DNA of 64,000 nucleotides from Bacteroidales bacterium (GTDB lineage: Bacteria > Bacteroidota > Bacteroidia > Bacteroidales > UBA10428), in NCBI GenBank assembly GCA_016935355.1, contig JAFGRC010000172.1, positions 7,091 through 71,090 of the forward strand. Direction: 5' to 3'. The translations under genes and the position numbers were made by a program. Shown here piece by piece: positions 1-64,000 of this stretch. Every line of letters begins with the position of its first letter. Positions within the stretch are counted from its first letter, which is position 1. The notes beneath the pieces were generated by a model that searched no databases, was not told the origin of the DNA, and saw only the letters and a list, made by a program, of their open reading frames with translations.

Positions 1-2
1 AG

Positions 3-1223
3 GCCTTCCATCACATCCTGAACCGCAGCAACATTGACCGCCATTTTGCAGTGATCTCAGAAATAGCAGGATTGCCCGTTCCCATGCATTACTTAAATGA
101 AATCAGCGATAAACAGATATCTGATTTGCTTCTTTGCGTGGATGAAAATGACTATGCCTGGAATTATTCCAACAAAAACGTTTCGTCCGGATGTTTATAC
201 GACAGCGAACCCAATGGGTATATACTGACAGGTACCGTGAAGAACAGACAAAGCGGGGAACCGCTTGCCTCAGCTGACATCATGATCACTGTGACCGACA
301 GCGTTACCCCAAGGATTATGTATACAAATACCGATACTGCAGGCGGCTTTCGTACGGTATTAAGCCCGTTCTTTGATAATAAAGATATTATTTTACAGGT
401 CTGTGACGGCAACAACAATACTGACCTTGCCTGGGAACTTGAAGAGAAGAGGTTGCAGTCGGATGCAAGACAGGCAGTTCCTTACATCCTTACTGAAGCG
501 GAAAAAGAACTTGTAAACCGGAGCAGGGACATCCGGATCATTGAAGCAATATATGAAAGCAAGAGGGAAGAACGGCCAGGGGAAGCGGGAATTATTGCGG
601 GAATGGTATTCTTGACGCCTGATGCCGTAATTCACCCTGCTGATTATACAGAACTTGTTAATTTTAAGGAGATTGCCGATAACATCCTGCCTTCGGTGAG
701 GTTCATTACCAGAAACCGGCAATACATAACAGAAATATTTAACAGACCTTATGAGTACTGGTTGATAAACGATAAAGTCCTGCTTAACGGTGTTTTGTTC
801 AAGGATCTCGCTTACATTGCGACTCTTGGTTCCAAAGATATTGAGCGAGTTGAAATATATAACAGCAACCTGATGTGCGGCCCCCTGACCATCCCGGGTT
901 TATTATCCATTTATACGCATGACGGAAAGATACCGGAAAATTATCTGAGGGATCATGCATTTACATTTCATAATGAGGTGGCAGTCGGTGATGATCAAAC
1001 TGTAAAAAATTATGGTGTTCAGGAGGAAACAAGCTGCAATCCTGATGATCCTGATTTCAGACAAACATTGCTTTGGGCTCCTGATGTTAAAATGTCAGGT
1101 TCGGACAGGATAGTGCTTGAATTTCAAACTTCCCGGTTACAGGGTTTGTTTGAGATCAATATTCAGGGAATTTCCCGAAGCGGGATCCCCATGCATGCAA
1201 ATTTCAATTTTATGGTTGAATGA
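3..1223 (+). CDS. Hypothetical protein, 5'-truncated by the window edge; contains a carboxypeptidase-regulatory-like (CRD) beta-sandwich segment
   Basis: The reading frame is open from base 3 to the TGA at 1221-1223, so the listed GTG at 51 is probably internal. The segment YILTGTVKNRQSGEPLASADIMITVTDS resembles CarboxypepD_reg motifs. I recognise no other family. Confidence 0.6.
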   Translation, partial: AFHHILNRSNIDRHFAVISEIAGLPVPMHYLNEISDKQISDLLLCVDENDYAWNYSNKNVSSGCLYDSEPNGYILTGTVKNRQSGEPLASADIMITVTDSVTPRIMYTNTDTAGGFRTVLSPFFDNKDIILQVCDGNNNTDLAWELEEKRLQSDARQAVPYILTEAEKELVNRSRDIRIIEAIYESKREERPGEAGIIAGMVFLTPDAVIHPADYTELVNFKEIADNILPSVRFITRNRQYITEIFNRPYEYWLINDKVLLNGVLFKDLAYIATLGSKDIERVEIYNSNLMCGPLTIPGLLSIYTHDGKIPENYLRDHAFTFHNEVAVGDDQTVKNYGVQEETSCNPDDPDFRQTLLWAPDVKMSGSDRIVLEFQTSRLQGLFEINIQGISRSGIPMHANFNFMVE

Positions 1224-1933
1224 TTGATGTGGTTTACATGAAAAGACTTTTCTTCCTTCTTGTCACGGCATGTTTTTGTGCCGGTTTGCACTCCCAGCAA
1301 TTTGAATGCGATTGCAGTGAGACAGATGGTTCATACAACAGTTACTTCCAGAACCTTCTGATCTCCCGTGAGTATAACAATCCGATCCAGCATTTCAGAG
1401 GCGAACAGTTTTTCAATGTCTGGGCTCCGGGTAATATTACAATGGTCAATGGAGAGACGGTCAGTGGTATGCTGCTCAGATACGACAAATATCAGGATCA
1501 GGTATTATGGCTCAGGCAAACCGATTTTAAGACCGGTGTGATCAACAAATCAATCGTTTCCGGATTTGATGTATATCATGAAGACCATCAACTGGCAGGA
1601 TCATTTATCAGGAAAAAGATCAATTCACCCGGAATGGGTGCAGTTGATGCCTACCTGCAGATCCTGACGGAGGGTCCTGTTGGCTTTTATGTATTCAGGA
1701 ATGTGGTCAAGGCAATAAGCGTAAGCAGAACCGTGGATAACAACTTGTATTATCTGGGTATTGATTCAAATTTATATCCTGTTGCCCTGCGCAGGAAGAG
1801 TCTCTTAAGATCACCGGGCATTGATAAAGATATTATGAAAGGCATCATTCGTTCAAACCATCTTACCTTGTATCAGGATGAGGCTGATTTCACAAAAGCT
1901 GTTTATCTTTACAATGAATCTCTGATGCAATAA
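1220..1933 (+). CDS. Hypothetical secreted protein (about 231-237 aa)
   Basis: The ATG at 1220 overlaps the upstream stop (ATGA). An alternative ATG at 1238 gives the signal-peptide-like start MKRLFFLLVTACFCAGLHSQ. It shows weak motif similarity to the ORF at 60509-61219. Confidence 0.6.
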   Translation: MIDVVYMKRLFFLLVTACFCAGLHSQQFECDCSETDGSYNSYFQNLLISREYNNPIQHFRGEQFFNVWAPGNITMVNGETVSGMLLRYDKYQDQVLWLRQTDFKTGVINKSIVSGFDVYHEDHQLAGSFIRKKINSPGMGAVDAYLQILTEGPVGFYVFRNVVKAISVSRTVDNNLYYLGIDSNLYPVALRRKSLLRSPGIDKDIMKGIIRSNHLTLYQDEADFTKAVYLYNESLMQ

Positions 1934-2000
1934 ATTCTCCTGCTTGGTTTTTCACTGGAACTGCAATAATTCTACAGATATGATTTGCAAAATCAGTTAC

Positions 2001-2720
2001 ATGAAGATGAAAAGGATGTGTTTCTTTATAATGGTGATGCTGATAATGGTCGCTTGCGGATCATCGTCTCAGCTATTCAGGGACCTGCCGGGAACCTATG
2101 GCATGGAATCCGGTCTTTCAGAACAGGATGCAGCTGCCGGGATCAGGGAAGCCCTGATCAGGGGTACCAATCTGGGAGTTGATCTGGTTTCCGTAACAGA
2201 TGGCTATTTTGGCAATCGTGAGATCAAAATTCCTTTTCCACCCGAGGCCCGGGAAATAGAATCAACCCTCCGGAATATCGGTCTCGATAAAAAAGTGGAT
2301 GAGGTGATCCTCTCCATAAACCGGGCTGCTGAAATGGCTGCTGATGAAGCACGTTCCATATTTATTTCAGCCATAACCGGAATGACCGTGATTGATGCCC
2401 TGGACATTGTCAGGGGTGCTGACAATGCAGCCACCCTGTATCTTCAGCGCACCACATCACAGCAACTTCAGGGAGCCTTTCGTCCAATCATATCCAGGTC
2501 CCTGGAACGTGTTGATGCCACCCGTTACTGGGATGATGTGGTCAATACCTATAATATGATACCTTTTGTCAAAAAGATGGATCCCGATCTGGCGGGATAT
2601 GTCACAGGCAAGGCCATAGAAGGTTTGTTTGTCATGATCGCAAAAGAGGAACTTGCAATCCGCCGGGATCCGATGGCCCGCACAACGGAATTGCTGAAAA
2701 AGGTATTTGGAAGCAATTAG
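2001..2720 (+). CDS. Putative lipoprotein, DUF4197-like (family assignment from memory only)
   Basis: The ATG at 2001 gives MKMKRMCFFIMVMLIMVACGSS, a lipobox-like signal peptide with Cys. The ORF is long and uninterrupted. The listed start at 1944 is less likely. Confidence 0.65.
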   Translation: MKMKRMCFFIMVMLIMVACGSSSQLFRDLPGTYGMESGLSEQDAAAGIREALIRGTNLGVDLVSVTDGYFGNREIKIPFPPEAREIESTLRNIGLDKKVDEVILSINRAAEMAADEARSIFISAITGMTVIDALDIVRGADNAATLYLQRTTSQQLQGAFRPIISRSLERVDATRYWDDVVNTYNMIPFVKKMDPDLAGYVTGKAIEGLFVMIAKEELAIRRDPMARTTELLKKVFGSN

Positions 2721-2759
2721 TTACTGGTCAGTTATCATCCTGAGTGTAACGAGTTTCTT

Positions 2760-3206
2760 TCAATTCAGCGAGTCCCTCCATGGTGTTATGAAAAACCCGG
2801 CGATCTTACCGGCTTTATTCAAGACAACACGAACTTCTATTTTCTGTGTGGTTTTATCGAAAACGGATGAGAACCGGACGATGTTCAATTCCTGATTCCC
2901 TGATTGGGCCCAGGCTTCAGCATACTCCAAAGATACAAAATCACCGAGATTTGTTTTCAGCTGATTGTAGATATTCTTTTGATATTCCGCAGTCATCTGG
3001 TTTTTCACATCATTGGTGGCCTCATCCCCGAACTGATAGGAAGATCCGCTTTTCAGGATTGCAAAATATTCAGATGCGAATTCTTCTGCAAATGCAATTT
3101 TTCCCTGTTCAACTTCATTTTCAGCAAGCTTACGAAGTTCCTGACCGAAAGACATGGCCGGTATAAGTAAACACAGGCCTGTAGTTAAGATTGTTAATTT
3201 TTTCAT
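2760..3206 (-). CDS. Hypothetical secreted protein (148 aa), possibly DUF3887-like
   Basis: The N-terminal signal peptide is MKKLTILTTGLCLLIPAMSFGQ. The gene is convergent with the upstream gene. The family guess is low confidence. Confidence 0.55.
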   Translation of the reverse strand: MKKLTILTTGLCLLIPAMSFGQELRKLAENEVEQGKIAFAEEFASEYFAILKSGSSYQFGDEATNDVKNQMTAEYQKNIYNQLKTNLGDFVSLEYAEAWAQSGNQELNIVRFSSVFDKTTQKIEVRVVLNKAGKIAGFFITPWRDSLN

Positions 3207-3297
3207 TGTGTACGAATGTTGTTGATTACTATGATAAAAGTATTATAAAATACAGACAAATTAAAACGGATTTCATTCAAATATTTTTTAAGGTGTT

Positions 3298-3328
3298 TTT
3301 GTTTTTGATAAAAAAACGTCTACCTTTG
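3298..3328 (+). promoter_or_regulatory. Candidate Bacteroidota sigma-A promoter for the rpsL operon (-33 TTTG, -7 TACCTTTG)
   Basis: TTTG lies at 3298-3301 and TACCTTTG at 3321-3328, separated by 19 nt. This matches the published Bacteroides consensus of TTTG, a 19-21 nt spacer, then TAnnTTTG. The -7 box ends 38 nt upstream of the rpsL ATG. Confidence 0.5.
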
Positions 3329-3366
3329 CAAGCCAATTTTTACGAAATATACTATATACAAATATA

Positions 3367-3741
3367 ATGCCAACGATACAACAACTGGTAAGAAAGGGAA
3401 GAGCGACTTTAGCAGAAAAGAGCAAAGCACCGGCTTTAAATGCCTGTCCGCAAAAACGCGGGGTATGTACACGTGTGTATACAACTACTCCGAAAAAGCC
3501 AAATTCAGCTATGCGCAAGGTTGCCAGAGTCAGGCTTCAGCATGGCATTGAGGTTACCGCATACATCCCCGGTGAAGGTCACAATCTCCAGGAACATTCA
3601 ATTGTCATGATCCGCGGAGGCAGGGTAAAGGATTTACCGGGAGTTCGTTATCATATTATCAGGGGTGCTTTGGATACATCAGGGGTTGAAGGCCGTAATC
3701 AACGGAGGTCAAAATATGGCACAAAAAAACCTAAAAAGTAA
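3367..3741 (+). CDS. rpsL: 30S ribosomal protein S12
   Basis: [12 protein letters not shown]...[16 protein letters not shown] is the canonical S12 sequence. Confidence 0.98.
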
Positions 3742-3762
3742 TTTTCTGAACGGGTAAAGAAA

Positions 3763-4239
3763 ATGAGAAAGACAAAACCAAAAAAAAGAATATTGACACC
3801 GGATCCCAGGTATAATGATACTTTGGTGACCCGTTTTGTGAACAACCTGATGATAAAAGGCAAGAAGAATGTCGCTTATGAGGTATTTTACGATGCCCTT
3901 GAACTTGTTGGAAAACGCGCAAAGGATACGGAAGAACCAGCGCTTGATATATGGAAGAAAGCGCTGGAAAATATAACGCCTCAGGTTGAAGTTAAAAGTC
4001 GCAGGGTTGGAGGTGCAACATTTCAGGTCCCGACAGAAATCAGGCCGGACCGCAAAATATCGATCAGCATGAAGAATATGATCCTGTTTGCAAAGAAAAG
4101 GGCAGGACACTCCATGAGCGATAAGCTTGCTACAGAGATTCTGGCTGCTTACAAGGAAGAGGGAGGAGCTTACAAGAAAAAGGAGGATACACACAGGATG
4201 GCAGAAGCTAACAAGGCATTTGCACACTTCAGGTTCTAA
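3763..4239 (+). CDS. rpsG: 30S ribosomal protein S7
   Basis: It is 158 aa, carries S7 motifs (GKK..A..I...A; [11 protein letters not shown]), and follows rpsL. Confidence 0.98.
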
Positions 4240-4298
4240 AGATTTTTGACATTGAGGATGAGTTGCCTATAGTTACACTAGCTGATAATTAGTGCGTG

Positions 4299-6407
4299 AT
4301 GAATTTAAATTTAAGAAATACCAGGAATATTGGCATTATGGCCCATATCGATGCCGGTAAGACAACAACTACCGAACGCATCCTGTTTTATACCGGTATG
4401 CTGCACAGAATGGGAGAGGTTCATGAAGGTACTGCCACAATGGACTGGATGGTGCAGGAACAGGAACGGGGCATCACAATCACTTCAGCAGCAACAACTA
4501 CTTTTTGGAATTACAACGGCCAGAACTACAAGATCAATATCATTGATACACCGGGACATGTTGACTTTACTGTAGAGGTTGAACGTTCCCTGCGCGTACT
4601 GGATGGTGCGATTGCAGTTTTTTGTGCCGTCGGTGGTGTTCAGCCGCAATCCGAGACCGTATGGAGGCAGGCCGATAAATATCATGTGCCAAGGATCGCT
4701 TTTGTGAATAAAATGGACCGTGTGGGTGCCGATTATTTCAGAGTGGTAAGGCAGATAAGGGAAAGACTCGGTTCAAATCCTGTACCCATGCAGATCCCTA
4801 TTGGTGCGGAAGATCAGTTTATTGGTCTGGTTGACCTCATTGAACGCAAGGCCATTATCTGGAAAGAAGATGAAAATCTGGGTATTCGTTATGAGTACTG
4901 CAAGATTCCTCCGGATATGGTAGACCAGGTGGAGGAATGGCGTGAAAAACTCATTGAATCAGTCTGTGAACTCGATGACGATTTACTTGAAAGATTCCTG
5001 GAAGACCGTACATCCATCACGGTTGAGGAATTTATGGAGCATACACGCAAAGCTGTAATAAACCATCGGATTGTGCCTGTTTTATGTGGTGCTGCATTTA
5101 AAAATAAGGGTATCCAGCGCCTGCTGGATGCAATCTGCGCCCTGTTACCAAGTCCGCTTGATATTGGAGCTGTAAAAGGACAAAATCCGTTTACACATAA
5201 AACTGAAGAAAGAAATCCGGATGATGAAGAACCACTGGTTGCCCTGGCTTTTAAGATTGCCACAGATCCGTATGTGGGCAGGCTGACCTATTTGCGTGTT
5301 TATTCAGGTGCAATTGATTCGGGAATGTCGGTACTGAATCCGCGCACTAATAAAAAGGAACGTATCAACCGGCTTTACCAGATGCATGCAAACAAACAGA
5401 ATCCAAGGGAACGCATTGAAGCAGGGGATATTTGCGGAGTTGTCGGACTGAAAGAGGTTGTTACGGGTGATACACTTTCGGACATAAAACATCCTTTGTT
5501 TCTGGAATCCATGACTTTCCCGGATCCGGTAATTGGTGTGGCTGTTGAACCAAAAACCCAGGCTGATGTGGACAAACTTGGCAATGCATTGCATAAACTG
5601 GCAGAAGAAGATCCCACCTTTAAGGTTACGGTGGATGAAGATTCAAACCAGACCATTATAAGCGGGATGGGTGAGTTACACCTTGAAGTGCTTGTTGACA
5701 GACTCAGGCGTGAGTTTAAAGTGGAATGCAATACGGGGGTACCTCAGGTAGCATATAAGGAAGCACTGTTGACTGTTGTAAGCCACAGGGAATTATTTAA
5801 AAAACAAACCGGTGGCAGGGGTAAATTTGCTGACATTATTTTTAATGCATCTCCGGCCGATGAAGGAATTTCGGGACTTCAGTTCGTTAATGAGGTCAAA
5901 GGAGGCAATATTCCGCGTGAATATATTCCTTCAGTGGAAAAAGGTTTTCGTGATGCCATGCGAAACGGAGTCCTTGCAGGTTTTCCCGTGGAAAGCCTGA
6001 AGATTGTTTTAAAGGACGGGGCCTTCCATCCGGTAGATTCCGATTCACTTTCGTTTGAAATTGCAGCGAGACAGGGTTTCAAACATGCACTCAAAAAAGG
6101 AAAGATCAGTCTGCTCGAACCGATTATGAAACTTGAAGTTGTCACTCCGGAAGAATACATGGGTGATGTCACAGCTGATTTTAACCGTCGCCGGGGACAG
6201 ATCATCGGTATGGAAACGCGGTCATCTGCCAGAGTGATCCTTGCCAATGTGCCACTTGCCGAGATGTTCGGGTATGTGACCATATTGAGGACCTTGACTT
6301 CGGGCCGTGCGACCTCAACTATGGAATTTTCGCATTTTGAGATCGTACCCCCTGACATTTCAGGTGAAGTAATTGAAAAAGTAACGGGAACAAAAGCATT
6401 TGTTTAA
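4299..6407 (+). CDS. fusA: Elongation factor G
   Basis: The G-domain motifs [17 protein letters not shown] and NKMD are present. Length is about 702 aa. The ATG at 4299 lies one codon after the listed GTG at 4296. Confidence 0.98.
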
Positions 6408-6427
6408 ACGATTTTAAGATAATAAAC

Positions 6428-6733
6428 ATGAGTCAAAAAATCAGAATTAAGCTTAAATCATACGATCATAATCTGGTAGATAAATCAGCTGAAAAAATTG
6501 TAAAAACTGTAAAATCTACCGGTGCAGTGGTAAGCGGACCCATACCACTGCCGACGCATAAAAGGATATTCACGGTTTTGCGTTCACCTTTTGTAAACAA
6601 GAAATCAAGGGAGCAGTTTCAACTTTCATCACACAAGCGTTTGCTGGATATATACAGTTCCACGCCAAAGACAATCGATGCACTCATGAAGCTTGAGCTG
6701 CCCAGTGGTGTGGAAGTTGAAATTAAAGTTTGA
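6428..6733 (+). CDS. rpsJ: 30S ribosomal protein S10
   Basis: It is 101 aa, starts [14 protein letters not shown], and sits in the S10 operon position. Confidence 0.98.
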
Positions 6734-6753
6734 AAAAGTTAATTTGTTGAGAA

Positions 6754-7380
6754 ATGCCAGGATTAATTGGAAAAAAGATCGGAATGACTTCAGTATTCGA
6801 TGAAGGGGTAAATACTCCCTGCACTGTACTTGAGGCAGGCCCGTGCGTTGTAACGCAGATCAGGACCCTTGAAAAGGAAGGTTATGAATCTGTTCAGATT
6901 GCTTTTGATGAAAAAAAGGAGAAACATACTTCCAAAGCAATGGCGGGTCATTTCAAAAAGGCAAATACAACACCAAAGAGAAAAGTTGTTGAATTGCGAG
7001 GTTTTATACACAAGTGGAAAGTGGGAGATCAGATCACGGTGGATTATTTTGAAAATGATATCTGGCTTGATGTTACTGCCGTTTCCAAGGGTAAAGGATT
7101 CCAGGGAGTGGTCAAAAGACACGGATTTGGCGGAGTCGGTGATAACACACACGGACAGCACAACAGGCAAAGAGCTCCAGGGTCGCTCGGAGGGTCGTCA
7201 TGGCCGTCAAGGGTTTTTAAAGGCTTACGCATGGCGGGCCGTATGGGTGGAAAGAAGGTCAAGGTCCTCAATCTTAAGTTGGTAAAGATCATTCCTGAAA
7301 ACAATTTGTTGTTGTTGAAAGGATCTGTACCCGGTGCAAAAGGTTCTTATGTGATCATTGAAAGTCCCGACAGGATTTAA
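6754..7380 (+). CDS. rplC: 50S ribosomal protein L3
   Basis: [10 protein letters not shown] and the FQGV.KRHGF motifs are present, and the gene order fits. Confidence 0.97.
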
Positions 7381-7392
7381 AATCTGTTAGCA

Positions 7393-8016
7393 ATGGAATT
7401 AATAGTATACAATACAGCAGGAGAAGAGACTGGCCGAAAGGTGAAGCTCAGCGATTCGGTATTCGGTATTGAGCCAAATGACCATGCCATCTATCTGGAT
7501 GTGAAACAACATCTTGCCAACAGGCGTCAGGGTACTCATAAAACCAGGGAACGGAGCGAGATTTCGGGCAGTACCCGTAAAATAAAACGACAAAAGGGAA
7601 CGGGAACAGCCCGTGCGGGAAGCATTAAAAACCCTTTGTTTGTTGGTGGAGGAAGGATATTCGGTCCACAGCCGCGTGATTATCATTTCAAGCTTAACAA
7701 AAAGGTAAAACAGCTGGCACGCAAATCGGCTCTGACTTACAAGGCAAAAGACAACCAGATAGTAGTAGTCGAGGATTTTGTTATGAAGGAAATCCGCACA
7801 AAGGAATATATATCAATCATCAGCAACCTGAAAGTTGATGGTGAAAAATCCCTTCTGGTCGTGAATGAGCCGGATAAAAACATATATTTGTCAGCCCGGA
7901 ATCTAAATCAGGCCAAGGTTGTAACCTGTTCAGAATTATCTACATATGATATCATGAATAGTGCCTCGATCGTTTTTATGGAAAGTTCGGTCGACAACAT
8001 TCAAAAGATTCTGTAA
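7393..8016 (+). CDS. rplD: 50S ribosomal protein L4
   Basis: It is 207 aa with the [13 protein letters not shown] motif, and the gene order fits. Confidence 0.97.
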
Positions 8017-8034
8017 CCTTCTAAATGCAAAGTG

Positions 8035-8325
8035 ATGAACATTATTGTAAAGCCTATAGTAACGGAAAAAATGAATGCACAGGCCGATGTACTCAGAAAA
8101 TACGGTTTCGTTGTGAACAGGAAGGCGAATAAAGTCCAGATCAAGAAGGCTGTGGAGAATTTATACGGAGTTACCGTAGAATCGGTGGATACGATGAATT
8201 ATGCCGGAAAGCAAAAATCGAGATATACCCGTACAGGACTTATATCCGGTAAACAAGGTGCTTATAAAAAAGCTGTTGTTACATTGCGGAAAGGTGATAT
8301 AATTGATTTTTATAGCAATATCTAA
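8035..8325 (+). CDS. rplW: 50S ribosomal protein L23
   Basis: It is about 96 aa and the gene order fits. The ATG at 8035 immediately follows the listed GTG at 8032. Confidence 0.96.
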   Translation: MNIIVKPIVTEKMNAQADVLRKYGFVVNRKANKVQIKKAVENLYGVTVESVDTMNYAGKQKSRYTRTGLISGKQGAYKKAVVTLRKGDIIDFYSNI

Positions 8326-8334
8326 TTTATTATT

Positions 8335-9159
8335 ATGGCTGTAAGAAAACTTAAACCTGTAACCCCTGGTCAGCGACACCGGGTTGTCGGAGCTTTTGAC
8401 GATGTTACATCTTCTTCTCCCGAGAAGTCGTTGTTGAGATCGTTGAAGAAGTCGGGTGGCAGAAATAATGATGGTAAAATGACCATGCGGTATATTGGCG
8501 GCGGGCATAAAAAAATGTACCGTGTGATTGATTTTGTGAGGAACAAAGATGGCATAGCAGCTTCTGTAAGAACCATTGAATATGATCCCAACAGGTCTGC
8601 CCGTATTGCACTGTTATTGTATGAGGACGGAGAAAAAAGGTATATTATTGCTCCGAACGGTCTGAAAGTAGGACAGGTTGTTCGTTCAGGATCGGGTGTT
8701 GCTCCTGAGATTGGCAATTGCCTTATCCTTGCCGAGATACCTTTGGGTACACTGGTTCACAATATTGAATTGCGGCCCGGAAGAGGAGGCGCACTGGCGA
8801 GAAGCGCAGGCACTTATGCACAGCTTACATCACGCGATGGAAAGTATGCCATCATTAAACTTCCTTCCGGTGAGTCAAGGATGATCCTTACTACCTGCAG
8901 GGCTACAATTGGCATCGTGTCCAATCCTGACCACGGACTGGAACAATCCGGCAAAGCGGGTCGCAATCGCTGGCTGGGAAGACGTCCCAGGGTGCGCGGT
9001 GTTGCTATGAATCCGGTTGACCATCCGATGGGTGGCGGAGAAGGAAAGGCTTCGGGCGGACACCCGCGGTCACGTACAGGATTGCATTCCAAAGGGAAAA
9101 AGACAAGGAGCAGAAAAAATCCTTCAAACAGATTTATTGTTGAAAAACGGAAAAAATAA
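8335..9159 (+). CDS. rplB: 50S ribosomal protein L2
   Basis: [15 protein letters not shown] and the [16 protein letters not shown] motifs are present. Confidence 0.98.
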
Positions 9160-9175
9160 CTGACGAAAGCGTATT

Positions 9176-9445
9176 ATGAGCAGATCACTTAAAAAAGGTC
9201 CCTTTATTGATTTCAAACTCGAAAAACGGGTCGTGGACATGAACGAAACCGGTAAAAAATCGGTTGTTAAAACCTGGTCCCGAAGGTCTGTAATCTCTCC
9301 GGATTTTGTCGGACATACCATTGCAGTGCATAACGGGAACAAATTCATCCCCGTGTATATAACGGAAAATATGGTTGGGCACAGACTGGGTGAATTTTCA
9401 CCGACGCGTACTTTCAGGGGGCATGCAGGAAAACAAAAGAACTAA
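9176..9445 (+). CDS. rpsS: 30S ribosomal protein S19
   Basis: [10 protein letters not shown] and the GHTIAVHNG motifs are present. Confidence 0.98.
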
Positions 9446-9474
9446 TTTGAACGAATTCGTTAAAATATTGAATA

Positions 9475-9903
9475 ATGGGAGCAAGAAAGCGCATTGCAGC
9501 AGAAGAGCGTAAAAAACAAAATGAAAATACAGCACGGGCAGTACTGGCAAATTGTCCGACTTCCCCCCGGAAAATGCGACTGGTTGTTGATATGATCCGG
9601 GGTGAAGAAGTAAACCGGGCACTTGATATTTTGCGGTACAGTCCGAAGGAGGCGTCCAGAAAAGTGGAAAAGGTGCTTCTTTCAGCCATAGCGAACTGGC
9701 AGAAAAAAAATGAGGATATTCGCATTGAGCAGTCCAACCTCTTTGTGAAAGAGGTGTTTGTGGATGGTGGACGTATGCTTAAAAGACTGCGCCCGGCTCC
9801 TCAGGGAAGGGGTCACAGGATACGAAAACGTTCCAATCATGTAACCATCATTCTGGATAGTCTTAATAAAAATCAGGTGCAAACCGAAAGTCAAACAAAA
9901 TAA
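9475..9903 (+). CDS. rplV: 50S ribosomal protein L22
   Basis: It is 142 aa with the [15 protein letters not shown] motif, and the gene order fits. Confidence 0.97.
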
Positions 9904-9908
9904 GATTC

Positions 9909-10607
9909 ATGGGACAAAAAGTAAACCCAATTAGCAATCGGCTTGGGATCATTAAAGGATGGGATTCTAACTGGTACGGCGGCAAAAAATATGCTGATAA
10001 ACTTGTTGAGGATTATAAGATCAGGGAATATCTCAATGCACGACTGGCCAAAGCCAGCATTTCAAAAATAGTCATTGAACGCACACTGAAGCTGATCACA
10101 GTCACGGTCAATACTGCCCGTCCCGGAATTATCATTGGCAAAGGCGGTCAGGAAGTTGATAAACTGAAAGAAGAATTAAAGAAGATCACGGGTAAGGAAA
10201 TACAAATCAACATTTTTGAGGTAAAAAGACCCGAACTTGATGCAGCTATTGTTGCCAATAACATTGCAAGGCAGATTGAAGGAAAGGTATCGTATCGCAG
10301 GGCAATCAAAATGGCGATTGCTTCAACCATGAGAATGGGTGCTGAAGGCATAAAATGTCAGGTTTCGGGACGTCTGGGAGGTGCTGAAATGGCCCGGACC
10401 GAAATGCTCAAGGAGGGACGGATACCGCTGCATACATTCCGTGCTGATATTGATTATGCGTTGGGTGAAGCACTTACGAAAGTCGGTCTGATTGGCGTGA
10501 AAGTCTGGATTTGCAAGGGAGAGATCTATGGTAAGCGCGATCTGGCCCCGAACATCGGCGCAAAATCAGCAAAACCGAGGGGATCTTTTAAGAAGCGGAG
10601 AAAATAA
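9909..10607 (+). CDS. rpsC: 30S ribosomal protein S3
   Basis: MGQKVNPI and KH-domain motifs are present. Length is 232 aa. Confidence 0.98.
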
Positions 10608-10635
10608 GGGTAACACATATTAACATTGATTGATC

Positions 10636-11058
10636 ATGTTACAACCAAAGAAAACAAAATACAGAAGACAGCAGAAAGGCAGAATGAAAGGCAATGCCGG
10701 CCGGGGGAATGATTTATCATTCGGCTCTTTTGGCATTAAAGCCCTTGACAATGCATGGATCACGGGAAGGCAGATTGAGGCCGCCCGTCAGGCTGTCACA
10801 CGTCATATGAAACGTGAGGGTCAGATCTGGATACGCATATTCCCCGATAAACCGATAACAAAAAAACCTGCCGAGGTGCGTATGGGTAAAGGGAAGGGTG
10901 CTCCGGAAGGATTTGTCGCACCCGTAACTCCGGGACGTATTATCATTGAGGCCGACGGTGTTCCGTTCGAGATAGCAAAAGAGGCACTCAGACTGGGCGC
11001 CCAGAAGTTGCCCATACATACAAGATTTGTAATCAGAAGGGATTATGTGGAAGGCTGA
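10636..11058 (+). CDS. rplP: 50S ribosomal protein L16
   Basis: The ATG at 10636 gives [16 protein letters not shown], the canonical L16 N-terminus. The listed TTG at 10630 is less likely. Confidence 0.97.
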
Positions 11059-11162
11059 AAGCCATGCTTATAAGGAGTACCCGGCTGACGGACCGACAAA
11101 ACGTACGGTATGATTGACAAAGAAAATTACATATAGAACATTAAAGCAAAACAAACTGAGAA

Positions 11163-11363
11163 ATGAGAACTTCCGAAATAAGGGAATTGACAGCCAAGGA
11201 AATAGAAGAAAGACTGGAAAACGAAAAGAACCTGATATTTCGTCAGAAAATGAACCATGCCATATCTCCCCTTGACAATCCTATGAAAATAAGGGAAACG
11301 CGAAGAAACATTGCCCGGCTGGAAACCATCCTGCGCCTTAAAAGGCAGGAAGAGGTTAAATAA
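11163..11363 (+). CDS. rpmC: 50S ribosomal protein L29
   Basis: It is 66 aa with the [14 protein letters not shown] motif, and the gene order fits. Confidence 0.95.
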
Positions 11364-11382
11364 AATGGTTAAAATGATTAAA

Positions 11383-11640
11383 ATGGAAAAGAGAAATTTA
11401 AGAAAAGAAAGGATCGGGACCGTTGCAAGCAACAGAATGGATAAAACCATTGTCGTTATTGAAAAAAGAAAGGTAAAACACCCGATCTACGGCAAGTTTA
11501 TCAGTCGGACCAGCAAGTATATGGCACACGATGAAAAGAATGACTGTAATATCGGCGATGTGGTCAGGATCATGGAAACACGTCCGTTAAGCAAAAACAA
11601 GAACTGGAGAGTGGTTGAAATTATTGAAAGAGCTAAATAA
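11383..11640 (+). CDS. rpsQ: 30S ribosomal protein S17
   Basis: The sequence [14 protein letters not shown]...HPIYGKF...HDE matches S17. In-frame ATGs at 11365 and 11374 are alternative starts. The listed start at 11311 would overlap rpmC and is rejected. Confidence 0.93.
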
Positions 11641-11642
11641 TT

Positions 11643-12008
11643 ATGGTACAACAGGAAAGTAGACTAAGTGTTGCAGATAACAGCGGGGCAAAGGAGGTGC
11701 TTTGCATTCGCGTACTTGGAGGAACACGCAGAAGATATGCCTCTGTTGGTGATAAAATCGTTGTGACAGTCAAGAGCGCACTTCCGGCCAGTGAAGTAAA
11801 AAAAGGAACCGTTAGCAAAGCGGTGGTCGTGCGAACAAAAAAGGAAATTCGCCGTTCTGACGGTTCGTACATAAGATTTGATGATAATGCATGTGTGCTG
11901 CTCACGAATCAGGATGAGATCAGGGGTACGCGAATTTTCGGTCCGGTTGCCCGTGAACTTCGCGACAAGTACATGAAAATTGTATCACTTGCACCTGAGG
12001 TGTTATAA
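11643..12008 (+). CDS. rplN: 50S ribosomal protein L14
   Basis: [17 protein letters not shown] is the canonical L14 N-terminus. Confidence 0.98.
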
Positions 12009-12025
12009 TATTAAAAACAAATACC

Positions 12026-12349
12026 ATGCAAAAGAAATTACATATAAAAAAAGGCGATATTGTTTATGTGAATACCGGAGAGAATAAAGGACAACAGGGA
12101 CGGGTGCTCGAGGTGATCAGAAAATCGGAAAAGGCAATTGTTGAGGGTATCAATTTGGTTTCCAAGCATACAAAACCGAATGCCAAAAGTCCGCAGGGTG
12201 GTATATTGAAACAGGAAGCTCCTGTGCATATATCAAATCTGATGATCATCGATCCTTCATCCGGAAAACCCACCCGGATCGGAAGACGGCTGAACAAACA
12301 GGGTGTCTTGGTAAAATACGCAAAAAAATCAGGCGAGGAGATTAAATAA
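12026..12349 (+). CDS. rplX: 50S ribosomal protein L24
   Basis: It is 107 aa with the KOW motif [19 protein letters not shown]. Confidence 0.97.
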
Positions 12350-12906
12350 TGACTTATATACCAAATTTAAAAGCAAAATACCGGAAAGAAATTATACCGG
12401 CACTGACAAAGGAGTTCAATTATCATTCAGTGATGGAAGTCCCCAGGCTTAAGAAAATCGTAATTAACCAGGGTGTTGGCCAGGCCGTTTCTGACAAGAA
12501 AATTGTGGATCTGGCGCAGGAAGAACTGACTTTAATTACCGGTCAGAAAGCGATACAAACCTTAAGTAAAAAAGATGTATCCAATTTTAAACTTCGCAGG
12601 AAGATGCCCATTGGAGTTAAAGTAACATTGAGAAGGGACAGGATGTTTGAATTCCTGGAAAGGTTGATTTGTATTGCCTTGCCCAGGATCAGGGATTTTA
12701 AGGGCGTTAATCCGAAATTTGACGGCAGGGGTAATTATACGCTTGGTATCACTGAACAGATTATCTTTCCTGAGATCGATATCGACAAGATCAATAAGAT
12801 ACTGGGCATGGAAATATCATTTATTACATCAGCCAAATCTGATGAGGAAGCTTTTGCCCTGTTGCGTGAATTTGGCTTACCTTTTAAAAACATTAAAAAG
12901 AACTGA
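12349..12906 (+). CDS. rplE: 50S ribosomal protein L5
   Basis: It is 185 aa. There is a TAATG one-base overlap with the rplX stop. The [15 protein letters not shown] motif is present. Confidence 0.97.
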
Positions 12907-12911
12907 CTGAT

Positions 12912-13181
12912 ATGGCTAAAGAATCAATGAAAGCCCGTGAAGTAAGGCGCAGAAAACTGGTGGCAAAATATGCTGAGAAAAGAGCAAAGCTGAAAGCTCA
13001 GGGTGAATATCAGGAACTCAGCCGCTTGCCGAGAAATTCAAATCCCATCAGATTGCACAACAGGTGTAACCTGACCGGAAGGCCGAAAGGATATATTCGC
13101 CAGTTCGGCATCAGCAGGATTGTATTTCGTGATCTGGCTTCCAAAGGCCTTATACCCGGGGTGAAAAAAGCAAGTTGGTAA
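12912..13181 (+). CDS. rpsN: 30S ribosomal protein S14 (long, non-zinc form)
   Basis: It is 89 aa and ends ...[11 protein letters not shown]. No CxxC pairs are present. Confidence 0.96.
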
Positions 13182-13211
13182 TTATTTGAACAAACAGGAG
13201 AATAAAAAACT

Positions 13212-13610
13212 ATGATGACAGATCCGATAGCAGATTATCTTACCCGTTTGAGGAATGCAATTTCAGCAAAACATAAAGTCGTTGAGATCCCATCCTCAAA
13301 TTTAAAAAAGGATATAACCAAAATATTATACAACAAAGGTTACATTCTCAACTATAAGTTCATTGATGATGAGCTGCAGGGTATCATTAAAATTGCTTTG
13401 AAATATCATCCCGAAACCAGGCAGTCAGCCATAAGGACCCTGAAAAGGATCAGTACACCCGGACTTCGCAGATACAGCGGTTTCCAGGAGCTGCCAAGAG
13501 TCCTCAACGGTCTTGGAATTGCGATTGTGTCCACATCGAAGGGTGTGATGACCGATAAGGAAGCCAGAAAACTTAAAATTGGCGGTGAAATTTTGTGTTA
13601 TGTATATTAA
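13212..13610 (+). CDS. rpsH: 30S ribosomal protein S8
   Basis: The [14 protein letters not shown] motif is present. Length is 132 aa. Confidence 0.97.
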
Positions 13611-13625
13611 AAAAAGGAATATTCA

Positions 13626-14183
13626 ATGTCACGGATAGGAAATCTTCCAGTAACAATAACTCCGGGCGTAACGGTAACGGTAAGTGAAGATAATACAGTT
13701 ACGGTAAAAGGCCCCCGGGGGGAGCTTCATCAGAAAGTTAATCCTGATCTGAAGATTAAGGTTGAAAATGATGAAGTTACCTTAAGCAGACCGACCGACC
13801 AGAAACGTCATAAGGCAATGCATGGTTTGTACCGTTCACTGATCAGTAATATGGTGGCCGGAGTAACAGAAGGATATAAAATAGAGTTGGAAGTTGTTGG
13901 CGTCGGCTTTAAGGCTGATGCAAAGGACCAGCTTCTGGAACTTCACGTAGGGTATTCACATGATATCTATTTTCAGATTCCGAAAGAAGTGAAAGTGGAA
14001 GCACGGACTGAAAGAAGAAGCAATCCAGTCATTACACTTACCAGCAACGATAAACAGCTTATCGGTCAGATAGCGGCCAAGATCAGGTCTTTCCGCAAAC
14101 CAGAACCTTATAAGGGGAAAGGTATCAAATTTGTAAATGAACAATTACGCAAGAAGGCCGGTAAATCGGCAGCAACCAAATAA
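13626..14183 (+). CDS. rplF: 50S ribosomal protein L6
   Basis: The sequence MSRIGNLPV...VKGPRGEL matches L6. Length is 185 aa. Confidence 0.97.
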
Positions 14184-14203
14184 GGCTTAAAAAACAAAGG
14201 ATT

Positions 14204-14563
14204 ATGGCTTTAACTAAGGTAGAAAGAAGAAAAAGAATAAAACTGCGCATCCGGAAGAACATTCACGGTACGGGCGACAAACCCCGTTTTTCAGTATTCC
14301 GGAGCAACAAGGAAATCTATGTTCAGTTTATTGATGATTTAAAGGGCAGTACCTTGCTTTCTGTCTCATCCCGGAATAAAGAAGTCGCTGACAAAACCGG
14401 AGTTACAAAGACTGAAAAGGCCCGTATGGTTGGAAAACTTGCTGCAGAAAAACTTATGGAAAAGGGTATCAGCCAGGTCGTTTTTGACCGCAATGGCTAC
14501 CTGTACCACGGTAGAATAAAAGCCCTGGCTGAAGCTGCCAGGGAAGGAGGACTTAAATTTTAA
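14204..14563 (+). CDS. rplR: 50S ribosomal protein L18
   Basis: It is 119 aa with the [23 protein letters not shown] motif. Confidence 0.97.
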
Positions 14564-14569
14564 AGCACT

Positions 14570-15091
14570 ATGTCAAACGCAAGCATAAGAAGAGTAAAGA
14601 CAACGGATCTGGACCTGAAAGACCGTCTGGTGAGCATTCAACGTGTTACCAAAGTGACAAAGGGTGGCCGGACCTTCAGCTTTTCCGCCATCGTTGTTGT
14701 CGGAAATGAGGATGGCATTGTCGGGTATGGACTGGGTAAGGCGAACGAAGTTACAACGGCCATTGCCAAAGGGGTCGAGGATGCCAAAAAGAACCTGATC
14801 AAGGTTCCGGTCAATAAGGGCACCATACCTCATGAGCAATTTGCCAAATACGGAGGTGCGAGAGTTTTCCTGAAACCGGCTTCAAGCGGGACGGGAGTAA
14901 AAGCAGGGGGAGCCATGCGGGCAGTACTGGAGAGTGTTGGGATAAAGGATGTATTGGCAAAATCGAAAGGGTCCTCCAATCCGCACAATCTTGTCAAGGC
15001 TACATTCAGTGCACTTTTGATGATGCGGGATGCATACACGGTTGCTCAGAACAGGGATGTGAGTCTTGAAAAGGTATTTATCGGACAATAA
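14570..15091 (+). CDS. rpsE: 30S ribosomal protein S5
   Basis: The [21 protein letters not shown] motif is present. Length is 173 aa. Confidence 0.97.
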
Positions 15092-15108
15092 CAGATAAAA
15101 ACTAACAA

Positions 15109-15285
15109 ATGGGAAAGATCAGGATAACACAAATAAGAAGCAAGATACATTGTACCAGGAGGCAGAAACTTACGCTTCAGGCTCTGGGACTCAGAAAACT
15201 TAACGCGACTGTTGAACATGAAGCGACACCCCAGATTATGGGTATGATCGAAAAAGTAAGACATCTGCTGAAAATTTCAGAATAG
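15109..15285 (+). CDS. rpmD: 50S ribosomal protein L30 (58 aa; not in the supplied ORF track)
   Basis: Hand translation from the ATG at 15109 to the TAG at 15283-15285 gives MGKIRITQIRSKIHCTRRQKLTLQALGLRKLNATVEHEATPQIMGMIEKVRHLLKISE. This is a typical L30, in the expected slot between rpsE and rplO. Confidence 0.93.
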   Translation: MGKIRITQIRSKIHCTRRQKLTLQALGLRKLNATVEHEATPQIMGMIEKVRHLLKISE

Positions 15286-15307
15286 TAAACATTAAGAATT
15301 TCAAATT

Positions 15308-15754
15308 ATGAATCTGAGTAATTTAAAACCGGCTAAGGGATCAATCAGGAAAAGCAAACGTATTGGAAGAGGTCAGGGATCAGGAAGGGGTGGTACTTCA
15401 ACAAAAGGGCACAAAGGACACCAGTCGAGATCGGGTTACTCGCGCAAAACGGGTTTTGAAGGGGGTCAGATGCCTTTGCAGAGAAGGGTGCCGAAATTCG
15501 GATTCAGCAATATTAACCGGAAAGAATATAAGGCTATAAATATTTCTACTTTACAATCCCTGGCGGATTCTAAAAAACTTACATCGATCGATGTAAATAC
15601 TTTCATAGATGCAGGTCTGATCGCTAAGAAAGATCTTGTGAAAATTCTTGGTAACGGAACACTTACTTCCCGGCTTGATGTGAAAGCCCACGCCTTTTCA
15701 AAATCAGCCAGAGAAGCTATTGAAAAATTACAGGGAACTGCAACCATAATCTAA
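15308..15754 (+). CDS. rplO: 50S ribosomal protein L15
   Basis: The L15 N-terminus [10 protein letters not shown]...KRIGRG.GSG.GGTS.KGHKG is present. Confidence 0.97.
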
Positions 15755-15762
15755 ATTTCCGG

Positions 15763-17094
15763 ATGAAAAAGCTCATACAGACATTAAAGAACATATATAA
15801 AATTGAGGACCTCAGATACAGGATTTTCTTTACACTGGGGATCATTCTTATTTATCGTCTGGGATCTGAAGTGGTTCTGCCCGGTGTCGATCCGGCCATG
15901 CTTACGGCATTTGCCCAGCGCACCACGCAGGGTGTACTGGGATTGCTGGACATGTTCTCGGGTGGCGCTTTCTCGAATGCGTCGGTTTTTGCACTTGGAA
16001 TCATGCCCTATATCTCCGCCTCAATTATCATTCAGCTTCTCACCATCGCTGTTCCCTATTTTCAGCGTTTGCAAAAGGAAGGTGAAAGCGGAAGAAGAAA
16101 AATGAACCAGATCACGCGTTATCTGACCGTAATTGTGCTGGTTTTACAGGCGCCAGCTTATCTGACACAGATACCGGATGAGGCGAAAATCATGGCACAG
16201 ACACCTTTTCTGATCTCATCAATCATTATACTGACATCAGGCACAATTTTTGTGATGTGGCTTGGCGAACGCATAACAGATAAAGGTATCGGGAACGGAA
16301 TATCGCTGATCATTATGATCGGTATCATCGCCAGGTTCCCGTTTGCCATTTCCAGTGAGCTGACAGACAGACTGAACGGGCAGGGCGGACTTGTAGCATT
16401 CCTGGTTGAGATCATATTTTTGTTCCTGGTTTTCGTGGTAAGCATTCTGCTGGTTCAGGGGACAAGGCGCATACCGGTTCAATACGCCAAGAGGATCATT
16501 GGAAACAAACAATATGGCGGAGTGCGGCAGTATATACCACTTAAGGTAAATGCAGCCGGAGTAATGCCCATCATTTTTGCACAGGCTTTGATGTTTCTTC
16601 CGTTGTCATTTGCCCGATACGGTTCAGGCGGCGAAATCATGTCCAAATTCGTCGCCGCATTCGCAAGTTATACCAGCATCTGGTATAACCTGGTCTTTGC
16701 TCTGCTGATCATATTGTTCACATATTTTTATACAGCCATCACGATCAATCCGACACAAATGGCTGAGGATATGAAAAAGAACGGCGGTTTCATACCGGGG
16801 GTGAAACCCGGTAAAAGGACTGCCGAATTTATCGATACAGTGATGTCGAGAATAACATTACCCGGTTCGATTTTCCTGGCGATAGTGGCAATTATGCCTG
16901 CTTTTGCCGGTCTGCTGGGTATTCAACAAAGTTTTGCTCAGTTTTTCGGGGGAACTTCCCTGCTCATTCTCGTTGGTGTCGTTCTCGATACGCTGCAGCA
17001 AATTGAAAGTCATTTGCTGATGCGGCATTACGATGGTCTGATGAAAACAGGAAGAATTAAGGGAAGGGCAGGCGGTTATGCTTCTTCCATTTGA
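15763..17094 (+). CDS. secY: Preprotein translocase subunit SecY
   Basis: It is a 443-aa polytopic membrane protein with SecY motifs (GIMPYISASII; GTSLLI.VGV), and the gene order fits. Confidence 0.97.
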   Translation: MKKLIQTLKNIYKIEDLRYRIFFTLGIILIYRLGSEVVLPGVDPAMLTAFAQRTTQGVLGLLDMFSGGAFSNASVFALGIMPYISASIIIQLLTIAVPYFQRLQKEGESGRRKMNQITRYLTVIVLVLQAPAYLTQIPDEAKIMAQTPFLISSIIILTSGTIFVMWLGERITDKGIGNGISLIIMIGIIARFPFAISSELTDRLNGQGGLVAFLVEIIFLFLVFVVSILLVQGTRRIPVQYAKRIIGNKQYGGVRQYIPLKVNAAGVMPIIFAQALMFLPLSFARYGSGGEIMSKFVAAFASYTSIWYNLVFALLIILFTYFYTAITINPTQMAEDMKKNGGFIPGVKPGKRTAEFIDTVMSRITLPGSIFLAIVAIMPAFAGLLGIQQSFAQFFGGTSLLILVGVVLDTLQQIESHLLMRHYDGLMKTGRIKGRAGGYASSI

Positions 17095-17118
17095 CCAGGA
17101 AGTTTGAAACGTTCTTTG

Positions 17119-17898
17119 ATGATACATTTAAAAACACAGGAAGAGATTGAACTGATAAGAGAAAGTAACCAGCTGGTTTCAAAAACCCTGGCCGAGGTTG
17201 CACGTGTGATTGCGCCGGGAGTGACGACACTTGAACTTGATGTGGTTGCCGAGGAATACATACGCAGTCAGGGTGCAATACCCGGTTTTCTGGGTTACAA
17301 AGGTTATCCAAACACTCTGTGTACCTCGGTAAATCAGCAGGTTGTTCATGGAATACCCTCTTCCTATGTACTGAAAGAAGGAGACATCATTTCCATTGAC
17401 TGCGGGGTGCTGTATCATGGTTTTTACGGGGATTCGGCATATACATTTGCCATCGGTCATATTTCAGAAGATGTCAGATTACTCCTGAAAACGACCAGAA
17501 CGTCTCTCTTTAAGGCTATTGAACAGACCGAAGCAGGAAAACGAACTGGTGATATCGGTTATGCAGTGCAGAACTTTTGCGAGAAGAACGGATATTCCGT
17601 AGTGCGTGAACTGGTGGGACACGGGATTGGTAAGGGACTGCATGAGGCACCGGAAGTACCGAATTATGGCAAACGTGGGCAGGGAGTTCGGTTACAGGAG
17701 GGTATGGTGATCTGTATCGAACCCATGATCAATATGGGCCGAAGGGAAATTGTACACAGTCCGGACGGCTGGACAGTATCCACGGCCGATCATATGCCGT
17801 CAGCCCATTTTGAGTTGTGCATTGCAATTCGCAACAGTGGGCCGGATATTCTTTCAACATTTGATTATATAGAGGAAGTATACCATAATATTGTTTAA
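17119..17898 (+). CDS. map: Type I methionine aminopeptidase
   Basis: The ATG at 17119 gives MIHLKTQEEIELIRES. Metal-ligand motifs are present (DCG...GFYGDSAYTF; HGIG; ICIEPM). The listed TTG at 17104 is less likely. Confidence 0.96.
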   Translation: MIHLKTQEEIELIRESNQLVSKTLAEVARVIAPGVTTLELDVVAEEYIRSQGAIPGFLGYKGYPNTLCTSVNQQVVHGIPSSYVLKEGDIISIDCGVLYHGFYGDSAYTFAIGHISEDVRLLLKTTRTSLFKAIEQTEAGKRTGDIGYAVQNFCEKNGYSVVRELVGHGIGKGLHEAPEVPNYGKRGQGVRLQEGMVICIEPMINMGRREIVHSPDGWTVSTADHMPSAHFELCIAIRNSGPDILSTFDYIEEVYHNIV

Positions 17899-17913
17899 AT
17901 TACAGGTTAACAT

Positions 17914-18132
17914 ATGTCAAAACAACCGTCAATCGAACAGGATGGCTTAATTAAGGAAGCATTATCCAATGCAATGTTCCGGGTTGAACTGCAAAACGGG
18001 CATATCATAACAGCGCATATTTCCGGTAAAATGCGAATGCATTATATTAAAATATTACCCGGTGATAAAGTGAGGGTTGAAATGTCACCATATGATCTGA
18101 CAAAAGGAAGAATTACATTCAGATATAAATAA
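17914..18132 (+). CDS. infA: Translation initiation factor IF-1
   Basis: It is 72 aa with an S1-like fold signature ([28 protein letters not shown]). Confidence 0.97.
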
Positions 18133-18147
18133 TACAATTGAGGAAAA

Positions 18148-18264
18148 ATGAAAGTTAGAGCATCTGTTAAAAAACGCACTGTCAACTGCAAGATCGTTCG
18201 CAGAAAAGGGAAATTATTTGTGATTAATAAGAAAAATCCCAAGTACAAACAACGGCAGGGGTAA
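18148..18264 (+). CDS. rpmJ: 50S ribosomal protein L36 (38 aa; not in the supplied ORF track)
   Basis: Hand translation from the ATG at 18148 to the TAA at 18262-18264 gives [38 protein letters not shown]. This is a typical L36, lying between infA and rpsM. Confidence 0.93.
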
Positions 18265-18292
18265 TTAATGATTATAACTAATATACATCAAT

Positions 18293-18670
18293 ATGGCACG
18301 AATAGTAGGTGTTGACTTACCAAAGAACAAGAGGGGTGAAATTGGTCTTACCTATATATATGGTATTGGCCGGAGTTTGTCACAAAAGATCCTTGAAAAG
18401 GCCGGCGTTGACAGGAATATTAAGGTAAAGGACTGGAGTGATGAACAGGTTAACCTGATCAGAAAAATAGTCAATGACAATTTTAAGGTTGAGGGAGAGC
18501 TGCGTTCCCAGGTTCAATTGAATATCAAACGTCTGATGGATATCGGAAGCTACCGGGGAATCCGGCACCGTATCGGTCTTCCTGTCAGGGGACAAAGTAC
18601 CAAAAATAATGCCCGTACACGGAAGGGGCGCAGAAAAACCGTTGCAAACAAAAAGAAAGCTACCAAATAA
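18293..18670 (+). CDS. rpsM: 30S ribosomal protein S13
   Basis: [10 protein letters not shown] and the YRGIRHR.GLPVRGQ motifs are present. Confidence 0.98.
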
Positions 18671-18680
18671 GAATTGAATT

Positions 18681-19070
18681 ATGGCAAAAAAAACAGGAAC
18701 CGCAAAAAAGAAGGTTGTAAAGGTTGATCCTGTGGGACAGGCTCACATTCACGCCTCTTTTAATAATATTATCATTTCCATGACAAACAGCCAGGGACAG
18801 GTAATATCATGGGCTTCCGCGGGTAAAATGGGATTTAAGGGATCTAAGAAAAACACACCTTATGCTGCTCAGGTTGCCGCGGGTGACTGCTCCAAAATTG
18901 CCTTTGATCTGGGATTGCGGAAGGTGAAGGTCTTTGTCAAGGGACCCGGTGCAGGAAGGGAATCTGCCATCAGAACCATCCATACAGCCGGCATTGAAGT
19001 CATTGAAATTGTGGATGTGACACCACTTCCGCATAACGGTTGCCGTCCCCCGGGCAGGAGAAGGGTATAA
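18681..19070 (+). CDS. rpsK: 30S ribosomal protein S11
   Basis: The sequence [14 protein letters not shown]...[11 protein letters not shown] matches S11. Confidence 0.98.
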
Positions 19071-19131
19071 GGATAGCGGTCATATTAAAATCAGGTACAG
19101 ACTATTATAAGTTTACATAATTAAAATAAAA

Positions 19132-19737
19132 ATGGCAAGATATACCGGACCAAGAACCAAAATCGCAAGAAAATTCGGAGATCCGATTTTCGGACCAGAT
19201 AAGAGCTTTGATAAAAAGAATTATCCGCCGGGGCAACACGGCATCAACAAGAAAAGAAGAAAACTCTCGGAATACGGTTTGCAGCTTCGCGAAAAGCAAA
19301 AGGCCAAATATACTTATGGATTGCTTGAGCGTCAGTTTGCCAATTTGTTTGACAAAGCTTCCAGAAGCAAGGGTGTTACAGGTGAAGTATTGTTGCAACT
19401 TCTGGAATCACGGCTCGATAACCTGGTTTTCAGACTGGGTATCGCACCCACGCGTTCGGGAGCGCGACAACTGGTTTCGCACCGTCACATTACGGTGAAC
19501 GGAAATGTTGTAAGCATACCTTCCTTTGCAGTTAAACCCGGTGATATTATCGGTGTACGTGAAAAATCCAAATCACTTGAGATCATCCAGGATTCTTTAA
19601 GCTCACGCAGGGTAAATGTATCATGGTTAACCTGGGATCCGGCATCCATGTCCGGCAAGTATCTGAACCAGCCTGAACGTGATCAGATCCCTGAAACCAT
19701 TAAGGAACAATTAATTGTTGAATTGTATTCAAAATAA
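19132..19737 (+). CDS. rpsD: 30S ribosomal protein S4
   Basis: The sequence [12 protein letters not shown] is present with an S4 RNA-binding domain. Length is 201 aa. Confidence 0.98.
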
Positions 19738-19753
19738 TCGTAATTCTAATTAT

Positions 19754-20746
19754 ATGGCCATTTTAGCTTTTCAGAAACCCGACAAGGTAATCATGATAGA
19801 ATCGGACAATAAGTCCGGAAATTTTGAATTCAGACCCCTTGAACCTGGTTATGGTATTACAATTGGTAATGCTTTGCGGAGGATTCTGTTATCGTCGCTT
19901 GAGGGTTATGCAATAACTGCTGTTAAAATCGATGGCGTGGAGCACGAATTTGCTTCCATTGCAGGTGTTATCGAAGATATGGTTGAGATTGTACTCAACC
20001 TCAAGCAAATACGTTTTAAAAATCTGATCGAGGATGTCGATGACGAAAAGATCATGGTAACAATCTCCGATCAGGATGTTTTTAAAGCCGGGGATCTGAA
20101 CCGGTTTTTAAGCAGTTTTGAAGTGCTGAATCCTGAGCAGGATATCTGTCATATGGAAAAAGATGTGGAACTTCATATGGAAATATACATCAATAAGGGG
20201 AGGGGATATGTATCCGCTGAGGAAAACAAGCCCTTCGATGCAGAATTTGGCCTGATACCCATTGATTCGATATTCACGCCCATTAAGAACGTAAAGTATT
20301 CCGTTGAGAATTACCGTGTGGAACAGAAGACCGACTACGAGAAACTTTTACTGGAAATACAAACGGACGGATCAATCCACCCGAAGGATGCACTGAAAGA
20401 AGCAGCCAAAATACTGATCTATCATTTTATGCTTTTTTCAGATGAAAAGATCACACTGGATTCAGATGAAAGAGCTGCAAATGAAGAATTTGATGAAGAA
20501 GTGCTGCATATGCGTCAGTTGCTGAAGACCAAACTGGTTGATCTTGACTTATCCGTAAGGGCTTTGAACTGCCTTAAAGCTGCTGAGGTCGAGACACTGG
20601 GAGACCTGGTAAGATTCAATAAAAATGACCTGTTAAAATTCAGGAATTTCGGAAAGAAATCGCTGACAGAACTTGATGAACTGCTCGAAACCATGAATCT
20701 TTCATTCGGAATGGACACCTCAAAATACAAGCTTGATAAAGATTAA
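19754..20746 (+). CDS. rpoA: DNA-directed RNA polymerase subunit alpha
   Basis: The ATG at 19754 gives [12 protein letters not shown]. The alpha NTD motifs and the CTD motif ([22 protein letters not shown]) are present. The listed start at 19715 overlaps rpsD and is less likely. Confidence 0.97.
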
Positions 20747-20814
20747 TCAGGAATCAGGAAAGAGTTATTAATAATACAAGGTATTGTTACCTTATGATTT
20801 AATTCAAGATTGAC

Positions 20815-21570
20815 ATGAGACACAATAATAAAATAAATGCCCTGGGTAGAAAAAGTGCGCATCGTAAAGCAATGCTTTCCAATATGGCGACTTCACTCAT
20901 TTTGCACAAGCGTATCATGACAACAGTTGCCAGGGCAAAAGCACTAAGGGTGTATATTGAACCGATCATCACCAAATCAAAGGAGGATACAACACATTCC
21001 AGGAGGCTGGCTTTCAGTTATTTGCAGGATAAGAATGCTGTGACTGAATTGTTCCGGGAAGTATCACCCAAGGTTATGGAGAGGCCAGGCGGTTATACCC
21101 GTATCCTGAAGACCGGCAACCGGTTAGGTGATTCGGCTGAAATGTGCTATATTGAACTGGTTGACTTTAACGAAAGCATGCTGGCTGCGAAGGCTGCCAC
21201 GGAGGCCAAAGCCACGCGCAGAAGCCGCAGGGGCTCGAAGAAAAAGACCGGTACCGAAACTGAAATGAAGGGCAGGCAGGCCGTGGTTGCTGCCAGAACT
21301 GAAACAGAATCCAAAAAAATGAAAGCCGGAGTTCCGGAAAAAAAGCCGGAGGATGGGATAGCAACAGAGAAGAAGGATGAAATCAAAACCAGACCGGAAC
21401 AGGATTTTGAGGTGAAATCAGGAGGGACTCAGCCATCAGAACCCTTAGATGAAACCGGAACTGAAAAGGTAACTTCATTTCCGGGTGAAGAAGATCAGGC
21501 CGGTGAAGGGGAACAGGATTCAGGTTCTGAACAATCTGCGGGAGAGGAAGAAAAGACTGACAGAGAATAA
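20815..21570 (+). CDS. rplQ: 50S ribosomal protein L17 with a roughly 130-aa low-complexity acidic C-terminal extension
   Basis: The N-terminal ~118 aa are canonical L17 (MRHNNK...GGYTRILK...AEMCYIELV). The remainder is an E/K/T/G-rich tail. Confidence 0.95.
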
Positions 21571-21600
21571 ATATACCATTTACCGGTTATTTCAATAGCG

Positions 21601-21639
21601 AGGGATAAGGATTTTCGATATCTTAATCCCTTATTTTTT
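21601..21639 (+). terminator. Putative intrinsic terminator after rplQ
   Basis: AGGGATAAGGAT-tttcgat-ATCTTAATCCCT forms 10 of 12 pairs and is followed by TATTTTTT. A second related hairpin lies at about 21650-21676. Confidence 0.55.
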
Positions 21640-21729
21640 GGGATATGCAAAAGGGAATTATCTTTAATCCCTTTGTTAGTTATAATTTGTTGTTTAATTT
21701 AGTTCTTTATTGTAAATAATGATCTGAGT

Positions 21730-24700
21730 ATGCCTGTCAGTCGTGCATATGTTTTAGCATTCGCGATGCTGTCTTTTTTACCGTATCGTTTGTCTGCCCA
21801 GAATTATTTACAACCAGAAATCATCTCTATTAAGGAAGGTCTGTCATCTCACTTTGTGCATGATGTCATGATCGATCAAAGGGGTTACCTTTGGGCTGCT
21901 ACCAAAAACGGACTGAACCGTTACGACGGTTATGGCTTTAAACATTTACTCACCGAACAATTACCCGCTCCCCTTCAGGAATCACAGGAAATTAAGAGAA
22001 TGGTAACCGACAGTCACGGGAACATCTGGTTTGTCAGTACTACGGGTGTGGGAATGTATGATTCAAACACGGGTGAAATCTCATTTTATGACAGGGAATC
22101 AATTGATGAAAACCTTGATGTTTCCGCTGTACTTATTGATATTTATGTCGATGCGGAAAATGCGGTATGGGTACTGACGGATGCTGGCGTGACGCAAATG
22201 AAGCCCGGCCAGTTTTCAGAATCATATGCATGGACTCAGGAGCAGCAGGACCATTCCATAACGTGTATAACGGCAGATCAGGGCGGAAGCATATGGATCG
22301 GAAGCAGCAGGGGTCCGCTTATACTGAATAAACAATCCGGAAATTTTATTGAACTGATATCAGAGACCAATCAGGCAACTTTAAGCCATCCGCATGTGAA
22401 CTGTCTTTTTGTCGAACAGGAAGGCCCGATATGGATTGGCACGGCAAAAGGGCTCAACCGGTTTGATCCTGTTAATTTTAATATACGGACATTCTATCCT
22501 GAAAGTACCGGACAATTCACACCGGGAAATGAGATACTCGACATTGCACATTATGAAGATGGCAGCATTCTCGTGGTTACGGGAACCGGAATCATGATCT
22601 TTGATTTGCAGGATGAACAATTTTCAGATGTCTATGCTGCTTCTGAAATAAAAGTATTTTCAGCAGTTTCTGATGCATTTGGAAACATATGGAGCGCAAC
22701 CTCGCGCGGTATTTTGAAATTAAGGAATTCCGATCTGCTGGTCCGGAATTACAATACCATGAGCACTGGCCTGAAACTTACGGAGAATCATGTTACAGCA
22801 TTGTATACAGTAAAGGGCGATCAACTTTGGGTCGGATATGAAAACGGTGCATATGACATTATAAACATACATACATCTGACGTCATACGAAAACAGACAA
22901 CAACCCGTGACGAAATAAGAGGATTTTACAGGTTCAGTGCGAACAGCATCATGGTGGTGACAGAACACGGTCTGATCCTCTCCGACGAGAACGGATCAGA
23001 ACTGACAAATCTGAGTACGCGCTATGCCTTTATCAGGAATGAATTTTTCCGTGATGAGCAAATCAATTGCATGTTGCAGGATCCAGCCGGCCGGATCTGG
23101 CTGGGTACATCCGACGGTCTTCAGCTGTTACAGACGGATGAAGCTGTACATCAAAGAAGGACTGTACTGAAAAGCGCTGGTGACAGTCTTGTACTGCATC
23201 AGGTTTATGATATTGCCATTGATAACAGGAACAATTTGTGGCTGGGTACCGACAACGGTCTGATATTGTTTGATCCTGAACAGGAAAGCTTCTATAAATA
23301 TACTCCTTATGACAAAGTACTGCTGAATACCGAAAATAAAAAAGTATATAAGATCATATCTGAAGCACCTGATCATTTCTGGATTGGTACGTCGCGGGGT
23401 ATATTCAGGTTTGATATCAATAACCGGGAATTTACCGCACTGAATGACCCTGATCTTATGAACTCGGCAGTAAGAACCGTTACGTTTGACCAGTACGGTA
23501 ATATCTGGATCGGAACGGATATGGGACTGTATTATTACAAAACTGACAGAAATGCCTTGTTGTTTTTTAATCCCGATGAAGGTCTTGTCAATTATGCATA
23601 CAATGCATCCACTGCAGATGGTGCAGGAAATGTATATGTGGGGGGTGACCATGGACTGTCCCGTGTAAACATCATATCGGTCGAACCGAGTTTCAGATAT
23701 CATGATGTGGTGATCACCGGAATGTACTGGATTGAAAAGGATATCAGGGAAGAAATATCTTTCGAAGTTCCCGATACGCTGATACTGCCTCTGAGAAAAA
23801 ATTCCCTGCAGATCAATTTTGCGGTGCTGGACCTTTCAAATCCTGAAAGCAACCGTTTCAGCTATGCATTTGTAAAAGCAGGGAGTTCGATTGAATCCTA
23901 CCGCAACACTTCACAACCTTATGTCATTTTAAATCCTTTATCTCACGGCAAGTATGTATTCAGTGTTAAAGGTTCCAATTCACATATGGTCTGGAATCCT
24001 GCGGATGACATGGTTGTTATTATCGTTGGAGCCCCTTTCTGGAGATCCACAATAGCATTGATCCTATATGGCATATTGGTGACCGGACTATTAACAGTTT
24101 TGTTCAGACAATGGTCGGGATGGATTTCAAAAAAGAACAGGCAAAGAAAGGAGAAAGAAATGATTGCAAAGCAGATCATGGAACAGAAGGAAGAGCTGAG
24201 TGTAAAAAACAAAAGCATAACCGACAGCATCAATTATGCAAAAAGAATCCAGACAGCCATGCTTCCCCCATACAAAATGCTCAAAACGATCTTTCCGTCA
24301 TCTTTTATCCTGTACATGCCAAAAGATATTGTAAGCGGCGACTTTTACTGGATCAATACGATGTACGACAAGACATTCCTGGCTGCGGTGGACTGTACCG
24401 GACATGGAGTCCCGGGTGCGTTTATGTCGATAATCGGATTTGAACTGTTCCGGAAGATTACCAGCATTGAGGGATTGACAAGACCTTCAGACATACTGAA
24501 CAGACTCAATGAGGATTTTCATGAGATCTTCAAGGATGTCGATAATGTTGTGCTTCGCGACGGGATGGATGTAGCGTTTTGTTCAATTGATAAAAACAAC
24601 AAAATTCTGGAGTTTGCCGGAGCTTTCAATCCCTTATACCTGATACGGGATGATAAAATCACTGAGATAAAAGGCGACCGGTTTGCCATTGGGCTGGATG

Positions 24701-24975
24701 AAACAAATTTCATGGATCAGACCTTTAAGAATCACATCATACCGTTACAGGAAGAAGACATCATCTATATCTTTTCCGACGGATTTGCTGACCAGTTTGG
24801 AGGTCCTGACGGAAAAAAATACAAATACCGTCGTTTCAAACATCTGTTGTTGAATTTGCACCGGCTTGAAATGGAAAAGCAACGGGAAATTCTTGAAAAT
24901 AATGTGCTCGAATGGAGGGGTGAACAGGAACAGGTGGATGATATCCTGATCATCGGTATAAAAATGGACTTTTGA
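21730..24975 (+). CDS. Periplasmic beta-propeller/Y_Y_Y sensor fused to a PP2C (SpoIIE-type) serine phosphatase
   Basis: It has a signal peptide and multiple two-component-regulator propeller-type repeats (W.gT..GL.r.d). A Y_Y_Y-like segment (FSYAFVKAG...HGKYVFSVKG) follows, then one TM segment (FWRSTIALILYGILVTGLLTVLF) and a coiled coil. The C-terminal PP2C motifs are SGDFYW, DCTGHGVPGAFMS and SDGFADQFGG. Confidence 0.85.
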   Translation: MPVSRAYVLAFAMLSFLPYRLSAQNYLQPEIISIKEGLSSHFVHDVMIDQRGYLWAATKNGLNRYDGYGFKHLLTEQLPAPLQESQEIKRMVTDSHGNIWFVSTTGVGMYDSNTGEISFYDRESIDENLDVSAVLIDIYVDAENAVWVLTDAGVTQMKPGQFSESYAWTQEQQDHSITCITADQGGSIWIGSSRGPLILNKQSGNFIELISETNQATLSHPHVNCLFVEQEGPIWIGTAKGLNRFDPVNFNIRTFYPESTGQFTPGNEILDIAHYEDGSILVVTGTGIMIFDLQDEQFSDVYAASEIKVFSAVSDAFGNIWSATSRGILKLRNSDLLVRNYNTMSTGLKLTENHVTALYTVKGDQLWVGYENGAYDIINIHTSDVIRKQTTTRDEIRGFYRFSANSIMVVTEHGLILSDENGSELTNLSTRYAFIRNEFFRDEQINCMLQDPAGRIWLGTSDGLQLLQTDEAVHQRRTVLKSAGDSLVLHQVYDIAIDNRNNLWLGTDNGLILFDPEQESFYKYTPYDKVLLNTENKKVYKIISEAPDHFWIGTSRGIFRFDINNREFTALNDPDLMNSAVRTVTFDQYGNIWIGTDMGLYYYKTDRNALLFFNPDEGLVNYAYNASTADGAGNVYVGGDHGLSRVNIISVEPSFRYHDVVITGMYWIEKDIREEISFEVPDTLILPLRKNSLQINFAVLDLSNPESNRFSYAFVKAGSSIESYRNTSQPYVILNPLSHGKYVFSVKGSNSHMVWNPADDMVVIIVGAPFWRSTIALILYGILVTGLLTVLFRQWSGWISKKNRQRKEKEMIAKQIMEQKEELSVKNKSITDSINYAKRIQTAMLPPYKMLKTIFPSSFILYMPKDIVSGDFYWINTMYDKTFLAAVDCTGHGVPGAFMSIIGFELFRKITSIEGLTRPSDILNRLNEDFHEIFKDVDNVVLRDGMDVAFCSIDKNNKILEFAGAFNPLYLIRDDKITEIKGDRFAIGLDETNFMDQTFKNHIIPLQEEDIIYIFSDGFADQFGGPDGKKYKYRRFKHLLLNLHRLEMEKQREILENNVLEWRGEQEQVDDILIIGIKMDF

Positions 24976-24980
24976 TCAGA

Positions 24981-26768
24981 TCAGCTTTCGTTTTCCCCGG
25001 ATTCAAGTAAATTTTTCATTTTCTGAACCAGCAGATCAACCTGAAATGGTTTGCTGATATAATCATTCATTCCGGCTGCCAGACAGGTTTCCTTGTCTCC
25101 CGAAAGCGCATTTGCAGTTATGGCAATAATGGGTGTCAGCGTATTGGAAGATGATTCCAGTTCCCGTATTTTTTTTGTCGCGACAATACCATTAATGACA
25201 GGCATCTGAATGTCCATAAGGATCAGATCGTACTTGGCCGATCCGAATTTATCAAGGGCGTCCTTCCCGTTATGGGCAACATCAATGTTCTTTACCAGAT
25301 TTTTTAAGCTTAAAATAATGATTTTCTGATTGATAGCATTATCTTCGACCAGTAAAATGTTCGAATCTTTCAGTTCAACTTTGTGTTTGACCTGAAGCAG
25401 TCTGGTCACTTCCCTGTCCGGTTCAGTTCTTTTATACCCTGTAAAATGTGTATCTTTTTTCAAAGTTAACCTGAATGTCATGGAAGTGAAGTTGTCTGAA
25501 GTCGATATATCGAGTTCACCACCATAAAATTCAATGATCTTCTTTGCAATGATAAAATCAATAAAGTAATCATCAGGATGGTAGGTCCCTTCATGAATAA
25601 GTTCAGGACCGGGTCTGGCATAATAATTGCCGTAATCGTCTGATTCCAGATGAAGCAACGGACACCTGACGATAAAAGTCAGTGCTGTTTCCTGCTCACG
25701 ATCCTCCGCGACATCAACATCTGCTTCAATGGTGATCTTATGATCGGGATTTGCTTTGATCACATTCTCAATAATGTTGAGGAATATTTGTTTCACCCTT
25801 ATGGGATCACCAATATAATTGGTCTTTATGTTTTTTGAGATGTTCAGTGCAATGTCAATACGATCTTTGTACTGATCCCGGAACAACTTGAAAATACTCT
25901 CAATGGAAGCGTATAAGTCAAAGCTGACCTGACTGCTGACTTCTTTTTCAATTTTTACCTCTGAGACTTTGACGATGTTGTTGACCACATTGATCAGATT
26001 GATTGTCGATGCCATAATGGTATCAAAAAGATCACGCAGTTCGGGATCCAGCCGGGATTTGTTTACAAGATTTGAAACGACTGTCAGGTTGTTCAGAGGT
26101 GTTCTGATCTGGTGTGATAACTTGGACAGGAAATCCTCCTTTTGCCGGATCTCATTTTTAGACTCGATGATTGACCGTGTAAGTACCTGATAGTTGTGAA
26201 GTTTCAGGTATTCATGGAAATATATCATCAGGTGAATGATGGCATAAGCTCCGCCAAGTCTTATGGAAACTGCTGCTGTATATTCCTGTGATCCTTGAAT
26301 CTGTTGGTGTAAGGAAAAAAATGCTATGATCAACACAAAGAAGATAAATGACACTACATTACCCCGGCTCAGGCCATATAATGGAATTGAAAAGACCGGA
26401 AAAAACAACACCCAGATAAATCCGGTACCGGCAGTCCCTCCCGTATATAACAGGTATAGCATCACAACAGCAGCCAGTAGCGTGAGAATGAACTTACAGG
26501 TTCTCTGATGCTTTGCAAAATGATAAAAGATCAGATTTAAAATCAAAACACCTGCCGCCCCCAGCAATACAAAGGATAAGGCATTATTCTGACCGGTTAA
26601 AGCCATGATCCCGAATATAATACATATGACGGCACAGGTGAGGTGGTAAAGATAGATGAACAGGATTTTATTGACTACTTCCAGGTCAGACTGTCGTTCA
26701 AGTTTTTTTGTCAGACGATCCAGTAACAAATAGAGCAGATTCATTCTTGTTGAATTGGCCTTTGTCAA
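24981..26768 (-). CDS. Hybrid sensor histidine kinase / response regulator with about 6 N-terminal TM helices and a degenerate HATPase-like domain
   Basis: The HisKA H-box is SHQIRTPLNNL. An N-box-like NIIENVIKAN is present, but I can see no G1 (DxGxG) or G2 (GxGLGL) boxes. The receiver domain is intact (LLVEDN, LILMDIQMP, ITA, ISKP). Confidence 0.85.
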   Translation of the reverse strand: MTKANSTRMNLLYLLLDRLTKKLERQSDLEVVNKILFIYLYHLTCAVICIIFGIMALTGQNNALSFVLLGAAGVLILNLIFYHFAKHQRTCKFILTLLAAVVMLYLLYTGGTAGTGFIWVLFFPVFSIPLYGLSRGNVVSFIFFVLIIAFFSLHQQIQGSQEYTAAVSIRLGGAYAIIHLMIYFHEYLKLHNYQVLTRSIIESKNEIRQKEDFLSKLSHQIRTPLNNLTVVSNLVNKSRLDPELRDLFDTIMASTINLINVVNNIVKVSEVKIEKEVSSQVSFDLYASIESIFKLFRDQYKDRIDIALNISKNIKTNYIGDPIRVKQIFLNIIENVIKANPDHKITIEADVDVAEDREQETALTFIVRCPLLHLESDDYGNYYARPGPELIHEGTYHPDDYFIDFIIAKKIIEFYGGELDISTSDNFTSMTFRLTLKKDTHFTGYKRTEPDREVTRLLQVKHKVELKDSNILLVEDNAINQKIIILSLKNLVKNIDVAHNGKDALDKFGSAKYDLILMDIQMPVINGIVATKKIRELESSSNTLTPIIAITANALSGDKETCLAAGMNDYISKPFQVDLLVQKMKNLLESGENES

Positions 26769-26942
26769 ATATATTTATTCACTTGCTAATATAAAAACAG
26801 TTAAAAATAATAAATATTTACAGAATTCAGTTATAAAAACAATGAACTGCCTGTTCATTGAATATCGGATTAAGGGTATGCCACTTTAAAAAATATGCAA
26901 TAAATTTGTAAAATGACCACAACCGGCGGAAGGAAGACTTTA

Positions 26943-27629
26943 ATGAAAAGCATCATTTTATCGGCAACACTTGTCTTCTGCAGCACCTTAATGGCGGCAG
27001 GGCAGGATGCATCACAGATGATCCGGTATACTCCCGATTTCAAATTCAAAGACGGACTTTTTCTCCGTTTTGAGCAGGTCCAGCAGAACAGCCCGATACC
27101 GATATCCCTGATCATCAGTCCGGTTCCCTATGACGATCAGGATTTTTATGAAAGAATTTTACAGGACAAAGTGGTACAGTATTTTGATCAGCTGGGGATT
27201 GTGCAGGAAATTCAGATAAAGGATTTGTGGGGTTATTCCCATAACGGAATGTTGCACGTTAATATAAACGATGGTTTTTACCGCATTACTGTCATAGGAA
27301 AGATATGTCATTTTGTTGCCAGTCTGACCACATACAATAATTATTATAACCCGTATTATCCTTATACTTCACCTTATTATTATCCCTATTACAATCCCTA
27401 TTCGTATTATCCCGACAGGAGAACTACTGAAATGAGGCAGTACCTGCTGGATTTCACCACAGGTAATATCATGGATTATGATGTTCCGGAAATAGAAGTT
27501 TTACTCATGGCCGATCCTGAATTGCATGATGAGTATACATCGCTCAGCAAAAGAAAAAGAAGGCAAAGCAAATTTCTGTATATCAGAAAATTCAATGACC
27601 GTAATCCACTGTATTTTCCGGCCAACTGA
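26943..27629 (+). CDS. Hypothetical secreted protein with a Tyr/Pro/Asn-rich low-complexity segment
   Basis: The ATG at 26943 gives the signal peptide MKSIILSATLVFCSTLMAAGQ. The internal low-complexity run is YNNYYNPYYPYTSPYYYPYYNPYSYYP. Confidence 0.65.
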   Translation: MKSIILSATLVFCSTLMAAGQDASQMIRYTPDFKFKDGLFLRFEQVQQNSPIPISLIISPVPYDDQDFYERILQDKVVQYFDQLGIVQEIQIKDLWGYSHNGMLHVNINDGFYRITVIGKICHFVASLTTYNNYYNPYYPYTSPYYYPYYNPYSYYPDRRTTEMRQYLLDFTTGNIMDYDVPEIEVLLMADPELHDEYTSLSKRKRRQSKFLYIRKFNDRNPLYFPAN

Positions 27630-27664
27630 ACTGCGGTTTTGTATATGCGTTTGCAAATTTAATA

Positions 27665-28519
27665 ATGATGAATATGAAAAAAATAGTGATCACCTGGATT
27701 TTTCTGATGGCTTTTCCGGTATTGTTTGCTCAAAGCTATGTTCCATCCAGAGAGGATATTACAGCGTTTTTCAATACGACAACCCTTGTAGTTCTTGATG
27801 ATAGTCCGATCAGTGAATATAATACAATTATTTCCGGTGTGATGGAACAGGAGTGGAATGTAACTGATTTTGACTTTATTTCAAATAAAGAGTTTGAGGA
27901 AAAAAGGTTTGATCCTGCTTATTCTTTTATTTATAGCGCACAGGTTACATTTGAAAATGATAAAACTGATGCCCGGTACAGATTTCTCCATCTTACTCTG
28001 GGAGGAGACTATTTCAGACTGAACGAAATGCCTGATCTGGCTTCGGTACCATTGGCATACCATAGTGTGGATGAGGACCGGTATTCCTATAAGCTGGCAA
28101 TACTGGTAAGGTTCATTCAGAACCATGTGATGCTGATCCGTGAACATCCCGAGATCGTATCTTCCAACGTATTCAAATATTATAACAACAACATCAGGGA
28201 GATCAGGGATAAAATCCTTTATCTGCTTGAAGAGGAAATTGCTCCGGAGATCAGGAATACCTCAGGCATTCAGAAGGTCTATCCGTATAATTTTCAGATG
28301 GTTACAATGGAGGATATTGAAGAGGCAATTAAGCGCAGGGATCCGGATGTGGTTTTTCTGCATAAAGTGGGACCGGAAGGCACCAAACTTAATGCACGTT
28401 CTTATAAAATAATCATCGGAGCTGCAAATGCCAATTTTTATTATTTTGATTATCATATGATCAGCAATAAAAATCCGGATGGATTTCTGGAATCTGATTT
28501 TAAGAAATTGGCAAGGTGA
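27665..28519 (+). CDS. Hypothetical secreted protein (about 281-284 aa)
   Basis: The signal peptide is MKKIVITWIFLMAFPVLFAQ, with in-frame ATGs at 27665, 27668 and 27674. I recognise no family. Confidence 0.65.
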   Translation: MMNMKKIVITWIFLMAFPVLFAQSYVPSREDITAFFNTTTLVVLDDSPISEYNTIISGVMEQEWNVTDFDFISNKEFEEKRFDPAYSFIYSAQVTFENDKTDARYRFLHLTLGGDYFRLNEMPDLASVPLAYHSVDEDRYSYKLAILVRFIQNHVMLIREHPEIVSSNVFKYYNNNIREIRDKILYLLEEEIAPEIRNTSGIQKVYPYNFQMVTMEDIEEAIKRRDPDVVFLHKVGPEGTKLNARSYKIIIGAANANFYYFDYHMISNKNPDGFLESDFKKLAR

Positions 28520-28685
28520 TGTTTCATTGGGAATTGGATTTGATAATGGGAATTTACGGGTGCAGCCGGTCCGGTGATGAATGAATTGTTATGTTCACAT
28601 ATGCGATTTACCGAATAAACAAACAAACGTCTTAACAATTAAACAATATTTATTACTTTCATAGTCTGATTAAAATGTTAGCCGG

Positions 28686-29441
28686 ATGATCCGCATCAAA
28701 TCGGGTATTGTTCTTACATACTTGTTCTTATTTCTTGGAAGTGATCTGATTGCACAGGATCCTTCAAGGGCAAATGATCTGCTTTCTGAAGCGGATGTGC
28801 ATATCGGCAACAATCAACTTGGACAGGCCCTTGAAAAGACCAGGGAAGCATTACGGGTCGATCCGTCAAGTATGGCTGCAATTCAGAAGCAGATCAATAT
28901 TTATTATCTGATGAATGATAACAAGGAAGCTTTAAGGCTGGCTGATGCTGCCATAAAGAAATACCCCGGCGATCCGGAATTGTTATACCTCAGGGGGATT
29001 ATCAACAACAGCCGGGGACGTTATGCCAGGGCCCTTGAAGACTTTGATCAGGCACTGACTTTGCAGGATGAAGCTGGCGCTTATAAAATTTATCTGGGAC
29101 GGGGAATTGCTCATATGAGTCTTGTGGAATATGAACAGGCCATGTCGGATTTCTCCAGGTCAATTGAATTAAACGATAACATAGCGGGTGCTTATCACAG
29201 CCGTGCCCTCCTGAACTATGAACTCCAGGATTATCATGCCGCAATAGAAGACTTTCTGAAAACCCTGGAACGTAATGTGGAAAATGATGTGTTGTATTTC
29301 AACCTGGGTATGTCATATTACAGACTTTCTGATCGGACAAATGCATGTCCGTATTTTCACAAAGCCTGTACAATGGGGAACAACAATGCATGCAGGATGG
29401 TGCTGATGGAATGTGCCAAAGCACTACCGTATATCCCTTAA
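28686..29441 (+). CDS. Tetratricopeptide-repeat protein with a Cys-rich C-terminus
   Basis: It has a signal-peptide-like N-terminus and several TPR-type A..Y/F...A helix pairs. The C-terminus reads ACPYFHKACTMGNNNACRMVLMEC. Confidence 0.75.
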   Translation: MIRIKSGIVLTYLFLFLGSDLIAQDPSRANDLLSEADVHIGNNQLGQALEKTREALRVDPSSMAAIQKQINIYYLMNDNKEALRLADAAIKKYPGDPELLYLRGIINNSRGRYARALEDFDQALTLQDEAGAYKIYLGRGIAHMSLVEYEQAMSDFSRSIELNDNIAGAYHSRALLNYELQDYHAAIEDFLKTLERNVENDVLYFNLGMSYYRLSDRTNACPYFHKACTMGNNNACRMVLMECAKALPYIP

Positions 29442-29520
29442 AGATATACATCGTTATTCTGAAATCCAGGCAGCGTGTATTTCATAACCCTGTCATCACT
29501 GCTGATATTATTTGTCTTGA

Positions 29521-31548
29521 ATGGAATTGTCGGTTATTATAGTAAGCTACAACGTAAAGCATTTCCTTGAACAATGTCTGAATGCCGTTATTCGTTCGGC
29601 CGATACCATCAGGACAGAAATTATAGTTGTTGACAACAATTCGGTTGACGGTTCCGTTCAGATGGTACGGGAAAAATTTCCACAGGTCTTCCTCATTGCA
29701 AACCATTCCAATAACGGATTCGCAAAGGCCAATAACCAGGGCATTGTCATTTCCCGAGGTAAATATGTACTCCTGGTCAATCCCGATACCGTTGTTCAGG
29801 AAGACACCTTTCTAAAATGCATCGAATTTATGGAATCACATCCTGAGGCCGGATCTCTGGGTGTAAAAATGATTGACGGGAAAGGGAGGTTCCTGCCGGA
29901 GTCCAAACGGGCATTCCCCGCGCCGGAAGTGGCATTTTACAAAATATTCGGATTTTCTGCGCTTTTCCCCAGATCAAGGAAGTTTGGCAGGTATTCGCTG
30001 GGATATCTTGACCGGGAAAGTGTTCATGAAGTGGATGTGATCTCCGGAGCCTTTATGTTCATACGCCGGACAGCACTCGATAAATCGGGATTGCTGGATG
30101 AGGATTTTTTTATGTACGGGGAAGATATTGATCTCTCATACCGGATCAAGGAAAGCGGATATTTGAACTATTATTATCCGGAAACCGCCATTATTCACTA
30201 TAAAGGTGAAAGCACAAAAAAAAGCAGCATTAATTATGTGGTGATGTTTTATCAGGCGATGATTATTTTTGCCCGCAAACACTTTTCGAAAAATGCTGCC
30301 CGTTATTATGCTGCGTTGATTCAGACAGCAATCTATTTCAGGGCTGTTGTTTCCATTACCGTACGTTTTTTCACCGGCATCATTAATCCTTTGCTCAATG
30401 CACTCATAGTTTATGCCTGCTATTGTTTGTTCCTTCCGGTCTGGGCAAAACACCTTTTTGGGATCAACGGCAGCTATCCGCGGGAGTATCTTTATTACAT
30501 TGTACCTGCATACATTCTGGTATGGACACTCTCAATCTATTTCTCAGGCGGATATGAAAAACTGGTCAGGCCGGTAAACCTTCTTAAGGGAGTACTGACG
30601 GGTACCATAATTATACTGATCGTGTATGCATTGTTGCCCGAACATTTGAGATTTTCCAGGGCTTTAATTCTGATCGGGACGGTCTGGATGTTCATCACGG
30701 CACTGATCATTCGTCTTTTACTCAGTCAAACGGGCAGCAGTAATTTTAAACTTGAATTGCGCAAAAGAAAAAAGCGCATGATAATCGTTGGCAGCATGGC
30801 TGCCTGCAAGCGTGTATTGGAGATTCTGAACCAGAACGGAATAAAATGTGAATTTGCCGGATGCGTTCATCATATCACCGGGGAGCATGTTCCTGACGGG
30901 TATATCGGACATATCGGACAGATTGAAGAAATCGCCGGCATAAACAGGATTGAGGAAATCATTTTTTGTTCCCGCGATTTGACATCAAAAAACATCATAA
31001 AAACAATGTTGTTGTGCACCGGCACGGATGTCGAATTTAAAATTGCCCAGCCTGAAAGTCTTTCCATCATCGGAAGCAGTTCAGTCAATACCACGGGAGA
31101 CCTTTATGTGGTTCATTCCAACACACTGTCAAGAAGGCTTAACAGGAGAAAGAAGCGGCTGCTCGATATTGCCGTCGCATTGATCCTTGTGCTGATCAGT
31201 CCGGTCATGATGTTTATTGTGAAAAATCCCCGCGGTTATCTGCGGAATATCGGTTTGAACTTTTTAGGATTCACCTCATGGGTAAGCTATTGTCAGTTCT
31301 CAGAAAATCATCCCGGTTTACCCGGTCTGAAAACGGGCGTCCTCACTCCCGCTGACGGCCTGAATGTGGTGTCCATGTCGCCTGAAGCATTGGAAAACCT
31401 GAACTTGCTTTATGCTAAGGATTACAGCATTTCAAATGACATTAGCATCATATTGCGTTCCTGCAGGTATCTGGGAAGAAAACCCGGTTCCAATCCGGCA
31501 AAGAACAGGTCAGGCATGAATAATTCGAACAACAAATCAAAAAGCTGA
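29521..31548 (+). CDS. Family 2 glycosyltransferase fused to a WbaP-like membrane scaffold with a shortened Bac_transf-like C-terminus
   Basis: The first ~250 aa are GT2 (SVIIVSYNV; VVDNNSVDGS; NPD; GEDIDL). About five TM helices follow, then a Rossmann-like MIIVGSMAACKRVLEIL block. The C-terminal segment KRLLDIAVALILVLISPVMMF...PGLKTGVL...LYAKDYSISNDISIILRS resembles the two ends of a polyprenyl-phosphate sugar transferase domain. Confidence 0.8.
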   Translation: MELSVIIVSYNVKHFLEQCLNAVIRSADTIRTEIIVVDNNSVDGSVQMVREKFPQVFLIANHSNNGFAKANNQGIVISRGKYVLLVNPDTVVQEDTFLKCIEFMESHPEAGSLGVKMIDGKGRFLPESKRAFPAPEVAFYKIFGFSALFPRSRKFGRYSLGYLDRESVHEVDVISGAFMFIRRTALDKSGLLDEDFFMYGEDIDLSYRIKESGYLNYYYPETAIIHYKGESTKKSSINYVVMFYQAMIIFARKHFSKNAARYYAALIQTAIYFRAVVSITVRFFTGIINPLLNALIVYACYCLFLPVWAKHLFGINGSYPREYLYYIVPAYILVWTLSIYFSGGYEKLVRPVNLLKGVLTGTIIILIVYALLPEHLRFSRALILIGTVWMFITALIIRLLLSQTGSSNFKLELRKRKKRMIIVGSMAACKRVLEILNQNGIKCEFAGCVHHITGEHVPDGYIGHIGQIEEIAGINRIEEIIFCSRDLTSKNIIKTMLLCTGTDVEFKIAQPESLSIIGSSSVNTTGDLYVVHSNTLSRRLNRRKKRLLDIAVALILVLISPVMMFIVKNPRGYLRNIGLNFLGFTSWVSYCQFSENHPGLPGLKTGVLTPADGLNVVSMSPEALENLNLLYAKDYSISNDISIILRSCRYLGRKPGSNPAKNRSGMNNSNNKSKS

Positions 31549-31632
31549 TCCAAAAGATGTGTTTTTAACAAAAAGTTTATAAATTGATAGCCATTACATA
31601 CTGTTGATGATCTATGAATTGTATATAATTGT

Positions 31633-31640
31633 TAAATTTG
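31633..31640 (+). promoter_or_regulatory. Candidate -7 box (TAAATTTG) upstream of the first PorE-like paralog
   Basis: It matches TAnnTTTG exactly and ends 19 nt before the ATG at 31660. I found no good -33 TTTG at the right spacing. Confidence 0.3.
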
Positions 31641-31659
31641 TTTGATCACGCCTTGAATT

Positions 31660-34600
31660 ATGAAAATACCATCCCGTATCCGATATTCATTATGTATGCT
31701 GATCTTTTCTTCTCTGTTCAGTGTAAATGCCTTTGCCCAGGATGAGGGCAATTTCAAGGAATTGTTCCTCGAAGCTGAGTCTTTTTTCCTCTTTGAGGAG
31801 TTTAAAGATGCACTGCCCTTATATCAAAAGCTTTTACAGCTGGATCCTGAGAATTTCAACATCAATTATAAAATAGGCATATGTTACCTGAATGATCCCT
31901 ATCAGGTCAGCAAATCAATAACATATCTGGAAAATGCGATTAAGGGGACAAGTCCGGGTTACCGGATCAATAACCACAGGGAACGGATGGCACCGCAGGA
32001 GGCATATTATTATCTGGGGAATGCATACCGCGTCAACAACATGCTGGATGATGCCATTGAAATGTATGAGTTTTTCAAAGGGGTAATGGATCCCGTGGTA
32101 TATGATTCTGAACTGGTTGAGGCACAAATTGATGCCTGTGAAGTAGCAAGATCCCTGCAAGCGAGTCCGATTTATTTTACATCGTCAAATTTGGGCGGAA
32201 CGATCAATGAACGGTTTGAAGAAATCAATCCCGTCATTTCAGGTGATGAATCTGTCCTGGTATTTACACGCAAACTGCAGTTTTACGATGCCGTTTTTTA
32301 CAGCAGGAAAGAAAACGGGACATGGAGCTATCCGGTCAATCTCACCGCTTCTTTCGGTGTTGACGGAAATACTAATGTAACGGGAATATCTTATGATGGT
32401 GACGAACTTTTCGTATACCGAAGTGACGATTTTGACGGCAATATATATGTAAGCAGACGTAAAAACGATCAATGGTCACGGCTGGAAAAGCTAAACGATA
32501 ACATTAATACGAAATACTGGGAATCGCATGCTTCCATCTCGGATGATGGTAAAACACTTTACTTTACCAGCAACAGGAAAGGCGGTTACGGAGGACTTGA
32601 CATCTATAAATCGGAACGCAGGGAAGGAGGAAACTGGGGTCCGGCCATTAACCTGGGACCCGTGATCAATACCAAATACAACGAAGACACGCCTTTTGTT
32701 ACCGATGGAGGCTCGACAATTTATTTCAGCTCCATGGGACATTATAATATGGGTGGATATGATATTTTTTACAGTACCAGGCTTGATAACGGACGGTGGT
32801 CGGTTCCCGTCAATGTCGGATATCCGCTCAATTCAACGAACGATGACCGTTTTTTTGTTCCGACCCGTGATGGAGCGTATGCCTACTTTTCAAAATATAA
32901 TGCGGAAGATTCATATGGCCTTGCCGATTTATACAGGATGGAGGTATTTACCGATCTGCATCCAAGAAAATTCATTCTGAACGGTATTGCGCGAATCGAA
33001 GGTAACATCAGTGCAGATCTGACCCGGCATGCGGTGAAACTGGTCAATGCCCGGACAAAAGAAATTGTCGATCAGGATACCATGAATGCTGACGGGACCT
33101 ATACGCTGGATGCTGTATCCGGTGATTTTGAACTGCAGATCAGCCAAAAAGATGTCATTCTCGCCTCTGAAAGAATCTCGATTCCTGCAGACAATCCGTC
33201 AAATGTCATAACACATGCATCGACTTTCAGTCCTGCATCCCGGACTGAAGCTATAGCTGCCGGACCTGCGGAAAGTTTTAAACAGACCGATCTGCCGGTG
33301 ATTAACACCAGGATCAGATCTTACGATGTTACAACGGACCAGTCGATACCCATCGAACTGGAACTCGAAACTGATACGGAATTGGATGTCGAAACACGGG
33401 TAAACGGACAATTATTTAAAACTGAAAATTTTGAAATTGACCAGAGAAGTTTTATTTACATGCTGAAACCCTTTCAGGGTGAGAATACACTCCGGTTTAC
33501 CATCACCAATCGGGAAGGTGTCAGCAATACACTTGAAGTAACCGTGAATTACTTGCCTGAGATTGAAGAACTGGCTGCTGTTAAACCGCTGGAACAAAGT
33601 GTCAGGTCGGACACCAACCGATATGCGGTACTTGGTTCACTTGCAGGTGGAAATCTGGCCGCGTATTTACAGGGAACGGACCTTCAGGAATTGCAGTTCA
33701 GCACCATCGGTGAGTTGTATGAATACCTGGTTACCCAGAGCGATGAGAATAATTTCACGACAGAAGATGTGGATGCGCTGGTAACACGATACCTGGTCCA
33801 GAAGAACCTGGGTTTCTTTGTTGATGAGCTGAAGGACCAGTCTTCTGACAGCATTGTCAGGGCTGTTGACAGGATTTTCATCCAGTCAGCCGATCAATAT
33901 ACACCTGAAACATTGCTGGATCATCTTTTTGGAATTGCTGAACAGGGTAATTATTCTTCAGATGAACTGCAGGATGCCCTTTACAGGATCGCGGCAACCG
34001 ACCGCAATGAACTTTCAGTAATGGATCTTTTGCAATCATATTCCGTAGAAGGCCTCGCCGGTTATCTGGATGACATGAAACAAAACGTTTCCGGATTCCC
34101 TGATGTTGCTTCAATTGCAGACCATATCATGAAAGGCCTGGAGGAAAACTGGTTCAGTCAATCTGAATTTGAAACGGCGCTGAAAAGATCGGCATATGAA
34201 ATAGATGTTAACTTTTTACAGATGAGTCTTTTAAATATATCTGTCGATTCATTGCACCGTACTGTTGCCGGACTTAAACTCTGGGATCAGAACATACGCA
34301 ATGCAACCGAACTGGTCACTTATTTGCTGACGCATTCAGAATCCAATGGCTATACACGAAAAGATGTTCTTGATGATATTGAACAGATAAGGAGCAATCC
34401 TTACTATCTTGTAGAAATGTTCCGTAATACACTGGCAGAAGAAGCTACCGGCAGCCTGAAGATCTTTTTACAGGAAATCGACATAAGAGGACTGAATATT
34501 GACACCTATGGAAAGCTCATCAACTATCTTCTCAGGCAGTCAGAATATCAGGAATTCAACAGGGAAATGATCTACCAGCTTTTAATTGATATTATTGATA

Positions 34601-34965
34601 TCAGTGATGCCGGTGAGTTTGTTGATCTGTTGCTGCAATTCGCAGATGAACGCATTACCTCCGCAATATACGCAACAGATCCCGGACTGTATTCAAGACC
34701 GCTTGAGGTTGTCCAGTATCTTCTTGCTGCTTCCGATGAATATGCATATACGGAGCAGGATCTCCTGAATCTTTTGCTGAAGATATTCTTTGAAAGGAAA
34801 CCCCTGATCCGTGAAATTCCTCAGGAGAAAGGATGGTTTTTCGGAGCGGAAAGGCCTGCATTGATCAAGGCTCTGATTATAGCGAATACGGTCATTATAT
34901 TGCTGATCATCGTATTGATCTTTCTCAGGAGGCAAAAAAGAGATGCACAAAATTCCACTGAATGA
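31660..34965 (+). CDS. PorE-like paralog 1: signal peptide, TPR, PD40 beta-propeller, CRD-like and Ig-like domains, helical repeat array, C-terminal TM anchor
   Basis: Shared family motifs are YKIGICYLN, YYLGNAYRVNNMLDDAI, QFYDAVFYS, GKTLYFTSNRKGGYGGLDIY and TIYFSSMGHYNMGGYDIF. The CRD-like segment is LNGIARIEG...DGTYTLDAVSGDFELQIS. The C-terminal hydrophobic helix is ALIIANTVIILLIIVLIFL followed by RRQKR. There is no OmpA domain. Confidence 0.85.
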   Translation: MKIPSRIRYSLCMLIFSSLFSVNAFAQDEGNFKELFLEAESFFLFEEFKDALPLYQKLLQLDPENFNINYKIGICYLNDPYQVSKSITYLENAIKGTSPGYRINNHRERMAPQEAYYYLGNAYRVNNMLDDAIEMYEFFKGVMDPVVYDSELVEAQIDACEVARSLQASPIYFTSSNLGGTINERFEEINPVISGDESVLVFTRKLQFYDAVFYSRKENGTWSYPVNLTASFGVDGNTNVTGISYDGDELFVYRSDDFDGNIYVSRRKNDQWSRLEKLNDNINTKYWESHASISDDGKTLYFTSNRKGGYGGLDIYKSERREGGNWGPAINLGPVINTKYNEDTPFVTDGGSTIYFSSMGHYNMGGYDIFYSTRLDNGRWSVPVNVGYPLNSTNDDRFFVPTRDGAYAYFSKYNAEDSYGLADLYRMEVFTDLHPRKFILNGIARIEGNISADLTRHAVKLVNARTKEIVDQDTMNADGTYTLDAVSGDFELQISQKDVILASERISIPADNPSNVITHASTFSPASRTEAIAAGPAESFKQTDLPVINTRIRSYDVTTDQSIPIELELETDTELDVETRVNGQLFKTENFEIDQRSFIYMLKPFQGENTLRFTITNREGVSNTLEVTVNYLPEIEELAAVKPLEQSVRSDTNRYAVLGSLAGGNLAAYLQGTDLQELQFSTIGELYEYLVTQSDENNFTTEDVDALVTRYLVQKNLGFFVDELKDQSSDSIVRAVDRIFIQSADQYTPETLLDHLFGIAEQGNYSSDELQDALYRIAATDRNELSVMDLLQSYSVEGLAGYLDDMKQNVSGFPDVASIADHIMKGLEENWFSQSEFETALKRSAYEIDVNFLQMSLLNISVDSLHRTVAGLKLWDQNIRNATELVTYLLTHSESNGYTRKDVLDDIEQIRSNPYYLVEMFRNTLAEEATGSLKIFLQEIDIRGLNIDTYGKLINYLLRQSEYQEFNREMIYQLLIDIIDISDAGEFVDLLLQFADERITSAIYATDPGLYSRPLEVVQYLLAASDEYAYTEQDLLNLLLKIFFERKPLIREIPQEKGWFFGAERPALIKALIIANTVIILLIIVLIFLRRQKRDAQNSTE
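33631..34795 (+). repeat. Protein-level tandem repeats: about six degenerate helical modules of roughly 60-70 aa inside paralog 1
   Basis: The recurring core is [polar]-x-x-E/x-L-h-x-Y-L-h-x-x-S-[DE]-x-x-x-[YF]-[TS]-x-x-[DE]-h. Examples are IGELYEYLVTQSDENNFTTEDVDAL, PETLLDHLFGIAEQGNYSSDELQDAL, ATELVTYLLTHSESNGYTRKDVLDDI, YGKLINYLLRQSEYQEFNREMIYQL and PLEVVQYLLAASDEYAYTEQDLLNLL. Confidence 0.6.
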
Positions 34966-35002
34966 CTGAATGATTAGAAGGCTGCTGTTAAAGTAAAAAT
35001 AA

Positions 35003-37021
35003 ATGAGGCCAGTTCATCCGTTATACCGGTGCATACGAGTAATATGTCTTGTTTCGTTGTTTTCCTTCTTTTATCCCGCAGCAGGTCAGGTAATTGTGCC
35101 TCGACCTGAAGATATCTATGAGGAAGCTGAACAATATGTGTTTGCAGGAGATTATCAGGAAGCTTTGGCTTCATACATGAGCCTTTACGAAAAAGGTTAT
35201 ACCACAGCAAACATCAGCTACAAAATCGGGACCTGCTATCTCAATCTGTCCGGATTAAGAACAAAGGCAATACATTTTCTGCATGACGCTTCCCGGCATG
35301 CATCACGGGTATATTCAGGAGGAGCGTTATATGAAGCCCGGGCACCCGTCAAGTCATTTCTATATCTGGGTATTGCACACCGCATCAACTACGATTTTGA
35401 CCTCGCTGAAAAAGCTTTTCTGACTTATGTTGATTCCCTTGACGAAACAGACGTGACAGGCAGGGCACTGGCTCAATATCACCTGGAACGATGTGAAAAT
35501 GCAAGGGAACTGATCGCATCACCCGCCACCCTGAAAGCAGATACCCTGCCGGGTGTAATAAATAACCGGTTGTCAAATTTTAATCCGCTGGTCACGGATG
35601 ATGAGAAAATACTTTTTTTTAATGAACAACTAAAATTTTATGATGCGGTGATGGTATCCCATAAGGAAGATTATGCATGGTCGGTTCCGGAAAACATCAC
35701 CCCAAAGATCAGATCCGACGGGGATCATTACCTGACGGGAATATCACAGAACGGGGACAGGTTATTGCTTTCAGCACATGATCCTTATATGAGCGGAACG
35801 ATCTATGAGGCTGAGAATATAAACGGCCGGTGGAGACCGCTTAAGGTTTTGAATGATAACATCAATACCCGTTTCAACGAGACACATGCATCTTTTTCAA
35901 AAGATGGGAATACGCTGTATTTTACCAGTGACCGTCCGGGAGGATACGGGGGACTTGATCTCTACAAATCGGAACGGAATGGTACAGGCAACTGGGGTCC
36001 TGCACAGAATCTGGGTCCTCTTGTGAACACACCCTATAATGAAGAAACACCTTTTGTTACCGGAGATCCTGTCATACTTTTTTTCAGTTCACAGGGACAT
36101 TATAACATGGGAGGATATGATATATTCTTTTCCCGCAGGTTTGATGACGGAGCCTGGCAACATCCGGTGAACATCGGCTATCCGGTCAATACTCCCGATG
36201 ATGACCTGTTCTATTATCCCCTGCCTTCAGGCGAGGCGGCTTACAAACCGGTATTACACAACATCCGTGCGGACCCCGATATTGTCCGGTATCAGATTTT
36301 GGAACCCGGTAAGCCTGCCCGGTATACCATCAACGGAAACATTGAAATTGAGGATCAGAACGGGGCCGGTTATTCGGATATCCTGGTTTCCGTGTTCACC
36401 AGACCGGAAAACGATACCATCGGCCGGCACCATCCGGATGATAACGGAACATTCAGTCAGAAAGTCCCCGGTGGATCATTCACACTGGAGATCACCCAAG
36501 GAGGTTATCCGGTTTATTCCAGGGAACTGGAAATACCTTCTTATTTCCCCCATAAGGAACTTGTGCTCAATGCATCCGTCTCTTTACCGTTCCGATCTGC
36601 ACTTGACACATTGATCCTGAGAAACATCAGGTTTGATTTTGATCAAAGTGATATCAGGGATAAAGCCCGGACCTTTCTTGATGGTCTGGCCATGATGTTG
36701 AACAAATATCCCGAAATAACGGTCACTTTGAACGGATATACAGATGCTGTCGGATCCGAGTCCTACAATGTGAAATTATCACTGGAAAGGGCGAGTAATG
36801 CAAGAGATTTTCTAAGCGGACGTAATATCGTTCAAAACCGACTGATGATTAACGGCTTCGGAGAAAATTATCCGGTGGCTTTGAATACAACTCCTGACGG
36901 AAGTGATGTACCTGAAGGCCGGGCATACAACAGGCGGGTGGAAATCGTTCTGGAGAATATTCCGGAGAACCTTACAATTATTAAAGGGAATGATATTCCT
37001 GAAAACCTGCTGATAAAATGA
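35003..37021 (+). CDS. PorE-like paralog 2: signal peptide, TPR, PD40 beta-propeller, CRD-like domain, OmpA_C-like peptidoglycan-binding domain
   Basis: Shared motifs are YKIGTCYLN, KFYDAVMVS, GNTLYFTSDRPGGYGGLDLY and FFSSQGHYNMGGYDIF. The CRD-like segment is YTINGNIEIEDQNG...GSFTLEITQGGY. The OmpA_C motifs are NGYTDAVGSESYNVKLSLERA and GRAYNRRVEIVL. Confidence 0.88.
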   Translation: MRPVHPLYRCIRVICLVSLFSFFYPAAGQVIVPRPEDIYEEAEQYVFAGDYQEALASYMSLYEKGYTTANISYKIGTCYLNLSGLRTKAIHFLHDASRHASRVYSGGALYEARAPVKSFLYLGIAHRINYDFDLAEKAFLTYVDSLDETDVTGRALAQYHLERCENARELIASPATLKADTLPGVINNRLSNFNPLVTDDEKILFFNEQLKFYDAVMVSHKEDYAWSVPENITPKIRSDGDHYLTGISQNGDRLLLSAHDPYMSGTIYEAENINGRWRPLKVLNDNINTRFNETHASFSKDGNTLYFTSDRPGGYGGLDLYKSERNGTGNWGPAQNLGPLVNTPYNEETPFVTGDPVILFFSSQGHYNMGGYDIFFSRRFDDGAWQHPVNIGYPVNTPDDDLFYYPLPSGEAAYKPVLHNIRADPDIVRYQILEPGKPARYTINGNIEIEDQNGAGYSDILVSVFTRPENDTIGRHHPDDNGTFSQKVPGGSFTLEITQGGYPVYSRELEIPSYFPHKELVLNASVSLPFRSALDTLILRNIRFDFDQSDIRDKARTFLDGLAMMLNKYPEITVTLNGYTDAVGSESYNVKLSLERASNARDFLSGRNIVQNRLMINGFGENYPVALNTTPDGSDVPEGRAYNRRVEIVLENIPENLTIIKGNDIPENLLIK

Positions 37022-37129
37022 CCCTGGTCAGTAAAGGATTTTATGTCCGGTTGGTATTGGTTTAATTTAGAATTATTATTGCACTCCCTGCGGATAATTT
37101 ATTAAATTTGTTATAAAATCCCTTCTTAT

Positions 37130-39094
37130 ATGAAAAAAGCACTGGTCTTTGGCTCATTCATAATTTTGTTTTCATTTGTGCATGCGCAGGAAATTGAAAG
37201 ATCTGTATTAAAAGAATACTTTCTGGATGCGGAATTTTTCTTCGCGCAGGAAGCATATGCTGATGCCTTGTACGAATACCTGGAATTATACAATAATGGT
37301 TACCGGGATGTTGCCAACATCAACTACAGGATCGGTATCTGTTACCTGAACATTCCGGGACAAAAGGACAGTTCCATTCCGCATTTGCTTGAAGCCGTAA
37401 AGGATGTATCTTCCAGGTACCGGGAAAGTTCTTTCAGACAGGAAAGTGCACCGGCAGATGCATGGTTGTTCCTGGGCAATGCATACAGGGTCAATAACAT
37501 GCTTGATGAGGCCATTTCCGCATATTCTGCATTCAAAGCACTAACAAAATCGACTGATGAGATACAATTTGCAGATCAGCAGATCACAGCCTGCAATAAT
37601 GCATTACAGTATATGAACCGGCCTCTGGATATCCGGATCACGAATCTGGGCGATTCGATCAACGGGACTTCATCAAATTTCAAGGCTGTTGTTTCGGGTG
37701 ATGGCAGAACCCTGGTTTATATGAATGAACTGCCTTTTTACGATGCCGTATATTTTTCCAGATACCGGAACGGATCATGGTCGGCTCCTGTCAATATCAC
37801 ACCACAAATAGAATCGGACGGTGACCAGTATGTATCATCTGTCTCATATGATGGCACTGTATTATACCTTACCCGGGAGGATCCTTTTAACAGTGATATT
37901 TATACAAGCACTTTTGTGGGGGACAGATGGACAAAGTCACAGCCGATAGCCGGCCAGAACATCAATACCAAATACTGGGAATCCCATGCTTCAATTTCAG
38001 CGGATGGCAGATCCCTGTATTTCACAAGCAACCGCAGGGGAGGATCCGGGAATATGGATGTGTATATTTCAAGACTTCAGGGAGATGGCATATGGGGTGA
38101 ACCGTTGAACCTGGGATCCGGCATCAACACGGCATTGAATGAGGACACGCCCTTTATTACTGAAAATGACAGCCTGTTGTATTTCAGCTCACAGGGTCAT
38201 GAAAATATTGGCGGTTATGATATATTCAGGGTCCGACTAAACCGGGATGGAAGCTGGAGTACTCCTGAAAATATGGGTTATCCGATAAATACCACGGATG
38301 ATGATCTGTTCTATTATCCCTGGCATAATGACCGTATAGGTTATGCATCGTTATACCGTGATGATGGTTATGGCAAGGAGGATATTTTTGCATTTCAGGC
38401 TGCAGACGATAAACCGTTATATGAATTGATCGCTGAATTGTTGCCTCAGGAAACGATGCCTCCGGAACAGTCAATAGAGGAAAGTGTTGATGCGGAGACA
38501 GTTGCAGCTGATGCTGCAGTTTCAGGTACAGAAACTTCCGGCGGACAGGCTGCCGCAACCGGCATGCCTGAAAAGGAGGTTGGTGAAGCCGAAGCACCGG
38601 AGACTGAAAAAGAGCAGACAGAAGTTGCAGAGGCTGCACCATCTGAAGTTCCGGAACCTGCTGGTAAAAAGCTTTTGGAGGTTGAACTCAATCCGCTATA
38701 TTTTAGTTTTGATGATCATGAACTCACTGAAACGGGCAAAAATGAACTCCAAAAAATATACGACCTGCTTTCTGAATTTCCGGAAGTACATTTAAGGTTG
38801 ATGGGTTATACAGATGCAGTAGGACCGGCTGCATACAACCTCGGATTGTCTGAAAGGCGGGCAGTTTCTGCCATGAACCATCTCGTGGATCTTGGTATGG
38901 ATGTAAAAAGGCTGACAGCGGTGGGACTCGGGGAAACCGGTTTTGCAGCAATAAACACCAATGCTGATGGCACGGATAATCCTGAAGGCAGGAGGCTGAA
39001 CAGAAGGGTTGAATTTGATATCATGGGACTGGAAGAGCAAATGATCATCATCAGAAGACCGGCAGTACCCGAAAATCTCAGATTCAAAGAATAA
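37130..39094 (+). CDS. PorE-like paralog 3: signal peptide, TPR, PD40 beta-propeller, acidic low-complexity linker, OmpA_C-like domain
   Basis: Shared motifs are YRIGICYLN, LFLGNAYRVNNMLDEAI, PFYDAVYFS, GRSLYFTSNRRGGSGNMDVY and LYFSSQGHENIGGYDIF. The E/A/T/P-rich linker spans about 38401-38672. The OmpA_C motifs are MGYTDAVGPAAYNLGLSERRA and GRRLNRRVEF. Confidence 0.88.
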   Translation: MKKALVFGSFIILFSFVHAQEIERSVLKEYFLDAEFFFAQEAYADALYEYLELYNNGYRDVANINYRIGICYLNIPGQKDSSIPHLLEAVKDVSSRYRESSFRQESAPADAWLFLGNAYRVNNMLDEAISAYSAFKALTKSTDEIQFADQQITACNNALQYMNRPLDIRITNLGDSINGTSSNFKAVVSGDGRTLVYMNELPFYDAVYFSRYRNGSWSAPVNITPQIESDGDQYVSSVSYDGTVLYLTREDPFNSDIYTSTFVGDRWTKSQPIAGQNINTKYWESHASISADGRSLYFTSNRRGGSGNMDVYISRLQGDGIWGEPLNLGSGINTALNEDTPFITENDSLLYFSSQGHENIGGYDIFRVRLNRDGSWSTPENMGYPINTTDDDLFYYPWHNDRIGYASLYRDDGYGKEDIFAFQAADDKPLYELIAELLPQETMPPEQSIEESVDAETVAADAAVSGTETSGGQAAATGMPEKEVGEAEAPETEKEQTEVAEAAPSEVPEPAGKKLLEVELNPLYFSFDDHELTETGKNELQKIYDLLSEFPEVHLRLMGYTDAVGPAAYNLGLSERRAVSAMNHLVDLGMDVKRLTAVGLGETGFAAINTNADGTDNPEGRRLNRRVEFDIMGLEEQMIIIRRPAVPENLRFKE

Positions 39095-39098
39095 ACCG

Positions 39099-40433
39099 AT
39101 GTATTGTTTCATCCGGAATACCGTTTTCTTTTTTATGTTAGTCATACTGTCACCTGTGAGCATATGGTCACAGTCAGGTGATATGATTGTGGAAACATTC
39201 GATGATGCAGAGTTCTTTTATGCCCGCGGCGAATACGAAGAAGCAGCTTATTATTACCGGCAGCTGGTTACATATTCTCCGGCAAACGCAAATTATCATT
39301 TCAAACTCGGGGAATGTTACCTGAATATTCCCGGAAGTGAGATACTGGCCGTTCCGCATCTGGAGAAAGCCAAAGACAACATCATCGAGAAAAAAAAATA
39401 CAGGGCAAAGGATTTTACCGAAGACCGGGCCCCGCTGCATGCTTTTTTTTACCTGGGGAATGCTTACCGGATCAACAATCAGTTATCTGAGGCACTTGAA
39501 GCTTATAACACCTTTGTAAGCTCACCTTTTTATTACGGGAATTATAATGTGGCAATTGTTGAAAATGAGATCAAATCCTGTGAACGTGCCAAGATCATTC
39601 AGGATCATCCGATACAAATGACCGGGATTCTCCTCGACAGCACGATCAATACTTCTGCATCTGAGTTAAACCCCGTTATATCATCCGATGAACAGGAAAT
39701 ATTTTTTGTCAGGCGCCTGAAGTTCTATGATGCGGTTTATACCAGTGTCAGAAAGGAAGGAACATGGACTGATCCGGTGAACCTGAATCCCTTCATAGGT
39801 TCTGACGGAGATTTTTACCCGGCATGCATCTCACCGGATAAGAGGGCGTTGTACCTTATAAAAAAAGATGTAACGAACAGTGATATTTATGTAAGCTACA
39901 GGGTGGATTCAGTTTGGACCGGAGTGCAAAAGCTGAATAAAAAAATAAATTCAAAGGCGAACGAAACTTCGGCATGGATTTCAGAGGACGGGGAAACACT
40001 TTTTTTCTCAAGTTCCAGAAGAAGGGGTGTGGGGGGTAAAGACATCTATTATGCCATAAGGAAGAAAAACGGCGAATGGGGCAGGGTCAGAAATATCGGC
40101 AAGACGATCAATACGCCCTTTGATGAGGAAGGTCCCTGTCTTACAAACCAGGGTAATACATTATATTTCAGTTCAAAAGGCCATTATAATATGGGTGGAT
40201 TTGATATTTTTTTTTCAAACCGGAACGGTGACGCATGGGGAGAACCTGTCAATGCCGGCTATCCATTGAACGATACCGGGGATAATACCGGATATACCGC
40301 ACTGATGGGTGGCATGACCGGTTATTATTCAAAGATGAACATGACCGGAACTTCCGGCGAGGACATTTACCGGGTTGTGATCCGGACCAACCTGCCCCGT
40401 ATTATGGAAACCATTGAAAGCATGCAGCAATGA
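39099..40433 (+). CDS. PorE-like paralog 4: signal peptide, TPR, PD40 beta-propeller only (no CRD, no OmpA)
   Basis: It starts 4 nt after the stop of paralog 3. Shared motifs are FKLGECYLN, FYLGNAYRINNQLSEAL, KFYDAVYTS, GETLFFSSSRRRGVGGKDIY and LYFSSKGHYNMGGFDIF. Confidence 0.85.
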   Translation: MYCFIRNTVFFFMLVILSPVSIWSQSGDMIVETFDDAEFFYARGEYEEAAYYYRQLVTYSPANANYHFKLGECYLNIPGSEILAVPHLEKAKDNIIEKKKYRAKDFTEDRAPLHAFFYLGNAYRINNQLSEALEAYNTFVSSPFYYGNYNVAIVENEIKSCERAKIIQDHPIQMTGILLDSTINTSASELNPVISSDEQEIFFVRRLKFYDAVYTSVRKEGTWTDPVNLNPFIGSDGDFYPACISPDKRALYLIKKDVTNSDIYVSYRVDSVWTGVQKLNKKINSKANETSAWISEDGETLFFSSSRRRGVGGKDIYYAIRKKNGEWGRVRNIGKTINTPFDEEGPCLTNQGNTLYFSSKGHYNMGGFDIFFSNRNGDAWGEPVNAGYPLNDTGDNTGYTALMGGMTGYYSKMNMTGTSGEDIYRVVIRTNLPRIMETIESMQQ

Positions 40434-40458
40434 TATCAAATTAACTTAGACATGCAGG

Positions 40459-41046
40459 ATGACAGATAAGCTGGAAAACAATCCGGAATTTGAAATTACA
40501 TTACGGGCACTGGAACCTGCTGATATCGATGTGATCTACAAATGGGAAAACGATCCGGATATCGGGCGCATCAGCAATACTTATACGCCCTATTCAAAAT
40601 ACATCCTTGAAAAATACATAGAAAATTCCCACCTTGATATCTTTCAGGTTAAACAAATGCGGTTGATGATCGATGTCCGTGACAGGAAGGAAGACCTTGT
40701 ACGCTCGATTGGAACAATTGACCTTTTTGATTTTGACCCCTATCACAACCGTGCCGGGGTGGGAATCCTTATTGGTGAAAAATCCGACCGCAAAAGGGGA
40801 TATGCCACAATGGCTTTAAAAAAGTTCATTCATTATGGTTTTAACATCCTCCAACTTCATCAGTTATACTGCAATATTGTCCCGGAAAACCTGGACAGTA
40901 TGAAATTATTTAAAAATCAGGGTTTCCGGATCTGCGGCAAAAAGAAAGACTGGATCCGAACACCCGGCCGTTATGTTGAAGAATACACGCTGCAATTGAT
41001 CAATCCCAATGATTCAGGCGGAGATACCAAAATGACCGGTCGCTGA
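40459..41046 (+). CDS. GNAT family N-acetyltransferase (RimJ/SpeG-like)
   Basis: It is 195 aa with acetyl-CoA binding-type motifs (RNRAGVGILIGEKSDRKRGYAT.AL). It starts 25 nt after paralog 4. Confidence 0.8.
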   Translation: MTDKLENNPEFEITLRALEPADIDVIYKWENDPDIGRISNTYTPYSKYILEKYIENSHLDIFQVKQMRLMIDVRDRKEDLVRSIGTIDLFDFDPYHNRAGVGILIGEKSDRKRGYATMALKKFIHYGFNILQLHQLYCNIVPENLDSMKLFKNQGFRICGKKKDWIRTPGRYVEEYTLQLINPNDSGGDTKMTGR

Positions 41047-41081
41047 CAGGAATTCTATCTGAGCCGGATGTACATGATTTT

Positions 41082-41552
41082 TCAGGTCAGTTCGTCGTAT
41101 TCAGGTATATCCGTGAGAAACTCATAGCTTTTTCTGGTCAGGTCAATCCTGCAACAATAGTGCTTTCTGCCGTTTGTGACCAGAAGATAACGGGCATGAT
41201 ACATTTCATTATAACGGGTTGCCTGGTTGAATGTTCTCTGGGATATTTCAACTACCGGAGCTTTGCATTCAACGATCATCGCAGGTTCGCCGGTACGGTC
41301 GTAAATAAGCAGATCATAGCGTTCTGAAAGCCTGTTGCGCCGGAATCCTTTTTCAATGGACATCAATGTTCTCGGATAATGTTTATCTTCCGACAGGTAT
41401 TTAATAATGTTCTGCCTGACCCATTCTTCGGGGGATAGAGAGACATACCTGCGCCTGATCTCGTCAAAAATGTATTTTTTGTCCCCATCTTGTTTTATAC
41501 TGAAAGAATATGTTGGTAAATTTAACGGTTCCATTTCAAAGGCATCATTCAT
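41082..41552 (-). CDS. HsdR_N-type (type I restriction enzyme R N-terminal-like) domain protein, stand-alone
   Basis: The ATG at 41552 gives MNDAFEMEPLNLP. The core EEWVRQN...YDLLIYDRTG.P.MIVECKAP...QA.RY......Y..VTNG is typical of the small conserved Bacteroidota HSDR_N_2 proteins. The listed start at 41615 overlaps holA. Confidence 0.75.
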   Translation of the reverse strand: MNDAFEMEPLNLPTYSFSIKQDGDKKYIFDEIRRRYVSLSPEEWVRQNIIKYLSEDKHYPRTLMSIEKGFRRNRLSERYDLLIYDRTGEPAMIVECKAPVVEISQRTFNQATRYNEMYHARYLLVTNGRKHYCCRIDLTRKSYEFLTDIPEYDELT

Positions 41553-41605
41553 GTAAATTATGAATAATTTGCGAAAAAAGAATATTATACAAAGTAATAT
41601 TTTAC

Positions 41606-42607
41606 ATGATTGCATTCAATAAACTAATCGGGGAACTCAGGGAAGGTAAATACAAAACCGTTTATTTTCTGATGGGTGAAGAACCTTATTTTATCGATGT
41701 GATATCAGATTATATTGCTGATCATATCCTGAGTGAGGAAGAGAAGCCTTTTAACCTGCAGATCTTTTATGGGCGGGATGTTACAATGGATACCGTCATT
41801 GCAACTGCGCGGCGTTTTCCGGTCATGTCCCGGAATCAGGTGATTGTTGTGAAAGAGGCGCAGCAAATGATAACACTTGAGGGTCTTGAGCATTACCTGA
41901 ACAGTCCTGCCATGTCAACAATTCTTGTTTTCTGCTATAAGCATAAAAAGCTTGACAAAAGGAACAAACTTACCAGACTGATTTCGGAAAAATGTGTTTT
42001 GTTTGAATCAGACCGGTTGCAGGAGGAAAAAATACCTGTATGGACAAGCTCATATCTTGAAACAAAGGGATATCAGATAGAACCAAAAGCGGCCTGGCTG
42101 CTGGTCGACTTTGTGGGGAGTGATCTGGGCAGGATTACCAATGAACTGGATAAACTCATTTTGCTTTTACCGGATGATCAAAAACTCGTGACTTCCGATC
42201 TGATCGAGCAAAACATTGGGATCAGCAAGGATTATAATAATTTTGAACTTGCTAAAGCACTAACATCCAAAGATATACTTAAAGCAAACAGGATCATTGG
42301 TTATTTTACGAAAAATTCTGCCAGCAATCCGGCAACGCTTACCTTATCCTATCTTTTTTATTTCTTCAGCAAGGTCCTGTTATACCATGGAATTGTTGAT
42401 AAAAGCAGGGATCATCTGGCAAAGGAAATGGGTGTCCATCCCTATTTCATAGCTGAATACCGGCAGGCATCAAAAATATTTTCATTGACGAAAACCCGCG
42501 AAATCATAGCACTGTTGCGGGAATATGATGTAAAATCAAAGGGAGCGGGTAGTATGGCTCCCGATGGCGAATTGCTGAGGGAACTTGTATATAGAATCAT
42601 ACATTAA
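41606..42607 (+). CDS. holA: DNA polymerase III subunit delta
   Basis: It is 333 aa. The N-terminal pattern YFL.GEEPYFID and overall delta-like helical C-terminal domains fit, and it is divergent from the HsdR_N gene. Confidence 0.8.
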   Translation: MIAFNKLIGELREGKYKTVYFLMGEEPYFIDVISDYIADHILSEEEKPFNLQIFYGRDVTMDTVIATARRFPVMSRNQVIVVKEAQQMITLEGLEHYLNSPAMSTILVFCYKHKKLDKRNKLTRLISEKCVLFESDRLQEEKIPVWTSSYLETKGYQIEPKAAWLLVDFVGSDLGRITNELDKLILLLPDDQKLVTSDLIEQNIGISKDYNNFELAKALTSKDILKANRIIGYFTKNSASNPATLTLSYLFYFFSKVLLYHGIVDKSRDHLAKEMGVHPYFIAEYRQASKIFSLTKTREIIALLREYDVKSKGAGSMAPDGELLRELVYRIIH

Positions 42608-42617
42608 CCATTGCACC

Positions 42618-43241
42618 ATGACCTATATTATTATTGCTTTCACCGCACTGGTCTCGATTCAGGCATTTAACCGGAGTGAATGGTTTTCAAAACTGCAGTT
42701 CAATGCATATCAGGTGTATCACAGGAATGAGCTATACAGACTGCTCACACATGGATTTCTGCATGCAAACTGGACGCACCTCATTGTGAACATGCTGGTG
42801 TTGTTTTTTTTCGGCCCCTACGCTGAAAAACAACTCAGGGCAATTCTGCCTGAAAATATTCAGCAATGGTATCATCTGATATTCCTGTTCTTTTATTTGG
42901 CTGCAATTGTTGTCGCCTCCCTGATAACACTTTTCAAGCAAAAGGATAATGCATGGTACAATGCCGTGGGAGCATCCGGTGCTGTATCTGCCATAATCTT
43001 CTTTTTCATCTTTTTCAATCCCTGGGAATTGATCTATTTTTACGGAATATTGCCTGTTCCGGGAATCATTATGGGTGCTTTATACCTGGTCTATTCACAC
43101 ATAATGAGCAAAAGGGGCAGGGATAACACCAACCATGATGCGCATTTTGTCGGTGCTGTTTTTGGTTTTATCTTCCCGCTTTTCATCAATGTAAGGCTCA
43201 TTCTTTTGTTTCTGGACAGGTTGTTGAGTTTTTCATTCTGA
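42618..43241 (+). CDS. Rhomboid family intramembrane serine protease
   Basis: The ATG at 42618 gives MTYIIIAF. The motifs HGFLHANWTHL..NM, GASGAVSAI (catalytic GxSG) and HDAHFVGAVFG are present. Confidence 0.85.
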   Translation: MTYIIIAFTALVSIQAFNRSEWFSKLQFNAYQVYHRNELYRLLTHGFLHANWTHLIVNMLVLFFFGPYAEKQLRAILPENIQQWYHLIFLFFYLAAIVVASLITLFKQKDNAWYNAVGASGAVSAIIFFFIFFNPWELIYFYGILPVPGIIMGALYLVYSHIMSKRGRDNTNHDAHFVGAVFGFIFPLFINVRLILLFLDRLLSFSF

Positions 43242-43262
43242 AAAAAAACATGTGGAATCCCG

Positions 43263-44126
43263 ATGCACGAATCAAAGTTCATTTGTTATAACGGTGAATA
43301 TTTACATGCCGGTGAGCCCTGCCTGCTTGCCGACAACAGGGCATTCCGGTTCGGGGATGCAGTAACGGAGGATATCCATGCATACGGTACGGAACCGCAG
43401 TTTTTAAGCTGGCATATTGAAAGAATGATTTCAGGCATGAAATTGCTCTCAATGGATATACCGGTCCATTATACCACGGAAACATTCGGAACCTGCATTT
43501 CAAAATTGCTGACAAAGAACCTGATCTTTGGGGGAGCAGCTGTTTACCTGACCGTTTTTCGTGATTCATCCCGGCTTTTTGTGCCCGAGCATAATCAGGT
43601 TTCATTTATACTCGATTGTCAAAAACTGGAAAGCAACTTCTATGAGCTGAATCCGAAGGGACTGGTAATAGATGTTTTTGGTCAGGCGGTACGGTTCAGG
43701 CACAGTTTCTCAACCCTCAGGAGCGCAAGTACTTTCCTGTTCATTGCGGCAGGGATCCATAACCGTCAAAACGGACTGGATGAATGTGTGCTGATGAACG
43801 ACAAGGGAAACATTGTGGAATCGTCATGTTCCAATATTTTTTTACTGAAGGGAAAGTCGGTATTCACACCGGGGCTTGATGAGGGATGTATACCGGGGAT
43901 TATCAGGCGGGCCATGATTAAAGTCTGCGATGAATCGGAATTCCGTGTAAATGATCGTTGCAGCCTGTCGACACGGGCACTTGAAGAAGCGGATGAGATC
44001 TTTCTGACCGATGCCATTAACGGCATCCGGTGGGTAGGGGCATACAAACAAAAGCGGTATTATAAAAAAACCACACAATTGCTTTTACAAAAATTAAATG
44101 AGTATGCTTTTGGCAGGCATCAATAG
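43263..44126 (+). CDS. Class IV (fold-type IV) aminotransferase / aminodeoxychorismate-lyase-like protein
   Basis: The motifs NRAFRFGDAV, HIERM and DECVLMNDKGNIVESSCSNIFLLKG..VFTP....GCIPGIIR are present. These align without gaps to E. coli PabC as I recall it. Confidence 0.8.
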   Translation: MHESKFICYNGEYLHAGEPCLLADNRAFRFGDAVTEDIHAYGTEPQFLSWHIERMISGMKLLSMDIPVHYTTETFGTCISKLLTKNLIFGGAAVYLTVFRDSSRLFVPEHNQVSFILDCQKLESNFYELNPKGLVIDVFGQAVRFRHSFSTLRSASTFLFIAAGIHNRQNGLDECVLMNDKGNIVESSCSNIFLLKGKSVFTPGLDEGCIPGIIRRAMIKVCDESEFRVNDRCSLSTRALEEADEIFLTDAINGIRWVGAYKQKRYYKKTTQLLLQKLNEYAFGRHQ

Positions 44127-44141
44127 TGTAAAGGTTACTGA

Positions 44142-44729
44142 TCAGTTCATCTGGGGATTTTCGGGAAAATTGGCCCACATCTGATATTTTGTGCCCATCC
44201 GGTTCAGGGCTTTTTTCCAGAAGTGTTTGTTCATGGGAGTCATGATTTCTTCGGGACTGATATCCGCTATGATCCAGGAATTTTCCGCCAGTTCATCATC
44301 CAGCTGATTGGATTGCCATCCGCTGTAACCAAGGAAAAACCGTATGTTGGATACATTGAGGTTACCGGATTCAAGGAGGCGTTTCACAACGTCAAAGTCG
44401 CCACCCCAGAATATGCTGTTAATAACCTTTACACTGTTGGGAATGATGTCTCCCATGGTGTGTATGTAGTGGAGTGTGTTCGTCTGGACCGGACCGCCAA
44501 GGCATACGGCAGCCTCAACTTCCGGGAAATCACTCATGATCTCATTGATCCTGATGTTTACCGGTTTGTTCAGAACAAATCCGACCGTTCCTTCCCCTGA
44601 ATGTTCAGTAAGCAGGACAATCGACCTTTTAAAATAATTGTCCAGCAGAAAAGGCTCGGAAATCAGGACCCTTCCTTTTTGTGGCTTAAGGGTGTTCTCT
44701 GTCCGGAAAAAATCATAATGGATCTGCAT
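44142..44729 (-). CDS. YqgE/AlgH family protein (UPF0301)
   Basis: It is 195 aa with the motifs F.RSIVLL.EH...G..GFVLNKP and GGPV, and the ending ...GYSGW...QLE.E. Confidence 0.8.
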   Translation of the reverse strand: MQIHYDFFRTENTLKPQKGRVLISEPFLLDNYFKRSIVLLTEHSGEGTVGFVLNKPVNIRINEIMSDFPEVEAAVCLGGPVQTNTLHYIHTMGDIIPNSVKVINSIFWGGDFDVVKRLLESGNLNVSNIRFFLGYSGWQSNQLDDELAENSWIIADISPEEIMTPMNKHFWKKALNRMGTKYQMWANFPENPQMN

Positions 44730-45008
44730 GACTTTCTATTATAAAAAACAGATCACAAAATTCATTCCACAATAGTGCACACATTTCAAAATTAATACAA
44801 ATGGATCTGATAAAAAAGATGTCCCGGTTAATAATCATGATCATAACAGGTATTTTATTGCAGCCGGGGGGAACCGGTAAAAATTTCAGGGTGATGCTAC
44901 GTGAATACCGGAGTTTAAATGTCATATATAATGACCACGTATGTACACCAGATTTCCAATAAGGTTAATTTTAGGTTTGTTAGTTAGGAGTAGATGGGGG
45001 TTGGGGCA

Positions 45009-45287
45009 CTAGTCCGGCCCCCTTTTTTTGTAAAGTTCATTTTTAATATCTGACCAGTCGGGTTTTAACCGGTCCGGATCCATGACCACAGGTCCTGCAA
45101 TCCGCCTGTATCTCTTTTTTTCTTCACATTGCGGACAGCTCAGTCCAAGCCTGATCATATTTTTATTTTTGCCGACTTCCGTTTCAGGAAATTTTCGCCT
45201 GAAGAAAAATATGTTCATGCCCAGCATCAGGAATGCAAGGCCGACAAAAACGGCAACAACCGCCAGCAATTGAATCATTGTGCACAT
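45009..45287 (-). CDS. Small membrane protein, hypothetical (92 aa)
   Basis: It has one N-terminal TM helix (IQLLAVVAVFVGLAFLMLGMNIFFF) and a CPQC motif. I recognise no family. Confidence 0.5.
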   Translation of the reverse strand: MCTMIQLLAVVAVFVGLAFLMLGMNIFFFRRKFPETEVGKNKNMIRLGLSCPQCEEKKRYRRIAGPVVMDPDRLKPDWSDIKNELYKKRGPD

Positions 45288-45416
45288 ATGTTAACGGCTC
45301 CAAATATATAAAATTAACCTGCATGATCCGTGCTTTTTTATACAAGACGCCGGAATTAACAAAAATTGCGCCTGAAGTGGTGATCCATTTTATATAAAAG
45401 AAAGTGCAATTTGTGT

Positions 45417-45448
45417 ATTGTATTGACTAATTCTGATCTGTATATTTG
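45417..45448 (+). promoter_or_regulatory. Candidate promoter for rhaT (-33 ATTG, -7 TATATTTG)
   Basis: TATATTTG at 45441-45448 matches TAnnTTTG. A 3-of-4 match for the -33 element (ATTG, 45417-45420) lies 20 nt upstream. The -7 box ends 38 nt before the ATG, as at rpsL. The palindrome TTGATCAA follows immediately at 45451-45458. Confidence 0.4.
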
Positions 45449-45485
45449 ATTGATCAAATTAACCTAATTACAAAAAGATCATCAC

Positions 45486-46529
45486 ATGAACCCAATTTTA
45501 GGCATTTTACTGATAGCTGTTGGCAGCATATGTGCCGCCAGCTTCTATGTTCCCATAAAGCGCATCAAAGGCTGGTCATGGGAATCATACTGGCTTGTCC
45601 AGGGCATCTTTTCATGGATCATCGTACCGGTATTTTTTGCCTGGCTTACGGTTCCTTCGGGAACGCTTGGATCCATAATTTCTGCATCACCTTCCAGATC
45701 CATTTTTCTGGCAATATTTTTTGGAGCCTTGTGGGGTGTGGGGGGACTTACATTTGGTCTGAGCATGAGATACCTGGGTATTGCGCTTGGACAGTCGATA
45801 GCACTTGGTTTGTGTGCGGGACTTGGCACACTGGTACCGACTTTTGTGAACGGACCAAATGTGTTTTCGGATCCTGCCGGAATACTGATCCTGATCGGTG
45901 TTGCCATCAGTCTGGCTGGTATTGCCATCATCGGATATGCCGGTCATCTGAAAACCACAACCATGTCTGAAGAAGACCGTAAAGCGGCCGTAAAGGAATT
46001 CGCCCTGAAAAAGGGCATACTGATCGCCATACTGTCGGGTGTGATGAGTGCTTGTTTCAATTTCGGACTGACGGCTGGAAGACCCATTCAGGATATTGCT
46101 ATCGGTATGGGGACCAATACCTTATTTGCTAAAAATCCGGTCATCATGTTTGTAACGCTGGGCGGATTTATTACAAATTTTGTGTACTGTCTTTTCCTAA
46201 ACATAAAGAACGGTACGGGAAAGGATTATCTGTCCGTGCCTGCAGGAGTACTGACCAACAATATTCTTTTTGCAGCGCTGGGAGGTACCTTGTGGTATTT
46301 TCAATTCTTCTTCTTTGGCATGGGTGAAAGCAAACTGCCGGTTGCAATGATGGCATTCAGCTGGAGCATCCTGATGTCGCTGAATATCGCTTTCAGCAAC
46401 ATATGGGGTATTATTCTCAGGGAATGGAAAGGGGCAGGAAGAAAGACAATTGTTGTGCTTGTGACCGGACTGATCATACTGGTGCTGTCGACATTTGTCA
46501 TACAGCTTTATCAGGTTCTCGATTTATAG
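45486..46529 (+). CDS. rhaT: L-rhamnose/proton symporter
   Basis: It is a 347-aa polytopic protein. The N-terminus GS.CAASFYVPIKRIKGWSWESYWLVQGIFSWII parallels E. coli RhaT (FYAPFKKVKKWSWETMW). Confidence 0.9.
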   Translation: MNPILGILLIAVGSICAASFYVPIKRIKGWSWESYWLVQGIFSWIIVPVFFAWLTVPSGTLGSIISASPSRSIFLAIFFGALWGVGGLTFGLSMRYLGIALGQSIALGLCAGLGTLVPTFVNGPNVFSDPAGILILIGVAISLAGIAIIGYAGHLKTTTMSEEDRKAAVKEFALKKGILIAILSGVMSACFNFGLTAGRPIQDIAIGMGTNTLFAKNPVIMFVTLGGFITNFVYCLFLNIKNGTGKDYLSVPAGVLTNNILFAALGGTLWYFQFFFFGMGESKLPVAMMAFSWSILMSLNIAFSNIWGIILREWKGAGRKTIVVLVTGLIILVLSTFVIQLYQVLDL

Positions 46530-46553
46530 TAAAGATCAACAAATCAGTAATTT

Positions 46554-46592
46554 CCTCCCCTTTTTAGGGGAGGTGGCCGAAGGCCGGAGGGG
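46554..46592 (+). terminator. GC-rich double hairpin downstream of rhaT (terminator-like or REP-like element)
   Basis: CCTCCCC-tttta-GGGGAGG is followed by GGCC-gaa-GGCC and GGAGGGG. No U-tract follows. Confidence 0.4.
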
Positions 46593-46626
46593 TAAATAAG
46601 TAAACGAATCAATAAACAAATATATT

Positions 46627-47895
46627 ATGGACAAAAACCAAGTAATCAAAGCGTACGAACTGGCAAAGGAAGAATATGCCCGGCTGGGTGTTGACACTGA
46701 TGAAGTCCTGAAAAAACTGGATCAGGTTAAGATCAGTCTCCATTGCTGGCAGACTGATGATGTGGGTGGTTTTGAAACCCCTGATGCTGAGCTTGGTGGC
46801 GGTGGAATCGCGGCTACCGGAAATTATCCCGGTAAAGCCCGCACCATTGATCAGCTCATGCAGGATATCGACAAAGTGATGAGTCTGTTGCCGGGTAAGC
46901 AAAGGCTGAACCTCCATGCCATTTATGGTGATTTTAAAGGAGAAAAGGTTGACCGCAACCAGATTGAAGTGAAGCATTTTCAGAGGTGGATCGACTGGGC
47001 CAAAAAACATGCAACCGGAATTGACTTTAATCCCACGTGTTTTTCGCACCCTTATGCTGATGACGGATTCACCCTTTCCAGCAAGAATGAAAAATACAGG
47101 AAATTCTGGGTGGAACATGTGAAACGTACCAGAAAGATCGCTGCCGAGATGGGAAGACAGCTTAGGACACCTTCGGTGAACAACATCTGGATCCCCGACG
47201 GATCAAAAGATGTTCCTGTTGACCGCAATACACACAGAAGCCTATTAAAGAAATCGCTTGATGAAATATTTATCGAAGAATATCCCAGGGAATACCTGAA
47301 AGATTCCATGGAACCCAAACTGTTCGGAATGGGACTGGAAGCCATGACTGTTGGTTCTGCCGAGTTCTATCTGGGATATGCCGTAAAGAATAACAAGCTG
47401 ATATGCCTTGACAACGGACACTTCCATCCCACGGAGCAGGTCGGGGACAAGATCTCTGCCGTTCTCCAGTTTGTGGATGAACTGTTGTTGCATGTAACGC
47501 GACCAGTACGGTGGGACAGTGACCATGTTGTGATATTCAATGATGAGGTTCAGCTGATTGCACAGGAGATCGTCCGCAGCAATGCACTCAACCGTGTGAA
47601 CATCGGACTCGATTATTTTGATGCCAGCATCAACCGGATTGGAGCTTATGTAGTGGGCGTCAGAGCTGCCCAGCTGGCATTTCTGTTTGCAATGCTGGAA
47701 CCGCTTGAAACACTGAAAAAATATGAAGAAGAAGGTAAGTATTTTGAGCGACTGGCATTGCTTGAAATTATGAAAACAAAACCCTACGGTGCTGTTTATG
47801 ATTATTATTGCCTGACAAATGATGTGCCTGTCGGAGTTGACTACATTCAGGAAATTCAGGAATATGAAGCCGATTTCCTGAGTAAACGATCCTAA
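46627..47895 (+). CDS. rhaA: L-rhamnose isomerase
   Basis: It is 422 aa and collinear with E. coli RhaA. Shared motifs are HCWQ.DDV.GFE, TGNYPGKAR, RLNLHAIY, DFNP.CFSHP, CLD.GHFHPTE and RPVRWDSDHVV. Confidence 0.95.
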   Translation: MDKNQVIKAYELAKEEYARLGVDTDEVLKKLDQVKISLHCWQTDDVGGFETPDAELGGGGIAATGNYPGKARTIDQLMQDIDKVMSLLPGKQRLNLHAIYGDFKGEKVDRNQIEVKHFQRWIDWAKKHATGIDFNPTCFSHPYADDGFTLSSKNEKYRKFWVEHVKRTRKIAAEMGRQLRTPSVNNIWIPDGSKDVPVDRNTHRSLLKKSLDEIFIEEYPREYLKDSMEPKLFGMGLEAMTVGSAEFYLGYAVKNNKLICLDNGHFHPTEQVGDKISAVLQFVDELLLHVTRPVRWDSDHVVIFNDEVQLIAQEIVRSNALNRVNIGLDYFDASINRIGAYVVGVRAAQLAFLFAMLEPLETLKKYEEEGKYFERLALLEIMKTKPYGAVYDYYCLTNDVPVGVDYIQEIQEYEADFLSKRS

Positions 47896-47908
47896 TTAAT
47901 ATGGGTTT

Positions 47909-48011
47909 AAGAGGTTGTTTGAAATACCCTTTCATTTGGTTAATGATTTGTATTCCTTTCTTTGATCATCATTCCATTGTACGATTGTATACCCGTTTCA
48001 GACAACCTCTT
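47909..48011. repeat. Imperfect 16-bp inverted repeat enclosing a 71-nt spacer between rhaA and the kinase gene
   Basis: AAGAGGTTGTTTGAAA (47909-47924) pairs with TTTCAGACAACCTCTT (47996-48011), 15 of 16 complementary. It is followed by TTTAATTT. Confidence 0.6.
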
Positions 48012-48058
48012 TTTAATTTAATCATACTAAACGTTCAAAACCAAAGTACTTTGATATT

Positions 48059-49423
48059 ATGGGACAAGATGTAATCGCTGTTTTTGATATCGGAAAAACG
48101 AATAAAAAAGTACTCCTTTTCGACCGTTCATTGTCACTTGTGTTTCAGGACGAACAAATATTTGAAGAAATCCGTGATGATGACGGATTCGCCTGTGATG
48201 ATATTGAAAAAATCGAAAAATGGATGGGAGATACAATTGGCGGGCTATCCGGGCGGTTTAACATAAAAGCGGTCAATTTCACCACATACGGTGCAACACT
48301 GGTGTACCTCGACCATAACGGGAAGCGGCTGACTCCCGTATACAACTACCTCAAACCTATGCCGGAAGGGGTACTTGACAATTTTTACGAAAAATATGGC
48401 GGGATGGAGGCGTTTTGCAGGCAGACCGCATCTCCGGCTTTGGGAATGCTGAACTCCGGACTGCAGGTTCTGTGGCTGAAAAGAAAGAAACCCGGCGTAT
48501 TCAGCAAGGTGAACGCCATTGTACATCTTCCGCAATACATGAGTTATTGTTTCACGGGACAAATAACATCTGAATATACCTCCATAGGCTGTCATACGGC
48601 ACTGTGGGATTTTGACCATATGAAATACCACCGCTGGCTTTCGGATGAAAAGATTAAACTTCCGGAACCTGAATCGAACAGTAAGGTTCATGATGTTCAG
48701 ATTAATGGCAAAACAGTCGGGGTTGGTACAGGCATACATGACAGTTCGGCCTCGCTTGTACCTTACCTGAAAGGAACCGGAGATCCCTTCATACTCATGT
48801 CAACGGGCACCTGGTGTATCATTATGAATCCATTTAATTATGAACCGCTTACCGCCGAACAGTTAAAAAGGGATACTCTGTGTTATATGAGCGTGAACCA
48901 GAAACAGGTCAAGTCCTCCCGTTTGTTTATGGGACATATGCATGATGTGAACGTAAAAAGACTGGCGGAACATTTCGGGGTTGATGCCGGATCTTACAAA
49001 AAAGTGAAACCGAATGATGCGCTTTTACCCGGCCTGGCGGATGCTTTCAACGGCGAAAGAATGTTCTTCAGTCGTGAAATCCCTGAAGATTACATTGACC
49101 GTTCGGTGGATCTGGGTAAATTCTCATCCTTTGATGAAGCATACCATCAATTGATTACCGATCTGGTAAGCCTGTGCATGGAATCACTTGAGCTTGTGAC
49201 CGCGGCAGACGACCGCACAAAATCTGTTTTTATTTCGGGCGGTTTTGCACGGAATGAGATCTTTGTGAAGCTGATCGCTTCAGCATTGCCGGAGAAGAAA
49301 GTCTATACTTCCGAAATTGACAATGCCACGGCGATGGGTACGGCAATAACCATCTGGGAAGCCGCATTCGGAGAGCAGGTACCGGCCCTGGATCTGGGTT
49401 TGATGGAGATCATAAAGCACTAA
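48059..49423 (+). CDS. FGGY-family carbohydrate kinase, probable rhamnulokinase by context
   Basis: It is 454 aa with the N-terminal FGGY phosphate-1 motif VFDIGKTNKKVLLFD and the C-terminal GGFARN motif. It lies immediately downstream of rhaT-rhaA. Confidence 0.8.
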   Translation: MGQDVIAVFDIGKTNKKVLLFDRSLSLVFQDEQIFEEIRDDDGFACDDIEKIEKWMGDTIGGLSGRFNIKAVNFTTYGATLVYLDHNGKRLTPVYNYLKPMPEGVLDNFYEKYGGMEAFCRQTASPALGMLNSGLQVLWLKRKKPGVFSKVNAIVHLPQYMSYCFTGQITSEYTSIGCHTALWDFDHMKYHRWLSDEKIKLPEPESNSKVHDVQINGKTVGVGTGIHDSSASLVPYLKGTGDPFILMSTGTWCIIMNPFNYEPLTAEQLKRDTLCYMSVNQKQVKSSRLFMGHMHDVNVKRLAEHFGVDAGSYKKVKPNDALLPGLADAFNGERMFFSREIPEDYIDRSVDLGKFSSFDEAYHQLITDLVSLCMESLELVTAADDRTKSVFISGGFARNEIFVKLIASALPEKKVYTSEIDNATAMGTAITIWEAAFGEQVPALDLGLMEIIKH

Positions 49424-49459
49424 AGAAGCGGTCAAGAAGCGGAAAGTACTGAATATTTT

Positions 49460-49487
49460 CCCCCCTTTCAGGGGGGATTAAAGGGGG
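49460..49487 (+). terminator. GC-rich hairpin downstream of the kinase gene (terminator-like or REP-like element)
   Basis: CCCCCC-tttca-GGGGGG is followed by attaaa-GGGGG. It has the same C-run / T-rich loop / G-run / spacer / G-run layout as 46554-46592. Confidence 0.4.
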
Positions 49488-49552
49488 TTAGTTATGCATT
49501 TTGCAGGTATATAAACATTTTCTGATCGAAGGTTGATAACTTTAACATACAA

Positions 49553-50119
49553 ATGCTTCCTGAAACGGATAAATATTTAATTGAATCCATCAGAAAAGGT
49601 GATTATGCAGCTTATGAAATCGTTTTCAAAAGCTATTATTCCATGTTATGCAAATATGCAACCGGTATCGTCAACAATCCGGATACCGCTGAGGATATTG
49701 TTACCGATGTGCTTGTCAGGATCTGGGAGTTCCCTGAAAAAATTAACATACACACTTCCTTAAAAGGTTATCTGATAAGGAGTGTACGCAATGCCTGCAT
49801 CAATTATCTTACCCGTAGACATAAGCGTTTTCAGGAGTTGAATCCTGAGACCATTGAAAAGCTGAATTCCTTTTTACCCGTCCCGAATTCTGACATTCCG
49901 GCAGATCAGATGATCGGAAATGAGCTGGAGGCGAAACTTGATCAAATCATTTGTGAATTGCCGTCAGAGTGTGGTAAAATATTTTTATTGAGCCGCCGGG
50001 AATCATTATCCCACCGTGAAATTGCCACCAGGTTGAATATTTCGGAAAATACGGTCAAGGTTCAGATTTACAGAGCACTGTCAAAGATCAGGGAAGCACT
50101 GAAATATTATCTTGAATAG
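49553..50119 (+). CDS. ECF-type RNA polymerase sigma-70 factor
   Basis: It is 188 aa. The region 2 segment is F..YY..L..YA.....N...AEDIV.DV. The region 4 helix-turn-helix is SHREIATRLNISENTVKVQIYRAL. Confidence 0.9.
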   Translation: MLPETDKYLIESIRKGDYAAYEIVFKSYYSMLCKYATGIVNNPDTAEDIVTDVLVRIWEFPEKINIHTSLKGYLIRSVRNACINYLTRRHKRFQELNPETIEKLNSFLPVPNSDIPADQMIGNELEAKLDQIICELPSECGKIFLLSRRESLSHREIATRLNISENTVKVQIYRALSKIREALKYYLE

Positions 50120-50275
50120 TTTAAAGGCATGTACTGACTGTCAATTAGATTAGAAGTTACAGCAGAAATTCCCGGTGGTTTCCGGTACAATTTCTAAAGG
50201 GAGCTGAAAAATTTCTTATATAGCTGTAATACCACAATCAAAAAAATGTGTCATAACAATAATTAAAGTAGTTGT

Positions 50276-51457
50276 ATGAATCATCCCACCATTTCAGAAT
50301 CCCTGCAGGCGGCAATCATCGGTTATTATTCAGACAGTCTGACACAGGCCCAGGCTGATGAATTGCTTGTCTGGTTAGAGCACAGTGAAAAAAACAGAAA
50401 GTACTTACATGATCTGGGCAGACTTTGGAACATCACCGGATCATTAAGAGACAAGGAATTTAATGCCGATCGGGCATTGTCTGCCGCACGTGAAAAAATC
50501 TGCGAAAGGGGCTTTCGCAAACCAAGCGGCCGCCAGGTTCGCATCCGGCTGTCCGGTTTCTATAAACTGGTCGCAAGTCTGATTCTTTTAACTGTTTTGG
50601 CAATATCGGCATACCTGATTTTAACCCCTTCACGACCAGCTTTTGATGGCGATAAGTATTTTGAAGCTTTTGCTCCAAAAGGCTCTAGGTCGTTTATTCT
50701 CATGCCCGACGGAACCAACATCTGGTTGAATGCAGATACCAGACTGAGGTACAATGCGGAATTTGGCAAATCAACACGTGATGTTTTTTTGGATGGAGAA
50801 GCTTTCTTTGAGGTTGAGAAAAACACAGACATACCTTTTAAAGTAATCACCTCCGATATCAGCATCACTGCGCTGGGAACGTCTTTTAATGTGAAATCAT
50901 ATAAAGACGAGAACACCATTGAAACGACCCTCGAGGAAGGTTTGCTGAGAATCGAACCTTTAAAGCCTTCAAAAGGTATGGGGAAAACCGGACCCGTTAC
51001 GCTCGAACCCAACCAGAATGCTGTTTTTGTTAAAAATACCGGTACTGAAGCAATGGAAATAGTTACCGATGTTACTTCCGAAAGAGCTGAAATTTCTCAG
51101 GAAAATGAACCGGTAACGGATTCTGATCCTGAGAGCTTAAAGACTATGCAGATCCAGAAGGTGGCCGATACCAAACTTTACACTTCCTGGAAGGACCAGA
51201 GGTGGATCATTAAGAACGAAAGGCTGATTGAACTGGCACCCAAGCTTGAGCGGCGCTTTGATGTGAACATCATTTTCATGAGCACAAATCTGGAAGATTT
51301 TGCCATAACGGCAACATTGCTGGAAGAACCTATTGAGCAGGTTCTACAGGCAATGAGTCTGTCAACCCCGATAAAATTCGAGGTAAAATCCAAGAATGTT
51401 TACCTGTATGAAGATCCTGAACTCATGAGCCGGTATAAAGAAATTTTAAATCCCTGA
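50276..51457 (+). CDS. FecR-family anti-sigma factor
   Basis: It is 393 aa with one central TM segment (LVASLILLTVLAISAYLIL). The FecR motif is PDGT.IWLNADT.L.Y...F....R.V.L.GEAFFEV, and it follows the ECF sigma gene. Confidence 0.88.
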   Translation: MNHPTISESLQAAIIGYYSDSLTQAQADELLVWLEHSEKNRKYLHDLGRLWNITGSLRDKEFNADRALSAAREKICERGFRKPSGRQVRIRLSGFYKLVASLILLTVLAISAYLILTPSRPAFDGDKYFEAFAPKGSRSFILMPDGTNIWLNADTRLRYNAEFGKSTRDVFLDGEAFFEVEKNTDIPFKVITSDISITALGTSFNVKSYKDENTIETTLEEGLLRIEPLKPSKGMGKTGPVTLEPNQNAVFVKNTGTEAMEIVTDVTSERAEISQENEPVTDSDPESLKTMQIQKVADTKLYTSWKDQRWIIKNERLIELAPKLERRFDVNIIFMSTNLEDFAITATLLEEPIEQVLQAMSLSTPIKFEVKSKNVYLYEDPELMSRYKEILNP

Positions 51458-51520
51458 AAATACTGATTAACAACTAACTAATAAAACCAATGCCCATGAC
51501 CTGAAAAAATCCGGCTAAAA

Positions 51521-51556
51521 CCAAAAAAAGCCACGCCAGAGCAAGGCTCCGGCGTG
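51521..51556 (-). terminator. Canonical intrinsic terminator oriented on the minus strand, between two plus-strand genes
   Basis: The minus strand reads CACGCCGGAGC-CTT-GCTCTGGCGTG (10 of 11 pairs, GC-rich), followed by GC TTTTTTT GG TTTT. On the plus strand the hairpin has no downstream T-tract. Confidence 0.6.
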
Positions 51557-51626
51557 ACAGCAATGAATTAAAAATTACCCGTCTTATGGTTCGCGGCCAT
51601 AAAGACGATATTATTAACTTTTAATC
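51521..51626 (-). ncRNA. Candidate cis-antisense sRNA (about 105 nt) opposite the susC 5' region, DonS-like
   Basis: A minus-strand -7 box TAATTTTG is present (plus-strand CAAAATTA at 51631-51638). There is an internal stem-loop at 51580-51607 (CGTCTTATGG / CCATAAAGACG) and the minus-strand terminator at 51521-51556. No expression data are available. Confidence 0.4.
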
Positions 51627-51637
51627 AACTCAAAATT

Positions 51638-54600
51638 ATGAAAAAACCTGAACATTTATGCAATCGGAAGATTTCCGATTTAAAAAAACTACTACTAGCT
51701 ATGAAAATAACAATGATTTTTCTGTTAACCGGAGTACTGCAGGTTTCGGCAACTGTATACTCCCAGAACACGAAAATTTCCTTCGACCTGAAAGATATAA
51801 GTGTGAAGGAAGTTCTGAATGAAATAGAAAGAACCACGGAATTCCGGTTCTTTTATAATGAGAACTTTACCGACCTGGACCGGACTGTAACAATTGAGGC
51901 AAATGAAAACAGGGTGGAAGAGATTCTCAATGACCTGCTGGCATCCTCAGAGGTTACCTTCAAGGTACTTGAGAACAACCTGATTGTGATCACGCCCAAA
52001 ATTCTGATGCAACAGATACGGGTGACCGGTATGGTGACCGATGCATCAAACGGAGAACCACTTCCGGGCGTTACGGTACAGGTGCAGGGTACCATGACGG
52101 GAGCGATCTCACAGGCTGACGGAAGCTACAGCGTGAATGTATCGGAGGGTTCAAATACGCTGGTATTCAGTTTTGTCGGTTATACAACCCAGGAAATTGC
52201 AATCGGCGGTCGCTCCGTGATCAATGTTGCGATGGTTGAAGAAATCACGGCACTTGAAGAGGTTGTGGTCGTCGGATATGGTACGCAGACAAAAAGATCC
52301 GTCACGGGAGCCATCCAGACAATTAATTCAGAGGAATTGGCTGATATACCCGTGACTTCAGCCACCCAGACATTGCAGGGGAAAGTAGCAGGAGTGCAGA
52401 TCAACCAGACCACCGGAAGACCCGGAGAGGGCATGGCCGTCAGAATCCGCGGAGCGGGCTCCATTTCCGCGGGCAGTGAACCGTTGTATGTGATTGACGG
52501 ATTTCCCATTACCGGAGACCTGACCAATTTCAATACAGATGAAATCGAGTCCATTACGATATTGAAAGATGCCGCATCAACCTCCCTCTATGGCTCAAGA
52601 GCCGCCAACGGCGTTGTGCTGGTTACAACGAAGAAAGGTACGCAGGGCCGCACGGAAGTTGGCTTCAATGCATACTACGGCGTGCAGGTGCTTCCTGAAA
52701 AAGGACGGCCTGATATGATGAACGGAACGGAATTCGCCCAGTATAAGAAAGAATCCTATGAAGATAAAGGGCAGGCCGTACCGGCGGCATTCCAGAACCC
52801 TGAACAATACGGTGAAGGATATGACTGGTATGATATCATGTTCCGTAAAGCTCCCATACAGGAATATACGCTTTCGCTTACCACCAGGACCGACAGGTTC
52901 AGTGCTTCGGCAATTGCCGGTTTTACGGAACAGGACGGTATTGCGATCAATTCAGGGTACAACCGTTATTCCCTCCGTCTGAATACCGAGTATAAGGTCA
53001 GTGATATGATCACATTCGGTTTTAACGTCGCCCCGACTTATAACAGTCGGTACTCTGCAGGAACTGAAGGTGCGTTTCATGGTGGAAATCTTTTGTATTT
53101 GGGTCTGCTTACATGGCCGATTATGGATCGGGACGGGAATATCGGCAATACCGGTCTGACCATTGATGATATTCCTGCACTGGGGGGATTCCCGCAGGCA
53201 AACTACTATGAATCAGCACAGGAGATCAAAAGCACAAACAATTCATCCCGATTGCTGTCCAATGCATACCTTTCCATTGAACCCATCGACGGACTGGTTC
53301 TTAAACAGGCAATTAATATAGAGTACGGAAACGGTGAATCAAAACTTTTCAATCCTTCCACGGCATCCAGCCGATTTGCCGTAGCTCCTCCCGTAACTGC
53401 GTTTGCAAATTATGGCAGCAGTTCAAGTGTTTCCTGGTTATCCGAGACCACAGCCACCTATACAAAGGCATTGGGAAGCCATAACCTTGAAGTACTGGCG
53501 GGTTATTCGGTGCAGGAATATACCGGAAAAAGCATGGATATCGGAGTGAATACATTTCCGGACGACAGGATCAGTGATGTTGATGCAGCTACTGTTATTG
53601 ATGAAGGTGGTACGAATTCCAGCGTAAATGAATGGGCGCTTCTTTCTTATATCGGACGGCTGAATTATGATTTCAGGGGTAAATATCTGATTTCTGCTGC
53701 CTTCAGGCGTGACGGTTCTTCCCGGTTCGGCGAAAACAATCGTTGGGGTAACTTTCCTTCCGTATCTGTGGGATGGATCGTATCAGAAGAAAATTTCTTT
53801 CCTCAGAATGATGTTTTAAGTTTCCTGAAAGTGCGTGCCAGTTACGGTCTTACCGGTAACAACAACATTGGTAATTACACACAGTATGCGTCGGTAAACC
53901 TGGGCGCCAATTATATTTTAGGAAGTACTATTGCCAGCGGATCCTATGTTTCCAATCTCGCCAACCCGACCCTGAGCTGGGAAAAGTCAAAGCAACTGGA
54001 TATTGGTGTTGACCTTGGTTTCGTGAACAACAGGATCAGTGTCAACTATGATTTTTACCAGAAAAACACGTATGACATGCTGTATAATTTTGATATTCCC
54101 AATTCATCCGGGTTCGGAAGCTTCCAGGGCAATTCAGGTGAACTGAAATTCTGGGGACATGAGATCGCCGTGACTTCAAGGAATTTTGTAGGTGAATTTA
54201 AATGGACCACAAACGCGAACATCACCTTTTCTGACAACGAGGTAGTGTACCTGGCTCCGAATGTGGATGCCATTTACGGTAGAGGCCATATCAGCAAGGT
54301 TGGTGGTCGTCTGGGCCTGTTCTGGGGACTGATCCAGGACGGCATTTACGAGACACAGGAAGAGTATGACAGTTCTCCCAAAGCATCACGCTCACGTGTC
54401 GGAACCATTAAATTCGTGGATGTCAACGGTGATGACAGGATAGACAACAGAGATGTCGACGGTGACCGCACTGTCATCGGGGATCCCACTCCCAAATTCC
54501 TTTTCGGGTTAACCAATACCTTTAACTACAGGAATTTTGATCTTTCCATCGTCGCTTCCGGATCGGTAGGCAATGATATTGCCAACCGCTTTTATCAGGG

Positions 54601-54988
54601 AACAACCAACATGGATGGCCCGTTTAACGTGCTGGCGGATATCAAATACAGATGGCGATCAGAAGAGAATCCAGGGAAAGGTTTATGGGGTACTACCACG
54701 CAGCAGACATCGATGCAAAGGGACTGGTTTCACAGCTACTTTATTAAAGACGGATCATTTTTAACTATTAAGAATGTTACATTGGGTTATAACGTGAATG
54801 TCAACCGGATCAATATGCTGAGCAGGCTCAGAATCTATGCATCCGTGCAGCAGTTGTACACCTTCACAAAGTACGAAGGCAACAACCCGGAGGTCAGCGG
54901 CAGTCAAAATGTATTAAGTTTGGGTGATGACTCCTCCGGCTATCCCGTGCCCAGGACCTTGACATTTGGAATAAATGTTGGATTCTAA
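51638..54988 (+). CDS. SusC-like TonB-dependent receptor/transducer with an N-terminal STN signalling domain
   Basis: It is 1116 aa. The STN-like segment is DLKDISVKEVLNEIERTTEFRFFY. The CRD segment is IRVTGMVTDASNGEPLPGVTVQVQGT. The plug motif is VVGYGTQ.K...TGA, and the C-terminus is ...TFGINVGF. An alternative ATG lies at 51701. Confidence 0.93.
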   Translation: MKKPEHLCNRKISDLKKLLLAMKITMIFLLTGVLQVSATVYSQNTKISFDLKDISVKEVLNEIERTTEFRFFYNENFTDLDRTVTIEANENRVEEILNDLLASSEVTFKVLENNLIVITPKILMQQIRVTGMVTDASNGEPLPGVTVQVQGTMTGAISQADGSYSVNVSEGSNTLVFSFVGYTTQEIAIGGRSVINVAMVEEITALEEVVVVGYGTQTKRSVTGAIQTINSEELADIPVTSATQTLQGKVAGVQINQTTGRPGEGMAVRIRGAGSISAGSEPLYVIDGFPITGDLTNFNTDEIESITILKDAASTSLYGSRAANGVVLVTTKKGTQGRTEVGFNAYYGVQVLPEKGRPDMMNGTEFAQYKKESYEDKGQAVPAAFQNPEQYGEGYDWYDIMFRKAPIQEYTLSLTTRTDRFSASAIAGFTEQDGIAINSGYNRYSLRLNTEYKVSDMITFGFNVAPTYNSRYSAGTEGAFHGGNLLYLGLLTWPIMDRDGNIGNTGLTIDDIPALGGFPQANYYESAQEIKSTNNSSRLLSNAYLSIEPIDGLVLKQAINIEYGNGESKLFNPSTASSRFAVAPPVTAFANYGSSSSVSWLSETTATYTKALGSHNLEVLAGYSVQEYTGKSMDIGVNTFPDDRISDVDAATVIDEGGTNSSVNEWALLSYIGRLNYDFRGKYLISAAFRRDGSSRFGENNRWGNFPSVSVGWIVSEENFFPQNDVLSFLKVRASYGLTGNNNIGNYTQYASVNLGANYILGSTIASGSYVSNLANPTLSWEKSKQLDIGVDLGFVNNRISVNYDFYQKNTYDMLYNFDIPNSSGFGSFQGNSGELKFWGHEIAVTSRNFVGEFKWTTNANITFSDNEVVYLAPNVDAIYGRGHISKVGGRLGLFWGLIQDGIYETQEEYDSSPKASRSRVGTIKFVDVNGDDRIDNRDVDGDRTVIGDPTPKFLFGLTNTFNYRNFDLSIVASGSVGNDIANRFYQGTTNMDGPFNVLADIKYRWRSEENPGKGLWGTTTQQTSMQRDWFHSYFIKDGSFLTIKNVTLGYNVNVNRINMLSRLRIYASVQQLYTFTKYEGNNPEVSGSQNVLSLGDDSSGYPVPRTLTFGINVGF

Positions 54989-55032
54989 TCCATTGAGAGC
55001 TTTATTAAATGATCATTTAAATTTATATAGAT

Positions 55033-56544
55033 ATGAAATTCAAATATATATTACTAACGGTTTTAACAGTGGTTCTTTTGAACGCCTGTTCGGAAGATTT
55101 TCTTGACAGACCCTCACAGTCAGCCCTGACATCGGCCGTCTATTTCAAGACCCAGGCGGACTTTGAATCGGCTGTAAATGGTATTTATGCGCCCCTGAGG
55201 ACTTTTTACAACAATCAAACCAAAAACAATACCTGGGTTCCTCCGAATCTGCAGATGGGCGATATGCATTCCGATAACGCAAGGTATTACTACAATCCGA
55301 ATTACCGGGCTGTCAGTGAATCTTCTGCCGATTTTATTCCTGAGCCAAATCAGTTTTCAGGGTACTGGAACAGCTACTATTCCTGGATCTCACGTGCCAA
55401 CCAGGTGCTTGCAATGATTGATAATGAAGGTATTGAATGGGAGAGCACCGCGGTCAGGGACAATTTAAAGGGCCAGGCATTGTTTATGCGGGCATGGAGC
55501 TACTGGTGGCTGGCACAGTTATACGGCGATGCCTGTATTCATCTTGAACCGGTTGCTTCTGTCGAGGAAGCAAGTGTTCCATTAAGTCCTGAATCAGAGA
55601 TCATCGGCATTGTGATCACCGATGCTACTGCAGCTTCAACGCTTTTGCTGAACAAGGCAAATCAGCAACCCGGACGTGTAACGTCGGGAACGGCAAAGAT
55701 GTTGCTTGCCGAAGTCGCAATATGGGAAAAGGATTATGGAACGGCAGAGACATTGCTCGAAAGCCTTGCCGGTGAGTATTCCCTGATGCTGACCTATGCA
55801 GATGTATTTGATCCGAACCAGAAGAACAATGCCGAATCCATTTTTGAGATACAGTATTCCGGAGCTACGTCAACCTATTCAAGCAACTTCGCTTACCCGA
55901 TGATGCCCTATCCGATGAGCGCAGATACCATGGCCAAACTCACAGGTGTCAGCAATGCAACGGCACTTACTGAGGGGGAAGGTTATTGCACTCCCACACC
56001 TCTTTTGCTTGCTGCATATGAACCCGGTGATGAGCGGTTTGATGTAACAATCAGGTATATTTATAATGCAAATGATTCTCTGGTTCCGACATGTGTTAAG
56101 TATCTGCACCCACATTCACTGAACTTCCAGGCGGATGAGAACATGCCCATATGGAGGTATGCTGAAGCTTTATTGTACCTCGCGGAGGCCATTAATGAGC
56201 AACCCGGTAGCCGGCAGGCTGAGGCCATGGGATATGTCAACGAGGTAAGAAACAGGGCCGGTCTTGTTGACAATACAACTGCAACAACCCAGCAGGAAGT
56301 TCGTGATGCAATCCTGCAGGAAAGACGCATTGAACTGGCCTTTGAAGGAAAACGTTTCTGGGACCTGGTCCGTTTTGACCTGGTTGAGGATGTGGTCACG
56401 GATTACGGTGCTGCTGTGAGAGCCGATCCCATTGGATATTATTTGGGAATCGGAATAGATCCGGTACCCACCGCATTTACTGATTTCAGGACCAAGTTCG
56501 AGATCCCCGATGGTGAAAGACTGGTGAATCCTTATATTGACTAG
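55033..56544 (+). CDS. SusD/RagB-family outer-membrane lipoprotein
   Basis: The lipoprotein signal ...VVLLNACSEDFLDRP is typical of SusD. Length is 503 aa, and it lies immediately downstream of susC-like. The motif ERRIELAFEGKRFWDLVR is present. Confidence 0.93.
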   Translation: MKFKYILLTVLTVVLLNACSEDFLDRPSQSALTSAVYFKTQADFESAVNGIYAPLRTFYNNQTKNNTWVPPNLQMGDMHSDNARYYYNPNYRAVSESSADFIPEPNQFSGYWNSYYSWISRANQVLAMIDNEGIEWESTAVRDNLKGQALFMRAWSYWWLAQLYGDACIHLEPVASVEEASVPLSPESEIIGIVITDATAASTLLLNKANQQPGRVTSGTAKMLLAEVAIWEKDYGTAETLLESLAGEYSLMLTYADVFDPNQKNNAESIFEIQYSGATSTYSSNFAYPMMPYPMSADTMAKLTGVSNATALTEGEGYCTPTPLLLAAYEPGDERFDVTIRYIYNANDSLVPTCVKYLHPHSLNFQADENMPIWRYAEALLYLAEAINEQPGSRQAEAMGYVNEVRNRAGLVDNTTATTQQEVRDAILQERRIELAFEGKRFWDLVRFDLVEDVVTDYGAAVRADPIGYYLGIGIDPVPTAFTDFRTKFEIPDGERLVNPYID

Positions 56545-56600
56545 GCGCGTTTGGTTATTCCAACAGAAATACCTTTACGGTATGAGGGCATATGAAAGAT

Positions 56601-56635
56601 AAAAGGAGGAGGCATTGGTTTCCTCCTTTTATTTA
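56601..56635 (+). terminator. Intrinsic terminator after the susD-like gene
   Basis: AAAAGGAGGA-ggcattggtt-TCCTCCTTTT is followed by ATTTAT. The flanking A and T tracts make it potentially bidirectional. Confidence 0.65.
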
Positions 56636-56793
56636 TCAGTCGGCTGAAAAGTTTTACAGAAGAAACGGATGAAATGCAGAACTTTATTTTTACATCATCC
56701 CGGACTCAAGCCCGCAGCAACATAAAGCAACAAACATAAAACACGACTGGATTGCCAGTTTTTTACAACCATTGAATTAAACATTAACATCTG

Positions 56794-59700
56794 ATGAAGA
56801 AAAAAAACATAATGAATATTCGTGTGATGATCCTGGTAATCATCATGATATCAACCGGTATGATGCTGCATGCAGCGGTCATTATTGGCAATCTGCAGGT
56901 GGAATATACCCGGAATCCCATCGGTATTGATGTGAATCAACCCCGTTTCAGCTGGCAGATGGTCACAACTGCAGGCGAACGGGGATATCTGCAGGATGCC
57001 TACCAGATCGTTGTTAAGGATCCTGATGGCAAGGTTCATTGGGACACAAGGAAAGTGACGGGAAACGAATCCGTAGCCATTAACTATGCAGGCAATCCCC
57101 TTCAGGCGGCAACAAGATACACATGGACCGTAACCGTATGGGATCAGACAGGAAGTGCGGCGTCTGCGAGCTCCTGGTTCGAGACGGGACTGATGGACCC
57201 GAGCCCGGATTTATCAGCCTGGGAAGGAGCAACATGGATCGGTGGCGGAGATGATGAGCTTGTATTCTGTTCCCACTACCTCCCGATTTTTAACCTGCAA
57301 TATGACATAACAATAGAGCAGGGCAGCACAAAGGCTGCTTTTATACTTGGTGCAAACGATATCAGGCTGATGGACAAAAACAAAAATGTTTTTCAGGTTG
57401 AAAGTGGAATAAATGAAAGTTATATCAAAATAGAACTTGACATTTCCACAGTTGACGAATACAGTCAGGGTAAAGCAAAACTGAATGTATACCGTATGGG
57501 GTATTCGGATCAGGATGCTCCGGACAAACCCCTGCAGAGCTTTGATATACTGAATTCGGTAATAAACAATGGAAACAAAAATGATAAACACACTTTTGAG
57601 ATTGCAGGAGTCTTTGGAAGGTATTCCGCTTCTCTTGATGGCATCGCTGCATTTGCAGCGGAAGTGCAGAGTGCTTCGGAACAGGTCCCCGGTGGAGGAC
57701 CGCAGGGTGGCCAGGGTGGCGGAAACGTGAGTGTTAATGTGAATCCAATGGGTTCCGGCGGTAATGTAATCACTTTCGGATACCTTTGTGATATCGGTTT
57801 TTCGGTTGATCCCGGACAGGTTGCCTCTTTTTCGGATGTGAAAGTCATAAACAACCGGTTCCCGAGCAACGTCCTGTTCAGCGAAGATTTGTCAGGTCCT
57901 TCCTATGAGGGTATTTATGCCCGGTATGCAGAAAAAACGGGTTCAGGACTTGCCATAAGCAACGGAAGCTATGTTGTGACGGGAGGATCAGACGGTTTGT
58001 TGGTCGTTTCCAATCCCAGCAGGAATTCCACGCCCATGTTGCGCACCGAATTTCCGGTAATGGACAAGACCGTTTCCGGAGCACGTCTTTACGTGACTTC
58101 ACGGGGAATTTATGAGGTTTATCTGAACGGTTCAAAAGTAGGGGATGATCATTATAATCCCGGACTGACACAATACAACAAAACACATTTTTACCAGACC
58201 TATGATGTTACCGGTATGATCAATACAGGCGGGAATGCTCTCGGGGCCATGCTGGGTGAGGGATGGTGGAGCGGACTGTTAAGCTACGGCTCAATCTGGA
58301 ACCATTTCGGTGACCGGCAGTCATTACTGGCCAAGCTGGTCATTACTTACCAGGACGGAACAAAAGATGTCATAACCACAAATGATAAAAACTGGAAATA
58401 CTACAATGACGGTCCTGTTGTATACAGCAGTCTTGATCTGGGTGAAATCTATGATGCCCGGCGCGAGTCTGCTGTCAATGGATGGAGCACGGCAGGATAT
58501 AATGACAGCAAATGGAAGTATGCCTTGGCTGTCCCGTTGGAAGGCACTGCATACGTTGGTACCTTTGAAGGCCGTGGTGGTGAAACGACAAGCTTCAACC
58601 ATAACGAAATGTCCCTGCTGGGACAGATCGGCAACAATGCAGGTGTTTTTACCGTGCTGACAGCAAAAAGTGTTGAAGAAGTACGTGAAGGTGTGTATGT
58701 GTATAACATGGGCCAGAATTTTGTCGGTGTCCCGAGAATTACAATTGCAGGCGGAAAAGCAGGGAATAAACTGGTGCTCAGGGTGGCTGAAATGCTTTAT
58801 CCCGACCTGGAGGAATCCGGCAATAATGTAGGGATGATCATGCGTGAAAATTACCGTGCTGCCCTGAGTCAGGATATATACATCATGAAAGACGGAGAAC
58901 AGGTCTTTCAGCCCCGTTTTACTTCTCATGGTTATCAATACATTGAGATCACGGGTATTGATGAGCCCCTTCCGCTGGAAGCTGTCCAGGGCATAGTAAT
59001 CAGTTCCGTGAGGGAGCTGACGGCAAACTATAACACCTCCAATCCGAAAGTCAATCAACTGTGGTCCAATCTCGTGTGGTCCAATATCGATAATTTCCTT
59101 ACCATACCGACTGATTGTCCCCAGCGCAATGAGCGGATGGGCTGGTCGGGCGACATCAATGTATTTTCACGTACCGCTACTTATGTGTCAAATTCGGATC
59201 AGTTCCTGACACGGCATCTCTATGCAATGCGGGATGTGCAGACTGATGCAGGCAGATTCACGGATGTTGCACCTGTCGGAGGCGGATTTGGCGGAGTACT
59301 TTGGGGAAGCGCCGGAATCGTAATACCCTGGGAGGTTTACCAGCAATACAATGACATTGACATTCTGGCCGGGCATTACGATGCAATGGTTGCGTATATT
59401 GACTACCTTGAAACAACAATCGATCCTGAAACAGGTCTGAGTACCGACAACAGATTAGGTGATTGGCTTGGTACACAAAACACTATACTTGGAACGGATT
59501 ACCTTGTGACGGTTTATCATATCTTTGACCTCTGGATCATGGCCAATGTCGCTGAAATCCTTGGCAAGAAAGAAGATGCAGCAAGATTCCGAAACATGCA
59601 TACCGACCGTAAGGAGTTTTTTAACAGGACTTTCATCAATGCAGACCATAAAACACTGAGTATGCAGAGACCGGGACGGAATGATCCGCCGGATACACCC

Positions 59701-60453
59701 AATGAATGGAGGATAGCCGATACACAGACTTCCTATGCAGTTGGACTGGCTCTTGGTGCATTCAGCGATGAAAATATTCCTTACATGGCGGAAAATCTGG
59801 CTGAAGCGGTCAGTCGGCAAAATGAGGACGATGGGGGTGTTATCAGGCCTGAATATTCACTGATGACAGGATTTATAGGAACGGCCTGGATCAGCAAAGC
59901 GCTTTCTGATCATGGTTACAGTGATCTGGCCTACAGATTGCTTCAAAACGATCAATATCCGTCATGGCTATACCCGGTGAATCAGGGTGCTACCTCCATA
60001 TGGGAACGTTTGAACGGATATACTGTGGAAGAAGGATTCGGAGGCAACAACGGTATGAATTCATTCAACCATTATTCTTTCGGGGCCGTGGGTCAGTGGA
60101 TGCTGGCCTACTCCCTGGGTATACAGCGTGACGAACCGGGATTTAAAAGGTTCATCCTGCAGCCTGAACCGGATCCGACAGGCGAAATGACCCGGGCTGA
60201 AGGTTACTATGATTCCATGTACGGAAGGATCAGCAGTGCCTGGACTATCAGCAACGGCAGCCTGACCTATAACGCGACCATACCGGCAAATACCACCGCT
60301 ACGCTATTTCTTCCGGCTTCATCGGAAGATGCCGTTCAGGAAGGCGGTATGAAGGCTTCATCAGCTCCGGGAGTAAAATTTATCAGGTTTGAAAACGGAA
60401 AGGCTGTTTATGAACTGGCATCAGGTTCATATCAATTCAATGTATATCTTTGA
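56794..60453 (+). CDS. GH78 alpha-L-rhamnosidase (1219 aa) with a roughly 260-aa N-terminal insertion
   Basis: The N-terminal domain motifs are LQVEYTRNPIGID..PRFSW and ARLYVTSRGIYEVYLNGSKVGD. The catalytic (alpha/alpha)6 motifs are DCPQRNERMGWSGD and GATSIWERL. It has a signal peptide. Confidence 0.9.
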   Translation: MKKKNIMNIRVMILVIIMISTGMMLHAAVIIGNLQVEYTRNPIGIDVNQPRFSWQMVTTAGERGYLQDAYQIVVKDPDGKVHWDTRKVTGNESVAINYAGNPLQAATRYTWTVTVWDQTGSAASASSWFETGLMDPSPDLSAWEGATWIGGGDDELVFCSHYLPIFNLQYDITIEQGSTKAAFILGANDIRLMDKNKNVFQVESGINESYIKIELDISTVDEYSQGKAKLNVYRMGYSDQDAPDKPLQSFDILNSVINNGNKNDKHTFEIAGVFGRYSASLDGIAAFAAEVQSASEQVPGGGPQGGQGGGNVSVNVNPMGSGGNVITFGYLCDIGFSVDPGQVASFSDVKVINNRFPSNVLFSEDLSGPSYEGIYARYAEKTGSGLAISNGSYVVTGGSDGLLVVSNPSRNSTPMLRTEFPVMDKTVSGARLYVTSRGIYEVYLNGSKVGDDHYNPGLTQYNKTHFYQTYDVTGMINTGGNALGAMLGEGWWSGLLSYGSIWNHFGDRQSLLAKLVITYQDGTKDVITTNDKNWKYYNDGPVVYSSLDLGEIYDARRESAVNGWSTAGYNDSKWKYALAVPLEGTAYVGTFEGRGGETTSFNHNEMSLLGQIGNNAGVFTVLTAKSVEEVREGVYVYNMGQNFVGVPRITIAGGKAGNKLVLRVAEMLYPDLEESGNNVGMIMRENYRAALSQDIYIMKDGEQVFQPRFTSHGYQYIEITGIDEPLPLEAVQGIVISSVRELTANYNTSNPKVNQLWSNLVWSNIDNFLTIPTDCPQRNERMGWSGDINVFSRTATYVSNSDQFLTRHLYAMRDVQTDAGRFTDVAPVGGGFGGVLWGSAGIVIPWEVYQQYNDIDILAGHYDAMVAYIDYLETTIDPETGLSTDNRLGDWLGTQNTILGTDYLVTVYHIFDLWIMANVAEILGKKEDAARFRNMHTDRKEFFNRTFINADHKTLSMQRPGRNDPPDTPNEWRIADTQTSYAVGLALGAFSDENIPYMAENLAEAVSRQNEDDGGVIRPEYSLMTGFIGTAWISKALSDHGYSDLAYRLLQNDQYPSWLYPVNQGATSIWERLNGYTVEEGFGGNNGMNSFNHYSFGAVGQWMLAYSLGIQRDEPGFKRFILQPEPDPTGEMTRAEGYYDSMYGRISSAWTISNGSLTYNATIPANTTATLFLPASSEDAVQEGGMKASSAPGVKFIRFENGKAVYELASGSYQFNVYL

Positions 60454-60508
60454 AATATGAAATCCGGCGAAGTTATTCGGCTCCGCCGGAATAACAAATG
60501 AAAATAAA

Positions 60509-61219
60509 ATGATTAACAGGGTATTTATAACGGGACTGGTATTTTTAACCATGCAAATATGTTCACGTGCCCAGGAAGCAGGGACATTTGTTGTGAAACC
60601 AGGCGAATCCATTGCAGATGTGCTTACAAATGAAGAAATTTATAAATATCCTGAATTTATCCAGGGGAAAGTATTGTTTACAAGTGGAACATATATTGAG
60701 GCCATGCTTAATTACAATAAGGTTCTCGGAGAAATGCAATTCATCAATAACAAAAGCGATACCCTGGTTATAGCCAACAACAATGAAATAAACCTGATCA
60801 GTTTATCGGAAGATACATTTTTTTACGACGATGGCTATCTGGAACTGGTTGCGGGCAGCGATAACATCCAGCTTCTGGTAAGGAACTACGTAAGACTAAG
60901 GGATGTCAAGAAACAGGGAGCATATGGCACAACCAGCTCCACCGGATCTGCTGATAATTATACTTCAATCAGCTCAGGAGATAATGCCGGTACATACCAG
61001 CTGAAATCCAGTCAGGAAATGGTATATTCATTTGTTGTGGAATATTATTTCAGAAGCGGCAATATGGAATGTCTGGAAGCGAGGAAGAATAAGCTGCTGA
61101 AACGCTATCCTGAGCATAAGAAAGAAATTAAAGAATTCATCAAGGAAGAATCTGTTAATTTCAACAGGAGGGATGATCTGGTCAGGCTTACGCTTTATTT
61201 ACAAAATGTGATAAATTGA
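60509..61219 (+). CDS. Hypothetical secreted protein (236 aa) between the two GH78 genes
   Basis: The signal peptide is MINRVFITGLVFLTMQICSRAQ. I recognise no family. It shows weak similarity to the ORF at 1220-1933. Confidence 0.6.
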   Translation: MINRVFITGLVFLTMQICSRAQEAGTFVVKPGESIADVLTNEEIYKYPEFIQGKVLFTSGTYIEAMLNYNKVLGEMQFINNKSDTLVIANNNEINLISLSEDTFFYDDGYLELVAGSDNIQLLVRNYVRLRDVKKQGAYGTTSSTGSADNYTSISSGDNAGTYQLKSSQEMVYSFVVEYYFRSGNMECLEARKNKLLKRYPEHKKEIKEFIKEESVNFNRRDDLVRLTLYLQNVIN

Positions 61220-61265
61220 TATCGGAAACTGAAATAAGGATTCTTTATAACAAATAATCCGGACC

Positions 61266-64000
61266 ATGAGACTTATGAAGATATATGTGTTTTTAACAGC
61301 ACTTATTTTACTGCCGGTCGTGTCGTGTAATACCGGGAATACATCCTTTATTGCTCCCGTGAGCCTGACATGCGAATACCTTGTCAATCCTCCGGTCGTG
61401 GATGTGCTTCAACCCCGGCTTTCCTGGATCAACACGGCAACGGCTGGTAATCGCGGGCAATACCAGACTGCCTACCAGGTACAGGCAGCAAGTACTGAAG
61501 ATTTGCTTACCATGAATGAGCCCGATCTGTGGGACTCCGATAAGGTTGATTCGGATCAGTCAATCCTTGTCAGTTACCGGGGATTACCGCTGGAATCAAG
61601 GCAGGAATGCTGGTGGCGGGTGCGGGTATGGGATCGTTCCGGGGTTGTTTCGGGATGGAGTGAACCTGCATACTGGGGCATGGGTTTGCTGGATCCGGAG
61701 GAATGGACGGCAACCTGGATCGGAGCTCCCTGGCAGGGCGAAGAACCGTTGCCTGATCCTGTGCGCAATGAAGAAAGACGGCAGGTGCTTCCGGAATTCC
61801 CCCCGCCGGCTCCTATGCTGAGAAAAGCATTTGAAGTCAACAAGGAAGTGGTGGCCGCAAAGGCTTATGTAACCGGACTGGGATATTTTGAGCTTTATGT
61901 GAACGGTGAAAAGGTCAGTGAGGATGTGCTGGTGCCGAACCAGACCAATTACGGAAAGCGACCCGGGTTGATGAATAATGGTATTGCGGTTGAGGATGAT
62001 TTCAGGGAATACAGGGTGATGTACATGTGTTATGATATAAAAGACTTGCTTCAGGATGGAGGGAACGTGATTGGTGCCATCCTCGGAAACGGTTTTTATA
62101 ATGCACCGATCAACTGGACTGAATCATACGGTACACCGAGGTTTCTGGGGCAGATTTATATAACCTATGCTGACGGGACAGAAGAGGTCATTGTTAGCGA
62201 TCAAAGCTGGAAAGCTTCTCAAAGTCCGATAGTGATGGATCTGATCTACCAGGGCGAACATTATGATGCCCGGTTGGAGCAACCGGGATGGTGTACACCG
62301 GGTTTTGACGATTCATCATGGGAGCTGGCCATTGTAAGAAAAGCACCTGAAGGGATCATGAAAGCGCATATGGCGACACCCGACCGTATCATGGAGCGAC
62401 TGGAGCCCGTTGCAATCGAAAAGCTGGAAGACGGTCATTACAGGATTGATTTCGGACAGGAGATCTCAGGCTGGCTGAATATTTCAGGAGCCAGGGGGGA
62501 AGCCGGACAAAAGATCGATATCAGGTACCTCGAAAATGATAGTGTTACTGCTGGCAGCGGTGCTAATTCCTTTACCTGCAGTGGAGGTGGACCGGAATCC
62601 TATGCGCCGCGCTTTACCTGGTTCGTTTTCAGATATGTGGAGCTTACCAACTGGCCGGGTGAACTTGGTGTGGATCAGCTGAAAGCAGAGGCTGTTTATA
62701 CAGATATTAAAACCACGGGGAAATTTGAATGTTCCAATACATTGTTCAACGACATTAACCGGATCTGGTGGCGCAGCCAGACCGATAACATGCATGGCAG
62801 CATTGCAAGCGACTGCCCCCACCGTGAACGGTCGCCCTACACGGGTGACGGACAGGTTGCCTGTGTCACGGTAATGCACAATTTTGATGCAGGGGCCTTT
62901 TATAACAAATGGATCCAGGATATCCTGGGAGCACAAAATATTGAAACCGGATACGTTCCCAATGGAGCGCCCTGGCAGCCGGGTTGCGGCGGGGGTGTAG
63001 CCTGGGGGGCTGCTATAAACATCATGCCCTGGGAGTTTTACCTGCATTACGGTGACCTTGACATGCTTGAATACACCTATGAAGGCATGAAAGGATATGT
63101 CCGCTATATGCTGACATGGACAGATGAAGATGGTATCATGTTTTCGCAACGGACAGGGAATAATGGTCAACCCCTGCGATGGTTTAACCTGGGAGACTGG
63201 GCACCGGCCGCGGAACTGCCTCCTGATGATATGGTGCATACTTTTTACCTGTGGCGTTGCGCAGATCTTACAGCACAGACAGCAAGAGCTCTGGGGTATA
63301 CGGATGAAGCGGAGGAATTTTCCGGACTTGCTGAAAAGACCAGGCTGGCCTTTCAAAAGAAGTTCTATTATGAAGAGAATGGTACTTACGGCCCTTTCGG
63401 CGGAAATATCTTTGCGCTGAGAATGGGTGTTCCACACGATCAGGAGACAAAGGTAATTGAAGCATTAAAAGAAGATATTGCTGCAGGTGACGGCCATCTT
63501 GATACAGGCATATTTGGCACTCAGTTCTTTTTTGAAGTTCTTTCCGATTACGGTATGCATGATCTTGCATACGAGGCTATGAATAAAAAAACGGAGCCTT
63601 CATACGGATGGTGGATCGAGCAGGGTGCCACGACAACATGGGAACAATGGTCGGGAAGAGGTTCACGCAACCATCCCATGTTCGGCGGAGGGCTTGTATG
63701 GTTGTACAGAAAACTGGCAGGTATGAATGCCGATCCGGAACATCCGGGTTATAAACATATTATCTACAAACCTCAACCTGTTGCTGATGTCACTTATACT
63801 TCATATACCAATCTTACTCCATATGGCACGGCAGGAATTGACTGGAATTTGAGGAAGGGTAAAATTACTGTTAATGTGACCGTACCGGTTGGATGTATTG
63901 CTACTGTTTATGTTCCTGCAGACGAAGGTGCGGATGTAAGAGAAAGCGGTAAAAGGATCAGGGACGATTCTGAAAATGTGACTTTCGTGAAAATTGAAGA
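61266..64000 (+). CDS. GH78 alpha-L-rhamnosidase, probable lipoprotein, 3'-truncated by the window edge (not in the supplied ORF track)
   Basis: Hand translation from the ATG at 61266 gives MRLMKIYVFLTALILLPVVSCNTG...LTCEYLVNP..VDVLQPRLSWI...CWWRVRVWD. Further downstream are AYVTGLGYFELYVNGEKV and DCPHRERSPYTGDG (about 62811). The frame stays open to base 64000. Confidence 0.88.
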   Translation, partial: MRLMKIYVFLTALILLPVVSCNTGNTSFIAPVSLTCEYLVNPPVVDVLQPRLSWINTATAGNRGQYQTAYQVQAASTEDLLTMNEPDLWDSDKVDSDQSILVSYRGLPLESRQECWWRVRVWDRSGVVSGWSEPAYWGMGLLDPEEWTATWIGAPWQGEEPLPDPVRNEERRQVLPEFPPPAPMLRKAFEVNKEVVAAKAYVTGLGYFELYVNGEKVSEDVLVPNQTNYGKRPGLMNNGIAVEDDFREYRVMYMCYDIKDLLQDGGNVIGAILGNGFYNAPINWTESYGTPRFLGQIYITYADGTEEVIVSDQSWKASQSPIVMDLIYQGEHYDARLEQPGWCTPGFDDSSWELAIVRKAPEGIMKAHMATPDRIMERLEPVAIEKLEDGHYRIDFGQEISGWLNISGARGEAGQKIDIRYLENDSVTAGSGANSFTCSGGGPESYAPRFTWFVFRYVELTNWPGELGVDQLKAEAVYTDIKTTGKFECSNTLFNDINRIWWRSQTDNMHGSIASDCPHRERSPYTGDGQVACVTVMHNFDAGAFYNKWIQDILGAQNIETGYVPNGAPWQPGCGGGVAWGAAINIMPWEFYLHYGDLDMLEYTYEGMKGYVRYMLTWTDEDGIMFSQRTGNNGQPLRWFNLGDWAPAAELPPDDMVHTFYLWRCADLTAQTARALGYTDEAEEFSGLAEKTRLAFQKKFYYEENGTYGPFGGNIFALRMGVPHDQETKVIEALKEDIAAGDGHLDTGIFGTQFFFEVLSDYGMHDLAYEAMNKKTEPSYGWWIEQGATTTWEQWSGRGSRNHPMFGGGLVWLYRKLAGMNADPEHPGYKHIIYKPQPVADVTYTSYTNLTPYGTAGIDWNLRKGKITVNVTVPVGCIATVYVPADEGADVRESGKRIRDDSENVTFVKIE

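Follow-up and report, generated by a model that had tools for sequence, protein, structure and literature searches.

Introduction

Nine co-directional genes, designated here A to I, occupy positions 26913–41046 of the plus strand in a 64,000-nt stretch of DNA (hereafter the window) from an uncultured Bacteroidales bacterium (GCA_016935355.1, contig JAFGRC010000172.1). They raise the question of whether a membrane glycosyltransferase, a set of PorE-like periplasmic proteins and their neighbours constitute one dedicated envelope system or several modules that lie side by side. [quoted passage not shown] We moderately favour the reading in which several envelope modules lie next to one another as a mosaic, over that of a single dedicated system. 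The most interesting components are D, a widespread sugar-transferase of the membrane whose WbaP chassis is disabled, and E to H, a non-lipidated set of PorE-like periplasmic proteins.

Gene organisation and candidate promoters

The open reading frames encode, from A to I, proteins of 238, 284, 251, 675, 1101, 672, 654, 444 and 195 amino acids, separated by spacers of 35, 166, 79, 111, 37, 108, 4 and 25 nt, which agrees with the range of 4–166 nt given earlier. As had been claimed, no terminator-like plus-strand site is found in any spacer. All products except the GNAT acetyltransferase are envelope or membrane proteins. The domain assignments held up equally well. A and B fall into no family, with a Tyr/Pro-rich loop in A, C is a secreted TPR protein and D combines a GT2 domain with a WbaP-like membrane/CoA_binding_3 region. 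These are followed by four TPR and PD40 paralogs, two with an OmpA domain, one bearing a membrane helix at its C-terminus and one short, and by the GNAT gene, which closes the block.

Such an arrangement is what one co-regulated nine-gene system could look like, in which a WbaP-like glycan-building enzyme feeds a graded PorE-like scaffold extending to peptidoglycan and the whole is tied to T9SS and anionic-LPS cargo attachment. Shared direction, short spacers free of terminator-like sites and the predominance of envelope products speak for this proposal, as do the enrichment of PorE-like genes only downstream of D and the gene order kept in relatives (see below). We nevertheless consider it highly improbable, and candidate internal promoters are one of several observations against it.

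A Bacteroidota-type −7 box (TAAATTTG, a consensus match only) lies approximately 20–35 nt ahead of A (26901–26908), E (31633–31640, 20 nt before the gene) and G (37103–37110, also 20 nt before), in each case on the plus strand, giving three boxes in 709 nt of spacer against 0.3 expected. The positions recur in relatives: ahead of A orthologs in L001, L003, L004 and L091, ahead of E orthologs at −27/−28 in L003, L004 and L091, and ahead of G-type orthologs at −29 to −36 in eight of the nine related loci examined, the box before G being absent from the closest relative, L090. The D-to-E spacer is long in both, at 111 nt in the window and 175 nt in L090. The GNAT gene has a −7 box of its own in none of 21 loci. 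With boxes ahead of three of the nine genes, transcription as one operon cannot be taken as established, and the internal promoters stand as candidates.

The secreted proteins A, B and C

Gene A (26913–27629, plus strand) encodes a secreted orphan protein of 238 amino acids. Its true start is more likely the ATG at 26943 than position 26913, because the −7 box ends only 5 nt before 26913 and because many of the aligned homologs begin near residue 11. The Tyr/Pro-rich loop (residues ~140–167) is conserved across 35 homologs and is disordered in the AF2 model (pLDDT 66.6), for which no fold match was found in the PDB. No Pfam or NCBIfam family matches A, and its 537 homologs are all annotated as hypothetical. 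Gene B (27665–28519, plus strand, 284 amino acids) encodes a secreted orphan alpha/beta protein, always found with A in the window's clade and likewise without a Pfam or NCBIfam family above threshold. It has 1169 homologs (716 clusters at 50% identity), and its AF2 model (pLDDT 69) gave weak Foldseek matches to PelC and a formyltransferase, none at E ≤ 1e-3. An A-like/B-like pair adjoins an ABC-F ATPase in a distant lineage (L083/L084), where the other genes of the block are missing.

Gene C (28686–29441, plus strand, 251 amino acids) carries an N-terminal hydrophobic signal and TPR repeats (TPR_1, 84.7 bits; TPR_2, 81.5 bits), and adjoins D only in the window's clade. A and B form an independent secreted pair, which together with C sits at this position only in this clade.

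Glycosyltransferase D and its GNAT partner

Gene D (29521–31548, plus strand) encodes a predicted inner-membrane protein of 675 amino acids in which a GT2 domain is fused to the chassis of a large phosphoglycosyl transferase (PGT) of the WbaP type. The architecture of large PGTs and the role of their DUF have been described elsewhere (PMC10312794). The GT2 domain (residues 1–240; PF00535, 92 bits) looks active, its GT-A/GT2 catalytic domain intact, with the motifs D38, N87-P88-D89 and E201-D202-x-D204 invariant in 13 homologs. The chassis, matched by TIGR03025 over 294–567, comprises on hydropathy and profile evidence a membrane-helix bundle (~262–400) and a PF13727-like domain (~359–483), followed by a re-entrant helix (549–567) and a vestigial PGT end (~590–655). 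When the C-terminal half is used as a profile, three collinear pieces match WbaP (8t53), and PglC (8e37) is matched over residues 11–31 and 119–187. Between the matching pieces some 65–80 residues are missing, including the region of the Asp-Glu dyad. No conserved Asp-Glu pair remains in the PGT part, and Bac_transf matches D only at the C-terminal end of that model. The PGT catalytic core is deleted, and D cannot be retained as the WbaP-type initiating transferase of the earlier description, a loss that also counts against the single-system proposal.

Since D has lost the PGT active site but keeps an intact GT2 domain, it would most likely extend a lipid-linked acceptor (polyprenyl-phosphate or -diphosphate), not initiate one. 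We infer the acceptor type solely from the FFMYGEDIDLSYR motif, which we take to resemble that of WbbL/RfbF-type GT2 enzymes, and from a weak match to TIGR01556 (57 bits, cutoff 200). Still present in the dead chassis are its membrane bundle, a DUF for nucleotide binding and dimerisation, and the re-entrant helix; it would act as a scaffold for membrane and lipid-carrier docking and for dimerisation.

Gene I (40459–41046, plus strand, 195 amino acids) encodes a cytoplasmic GNAT acetyltransferase (Acetyltransf_3, PF13302, 77.2 bits). In about 15 loci it lies 3–90 nt after D with no PorE-like gene between them, and its conserved evolutionary partner is D, not the PorE-like paralogs. D and GNAT would form a first module, a conserved Bacteroidota pair of inner-membrane enzymes in which the substrate acetylated by GNAT may be the sugar donor or else the product.

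The PorE-like paralogs E to H

The four paralogs are 34–40% identical to one another over the TPR-propeller part. E (31660–34965, plus strand, 1101 amino acids) begins with a signal peptide, followed by TPR and beta-propeller (1–430), CRD-like and Big_9 Ig domains (445–640), six novel helical repeats of ~65 residues (~650–1060), and a C-terminal membrane helix (1071–1089) with a basic tail, the latter two kept in the E-types of L001, L004, L005, L010, L020 and L080. F (35003–37021, plus strand, 672 amino acids) has the full TPR-propeller-CRD-OmpA order. It matches the PorE model continuously over positions 22–602 of 648 (198.6 bits, cutoff 600), with an OmpA domain at 61.7 bits and a weak CRD match. 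G (37130–39094, plus strand, 654 amino acids) consists of TPR-propeller, an acidic Ala/Glu/Pro linker where the CRD would sit, and OmpA. Its best NCBIfam match is the CHU_0125 model (217 bits), and G-type orthologs occur in every Bacteroidales-clade locus with a paralog cluster. H (39099–40433, plus strand, 444 amino acids), beginning 4 nt after G, is a TPR-propeller only, secreted and soluble, with orthologs in L005, L010, L020 and L090. The E-, G- and H-types are found together as a set of three in L005, L010, L020, L080 and L090, while F is missing from the closest relative, L090, and so appears dispensable there, which again argues against a single system.

The description of these proteins as PorE-like stands as far as membership of the PorE/CHU_0125 superfamily is concerned. 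It does not extend to PorE itself, since none reaches the PorE cutoff (125–199 against 600 bits) and none carries a lipoprotein signal. Across both models the scores are 125–217 bits (cutoffs 600/620). As judged by eye from the sequences, E to H have no lipobox, all D-adjacent paralogs having SPI-type signals instead. F and G retain the peptidoglycan-binding motif N-x2-LS-x2-RA-x2-[V/A]-x3-L (PMC5053529). Furthermore, no T9SS or porP-like gene was found within the 64-kb window. The suggested link to T9SS and anionic LPS is thus unsupported and pure conjecture, and low scores, missing lipobox and missing T9SS context all weigh against the single-system proposal.

PorE has been interpreted as a CpoB-TolB-CP-Pal fusion (PMC12204202). 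By domain homology, E to H are likewise fusions, in which a TPR part resembling CpoB is joined to a propeller of the TolB type and, in some members, also to a CRD and a Pal-like OmpA domain. In the module formed by E, (F), G and H, inserted between D and GNAT, E would be tethered to the inner membrane by its C-terminal helix and project its helical repeats as a stalk of ~400 residues. Peptidoglycan would be bound by F and G, and H would be soluble. The four would probably assemble through their common TPR-propeller modules into a periplasmic scaffold from inner membrane to peptidoglycan.

Synteny across relatives

Among ~90 related loci the block does not behave as one unit but as a mosaic of three or four separately inherited groups. 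Order A–H is kept in L001, L003, L004, L090 and L091 (F being absent from L090), and A-B-C-D adjacency is confined to the window's clade, where unrelated flanking genes, a hybrid kinase and a Reg_prop-SpoIIE protein, are collinear too. Whole-block conservation in one clade with collinear flanks, and the separate occurrence of A–B and D–GNAT pairs elsewhere, speak against the nine genes as one system.

The pairing of D with PorE-like genes is nevertheless non-random, as had been supposed. Of 62 loci, 20 have PorE-like genes downstream of D (in 19 of these on its strand), and of 53 loci none has one upstream, a contrast that overstates the number of independent events, the loci being phylogenetically non-independent. 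The pairing appears in at least six arrangements on two backbones, recR-D-E2-...-exonuclease and D-...-GNAT-holA, and clusters lie exactly between D and GNAT in the window, L005, L010, L025, L080 and L090. The association is one-sided and real, but not obligatory.

It could also be inherited synteny without function. D–GNAT, the paralogs, A–B and C would then be unrelated housekeeping envelope genes, all on one strand and adjacent through inherited order alone, with no functional link. D is found in the genomes of at least 599 species, usually with recR on one side and housekeeping genes on the other, and its neighbours in ~80 genomes are mostly of that unrelated kind (recR, lysA, E2 acyltransferase, exonuclease, a FAH-family gene, holA, rhomboid). 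An unrelated gene, for the E2 component of a 2-oxoacid dehydrogenase, intervenes between D and the PorE-like gene in many lineages, and 42 of the 62 loci have no PorE-like gene within 10 kb of D. PorE in P. gingivalis is itself co-transcribed with the unrelated queD/queE (PMC5053529). Strict asymmetry, persistence across arrangements and backbones, and precise placement between D and GNAT in several lineages are against this explanation, which we rate as unlikely. The mosaic of modules is preferred, in which D may be functionally coupled to E to H.

Comparison with known systems

PorE (PG1058) of Porphyromonas gingivalis, a T9SS-associated peptidoglycan-binding lipoprotein, has the same order of TPR, five-blade propeller, CRD and OmpA_C as F; E, G and H have the TPR-propeller part in common with it, and F and G the peptidoglycan-binding motif. 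The paralogs differ in their sub-cutoff scores, in lacking a type II signal or lipobox and in their neighbours, which are neither queD/queE nor porP-like. In addition, OmpA gives way in E to Ig domains, to helical repeats and to an anchor in the inner membrane, G has its acidic linker where PorE has the CRD, and H ends after the propeller. CHU_0125, the Cytophaga hutchinsonii TPR-PD40-OmpA "Pal" required for outer-membrane integrity and crystalline cellulose degradation, belongs to the same superfamily with the same domain types. However, E to H all fall far under its 620-bit cutoff and form a multi-paralog cluster with non-OmpA members. Flavobacterium johnsoniae resembles the present case in that porE-like genes occur in multiple copies within one Bacteroidota genome. 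There they pair with porP-like outer-membrane barrels and type B CTD cargo, whereas E to H form a tandem cluster beside a glycosyltransferase, with no porP-like gene.

With Tol-Pal (CpoB/YbgF, TolB, Pal, TolA), E to H have periplasmic folds and a peptidoglycan-binding module in common, and the inner-membrane-anchored, elongated helical E is reminiscent of TolA. E to H might accordingly be a self-contained Tol-Pal analogue for outer-membrane stabilisation or cell division, with D irrelevant, E as TolA-like stalk, H as TolB/CpoB-like soluble factor and F and G as Pal-like binders. Beyond the domain homologies (TPR to CpoB, propeller to TolB, OmpA to Pal), this is favoured by weak direct matches to TolB (TIGR02800), YbgF (TIGR02795) and Pal (TIGR02802), by the published Tol-Pal idea for PorE (PMC12204202), by the position of the long helical repeat region of E beside its membrane anchor and by the conserved tight G–H pair with its own −7 box. 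All Tol-Pal model matches are, however, far below cutoff, the domains are fused, no tolQ/tolR-like motor gene is present in the window, and no member has an outer-membrane lipid anchor, leaving the outer-membrane link missing. TolA engages TolQR via polar residues in its membrane helix, whereas the helix of E is C-terminal and, by eye, without polar residues for such engagement. Overall, a Tol-Pal analogue independent of D appears distinctly unlikely, and the mosaic of envelope modules remains our preferred reading.

In comparison with WbaP (8t53), a large monotopic PGT, and with PglC, D is collinear in its order of four-helix membrane bundle, PF13727 DUF, re-entrant helix ("KKRxxD...") and C-terminal "YAKDY...D..I" end. 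D differs from WbaP in the ~65–80 residues lost from the catalytic domain with the dyad region, and in the complete GT2 domain at its N-terminus.

Gene Organisation and Flanking Regions

The block lies on the + strand at 26913–41046. Two secreted proteins with no family in Pfam or NCBIfam, A (26913–27629, 238 aa) and B (27665–28519, 284 aa), are followed by a secreted TPR protein, C (28686–29441, 251 aa), and by D (29521–31548, 675 aa), an inner-membrane GT2 joined to a WbaP-like region. Four PorE-like paralogs come next, E (31660–34965, 1101 aa; TPR, PD40), F (35003–37021, 672 aa; TPR, PD40, OmpA), G (37130–39094, 654 aa; TPR, PD40, OmpA) and H (39099–40433, 444 aa; TPR, PD40), with a GNAT, I (40459–41046, 195 aa), at the end. 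The first-pass annotation had described ten genes here; the same-strand run stands but the count falls to nine + strand ORFs. Its spacers of 4–166 nt agree with those measured from A to I (35, 166, 79, 111, 37, 108, 4 and 25 nt), its domain assignments are borne out by Pfam and NCBIfam, and, as it had proposed, no + strand terminator-like site falls in any A–I spacer.

The flanks of the block within the window are ordinary. Upstream is a ribosomal operon (fusA...secY...rpoA-rplQ), while the downstream order is HSDR_N, holA, rhomboid, aminotransferase IV, AlgH and then a rhamnose utilisation locus (45486–60453) containing RhaT, RhaA, an FGGY kinase, an ECF sigma/FecR pair, a SusC/SusD pair and a GH78 alpha-L-rhamnosidase, which has no relation to the findings on A–I. 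The start of the window (51–2720) holds ORFs of 390 and 237 aa without a Pfam family, then a DUF4197 protein. Between the ribosomal operon and A, directly upstream of the latter (21730–26768), are a 1081-aa Reg_prop/beta-propeller-SpoIIE phosphatase and a divergent MASE6 hybrid histidine kinase/response regulator. All close relatives (L001, L003, L004, L090 and L091) have both genes collinear with the block; the two could be its regulators, or merely share its ancestry.

Transcription Signals

Matches to the Bacteroidota -7 consensus TAnnTTTG, at consensus level only and here reading TAAATTTG, are found on the + strand ahead of A (26901–26908), E (31633–31640) and G (37103–37110), 20–35 nt from the starts of these genes when A is counted from Met11. 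Three matches in 709 nt of spacer compare with 0.3 expected from the + strand density of the window, whereas the window as a whole is not enriched in the motif (55 against 52 expected), only the placement in spacers being notable. The positions recur in relatives, with a box at -29 to -36 before the G-type ortholog in 8 of 9, at about -27 before E in L003, L004 and L091, and ahead of A in L001, L003, L004 and L091; the GNAT gene has no box of its own in any of 21 loci. Co-directionality and short spacers would favour a single operon, yet boxes at conserved positions precede both E and G. The spacer boxes and their conservation therefore suggest three putative transcription units, A–D, E–F and G–I, and the long D-to-E spacers (111 nt in the window, 175 nt in L090) fit separate transcription of D and E. 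The annotated ATG of A (26913) comes just 5 nt after the end of the box, and many homologs begin near residue 11; the true start of A is probably the ATG at 26943.

Scanning the window for sigma-70 promoters and terminators gave counts no different from shuffle level, which are thus uninformative. A search of the whole window against Rfam at gathering thresholds returned zero RNA families, so the 166-nt spacer between B and C hides none.

Conservation of Gene Order

Scanned for at one genome per species, the D family yielded at least 599 confirmed loci, the best 80 matches aligning over the full length at 47–59% identity, and ORFs were called and clustered in 82 loci. Gene order does not support a single syntenic unit: the full series (divergent kinase, A, B, C, D, in some cases a 2-oxoacid dehydrogenase E2 (lipoyl acyltransferase) gene, E, F, G, H) is restricted to the clade of the window (L001–L004, L090 and L091), where unrelated upstream genes are likewise collinear, and the pairs D-GNAT and A-B occur separately elsewhere. 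C adjoins D in this clade only. Outside it the neighbours of D are housekeeping genes, typically in the order recR-D, followed either by E2, exonuclease and FAH-family genes or by GNAT, a divergent HSDR_N, holA and rhomboid. In Bacteroidota the gene met most frequently just downstream of D is E2, which often stands between D and a PorE-like gene (as at L001 11987–13315 and L091 12039–13325); E2 is missing from the window.

Where no PorE-like gene intervenes, in about 15 loci, the GNAT gene follows D by 3–90 nt, while PorE-like genes sit between the two in the window, L005, L010, L025, L080 and L090. Because the GNAT gene directly trails D in these 15 or so loci and never has its own -7 box, its evolutionary partner is, judged by gene order, D.

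The two sides of D served as an internal control for its association with PorE-like genes, loci with at least 5 kb on a given side being counted. Downstream, a PorE-like gene is present in 20 of 62 loci, 19 of them on the same strand; upstream, in 0 of 53. At least six arrangements occur among the loci compared: D-E-G-H-GNAT, D-E2-E-F-G-H, D-E2-(~540 aa, no OmpA)-exonuclease, D-E2-554-1349-745, D-PorE-like-exonuclease and D-723-GNAT. With such asymmetry across such varied arrangements, the association is both real and directional. It cannot be called obligatory, as 42 of the 62 loci have no PorE-like neighbour, and the unrelated E2 gene often intervenes. A functional coupling between D and the probable scaffold formed by the paralogs is suggested, its sole basis being this recurrent, one-sided adjacency.

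The Glycosyltransferase D and the GNAT

Residues 1–240 of D match PF00535 at 92 bits (gathering cutoff 23.3), and 13 homologs share the invariant residues D38, N87-P88-D89 and E201-D202-I203-D204, conserved acidic motifs that together with the score place this part among GT2 enzymes. Its PDB matches are likewise GT2 enzymes, namely 5tz8/5tze (which we take to be S. aureus TarS), SpsA and PglI.

The remainder resembles a large monotopic PGT. TIGR03025 aligns to residues 294–567 (E 9e-20), PF13727 matches below its gathering score (E 2.5e-4 to 8.8e-3), and hydropathy peaks lie at 287–305, 354–372 and 382–400, in keeping with a four-helix membrane bundle plus the PF13727 DUF. Compared with WbaP (8t53), the C-terminal profile aligns in three collinear pieces (WbaP 142–261, 320–354 and 485–521). 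Against PglC (8e37) it aligns to residues 11–31 and 119–187, PglC 32–118 being represented in D by only about 20 residues, and Bac_transf matches at positions 143–174 of 179 (E 0.0036). Only the re-entrant helix and the last ~35–70 residues of the PGT domain are thus alignable, and no invariant Asp-Glu pair follows residue 545 in the 13 homologs; the position of the Asp-Glu dyad within PglC is here presumed. D accordingly has no complete monoPGT catalytic domain (PF02397) with its dyad. In large PGTs a four-helix bundle is joined by a DUF (PF13727) that binds uridine nucleotides and dimerises, and by a catalytic domain whose active site has an Asp-Glu dyad (PMC10312794); D retains the bundle, the DUF and the re-entrant helix, without the active site. 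The WbaP-type initiating role once considered for D is ruled out, because the PGT active site is gone. The GT2 domain probably acts instead on a lipid-linked acceptor, with the dead WbaP chassis serving as a putative docking and dimerisation scaffold. Literature searches found no characterised fusion of GT2 with CoA_binding_3.

The GNAT assignment of I follows from PF13302 (Acetyltransf_3; 77.2 bits, cutoff 25.4). It reached no NCBIfam equivalog, scoring 48.7 against a cutoff of 218 for SpeG and 46 against 93 for PseH.

The PorE-Like Paralogs

E–H share 34–40% identity over their first ~430 residues and score well below the cutoffs of both related families, with 124.6, 198.6, 193.3 and 130.1 bits (E–H in order) on NF052230, the PorE family T9SS protein (cutoff 600), and 149.5, 195.2, 217.3 and 130.5 bits on NF053607, the CHU_0125 family of OmpA-like outer-membrane integrity proteins (cutoff 620). 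Paralogs adjacent to D in other genomes reach 130–279 bits on the PorE model; the possibility that single D-adjacent PorE-like genes are true PorE was rejected, as all fall under the cutoff. Measured against the four-domain order of PorE (TPR, beta-propeller, CRD, OmpA_C-like), F spans model positions 22–602 of 648 continuously with a weak CRD match; the CRD is missing from G, OmpA from E, and both from H, which stops after the propeller. A low-complexity, acidic Ala/Glu/Pro/Thr-rich linker (38450–38680, G residues ~440–515) takes the place of the CRD in G. The signal peptides, read by eye, end in AFA, AAG, VHA and IWS (E–H), each followed by Q; no lipobox Cys was seen by eye in E–H or their orthologs, and the type II signal of the PorE family is absent from all four.

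The first-pass annotation had proposed two peptidoglycan-binding paralogs and one membrane-anchored one, and both predictions find support. A motif of the NX2LSX2RAX2VX3L type is present in F (NVKLSLERASNARDFL) and G (NLGLSERRAVSAMNHL), with V replaced by A in each; OmpA Pfam scores are 61.7 bits for F and 56.8 for G, and no OmpA_C-like domain was detected in E or H. The one strong hydrophobic helix of E lies at residues 1071–1089, with RRQKR after it, and such a helix with a basic tail also ends the E-type orthologs of L001, L004, L005, L010, L020 and L080. Ahead of it, following weak CRD and Big_9 domains, residues ~650–1060 (window 33607–34839) form about six tandem helical repeats of ~63–66 residues. 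These were missed by self-BLAST of the C-terminal region and seen by profile-profile comparison, the two repeat halves aligning with an hhalign probability of 99.9 (E 1.6e-31) and register-shifted alternatives. Sequence searches of the PDB and Pfam gave nothing significant for the repeats, which are loosely conserved in E-type orthologs, always between the Ig-like domains and the C-terminal membrane helix. The set would thus span the inner membrane (E), the peptidoglycan (F and G) and the soluble periplasm (H), with no outer-membrane anchor.

Bacteroidales loci repeatedly carry the E, G and H types together, as a trio. The closest relative, L090 (GCA_016926205.1, 12108–19484; ~80% identical), has E, G and H and is missing F, while L004 has a fifth PorE-like copy after H (20781–21953), so that copy number differs among close relatives. 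In L003 (13482–20989) several PorE-like genes are each broken into a pair of ORFs (470+587 aa, 380+314 aa), probably by frameshift errors of a long-read metagenome bin rather than as real pseudogenes.

The A-B Pair

Homologs of A (537) and B (1169) are all annotated as hypothetical and all come from Bacteroidales metagenome bins. A has a conserved Tyr/Pro-rich loop, predicted to be disordered. AF2 models are of moderate quality (pLDDT 66.6 for A, 69 for B), and Foldseek against the PDB gave zero matches at E<=1e-3 for either, and nothing at all for A. Two identities considered for B were dropped: a PelC-like fold for half of the protein was too weak (probability 0.9, TM 0.4, E~0.01), and DUF6395 scored 17 bits against a Pfam cutoff of 25.

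The B family forms 716 clusters at 50% identity in an exhaustive profile search, none lying within 10 kb of D outside the clade of the window; in 78 further species, every ORF lying up to 10 kb from D was compared with the profiles of A and B, and none matched, not even when the B profile was a broad one. A distant lineage has an A-like gene (E 1.5e-75 on the A profile) beside a B-like gene; an ABC-F ATPase comes next, neither D nor a TPR gene is near the pair, and at another locus two tandem B-like genes precede the same kind of ATPase (L083 6165–7763, L084 103–1701 and L088 2544–4265 for these loci together). Because the two are paired elsewhere beside an ABC-F ATPase and away from D, A-B is, on comparative grounds, an independent module.

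Interpretation and Significance

The block is best read as a mosaic. D and the GNAT make up a conserved enzyme pair, into which a cluster of the PorE superfamily, probably an inner-membrane-to-peptidoglycan scaffold, is inserted, with A-B and C as clade-specific neighbours. The first-pass annotation had instead envisaged a single glycan- or peptidoglycan-tethering system linked to the T9SS and anionic LPS (A-LPS). This proposal finds only partial support: the pairing of D with PorE-like genes survives as a one-sided adjacency, while the mosaic composition and the absence of T9SS genes from the window count against a single, T9SS-linked system. A further proposal is that E, G and H (with F) form a new trans-periplasmic Bacteroidales apparatus working with D and the GNAT on an envelope glycan, which we consider improbable. 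A C-terminally anchored E with a repeat stalk would then connect with paralogs that carry no lipid and either bind peptidoglycan or are soluble, and E–H with D and the GNAT would act in making, positioning or attaching a glycan that is lipid-linked or associated with peptidoglycan.

On the mosaic reading, three elements are uncharacterised and worth separate study: the GT2/dead-WbaP fusion, the inner-membrane-anchored, repeat-bearing PorE-like protein and the A-B pair. D is a clear case of an enzyme chassis being reused once its active site had gone, a catalytically gutted WbaP here bearing an intact GT2, and is a good target for a conserved step of Bacteroidota envelope glycan metabolism because it occurs in at least 599 species, mostly amid housekeeping genes. 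The block is also a caution that co-directional envelope genes of Bacteroidota may mimic an operon yet be a patchwork.

Comparison with PorE, the T9SS and Tol-Pal

How Bacteroidota link the inner membrane, the wall and the outer membrane is still being worked out. To our knowledge they have no canonical Tol-Pal system and no Braun lipoprotein, and the proposal that PorE is a compact substitute for Tol-Pal is a recent one. PorE is a lipoprotein bearing a peptidoglycan-binding motif (PMC5053529), and has been read as a fusion of CpoB, TolB, CP and Pal with a possible role in holding the outer membrane to peptidoglycan (PMC12204202); the porE-like genes of F. johnsoniae adjoin porP-like genes (PMC9143113). 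F and G share the motif of PorE, whereas E–H have no lipobox. No porP-like, porK/L/M/N, sov or porV gene is present among the ORFs scanned across the 64-kb window, which thus lacks the genetic association with the T9SS that marks the PorE family. Tol-Pal comprises TolB, Pal and CpoB equivalogs with tolQ-tolR-tolA; E–H match the TolB, YbgF and Pal models only far below cutoff, and tolQ/R/A genes are absent from the window. As the block shows, the PorE superfamily includes non-lipidated members, one of them conserved, apparently anchored in the inner membrane and carrying an undescribed ~65-residue repeat, and a trio of such proteins recurs beside D, a widespread and unstudied membrane glycosyltransferase. 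Were the apparatus to exist after all, it would be a scaffold of the Tol-Pal kind devoted to assembling envelope glycans.

Follow-up and report, generated by a model that had tools for sequence, protein, structure and literature searches.

To our knowledge, within a large family specific to Bacteroidota only two proteins have been studied, PorE (PG1058) of Porphyromonas gingivalis and CHU_0125 of Cytophaga hutchinsonii. [quoted passage not shown] CHU_0125 is an OmpA-like outer-membrane integrity protein of TPR, PD40 and OmpA_C architecture, annotated as a lipoprotein and studied as a single gene, the deletion of which impairs outer-membrane integrity (PMC5891637). Multiple PorE homologues that are not lipoproteins have been reported within single genomes (2–13 per species, PMC5053529; see also PMC12773672), and five operons of F. 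johnsoniae each pair such a homologue, a suggested wall anchor for outer-membrane complexes, with a type-B cargo gene and an SprF-like gene (for example, Fjoh_3950–3952; PMC12618676).

Four paralogues share a TPR–propeller head

In the 64-kb stretch of Bacteroidales DNA analysed here (the window), four open reading frames on the + strand, P1–P4, span positions 31660–40433 (Table 1). Pairwise BLASTP aligned their products over 390–680 residues at 34–42% identity (E 1e-81 to 1e-118) and a MAFFT alignment of the four has about 100 invariant columns; this similarity is far beyond chance, and on sequence criteria the four are homologous. Common to all is a TPR and PD40-propeller core of about 400 residues (37–47% identical). 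The coordinates and the divergence of the proteins after this core are as the initial annotation of this DNA described them. The profile searches that it proposed placed PD40 above the Pfam threshold in all four proteins, found TPR matches in P1, P3 and P4, and detected OmpA above the gathering threshold (27.2 bits) only in P2 (61.7 bits) and P3 (56.8 bits). Its list of five universal motifs stood in part: three occur in all four proteins, but [FY]LGNAYR[VI]NN.. is missing in P2, where the sequence is YLGIAHRINYDFDLAE, and the first PD40 motif is exact in P1 and P2 but reads DVY in P3 and RRRGVGG in P4.

P1–P4 have signal-peptidase-I sites and, as had been noted, no lipobox. Among 246 family members of related loci, 240 likewise lack a lipobox, and in the other six the pattern resembles chance matches within ordinary signal peptides. 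Gaps of 4–108 bp suggest that the four genes are probably co-transcribed; scans for sigma-70 promoters and terminators stayed at background level, and Rfam gave no match anywhere in the 64-kb window.

Table 1. The P1–P4 array and neighbouring genes in the window
Feature	Position	Strand	Residues	Description
P1	31660..34965	+	1101 aa	From ORF, Pfam/NCBIfam profiles, alignment and model
P1 signal peptide			1–26	Cleavage between AFA and Q
P1 TPR and PD40-propeller core			~30–435	
P1 CRD-like region			~436–530	
P1 Ig-like domain			~554–631	
P1 stalk	33622..34794	+	655–1045	Six tandem ~66-aa four-helix repeats
P1 C-terminal TM helix	34855..34926	+	1066–1089	PALIKALIIANTVIILLIIVLIFL
P1 cytoplasmic tail (predicted)				Basic, after TM helix: RRQKRDAQNSTE
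P2	35003..37021	+	672 aa	Signal peptide, then TPR (35–172) and propeller (176–434)
P2 C-terminal domains			441–661	CRD-like beta-sandwich (441–527), OmpA_C (535–661) with D581/N589/R596
P3	37130..39094	+	654 aa	Signal peptide, TPR and propeller core, acidic linker, OmpA_C
P3 linker			429–516	19 Glu, 15 Ala, 9 Pro; net charge -17
P3 OmpA_C			~520–640	D562/N570/R577
P4	39099..40433	+	444 aa	Signal peptide, TPR and propeller core, nothing else
GT2 fusion	29521..31548	+		Membrane GT2 glycosyltransferase fused to polyprenyl-glycosylphosphotransferase-like N-terminal (non-catalytic) part
GNAT	40459..41046	+		GNAT (Acetyltransf_3) N-acetyltransferase, 25 bp downstream of P4
Rhomboid-family protease	42585–43241			2.2 kb downstream of array; conserved downstream in 25 loci

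Three modes of attachment

Beyond the head, the three attachment modes recognized earlier (membrane-anchored, OmpA-bearing and core-only) proved real. For P2, profiles, an AlphaFold model (pLDDT 89.8) showing TPR helices, propeller, beta-sandwich and OmpA_C, and Foldseek matches to the TolB propeller (E ~1e-8) and to Pal/OprF/PorE-C domains bear out the proposed order of TPR, beta-propeller, CRD and OmpA_C, which is that of PorE. The full order is limited to P2: the CRD is missing from P3, OmpA_C from P1 and both from P4. For the CRD of P1 and P2, Pfam gives no match at E<0.01; it is called from the modelled beta-sandwich, the alignment of P1 with P2 in this region and precomputed CarboxypepD_reg matches in some P2 orthologues. 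The linker of P3 is as acidic as had been claimed, and P4, which indeed has nothing after the propeller, is a predicted soluble periplasmic protein. The peptidoglycan-binding motif D-x7-N-x2-LS-x2-R is kept in P2 and P3, whose D581/N589 and D562/N570, respectively, align with D576/N584 of PorE (6TOP sequence); P1 and P4 have no OmpA_C.

Because P1 combines an N-terminal signal peptide with a C-terminal transmembrane (TM) helix, it is predicted to be anchored in the inner membrane with most of the protein in the periplasm; anchored homologues (n=58) have a median of 6 Lys/Arg among their last 15 residues. The suggested layout of its C-terminal half is borne out by an AF2 model (pLDDT 80), in which an Ig-like sandwich is followed by an all-alpha region and the TM helix, and by the repeats found within the helical region. 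A BLAST self-comparison of this region showed no repeats, but profile self-alignment did reveal them, with hhalign self-matches at offsets of 66, 133, 199 and 267 residues (probability 95–98%). Foldseek returned only weak Ig/FN3 matches for the C-terminal model, and the ~66-residue repeat matches no family in Pfam and no fold in the PDB at E<=0.001. A repeat HMM matched 49 of 58 anchored members, none of 92 OmpA members and none of 54 core-only members; the stalk repeat is thus tied exclusively to membrane-anchored members. These carry 0 to 10 copies of it, longer proteins having more (r = 0.91 between copy number and length). We regard the repeat as a candidate for a new domain family, and its variable number offers a testable periplasmic 'ruler'.

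Relationship to PorE and CHU_0125

The cores of all four proteins match both the PorE (NF052230) and the CHU_0125 (NF053607) NCBIfam models over about 400–600 residues (E 4e-36 to 4e-64; for PorE, 4e-36 to 1.5e-58). By this homology P1–P4 belong to the PorE/CHU_0125 superfamily, in which a search with the core at E<=1e-30 yields 2,875 cluster representatives. The proposed relation to PorE was borne out by the profile search, and the propeller by the structural comparison as well. However, the whole-protein cut-offs of the models are 600 and 620 bits, and P1, P2, P3 and P4 score 124.6, 198.6, 193.3 and 130.1 bits with PorE and 149.5, 195.2, 217.3 and 130.5 bits with CHU_0125, the latter being the best or joint-best match for each. 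The label 'PorE-like' thus holds at the level of the superfamily but not of the family, and as to whether one of the four is the PorE orthologue, none reaches the cut-off.

OmpA_C of P2 and P3 is 35–36% identical to that of genuine PorE, and that of single-copy relatives elsewhere 48–53%, the reference being 87 residues from the 6TOP alignment (the PDB entry holds only the C-terminal domain). Given scores of 125–199 bits against 600, an equally good match to CHU_0125 and this limited OmpA_C identity, we judge from sequence that none of P1–P4 is a PorE family member or PorE component. PorE itself acts with PorP and is encoded by a single gene, and anchored or core-only forms have not been described for it, whereas the array has four genes and no T9SS neighbours. 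Positional orthology with porE is rejected because that gene lies in a queD–queE–porE operon (PMC5053529). For CHU_0125, orthology of position is improbable: three small genes occupy a 2.4-kb fragment upstream of it (PMC5891637), in contrast to the GT2 ... GNAT context of the array; nor have an array, a stalk or core-only forms been described for CHU_0125.

The lineage proximal to PorE in our sample consists of single-copy genes outside arrays; the separation of such PorE- or CHU_0125-proximal genes from the array lineage has a bootstrap of only 50%. Ten other family members, single-copy ones included, were considered as true PorE or CHU_0125 orthologues and all fell under the cut-offs, the single-copy ones scoring 288–395 bits against the two models. 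A homologue search with the 87-residue PorE piece returned fragments of at most 152 residues and no full-length PorE.

The array is a conserved locus

The array recurs in many Bacteroidales genomes. In other species, 59 untruncated loci were compared: at least three tandem members occur in 49 of them, 42 combine an anchored with an OmpA-bearing member and 35 hold anchored, OmpA-bearing and core-only members together, so that the synteny check called for by the initial annotation shows the array to be kept in relatives. Its members always share one strand, with a median gap of 66.5 bp and 83% of gaps below 150 bp. The exact P1–P2–P3–P4 orthologous array is found in 11 species-level genomes and one ENA contig, the P2-type lineage is confined to 12 loci, and gene order and composition vary among clades.

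When each of 246 proteins is compared with those of other genomes, its closest relative there is of the same class in 220 cases; 97% of the proteins are nearer to a protein of a different genome than to those encoded beside them, and orthogroup bootstraps are 87–100%. By these sequence relationships, the paralogues and their architectures are ancient and stable. The term 'swapped' modules in the initial annotation, which suggests recent shuffling, does not fit this, although OmpA_C has been lost or gained within both the P1-type and the P3-type lineage. The annotation had also considered such a set undescribed; multiple non-lipoprotein PorE homologues per genome were already published (PMC5053529, PMC12773672, PMC12618676), whereas our literature search found no description of a conserved array, a membrane-anchored member or a core-only member.

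The flanks are conserved as well. Of 79 loci, 56 have a GNAT gene directly 3′ of the array, at a median gap of 10 bp; this gene is therefore probably part of the same transcript. Upstream, the GT2 fusion gene ends 111 bp before P1 and is kept in 47 loci, one Flavobacteriales locus among them. Most of the conserved neighbours have housekeeping functions (recR, E2, holA), and some of the synteny may therefore reflect no more than a stable chromosomal region.

A proposed envelope scaffold and its alternatives

Our preferred, still tentative reading is that four ancient paralogues with one periplasmic head and different attachments form a scaffold for envelope integrity or for anchoring outer-membrane proteins. 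In the head, the TPR domain packs onto a PD40 propeller of TolB-like fold. P1 would be exported by its signal peptide and then held in the inner membrane by its TM helix, with a stalk of the CRD-like region, the Ig-like domain and six helical repeats extending the head into the periplasm; P2 and P3 would fix the head to peptidoglycan through the Asp/Asn/Arg residues of OmpA_C; and P4 would be a free head. Jointly, the four may couple the inner membrane, the cell wall and, through their heads, probably outer-membrane proteins. Such a role would be comparable to the outer-membrane integrity function demonstrated for CHU_0125 and, within the T9SS, to that of PorE. The array would then point to roles in envelope architecture outside type IX secretion. 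Since one locus encodes this head in inner-membrane-tethered, wall-bound and free form, it provides a natural dissection of head function, and if P1–P4 form a complex, this would be a new coupling of envelope layers for diderm bacteria without Lpp.

It is rather doubtful that P1–P4 are instead lineage-specific functional equivalents of PorE that serve type IX secretion or gliding by tying PorP/SprF-type shuttle complexes, or else the PorK/N ring, to the wall and the inner membrane. The near full-length homology to PorE, the peptidoglycan-binding residues kept in P2 and P3, and the likely part of the PorE WD40 domain in PorP binding (PMC12773672) fit this idea. PG1058 homologues, and with them the superfamily as a whole, are also enriched among T9SS-positive species (score ratio 4.2; PMC5053529), which leaves room for a role linked to the T9SS, and the operon context of F. 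johnsoniae (PMC12618676), with SprF/PorP-like and type-B CTD substrate genes, recurs at one locus of our sample (L077). However, in the window array the paralogues are paired with each other, and neither PorP/SprF nor type-B CTD genes, nor any further gene of the T9SS, occur in the array, its conserved flanks or the 64-kb window. The distance from the PorE cut-off, the equal proximity to CHU_0125, the lack of lipoproteins, the single-copy nature of the PorE-proximal lineage and the different operon of P. gingivalis porE (PMC5053529) likewise speak against such equivalents.

We consider it unlikely, too, that the array is a motor-less trans-envelope tether of Bacteroidales, independent of the T9SS, resembling Tol–Pal in function and built from paralogues of one scaffold. 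Here the copy number of the ~66-residue repeat (0–10) would set the reach of P1 across the periplasm, two members would be bound to peptidoglycan, the free member would cap or compete for the same partners, and the array would hold outer-membrane proteins in place with respect to the cell wall and the inner membrane. The parts resemble those of Tol–Pal (TolA, TolB, Pal, CpoB/YbgF) in the TolB-type propeller, the Pal-type OmpA_C and the CpoB-like TPR, and P1 is comparable to TolA in its inner-membrane anchor and long helical spacer across the periplasm. Unlike Tol–Pal, the array fuses these parts into paralogues of one scaffold, has a C-terminal rather than N-terminal anchor in P1 and has no lipoprotein; no ExbB/TolQ-like or ExbD/TolR-like genes occur in the window or the conserved flanks. 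The resemblance is treated here as an analogy of parts rather than homology of systems, with only the TolB-like propeller fold shared.

Quite improbable in our view is that P1–P4 are independent leftovers of old tandem duplications, each with its own partner and role, held together by a stable neighbourhood. Their age and core divergence, the clade-dependent order and composition of arrays, the narrow distribution of the P2-type lineage and the housekeeping flanks would agree with this, but the three attachment classes co-occur in 35 of 59 complete loci from divergent clades despite rearrangements, and spacing is tight on a single strand. Moreover, one natural chain (P0186) joins three complete cores to an OmpA_C, a fusion that hints, as a Rosetta stone, at physical association, as the scaffold reading would have it.

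Type-I topology, as in P1, is cleaved by rhomboid proteases. Release of the periplasmic part of P1 from a tethered precursor by intramembrane proteolysis, which would make tethered and free heads interconvertible, is nonetheless highly improbable: P1 topology, the conserved downstream rhomboid gene and the free head P4 suit it, but holA and another gene separate array and rhomboid, the protease scores 38 bits with the rhombosortase model (cut-off 84), and the Gly-Trp motif before the TM helix is confined to the clade of the window. The same motif, together with an Asn inside the helix, was also considered as a sorting signal; it is not general among anchored members, so this idea was dropped, although both features are invariant in close P1 orthologues.

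Four tandem paralogs share one core

We confirmed that four adjacent open reading frames, P1–P4, form a tandem set of paralogs whose coordinates match exactly those claimed in the initial annotation. The genes are separated by 37, 108 and 4 bp (P1–P2, P2–P3 and P3–P4, respectively), and their products align with pairwise BLASTP E values of 1e-81 to 1e-118 and share about 100 invariant columns across the first approximately 430 residues. In Pfam searches, PD40 scored over threshold in all four proteins and OmpA in P2 and P3 only, and TPR-family matches were obtained for P1, P3 and P4. Three of the five motifs quoted as common to the set occur in every protein, but P2 lacks the second TPR motif, and P1 and P2 alone match the first PD40 motif exactly. 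As claimed, none of the four has a lipobox. In each, a signal-peptidase-I type site is followed by Gln, in keeping with the Q-rule described for proteins exported by Bacteroidetes, and the predicted mature N termini start with this residue (AFA↓Q, AAG↓Q, VHA↓Q and IWS↓Q).

Features of the array and its surroundings in the window
Feature	Position	Strand	Description
Ribosomal protein L17	20815–21570		251 aa, about twice the usual length
Propeller–phosphatase protein	21730–24975	−	1081 aa
Hybrid histidine kinase/response regulator	24981–26768	−	
Upstream protein 1	26913–27629	+	No confident Pfam/NCBIfam match
Upstream protein 2	27665–28519	+	No confident Pfam/NCBIfam match
Upstream protein 3	28686–29441	+	Secreted TPR protein, 251 aa
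GT2 glycosyltransferase fusion	29521–31548		675 aa, upstream of array
P1	31660–34965	+	1101 aa
P2	35003–37021	+	672 aa
P3	37130–39094	+	654 aa
P4	39099–40433	+	444 aa
GNAT gene	40459–41046		Acetyltransf_3, RimJ/RimL-like; directly after P4
Rhomboid gene	42585–43241		Rhomboid-family membrane protease, downstream of array

An AlphaFold2 model of P2 built from 62 orthologs (pLDDT 89.8, pTM 0.73) comprises TPR helices (residues 35–172), a propeller (176–434), a beta-sandwich (441–527) and OmpA_C (535–661). Foldseek searches against the PDB matched the propeller to TolB over about 260 columns (E ~1e-8) and the last domain to Pal, OprF and the PorE C-terminal domain.

Most anchored members carry a helical repeat

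The model of the C-terminal half of P1 (residues 530–1101, pLDDT 80) starts with an Ig-like sandwich, which a disordered linker joins to an all-alpha region of about 390 residues; a second linker then leads to a TM helix. The model gave no Foldseek match at E ≤ 0.001, only weak Ig/FN3 matches. Its helical part matches no Pfam family, and profile self-alignment resolved this part into six repeats of about 66 residues (offsets 66/133/199/267, probability 95–98%). The repeat HMM matched 49 of the 58 family members with a C-terminal anchor, none of the 92 with OmpA and none of the 54 core-only ones; copies per anchored member range from 0 to 10 and correlate with protein length (r = 0.91). At the C terminus of anchored members, a TM helix is followed by a basic tail (median of 6 K/R among the final 15 residues). 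Given their N-terminal signal peptide, such proteins are predicted to lie mostly in the periplasm, held by an inner-membrane anchor. In a syntenic ENA contig (P1 ortholog at L081:8360–11665), two ORFs about 230 bp apart, of 470 aa (TPR–PD40) and 554 aa (Ig, repeats, TM), were predicted in place of a single P1 gene; the gene may be genuinely divided into head and stalk, or the break may stem from a frameshift or an assembly error.

The array recurs across genomes

P2 is identical to a Bacteroidales MAG protein annotated as 'OmpA family protein' and has hundreds of full-length orthologs at about 50% identity. The four-gene array itself recurs in relatives: among 79 loci from species-representative genomes, the orthologous P1–P2–P3–P4 order is found in 11, as well as in one ENA contig, and at least three tandem family members in 62. 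Other clades vary in order and protein size, with layouts such as 450/980 (anchored)/830 (OmpA) or 950 (anchored)/424 (core-only)/650/836 (OmpA). Class counts were restricted to the 59 loci uncut by contig ends; at least three members are present in 49 of these, an anchored and an OmpA member together in 42, and all three classes in 35, with array members on one strand and a median gap of 66.5 bp. In an array of another type, an 836-aa OmpA member (L048:16162–18672) has a weak SPOR match at its extreme C terminus, beyond an internal OmpA_C (E 0.0015, 19.3 bits versus a cut-off of 21), which may point to a connection with septal peptidoglycan.

For 220 of 246 proteins, the nearest relative in another genome belongs to the same architecture class, and 97% are closer to a protein from another genome (median identity 72%) than to their array neighbour (45%). 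The four orthogroups were recovered with 87–100% bootstrap. The P1-type and P3-type lineages each contain OmpA-bearing and OmpA-less forms, implying gain or loss of modules in the course of long evolution. Searching with the core retrieved 2,875 representative clusters at E ≤ 1e-30. One natural protein of 1685 aa (P0186) combines a signal peptide, three complete TPR–propeller cores in tandem (aa 23–422, 441–834 and 851–1248) and OmpA_C; its C-terminal end appears SPOR-like by eye.

Relation to PorE and a proposed scaffold

The proposed reading of the array in terms of PorE is partly supported. CHU_0125 and PorE are the best NCBIfam models for each of P1–P4 (125–217 bits), but all four score below both cut-offs (620 and 600 bits, respectively) and the PorE model is not favoured over CHU_0125. 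Ten more family members from related loci also fall below these cut-offs, the single-copy members among them scoring higher (288–395 bits). Identity to a genuine PorE reference (87 residues of the C-terminal domain recovered from PDB 6TOP) is 36% for P2 and 35% for P3, compared with 48–53% for single-copy proteins. PorE D576 and N584, which are essential for peptidoglycan binding (PMC12773672), align with D581 and N589 in P2 and with D562 and N570 in P3. The neighbourhood differs from that of P. gingivalis porE, which sits in a queD–queE–porE operon (PMC5053529).

Previous work reported 2–13 PG1058 homologs per species, some with extensions (2016; PMC5053529), multiple, mostly non-lipoprotein PorE homologs in gliding bacteria (2025; PMC12773672) and operons joining PorE homologs with SprF and cargo (PMC12618676). 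Our literature search found no account of tandem arrays, membrane-anchored or core-only members, or the helical repeat.

The array is best fitted by a multi-part periplasmic scaffold that presents one head in several ways: P1 would present it from the inner membrane and P2 and P3 from the cell wall, and P4 would be its free form. By analogy with PorE and with CHU_0125, which is required for outer-membrane integrity (PMC5891637), the probable role of such a scaffold is to stabilise the envelope or to position proteins of the outer membrane. That P1–P4 form a complex is an inference, as are its partners and its function. A T9SS-linked role is still a serious rival, because the PorE/CHU_0125 superfamily tracks T9SS-positive species (PMC5053529). 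The window holds no T9SS, PorP/SprF, CTD-cargo or TolQR genes. In contrast, locus L077, with a type-B CTD cargo, a PorP/SprF gene (267 bits) and a family member in that order, has the published T9SS context (PMC12618676). The array also resembles Tol–Pal in its TolB-like propeller, Pal-like domain, TPR and helical inner-membrane spacer, but it lacks a motor and its inner-membrane anchor is reversed, and this likeness is therefore an analogy only.

Genes kept near the array

The window also contains a ribosomal-protein/SecY operon upstream of the array and a rhamnose utilisation locus downstream. In 56 of the 79 loci, the gene directly after the array is a GNAT gene (median gap 10 bp), an unexpectedly tight and deep linkage of a cytoplasmic acetyltransferase to genes of a putative periplasmic scaffold. 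The GT2 fusion is upstream in 47 loci, one of them from Flavobacteriales (L043), where it and E2 precede a two-member array. In this protein, GT2 is fused to the N-terminal, TM/CoA-binding-like portion of a polyprenyl-glycosylphosphotransferase; the catalytic C-terminal portion of the profile is unmatched. Also kept near arrays are recR, holA, and genes for an E2 acyltransferase, an HSDR_N protein and a rhomboid; the last is downstream in 25 loci, and the window copy reaches 38 bits against the rhombosortase model (cut-off 84). P1 is predicted to be a type-I TM protein, the kind of substrate that rhomboids cleave.

The three upstream proteins accompany the array in 10–13 loci, all from the clade of the window, and may be part of the same unit; of the two without a confident match, at least the second has a signal peptide. 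Farther upstream, the 1081-aa protein adjoining the hybrid kinase has N-terminal propeller repeats (partial PorZ-model matches) and ends in a SiaA-like PP2C phosphatase domain, and the long L17 partially matches a 'sunset domain variant' model (143.6 bits versus a cut-off of 280).
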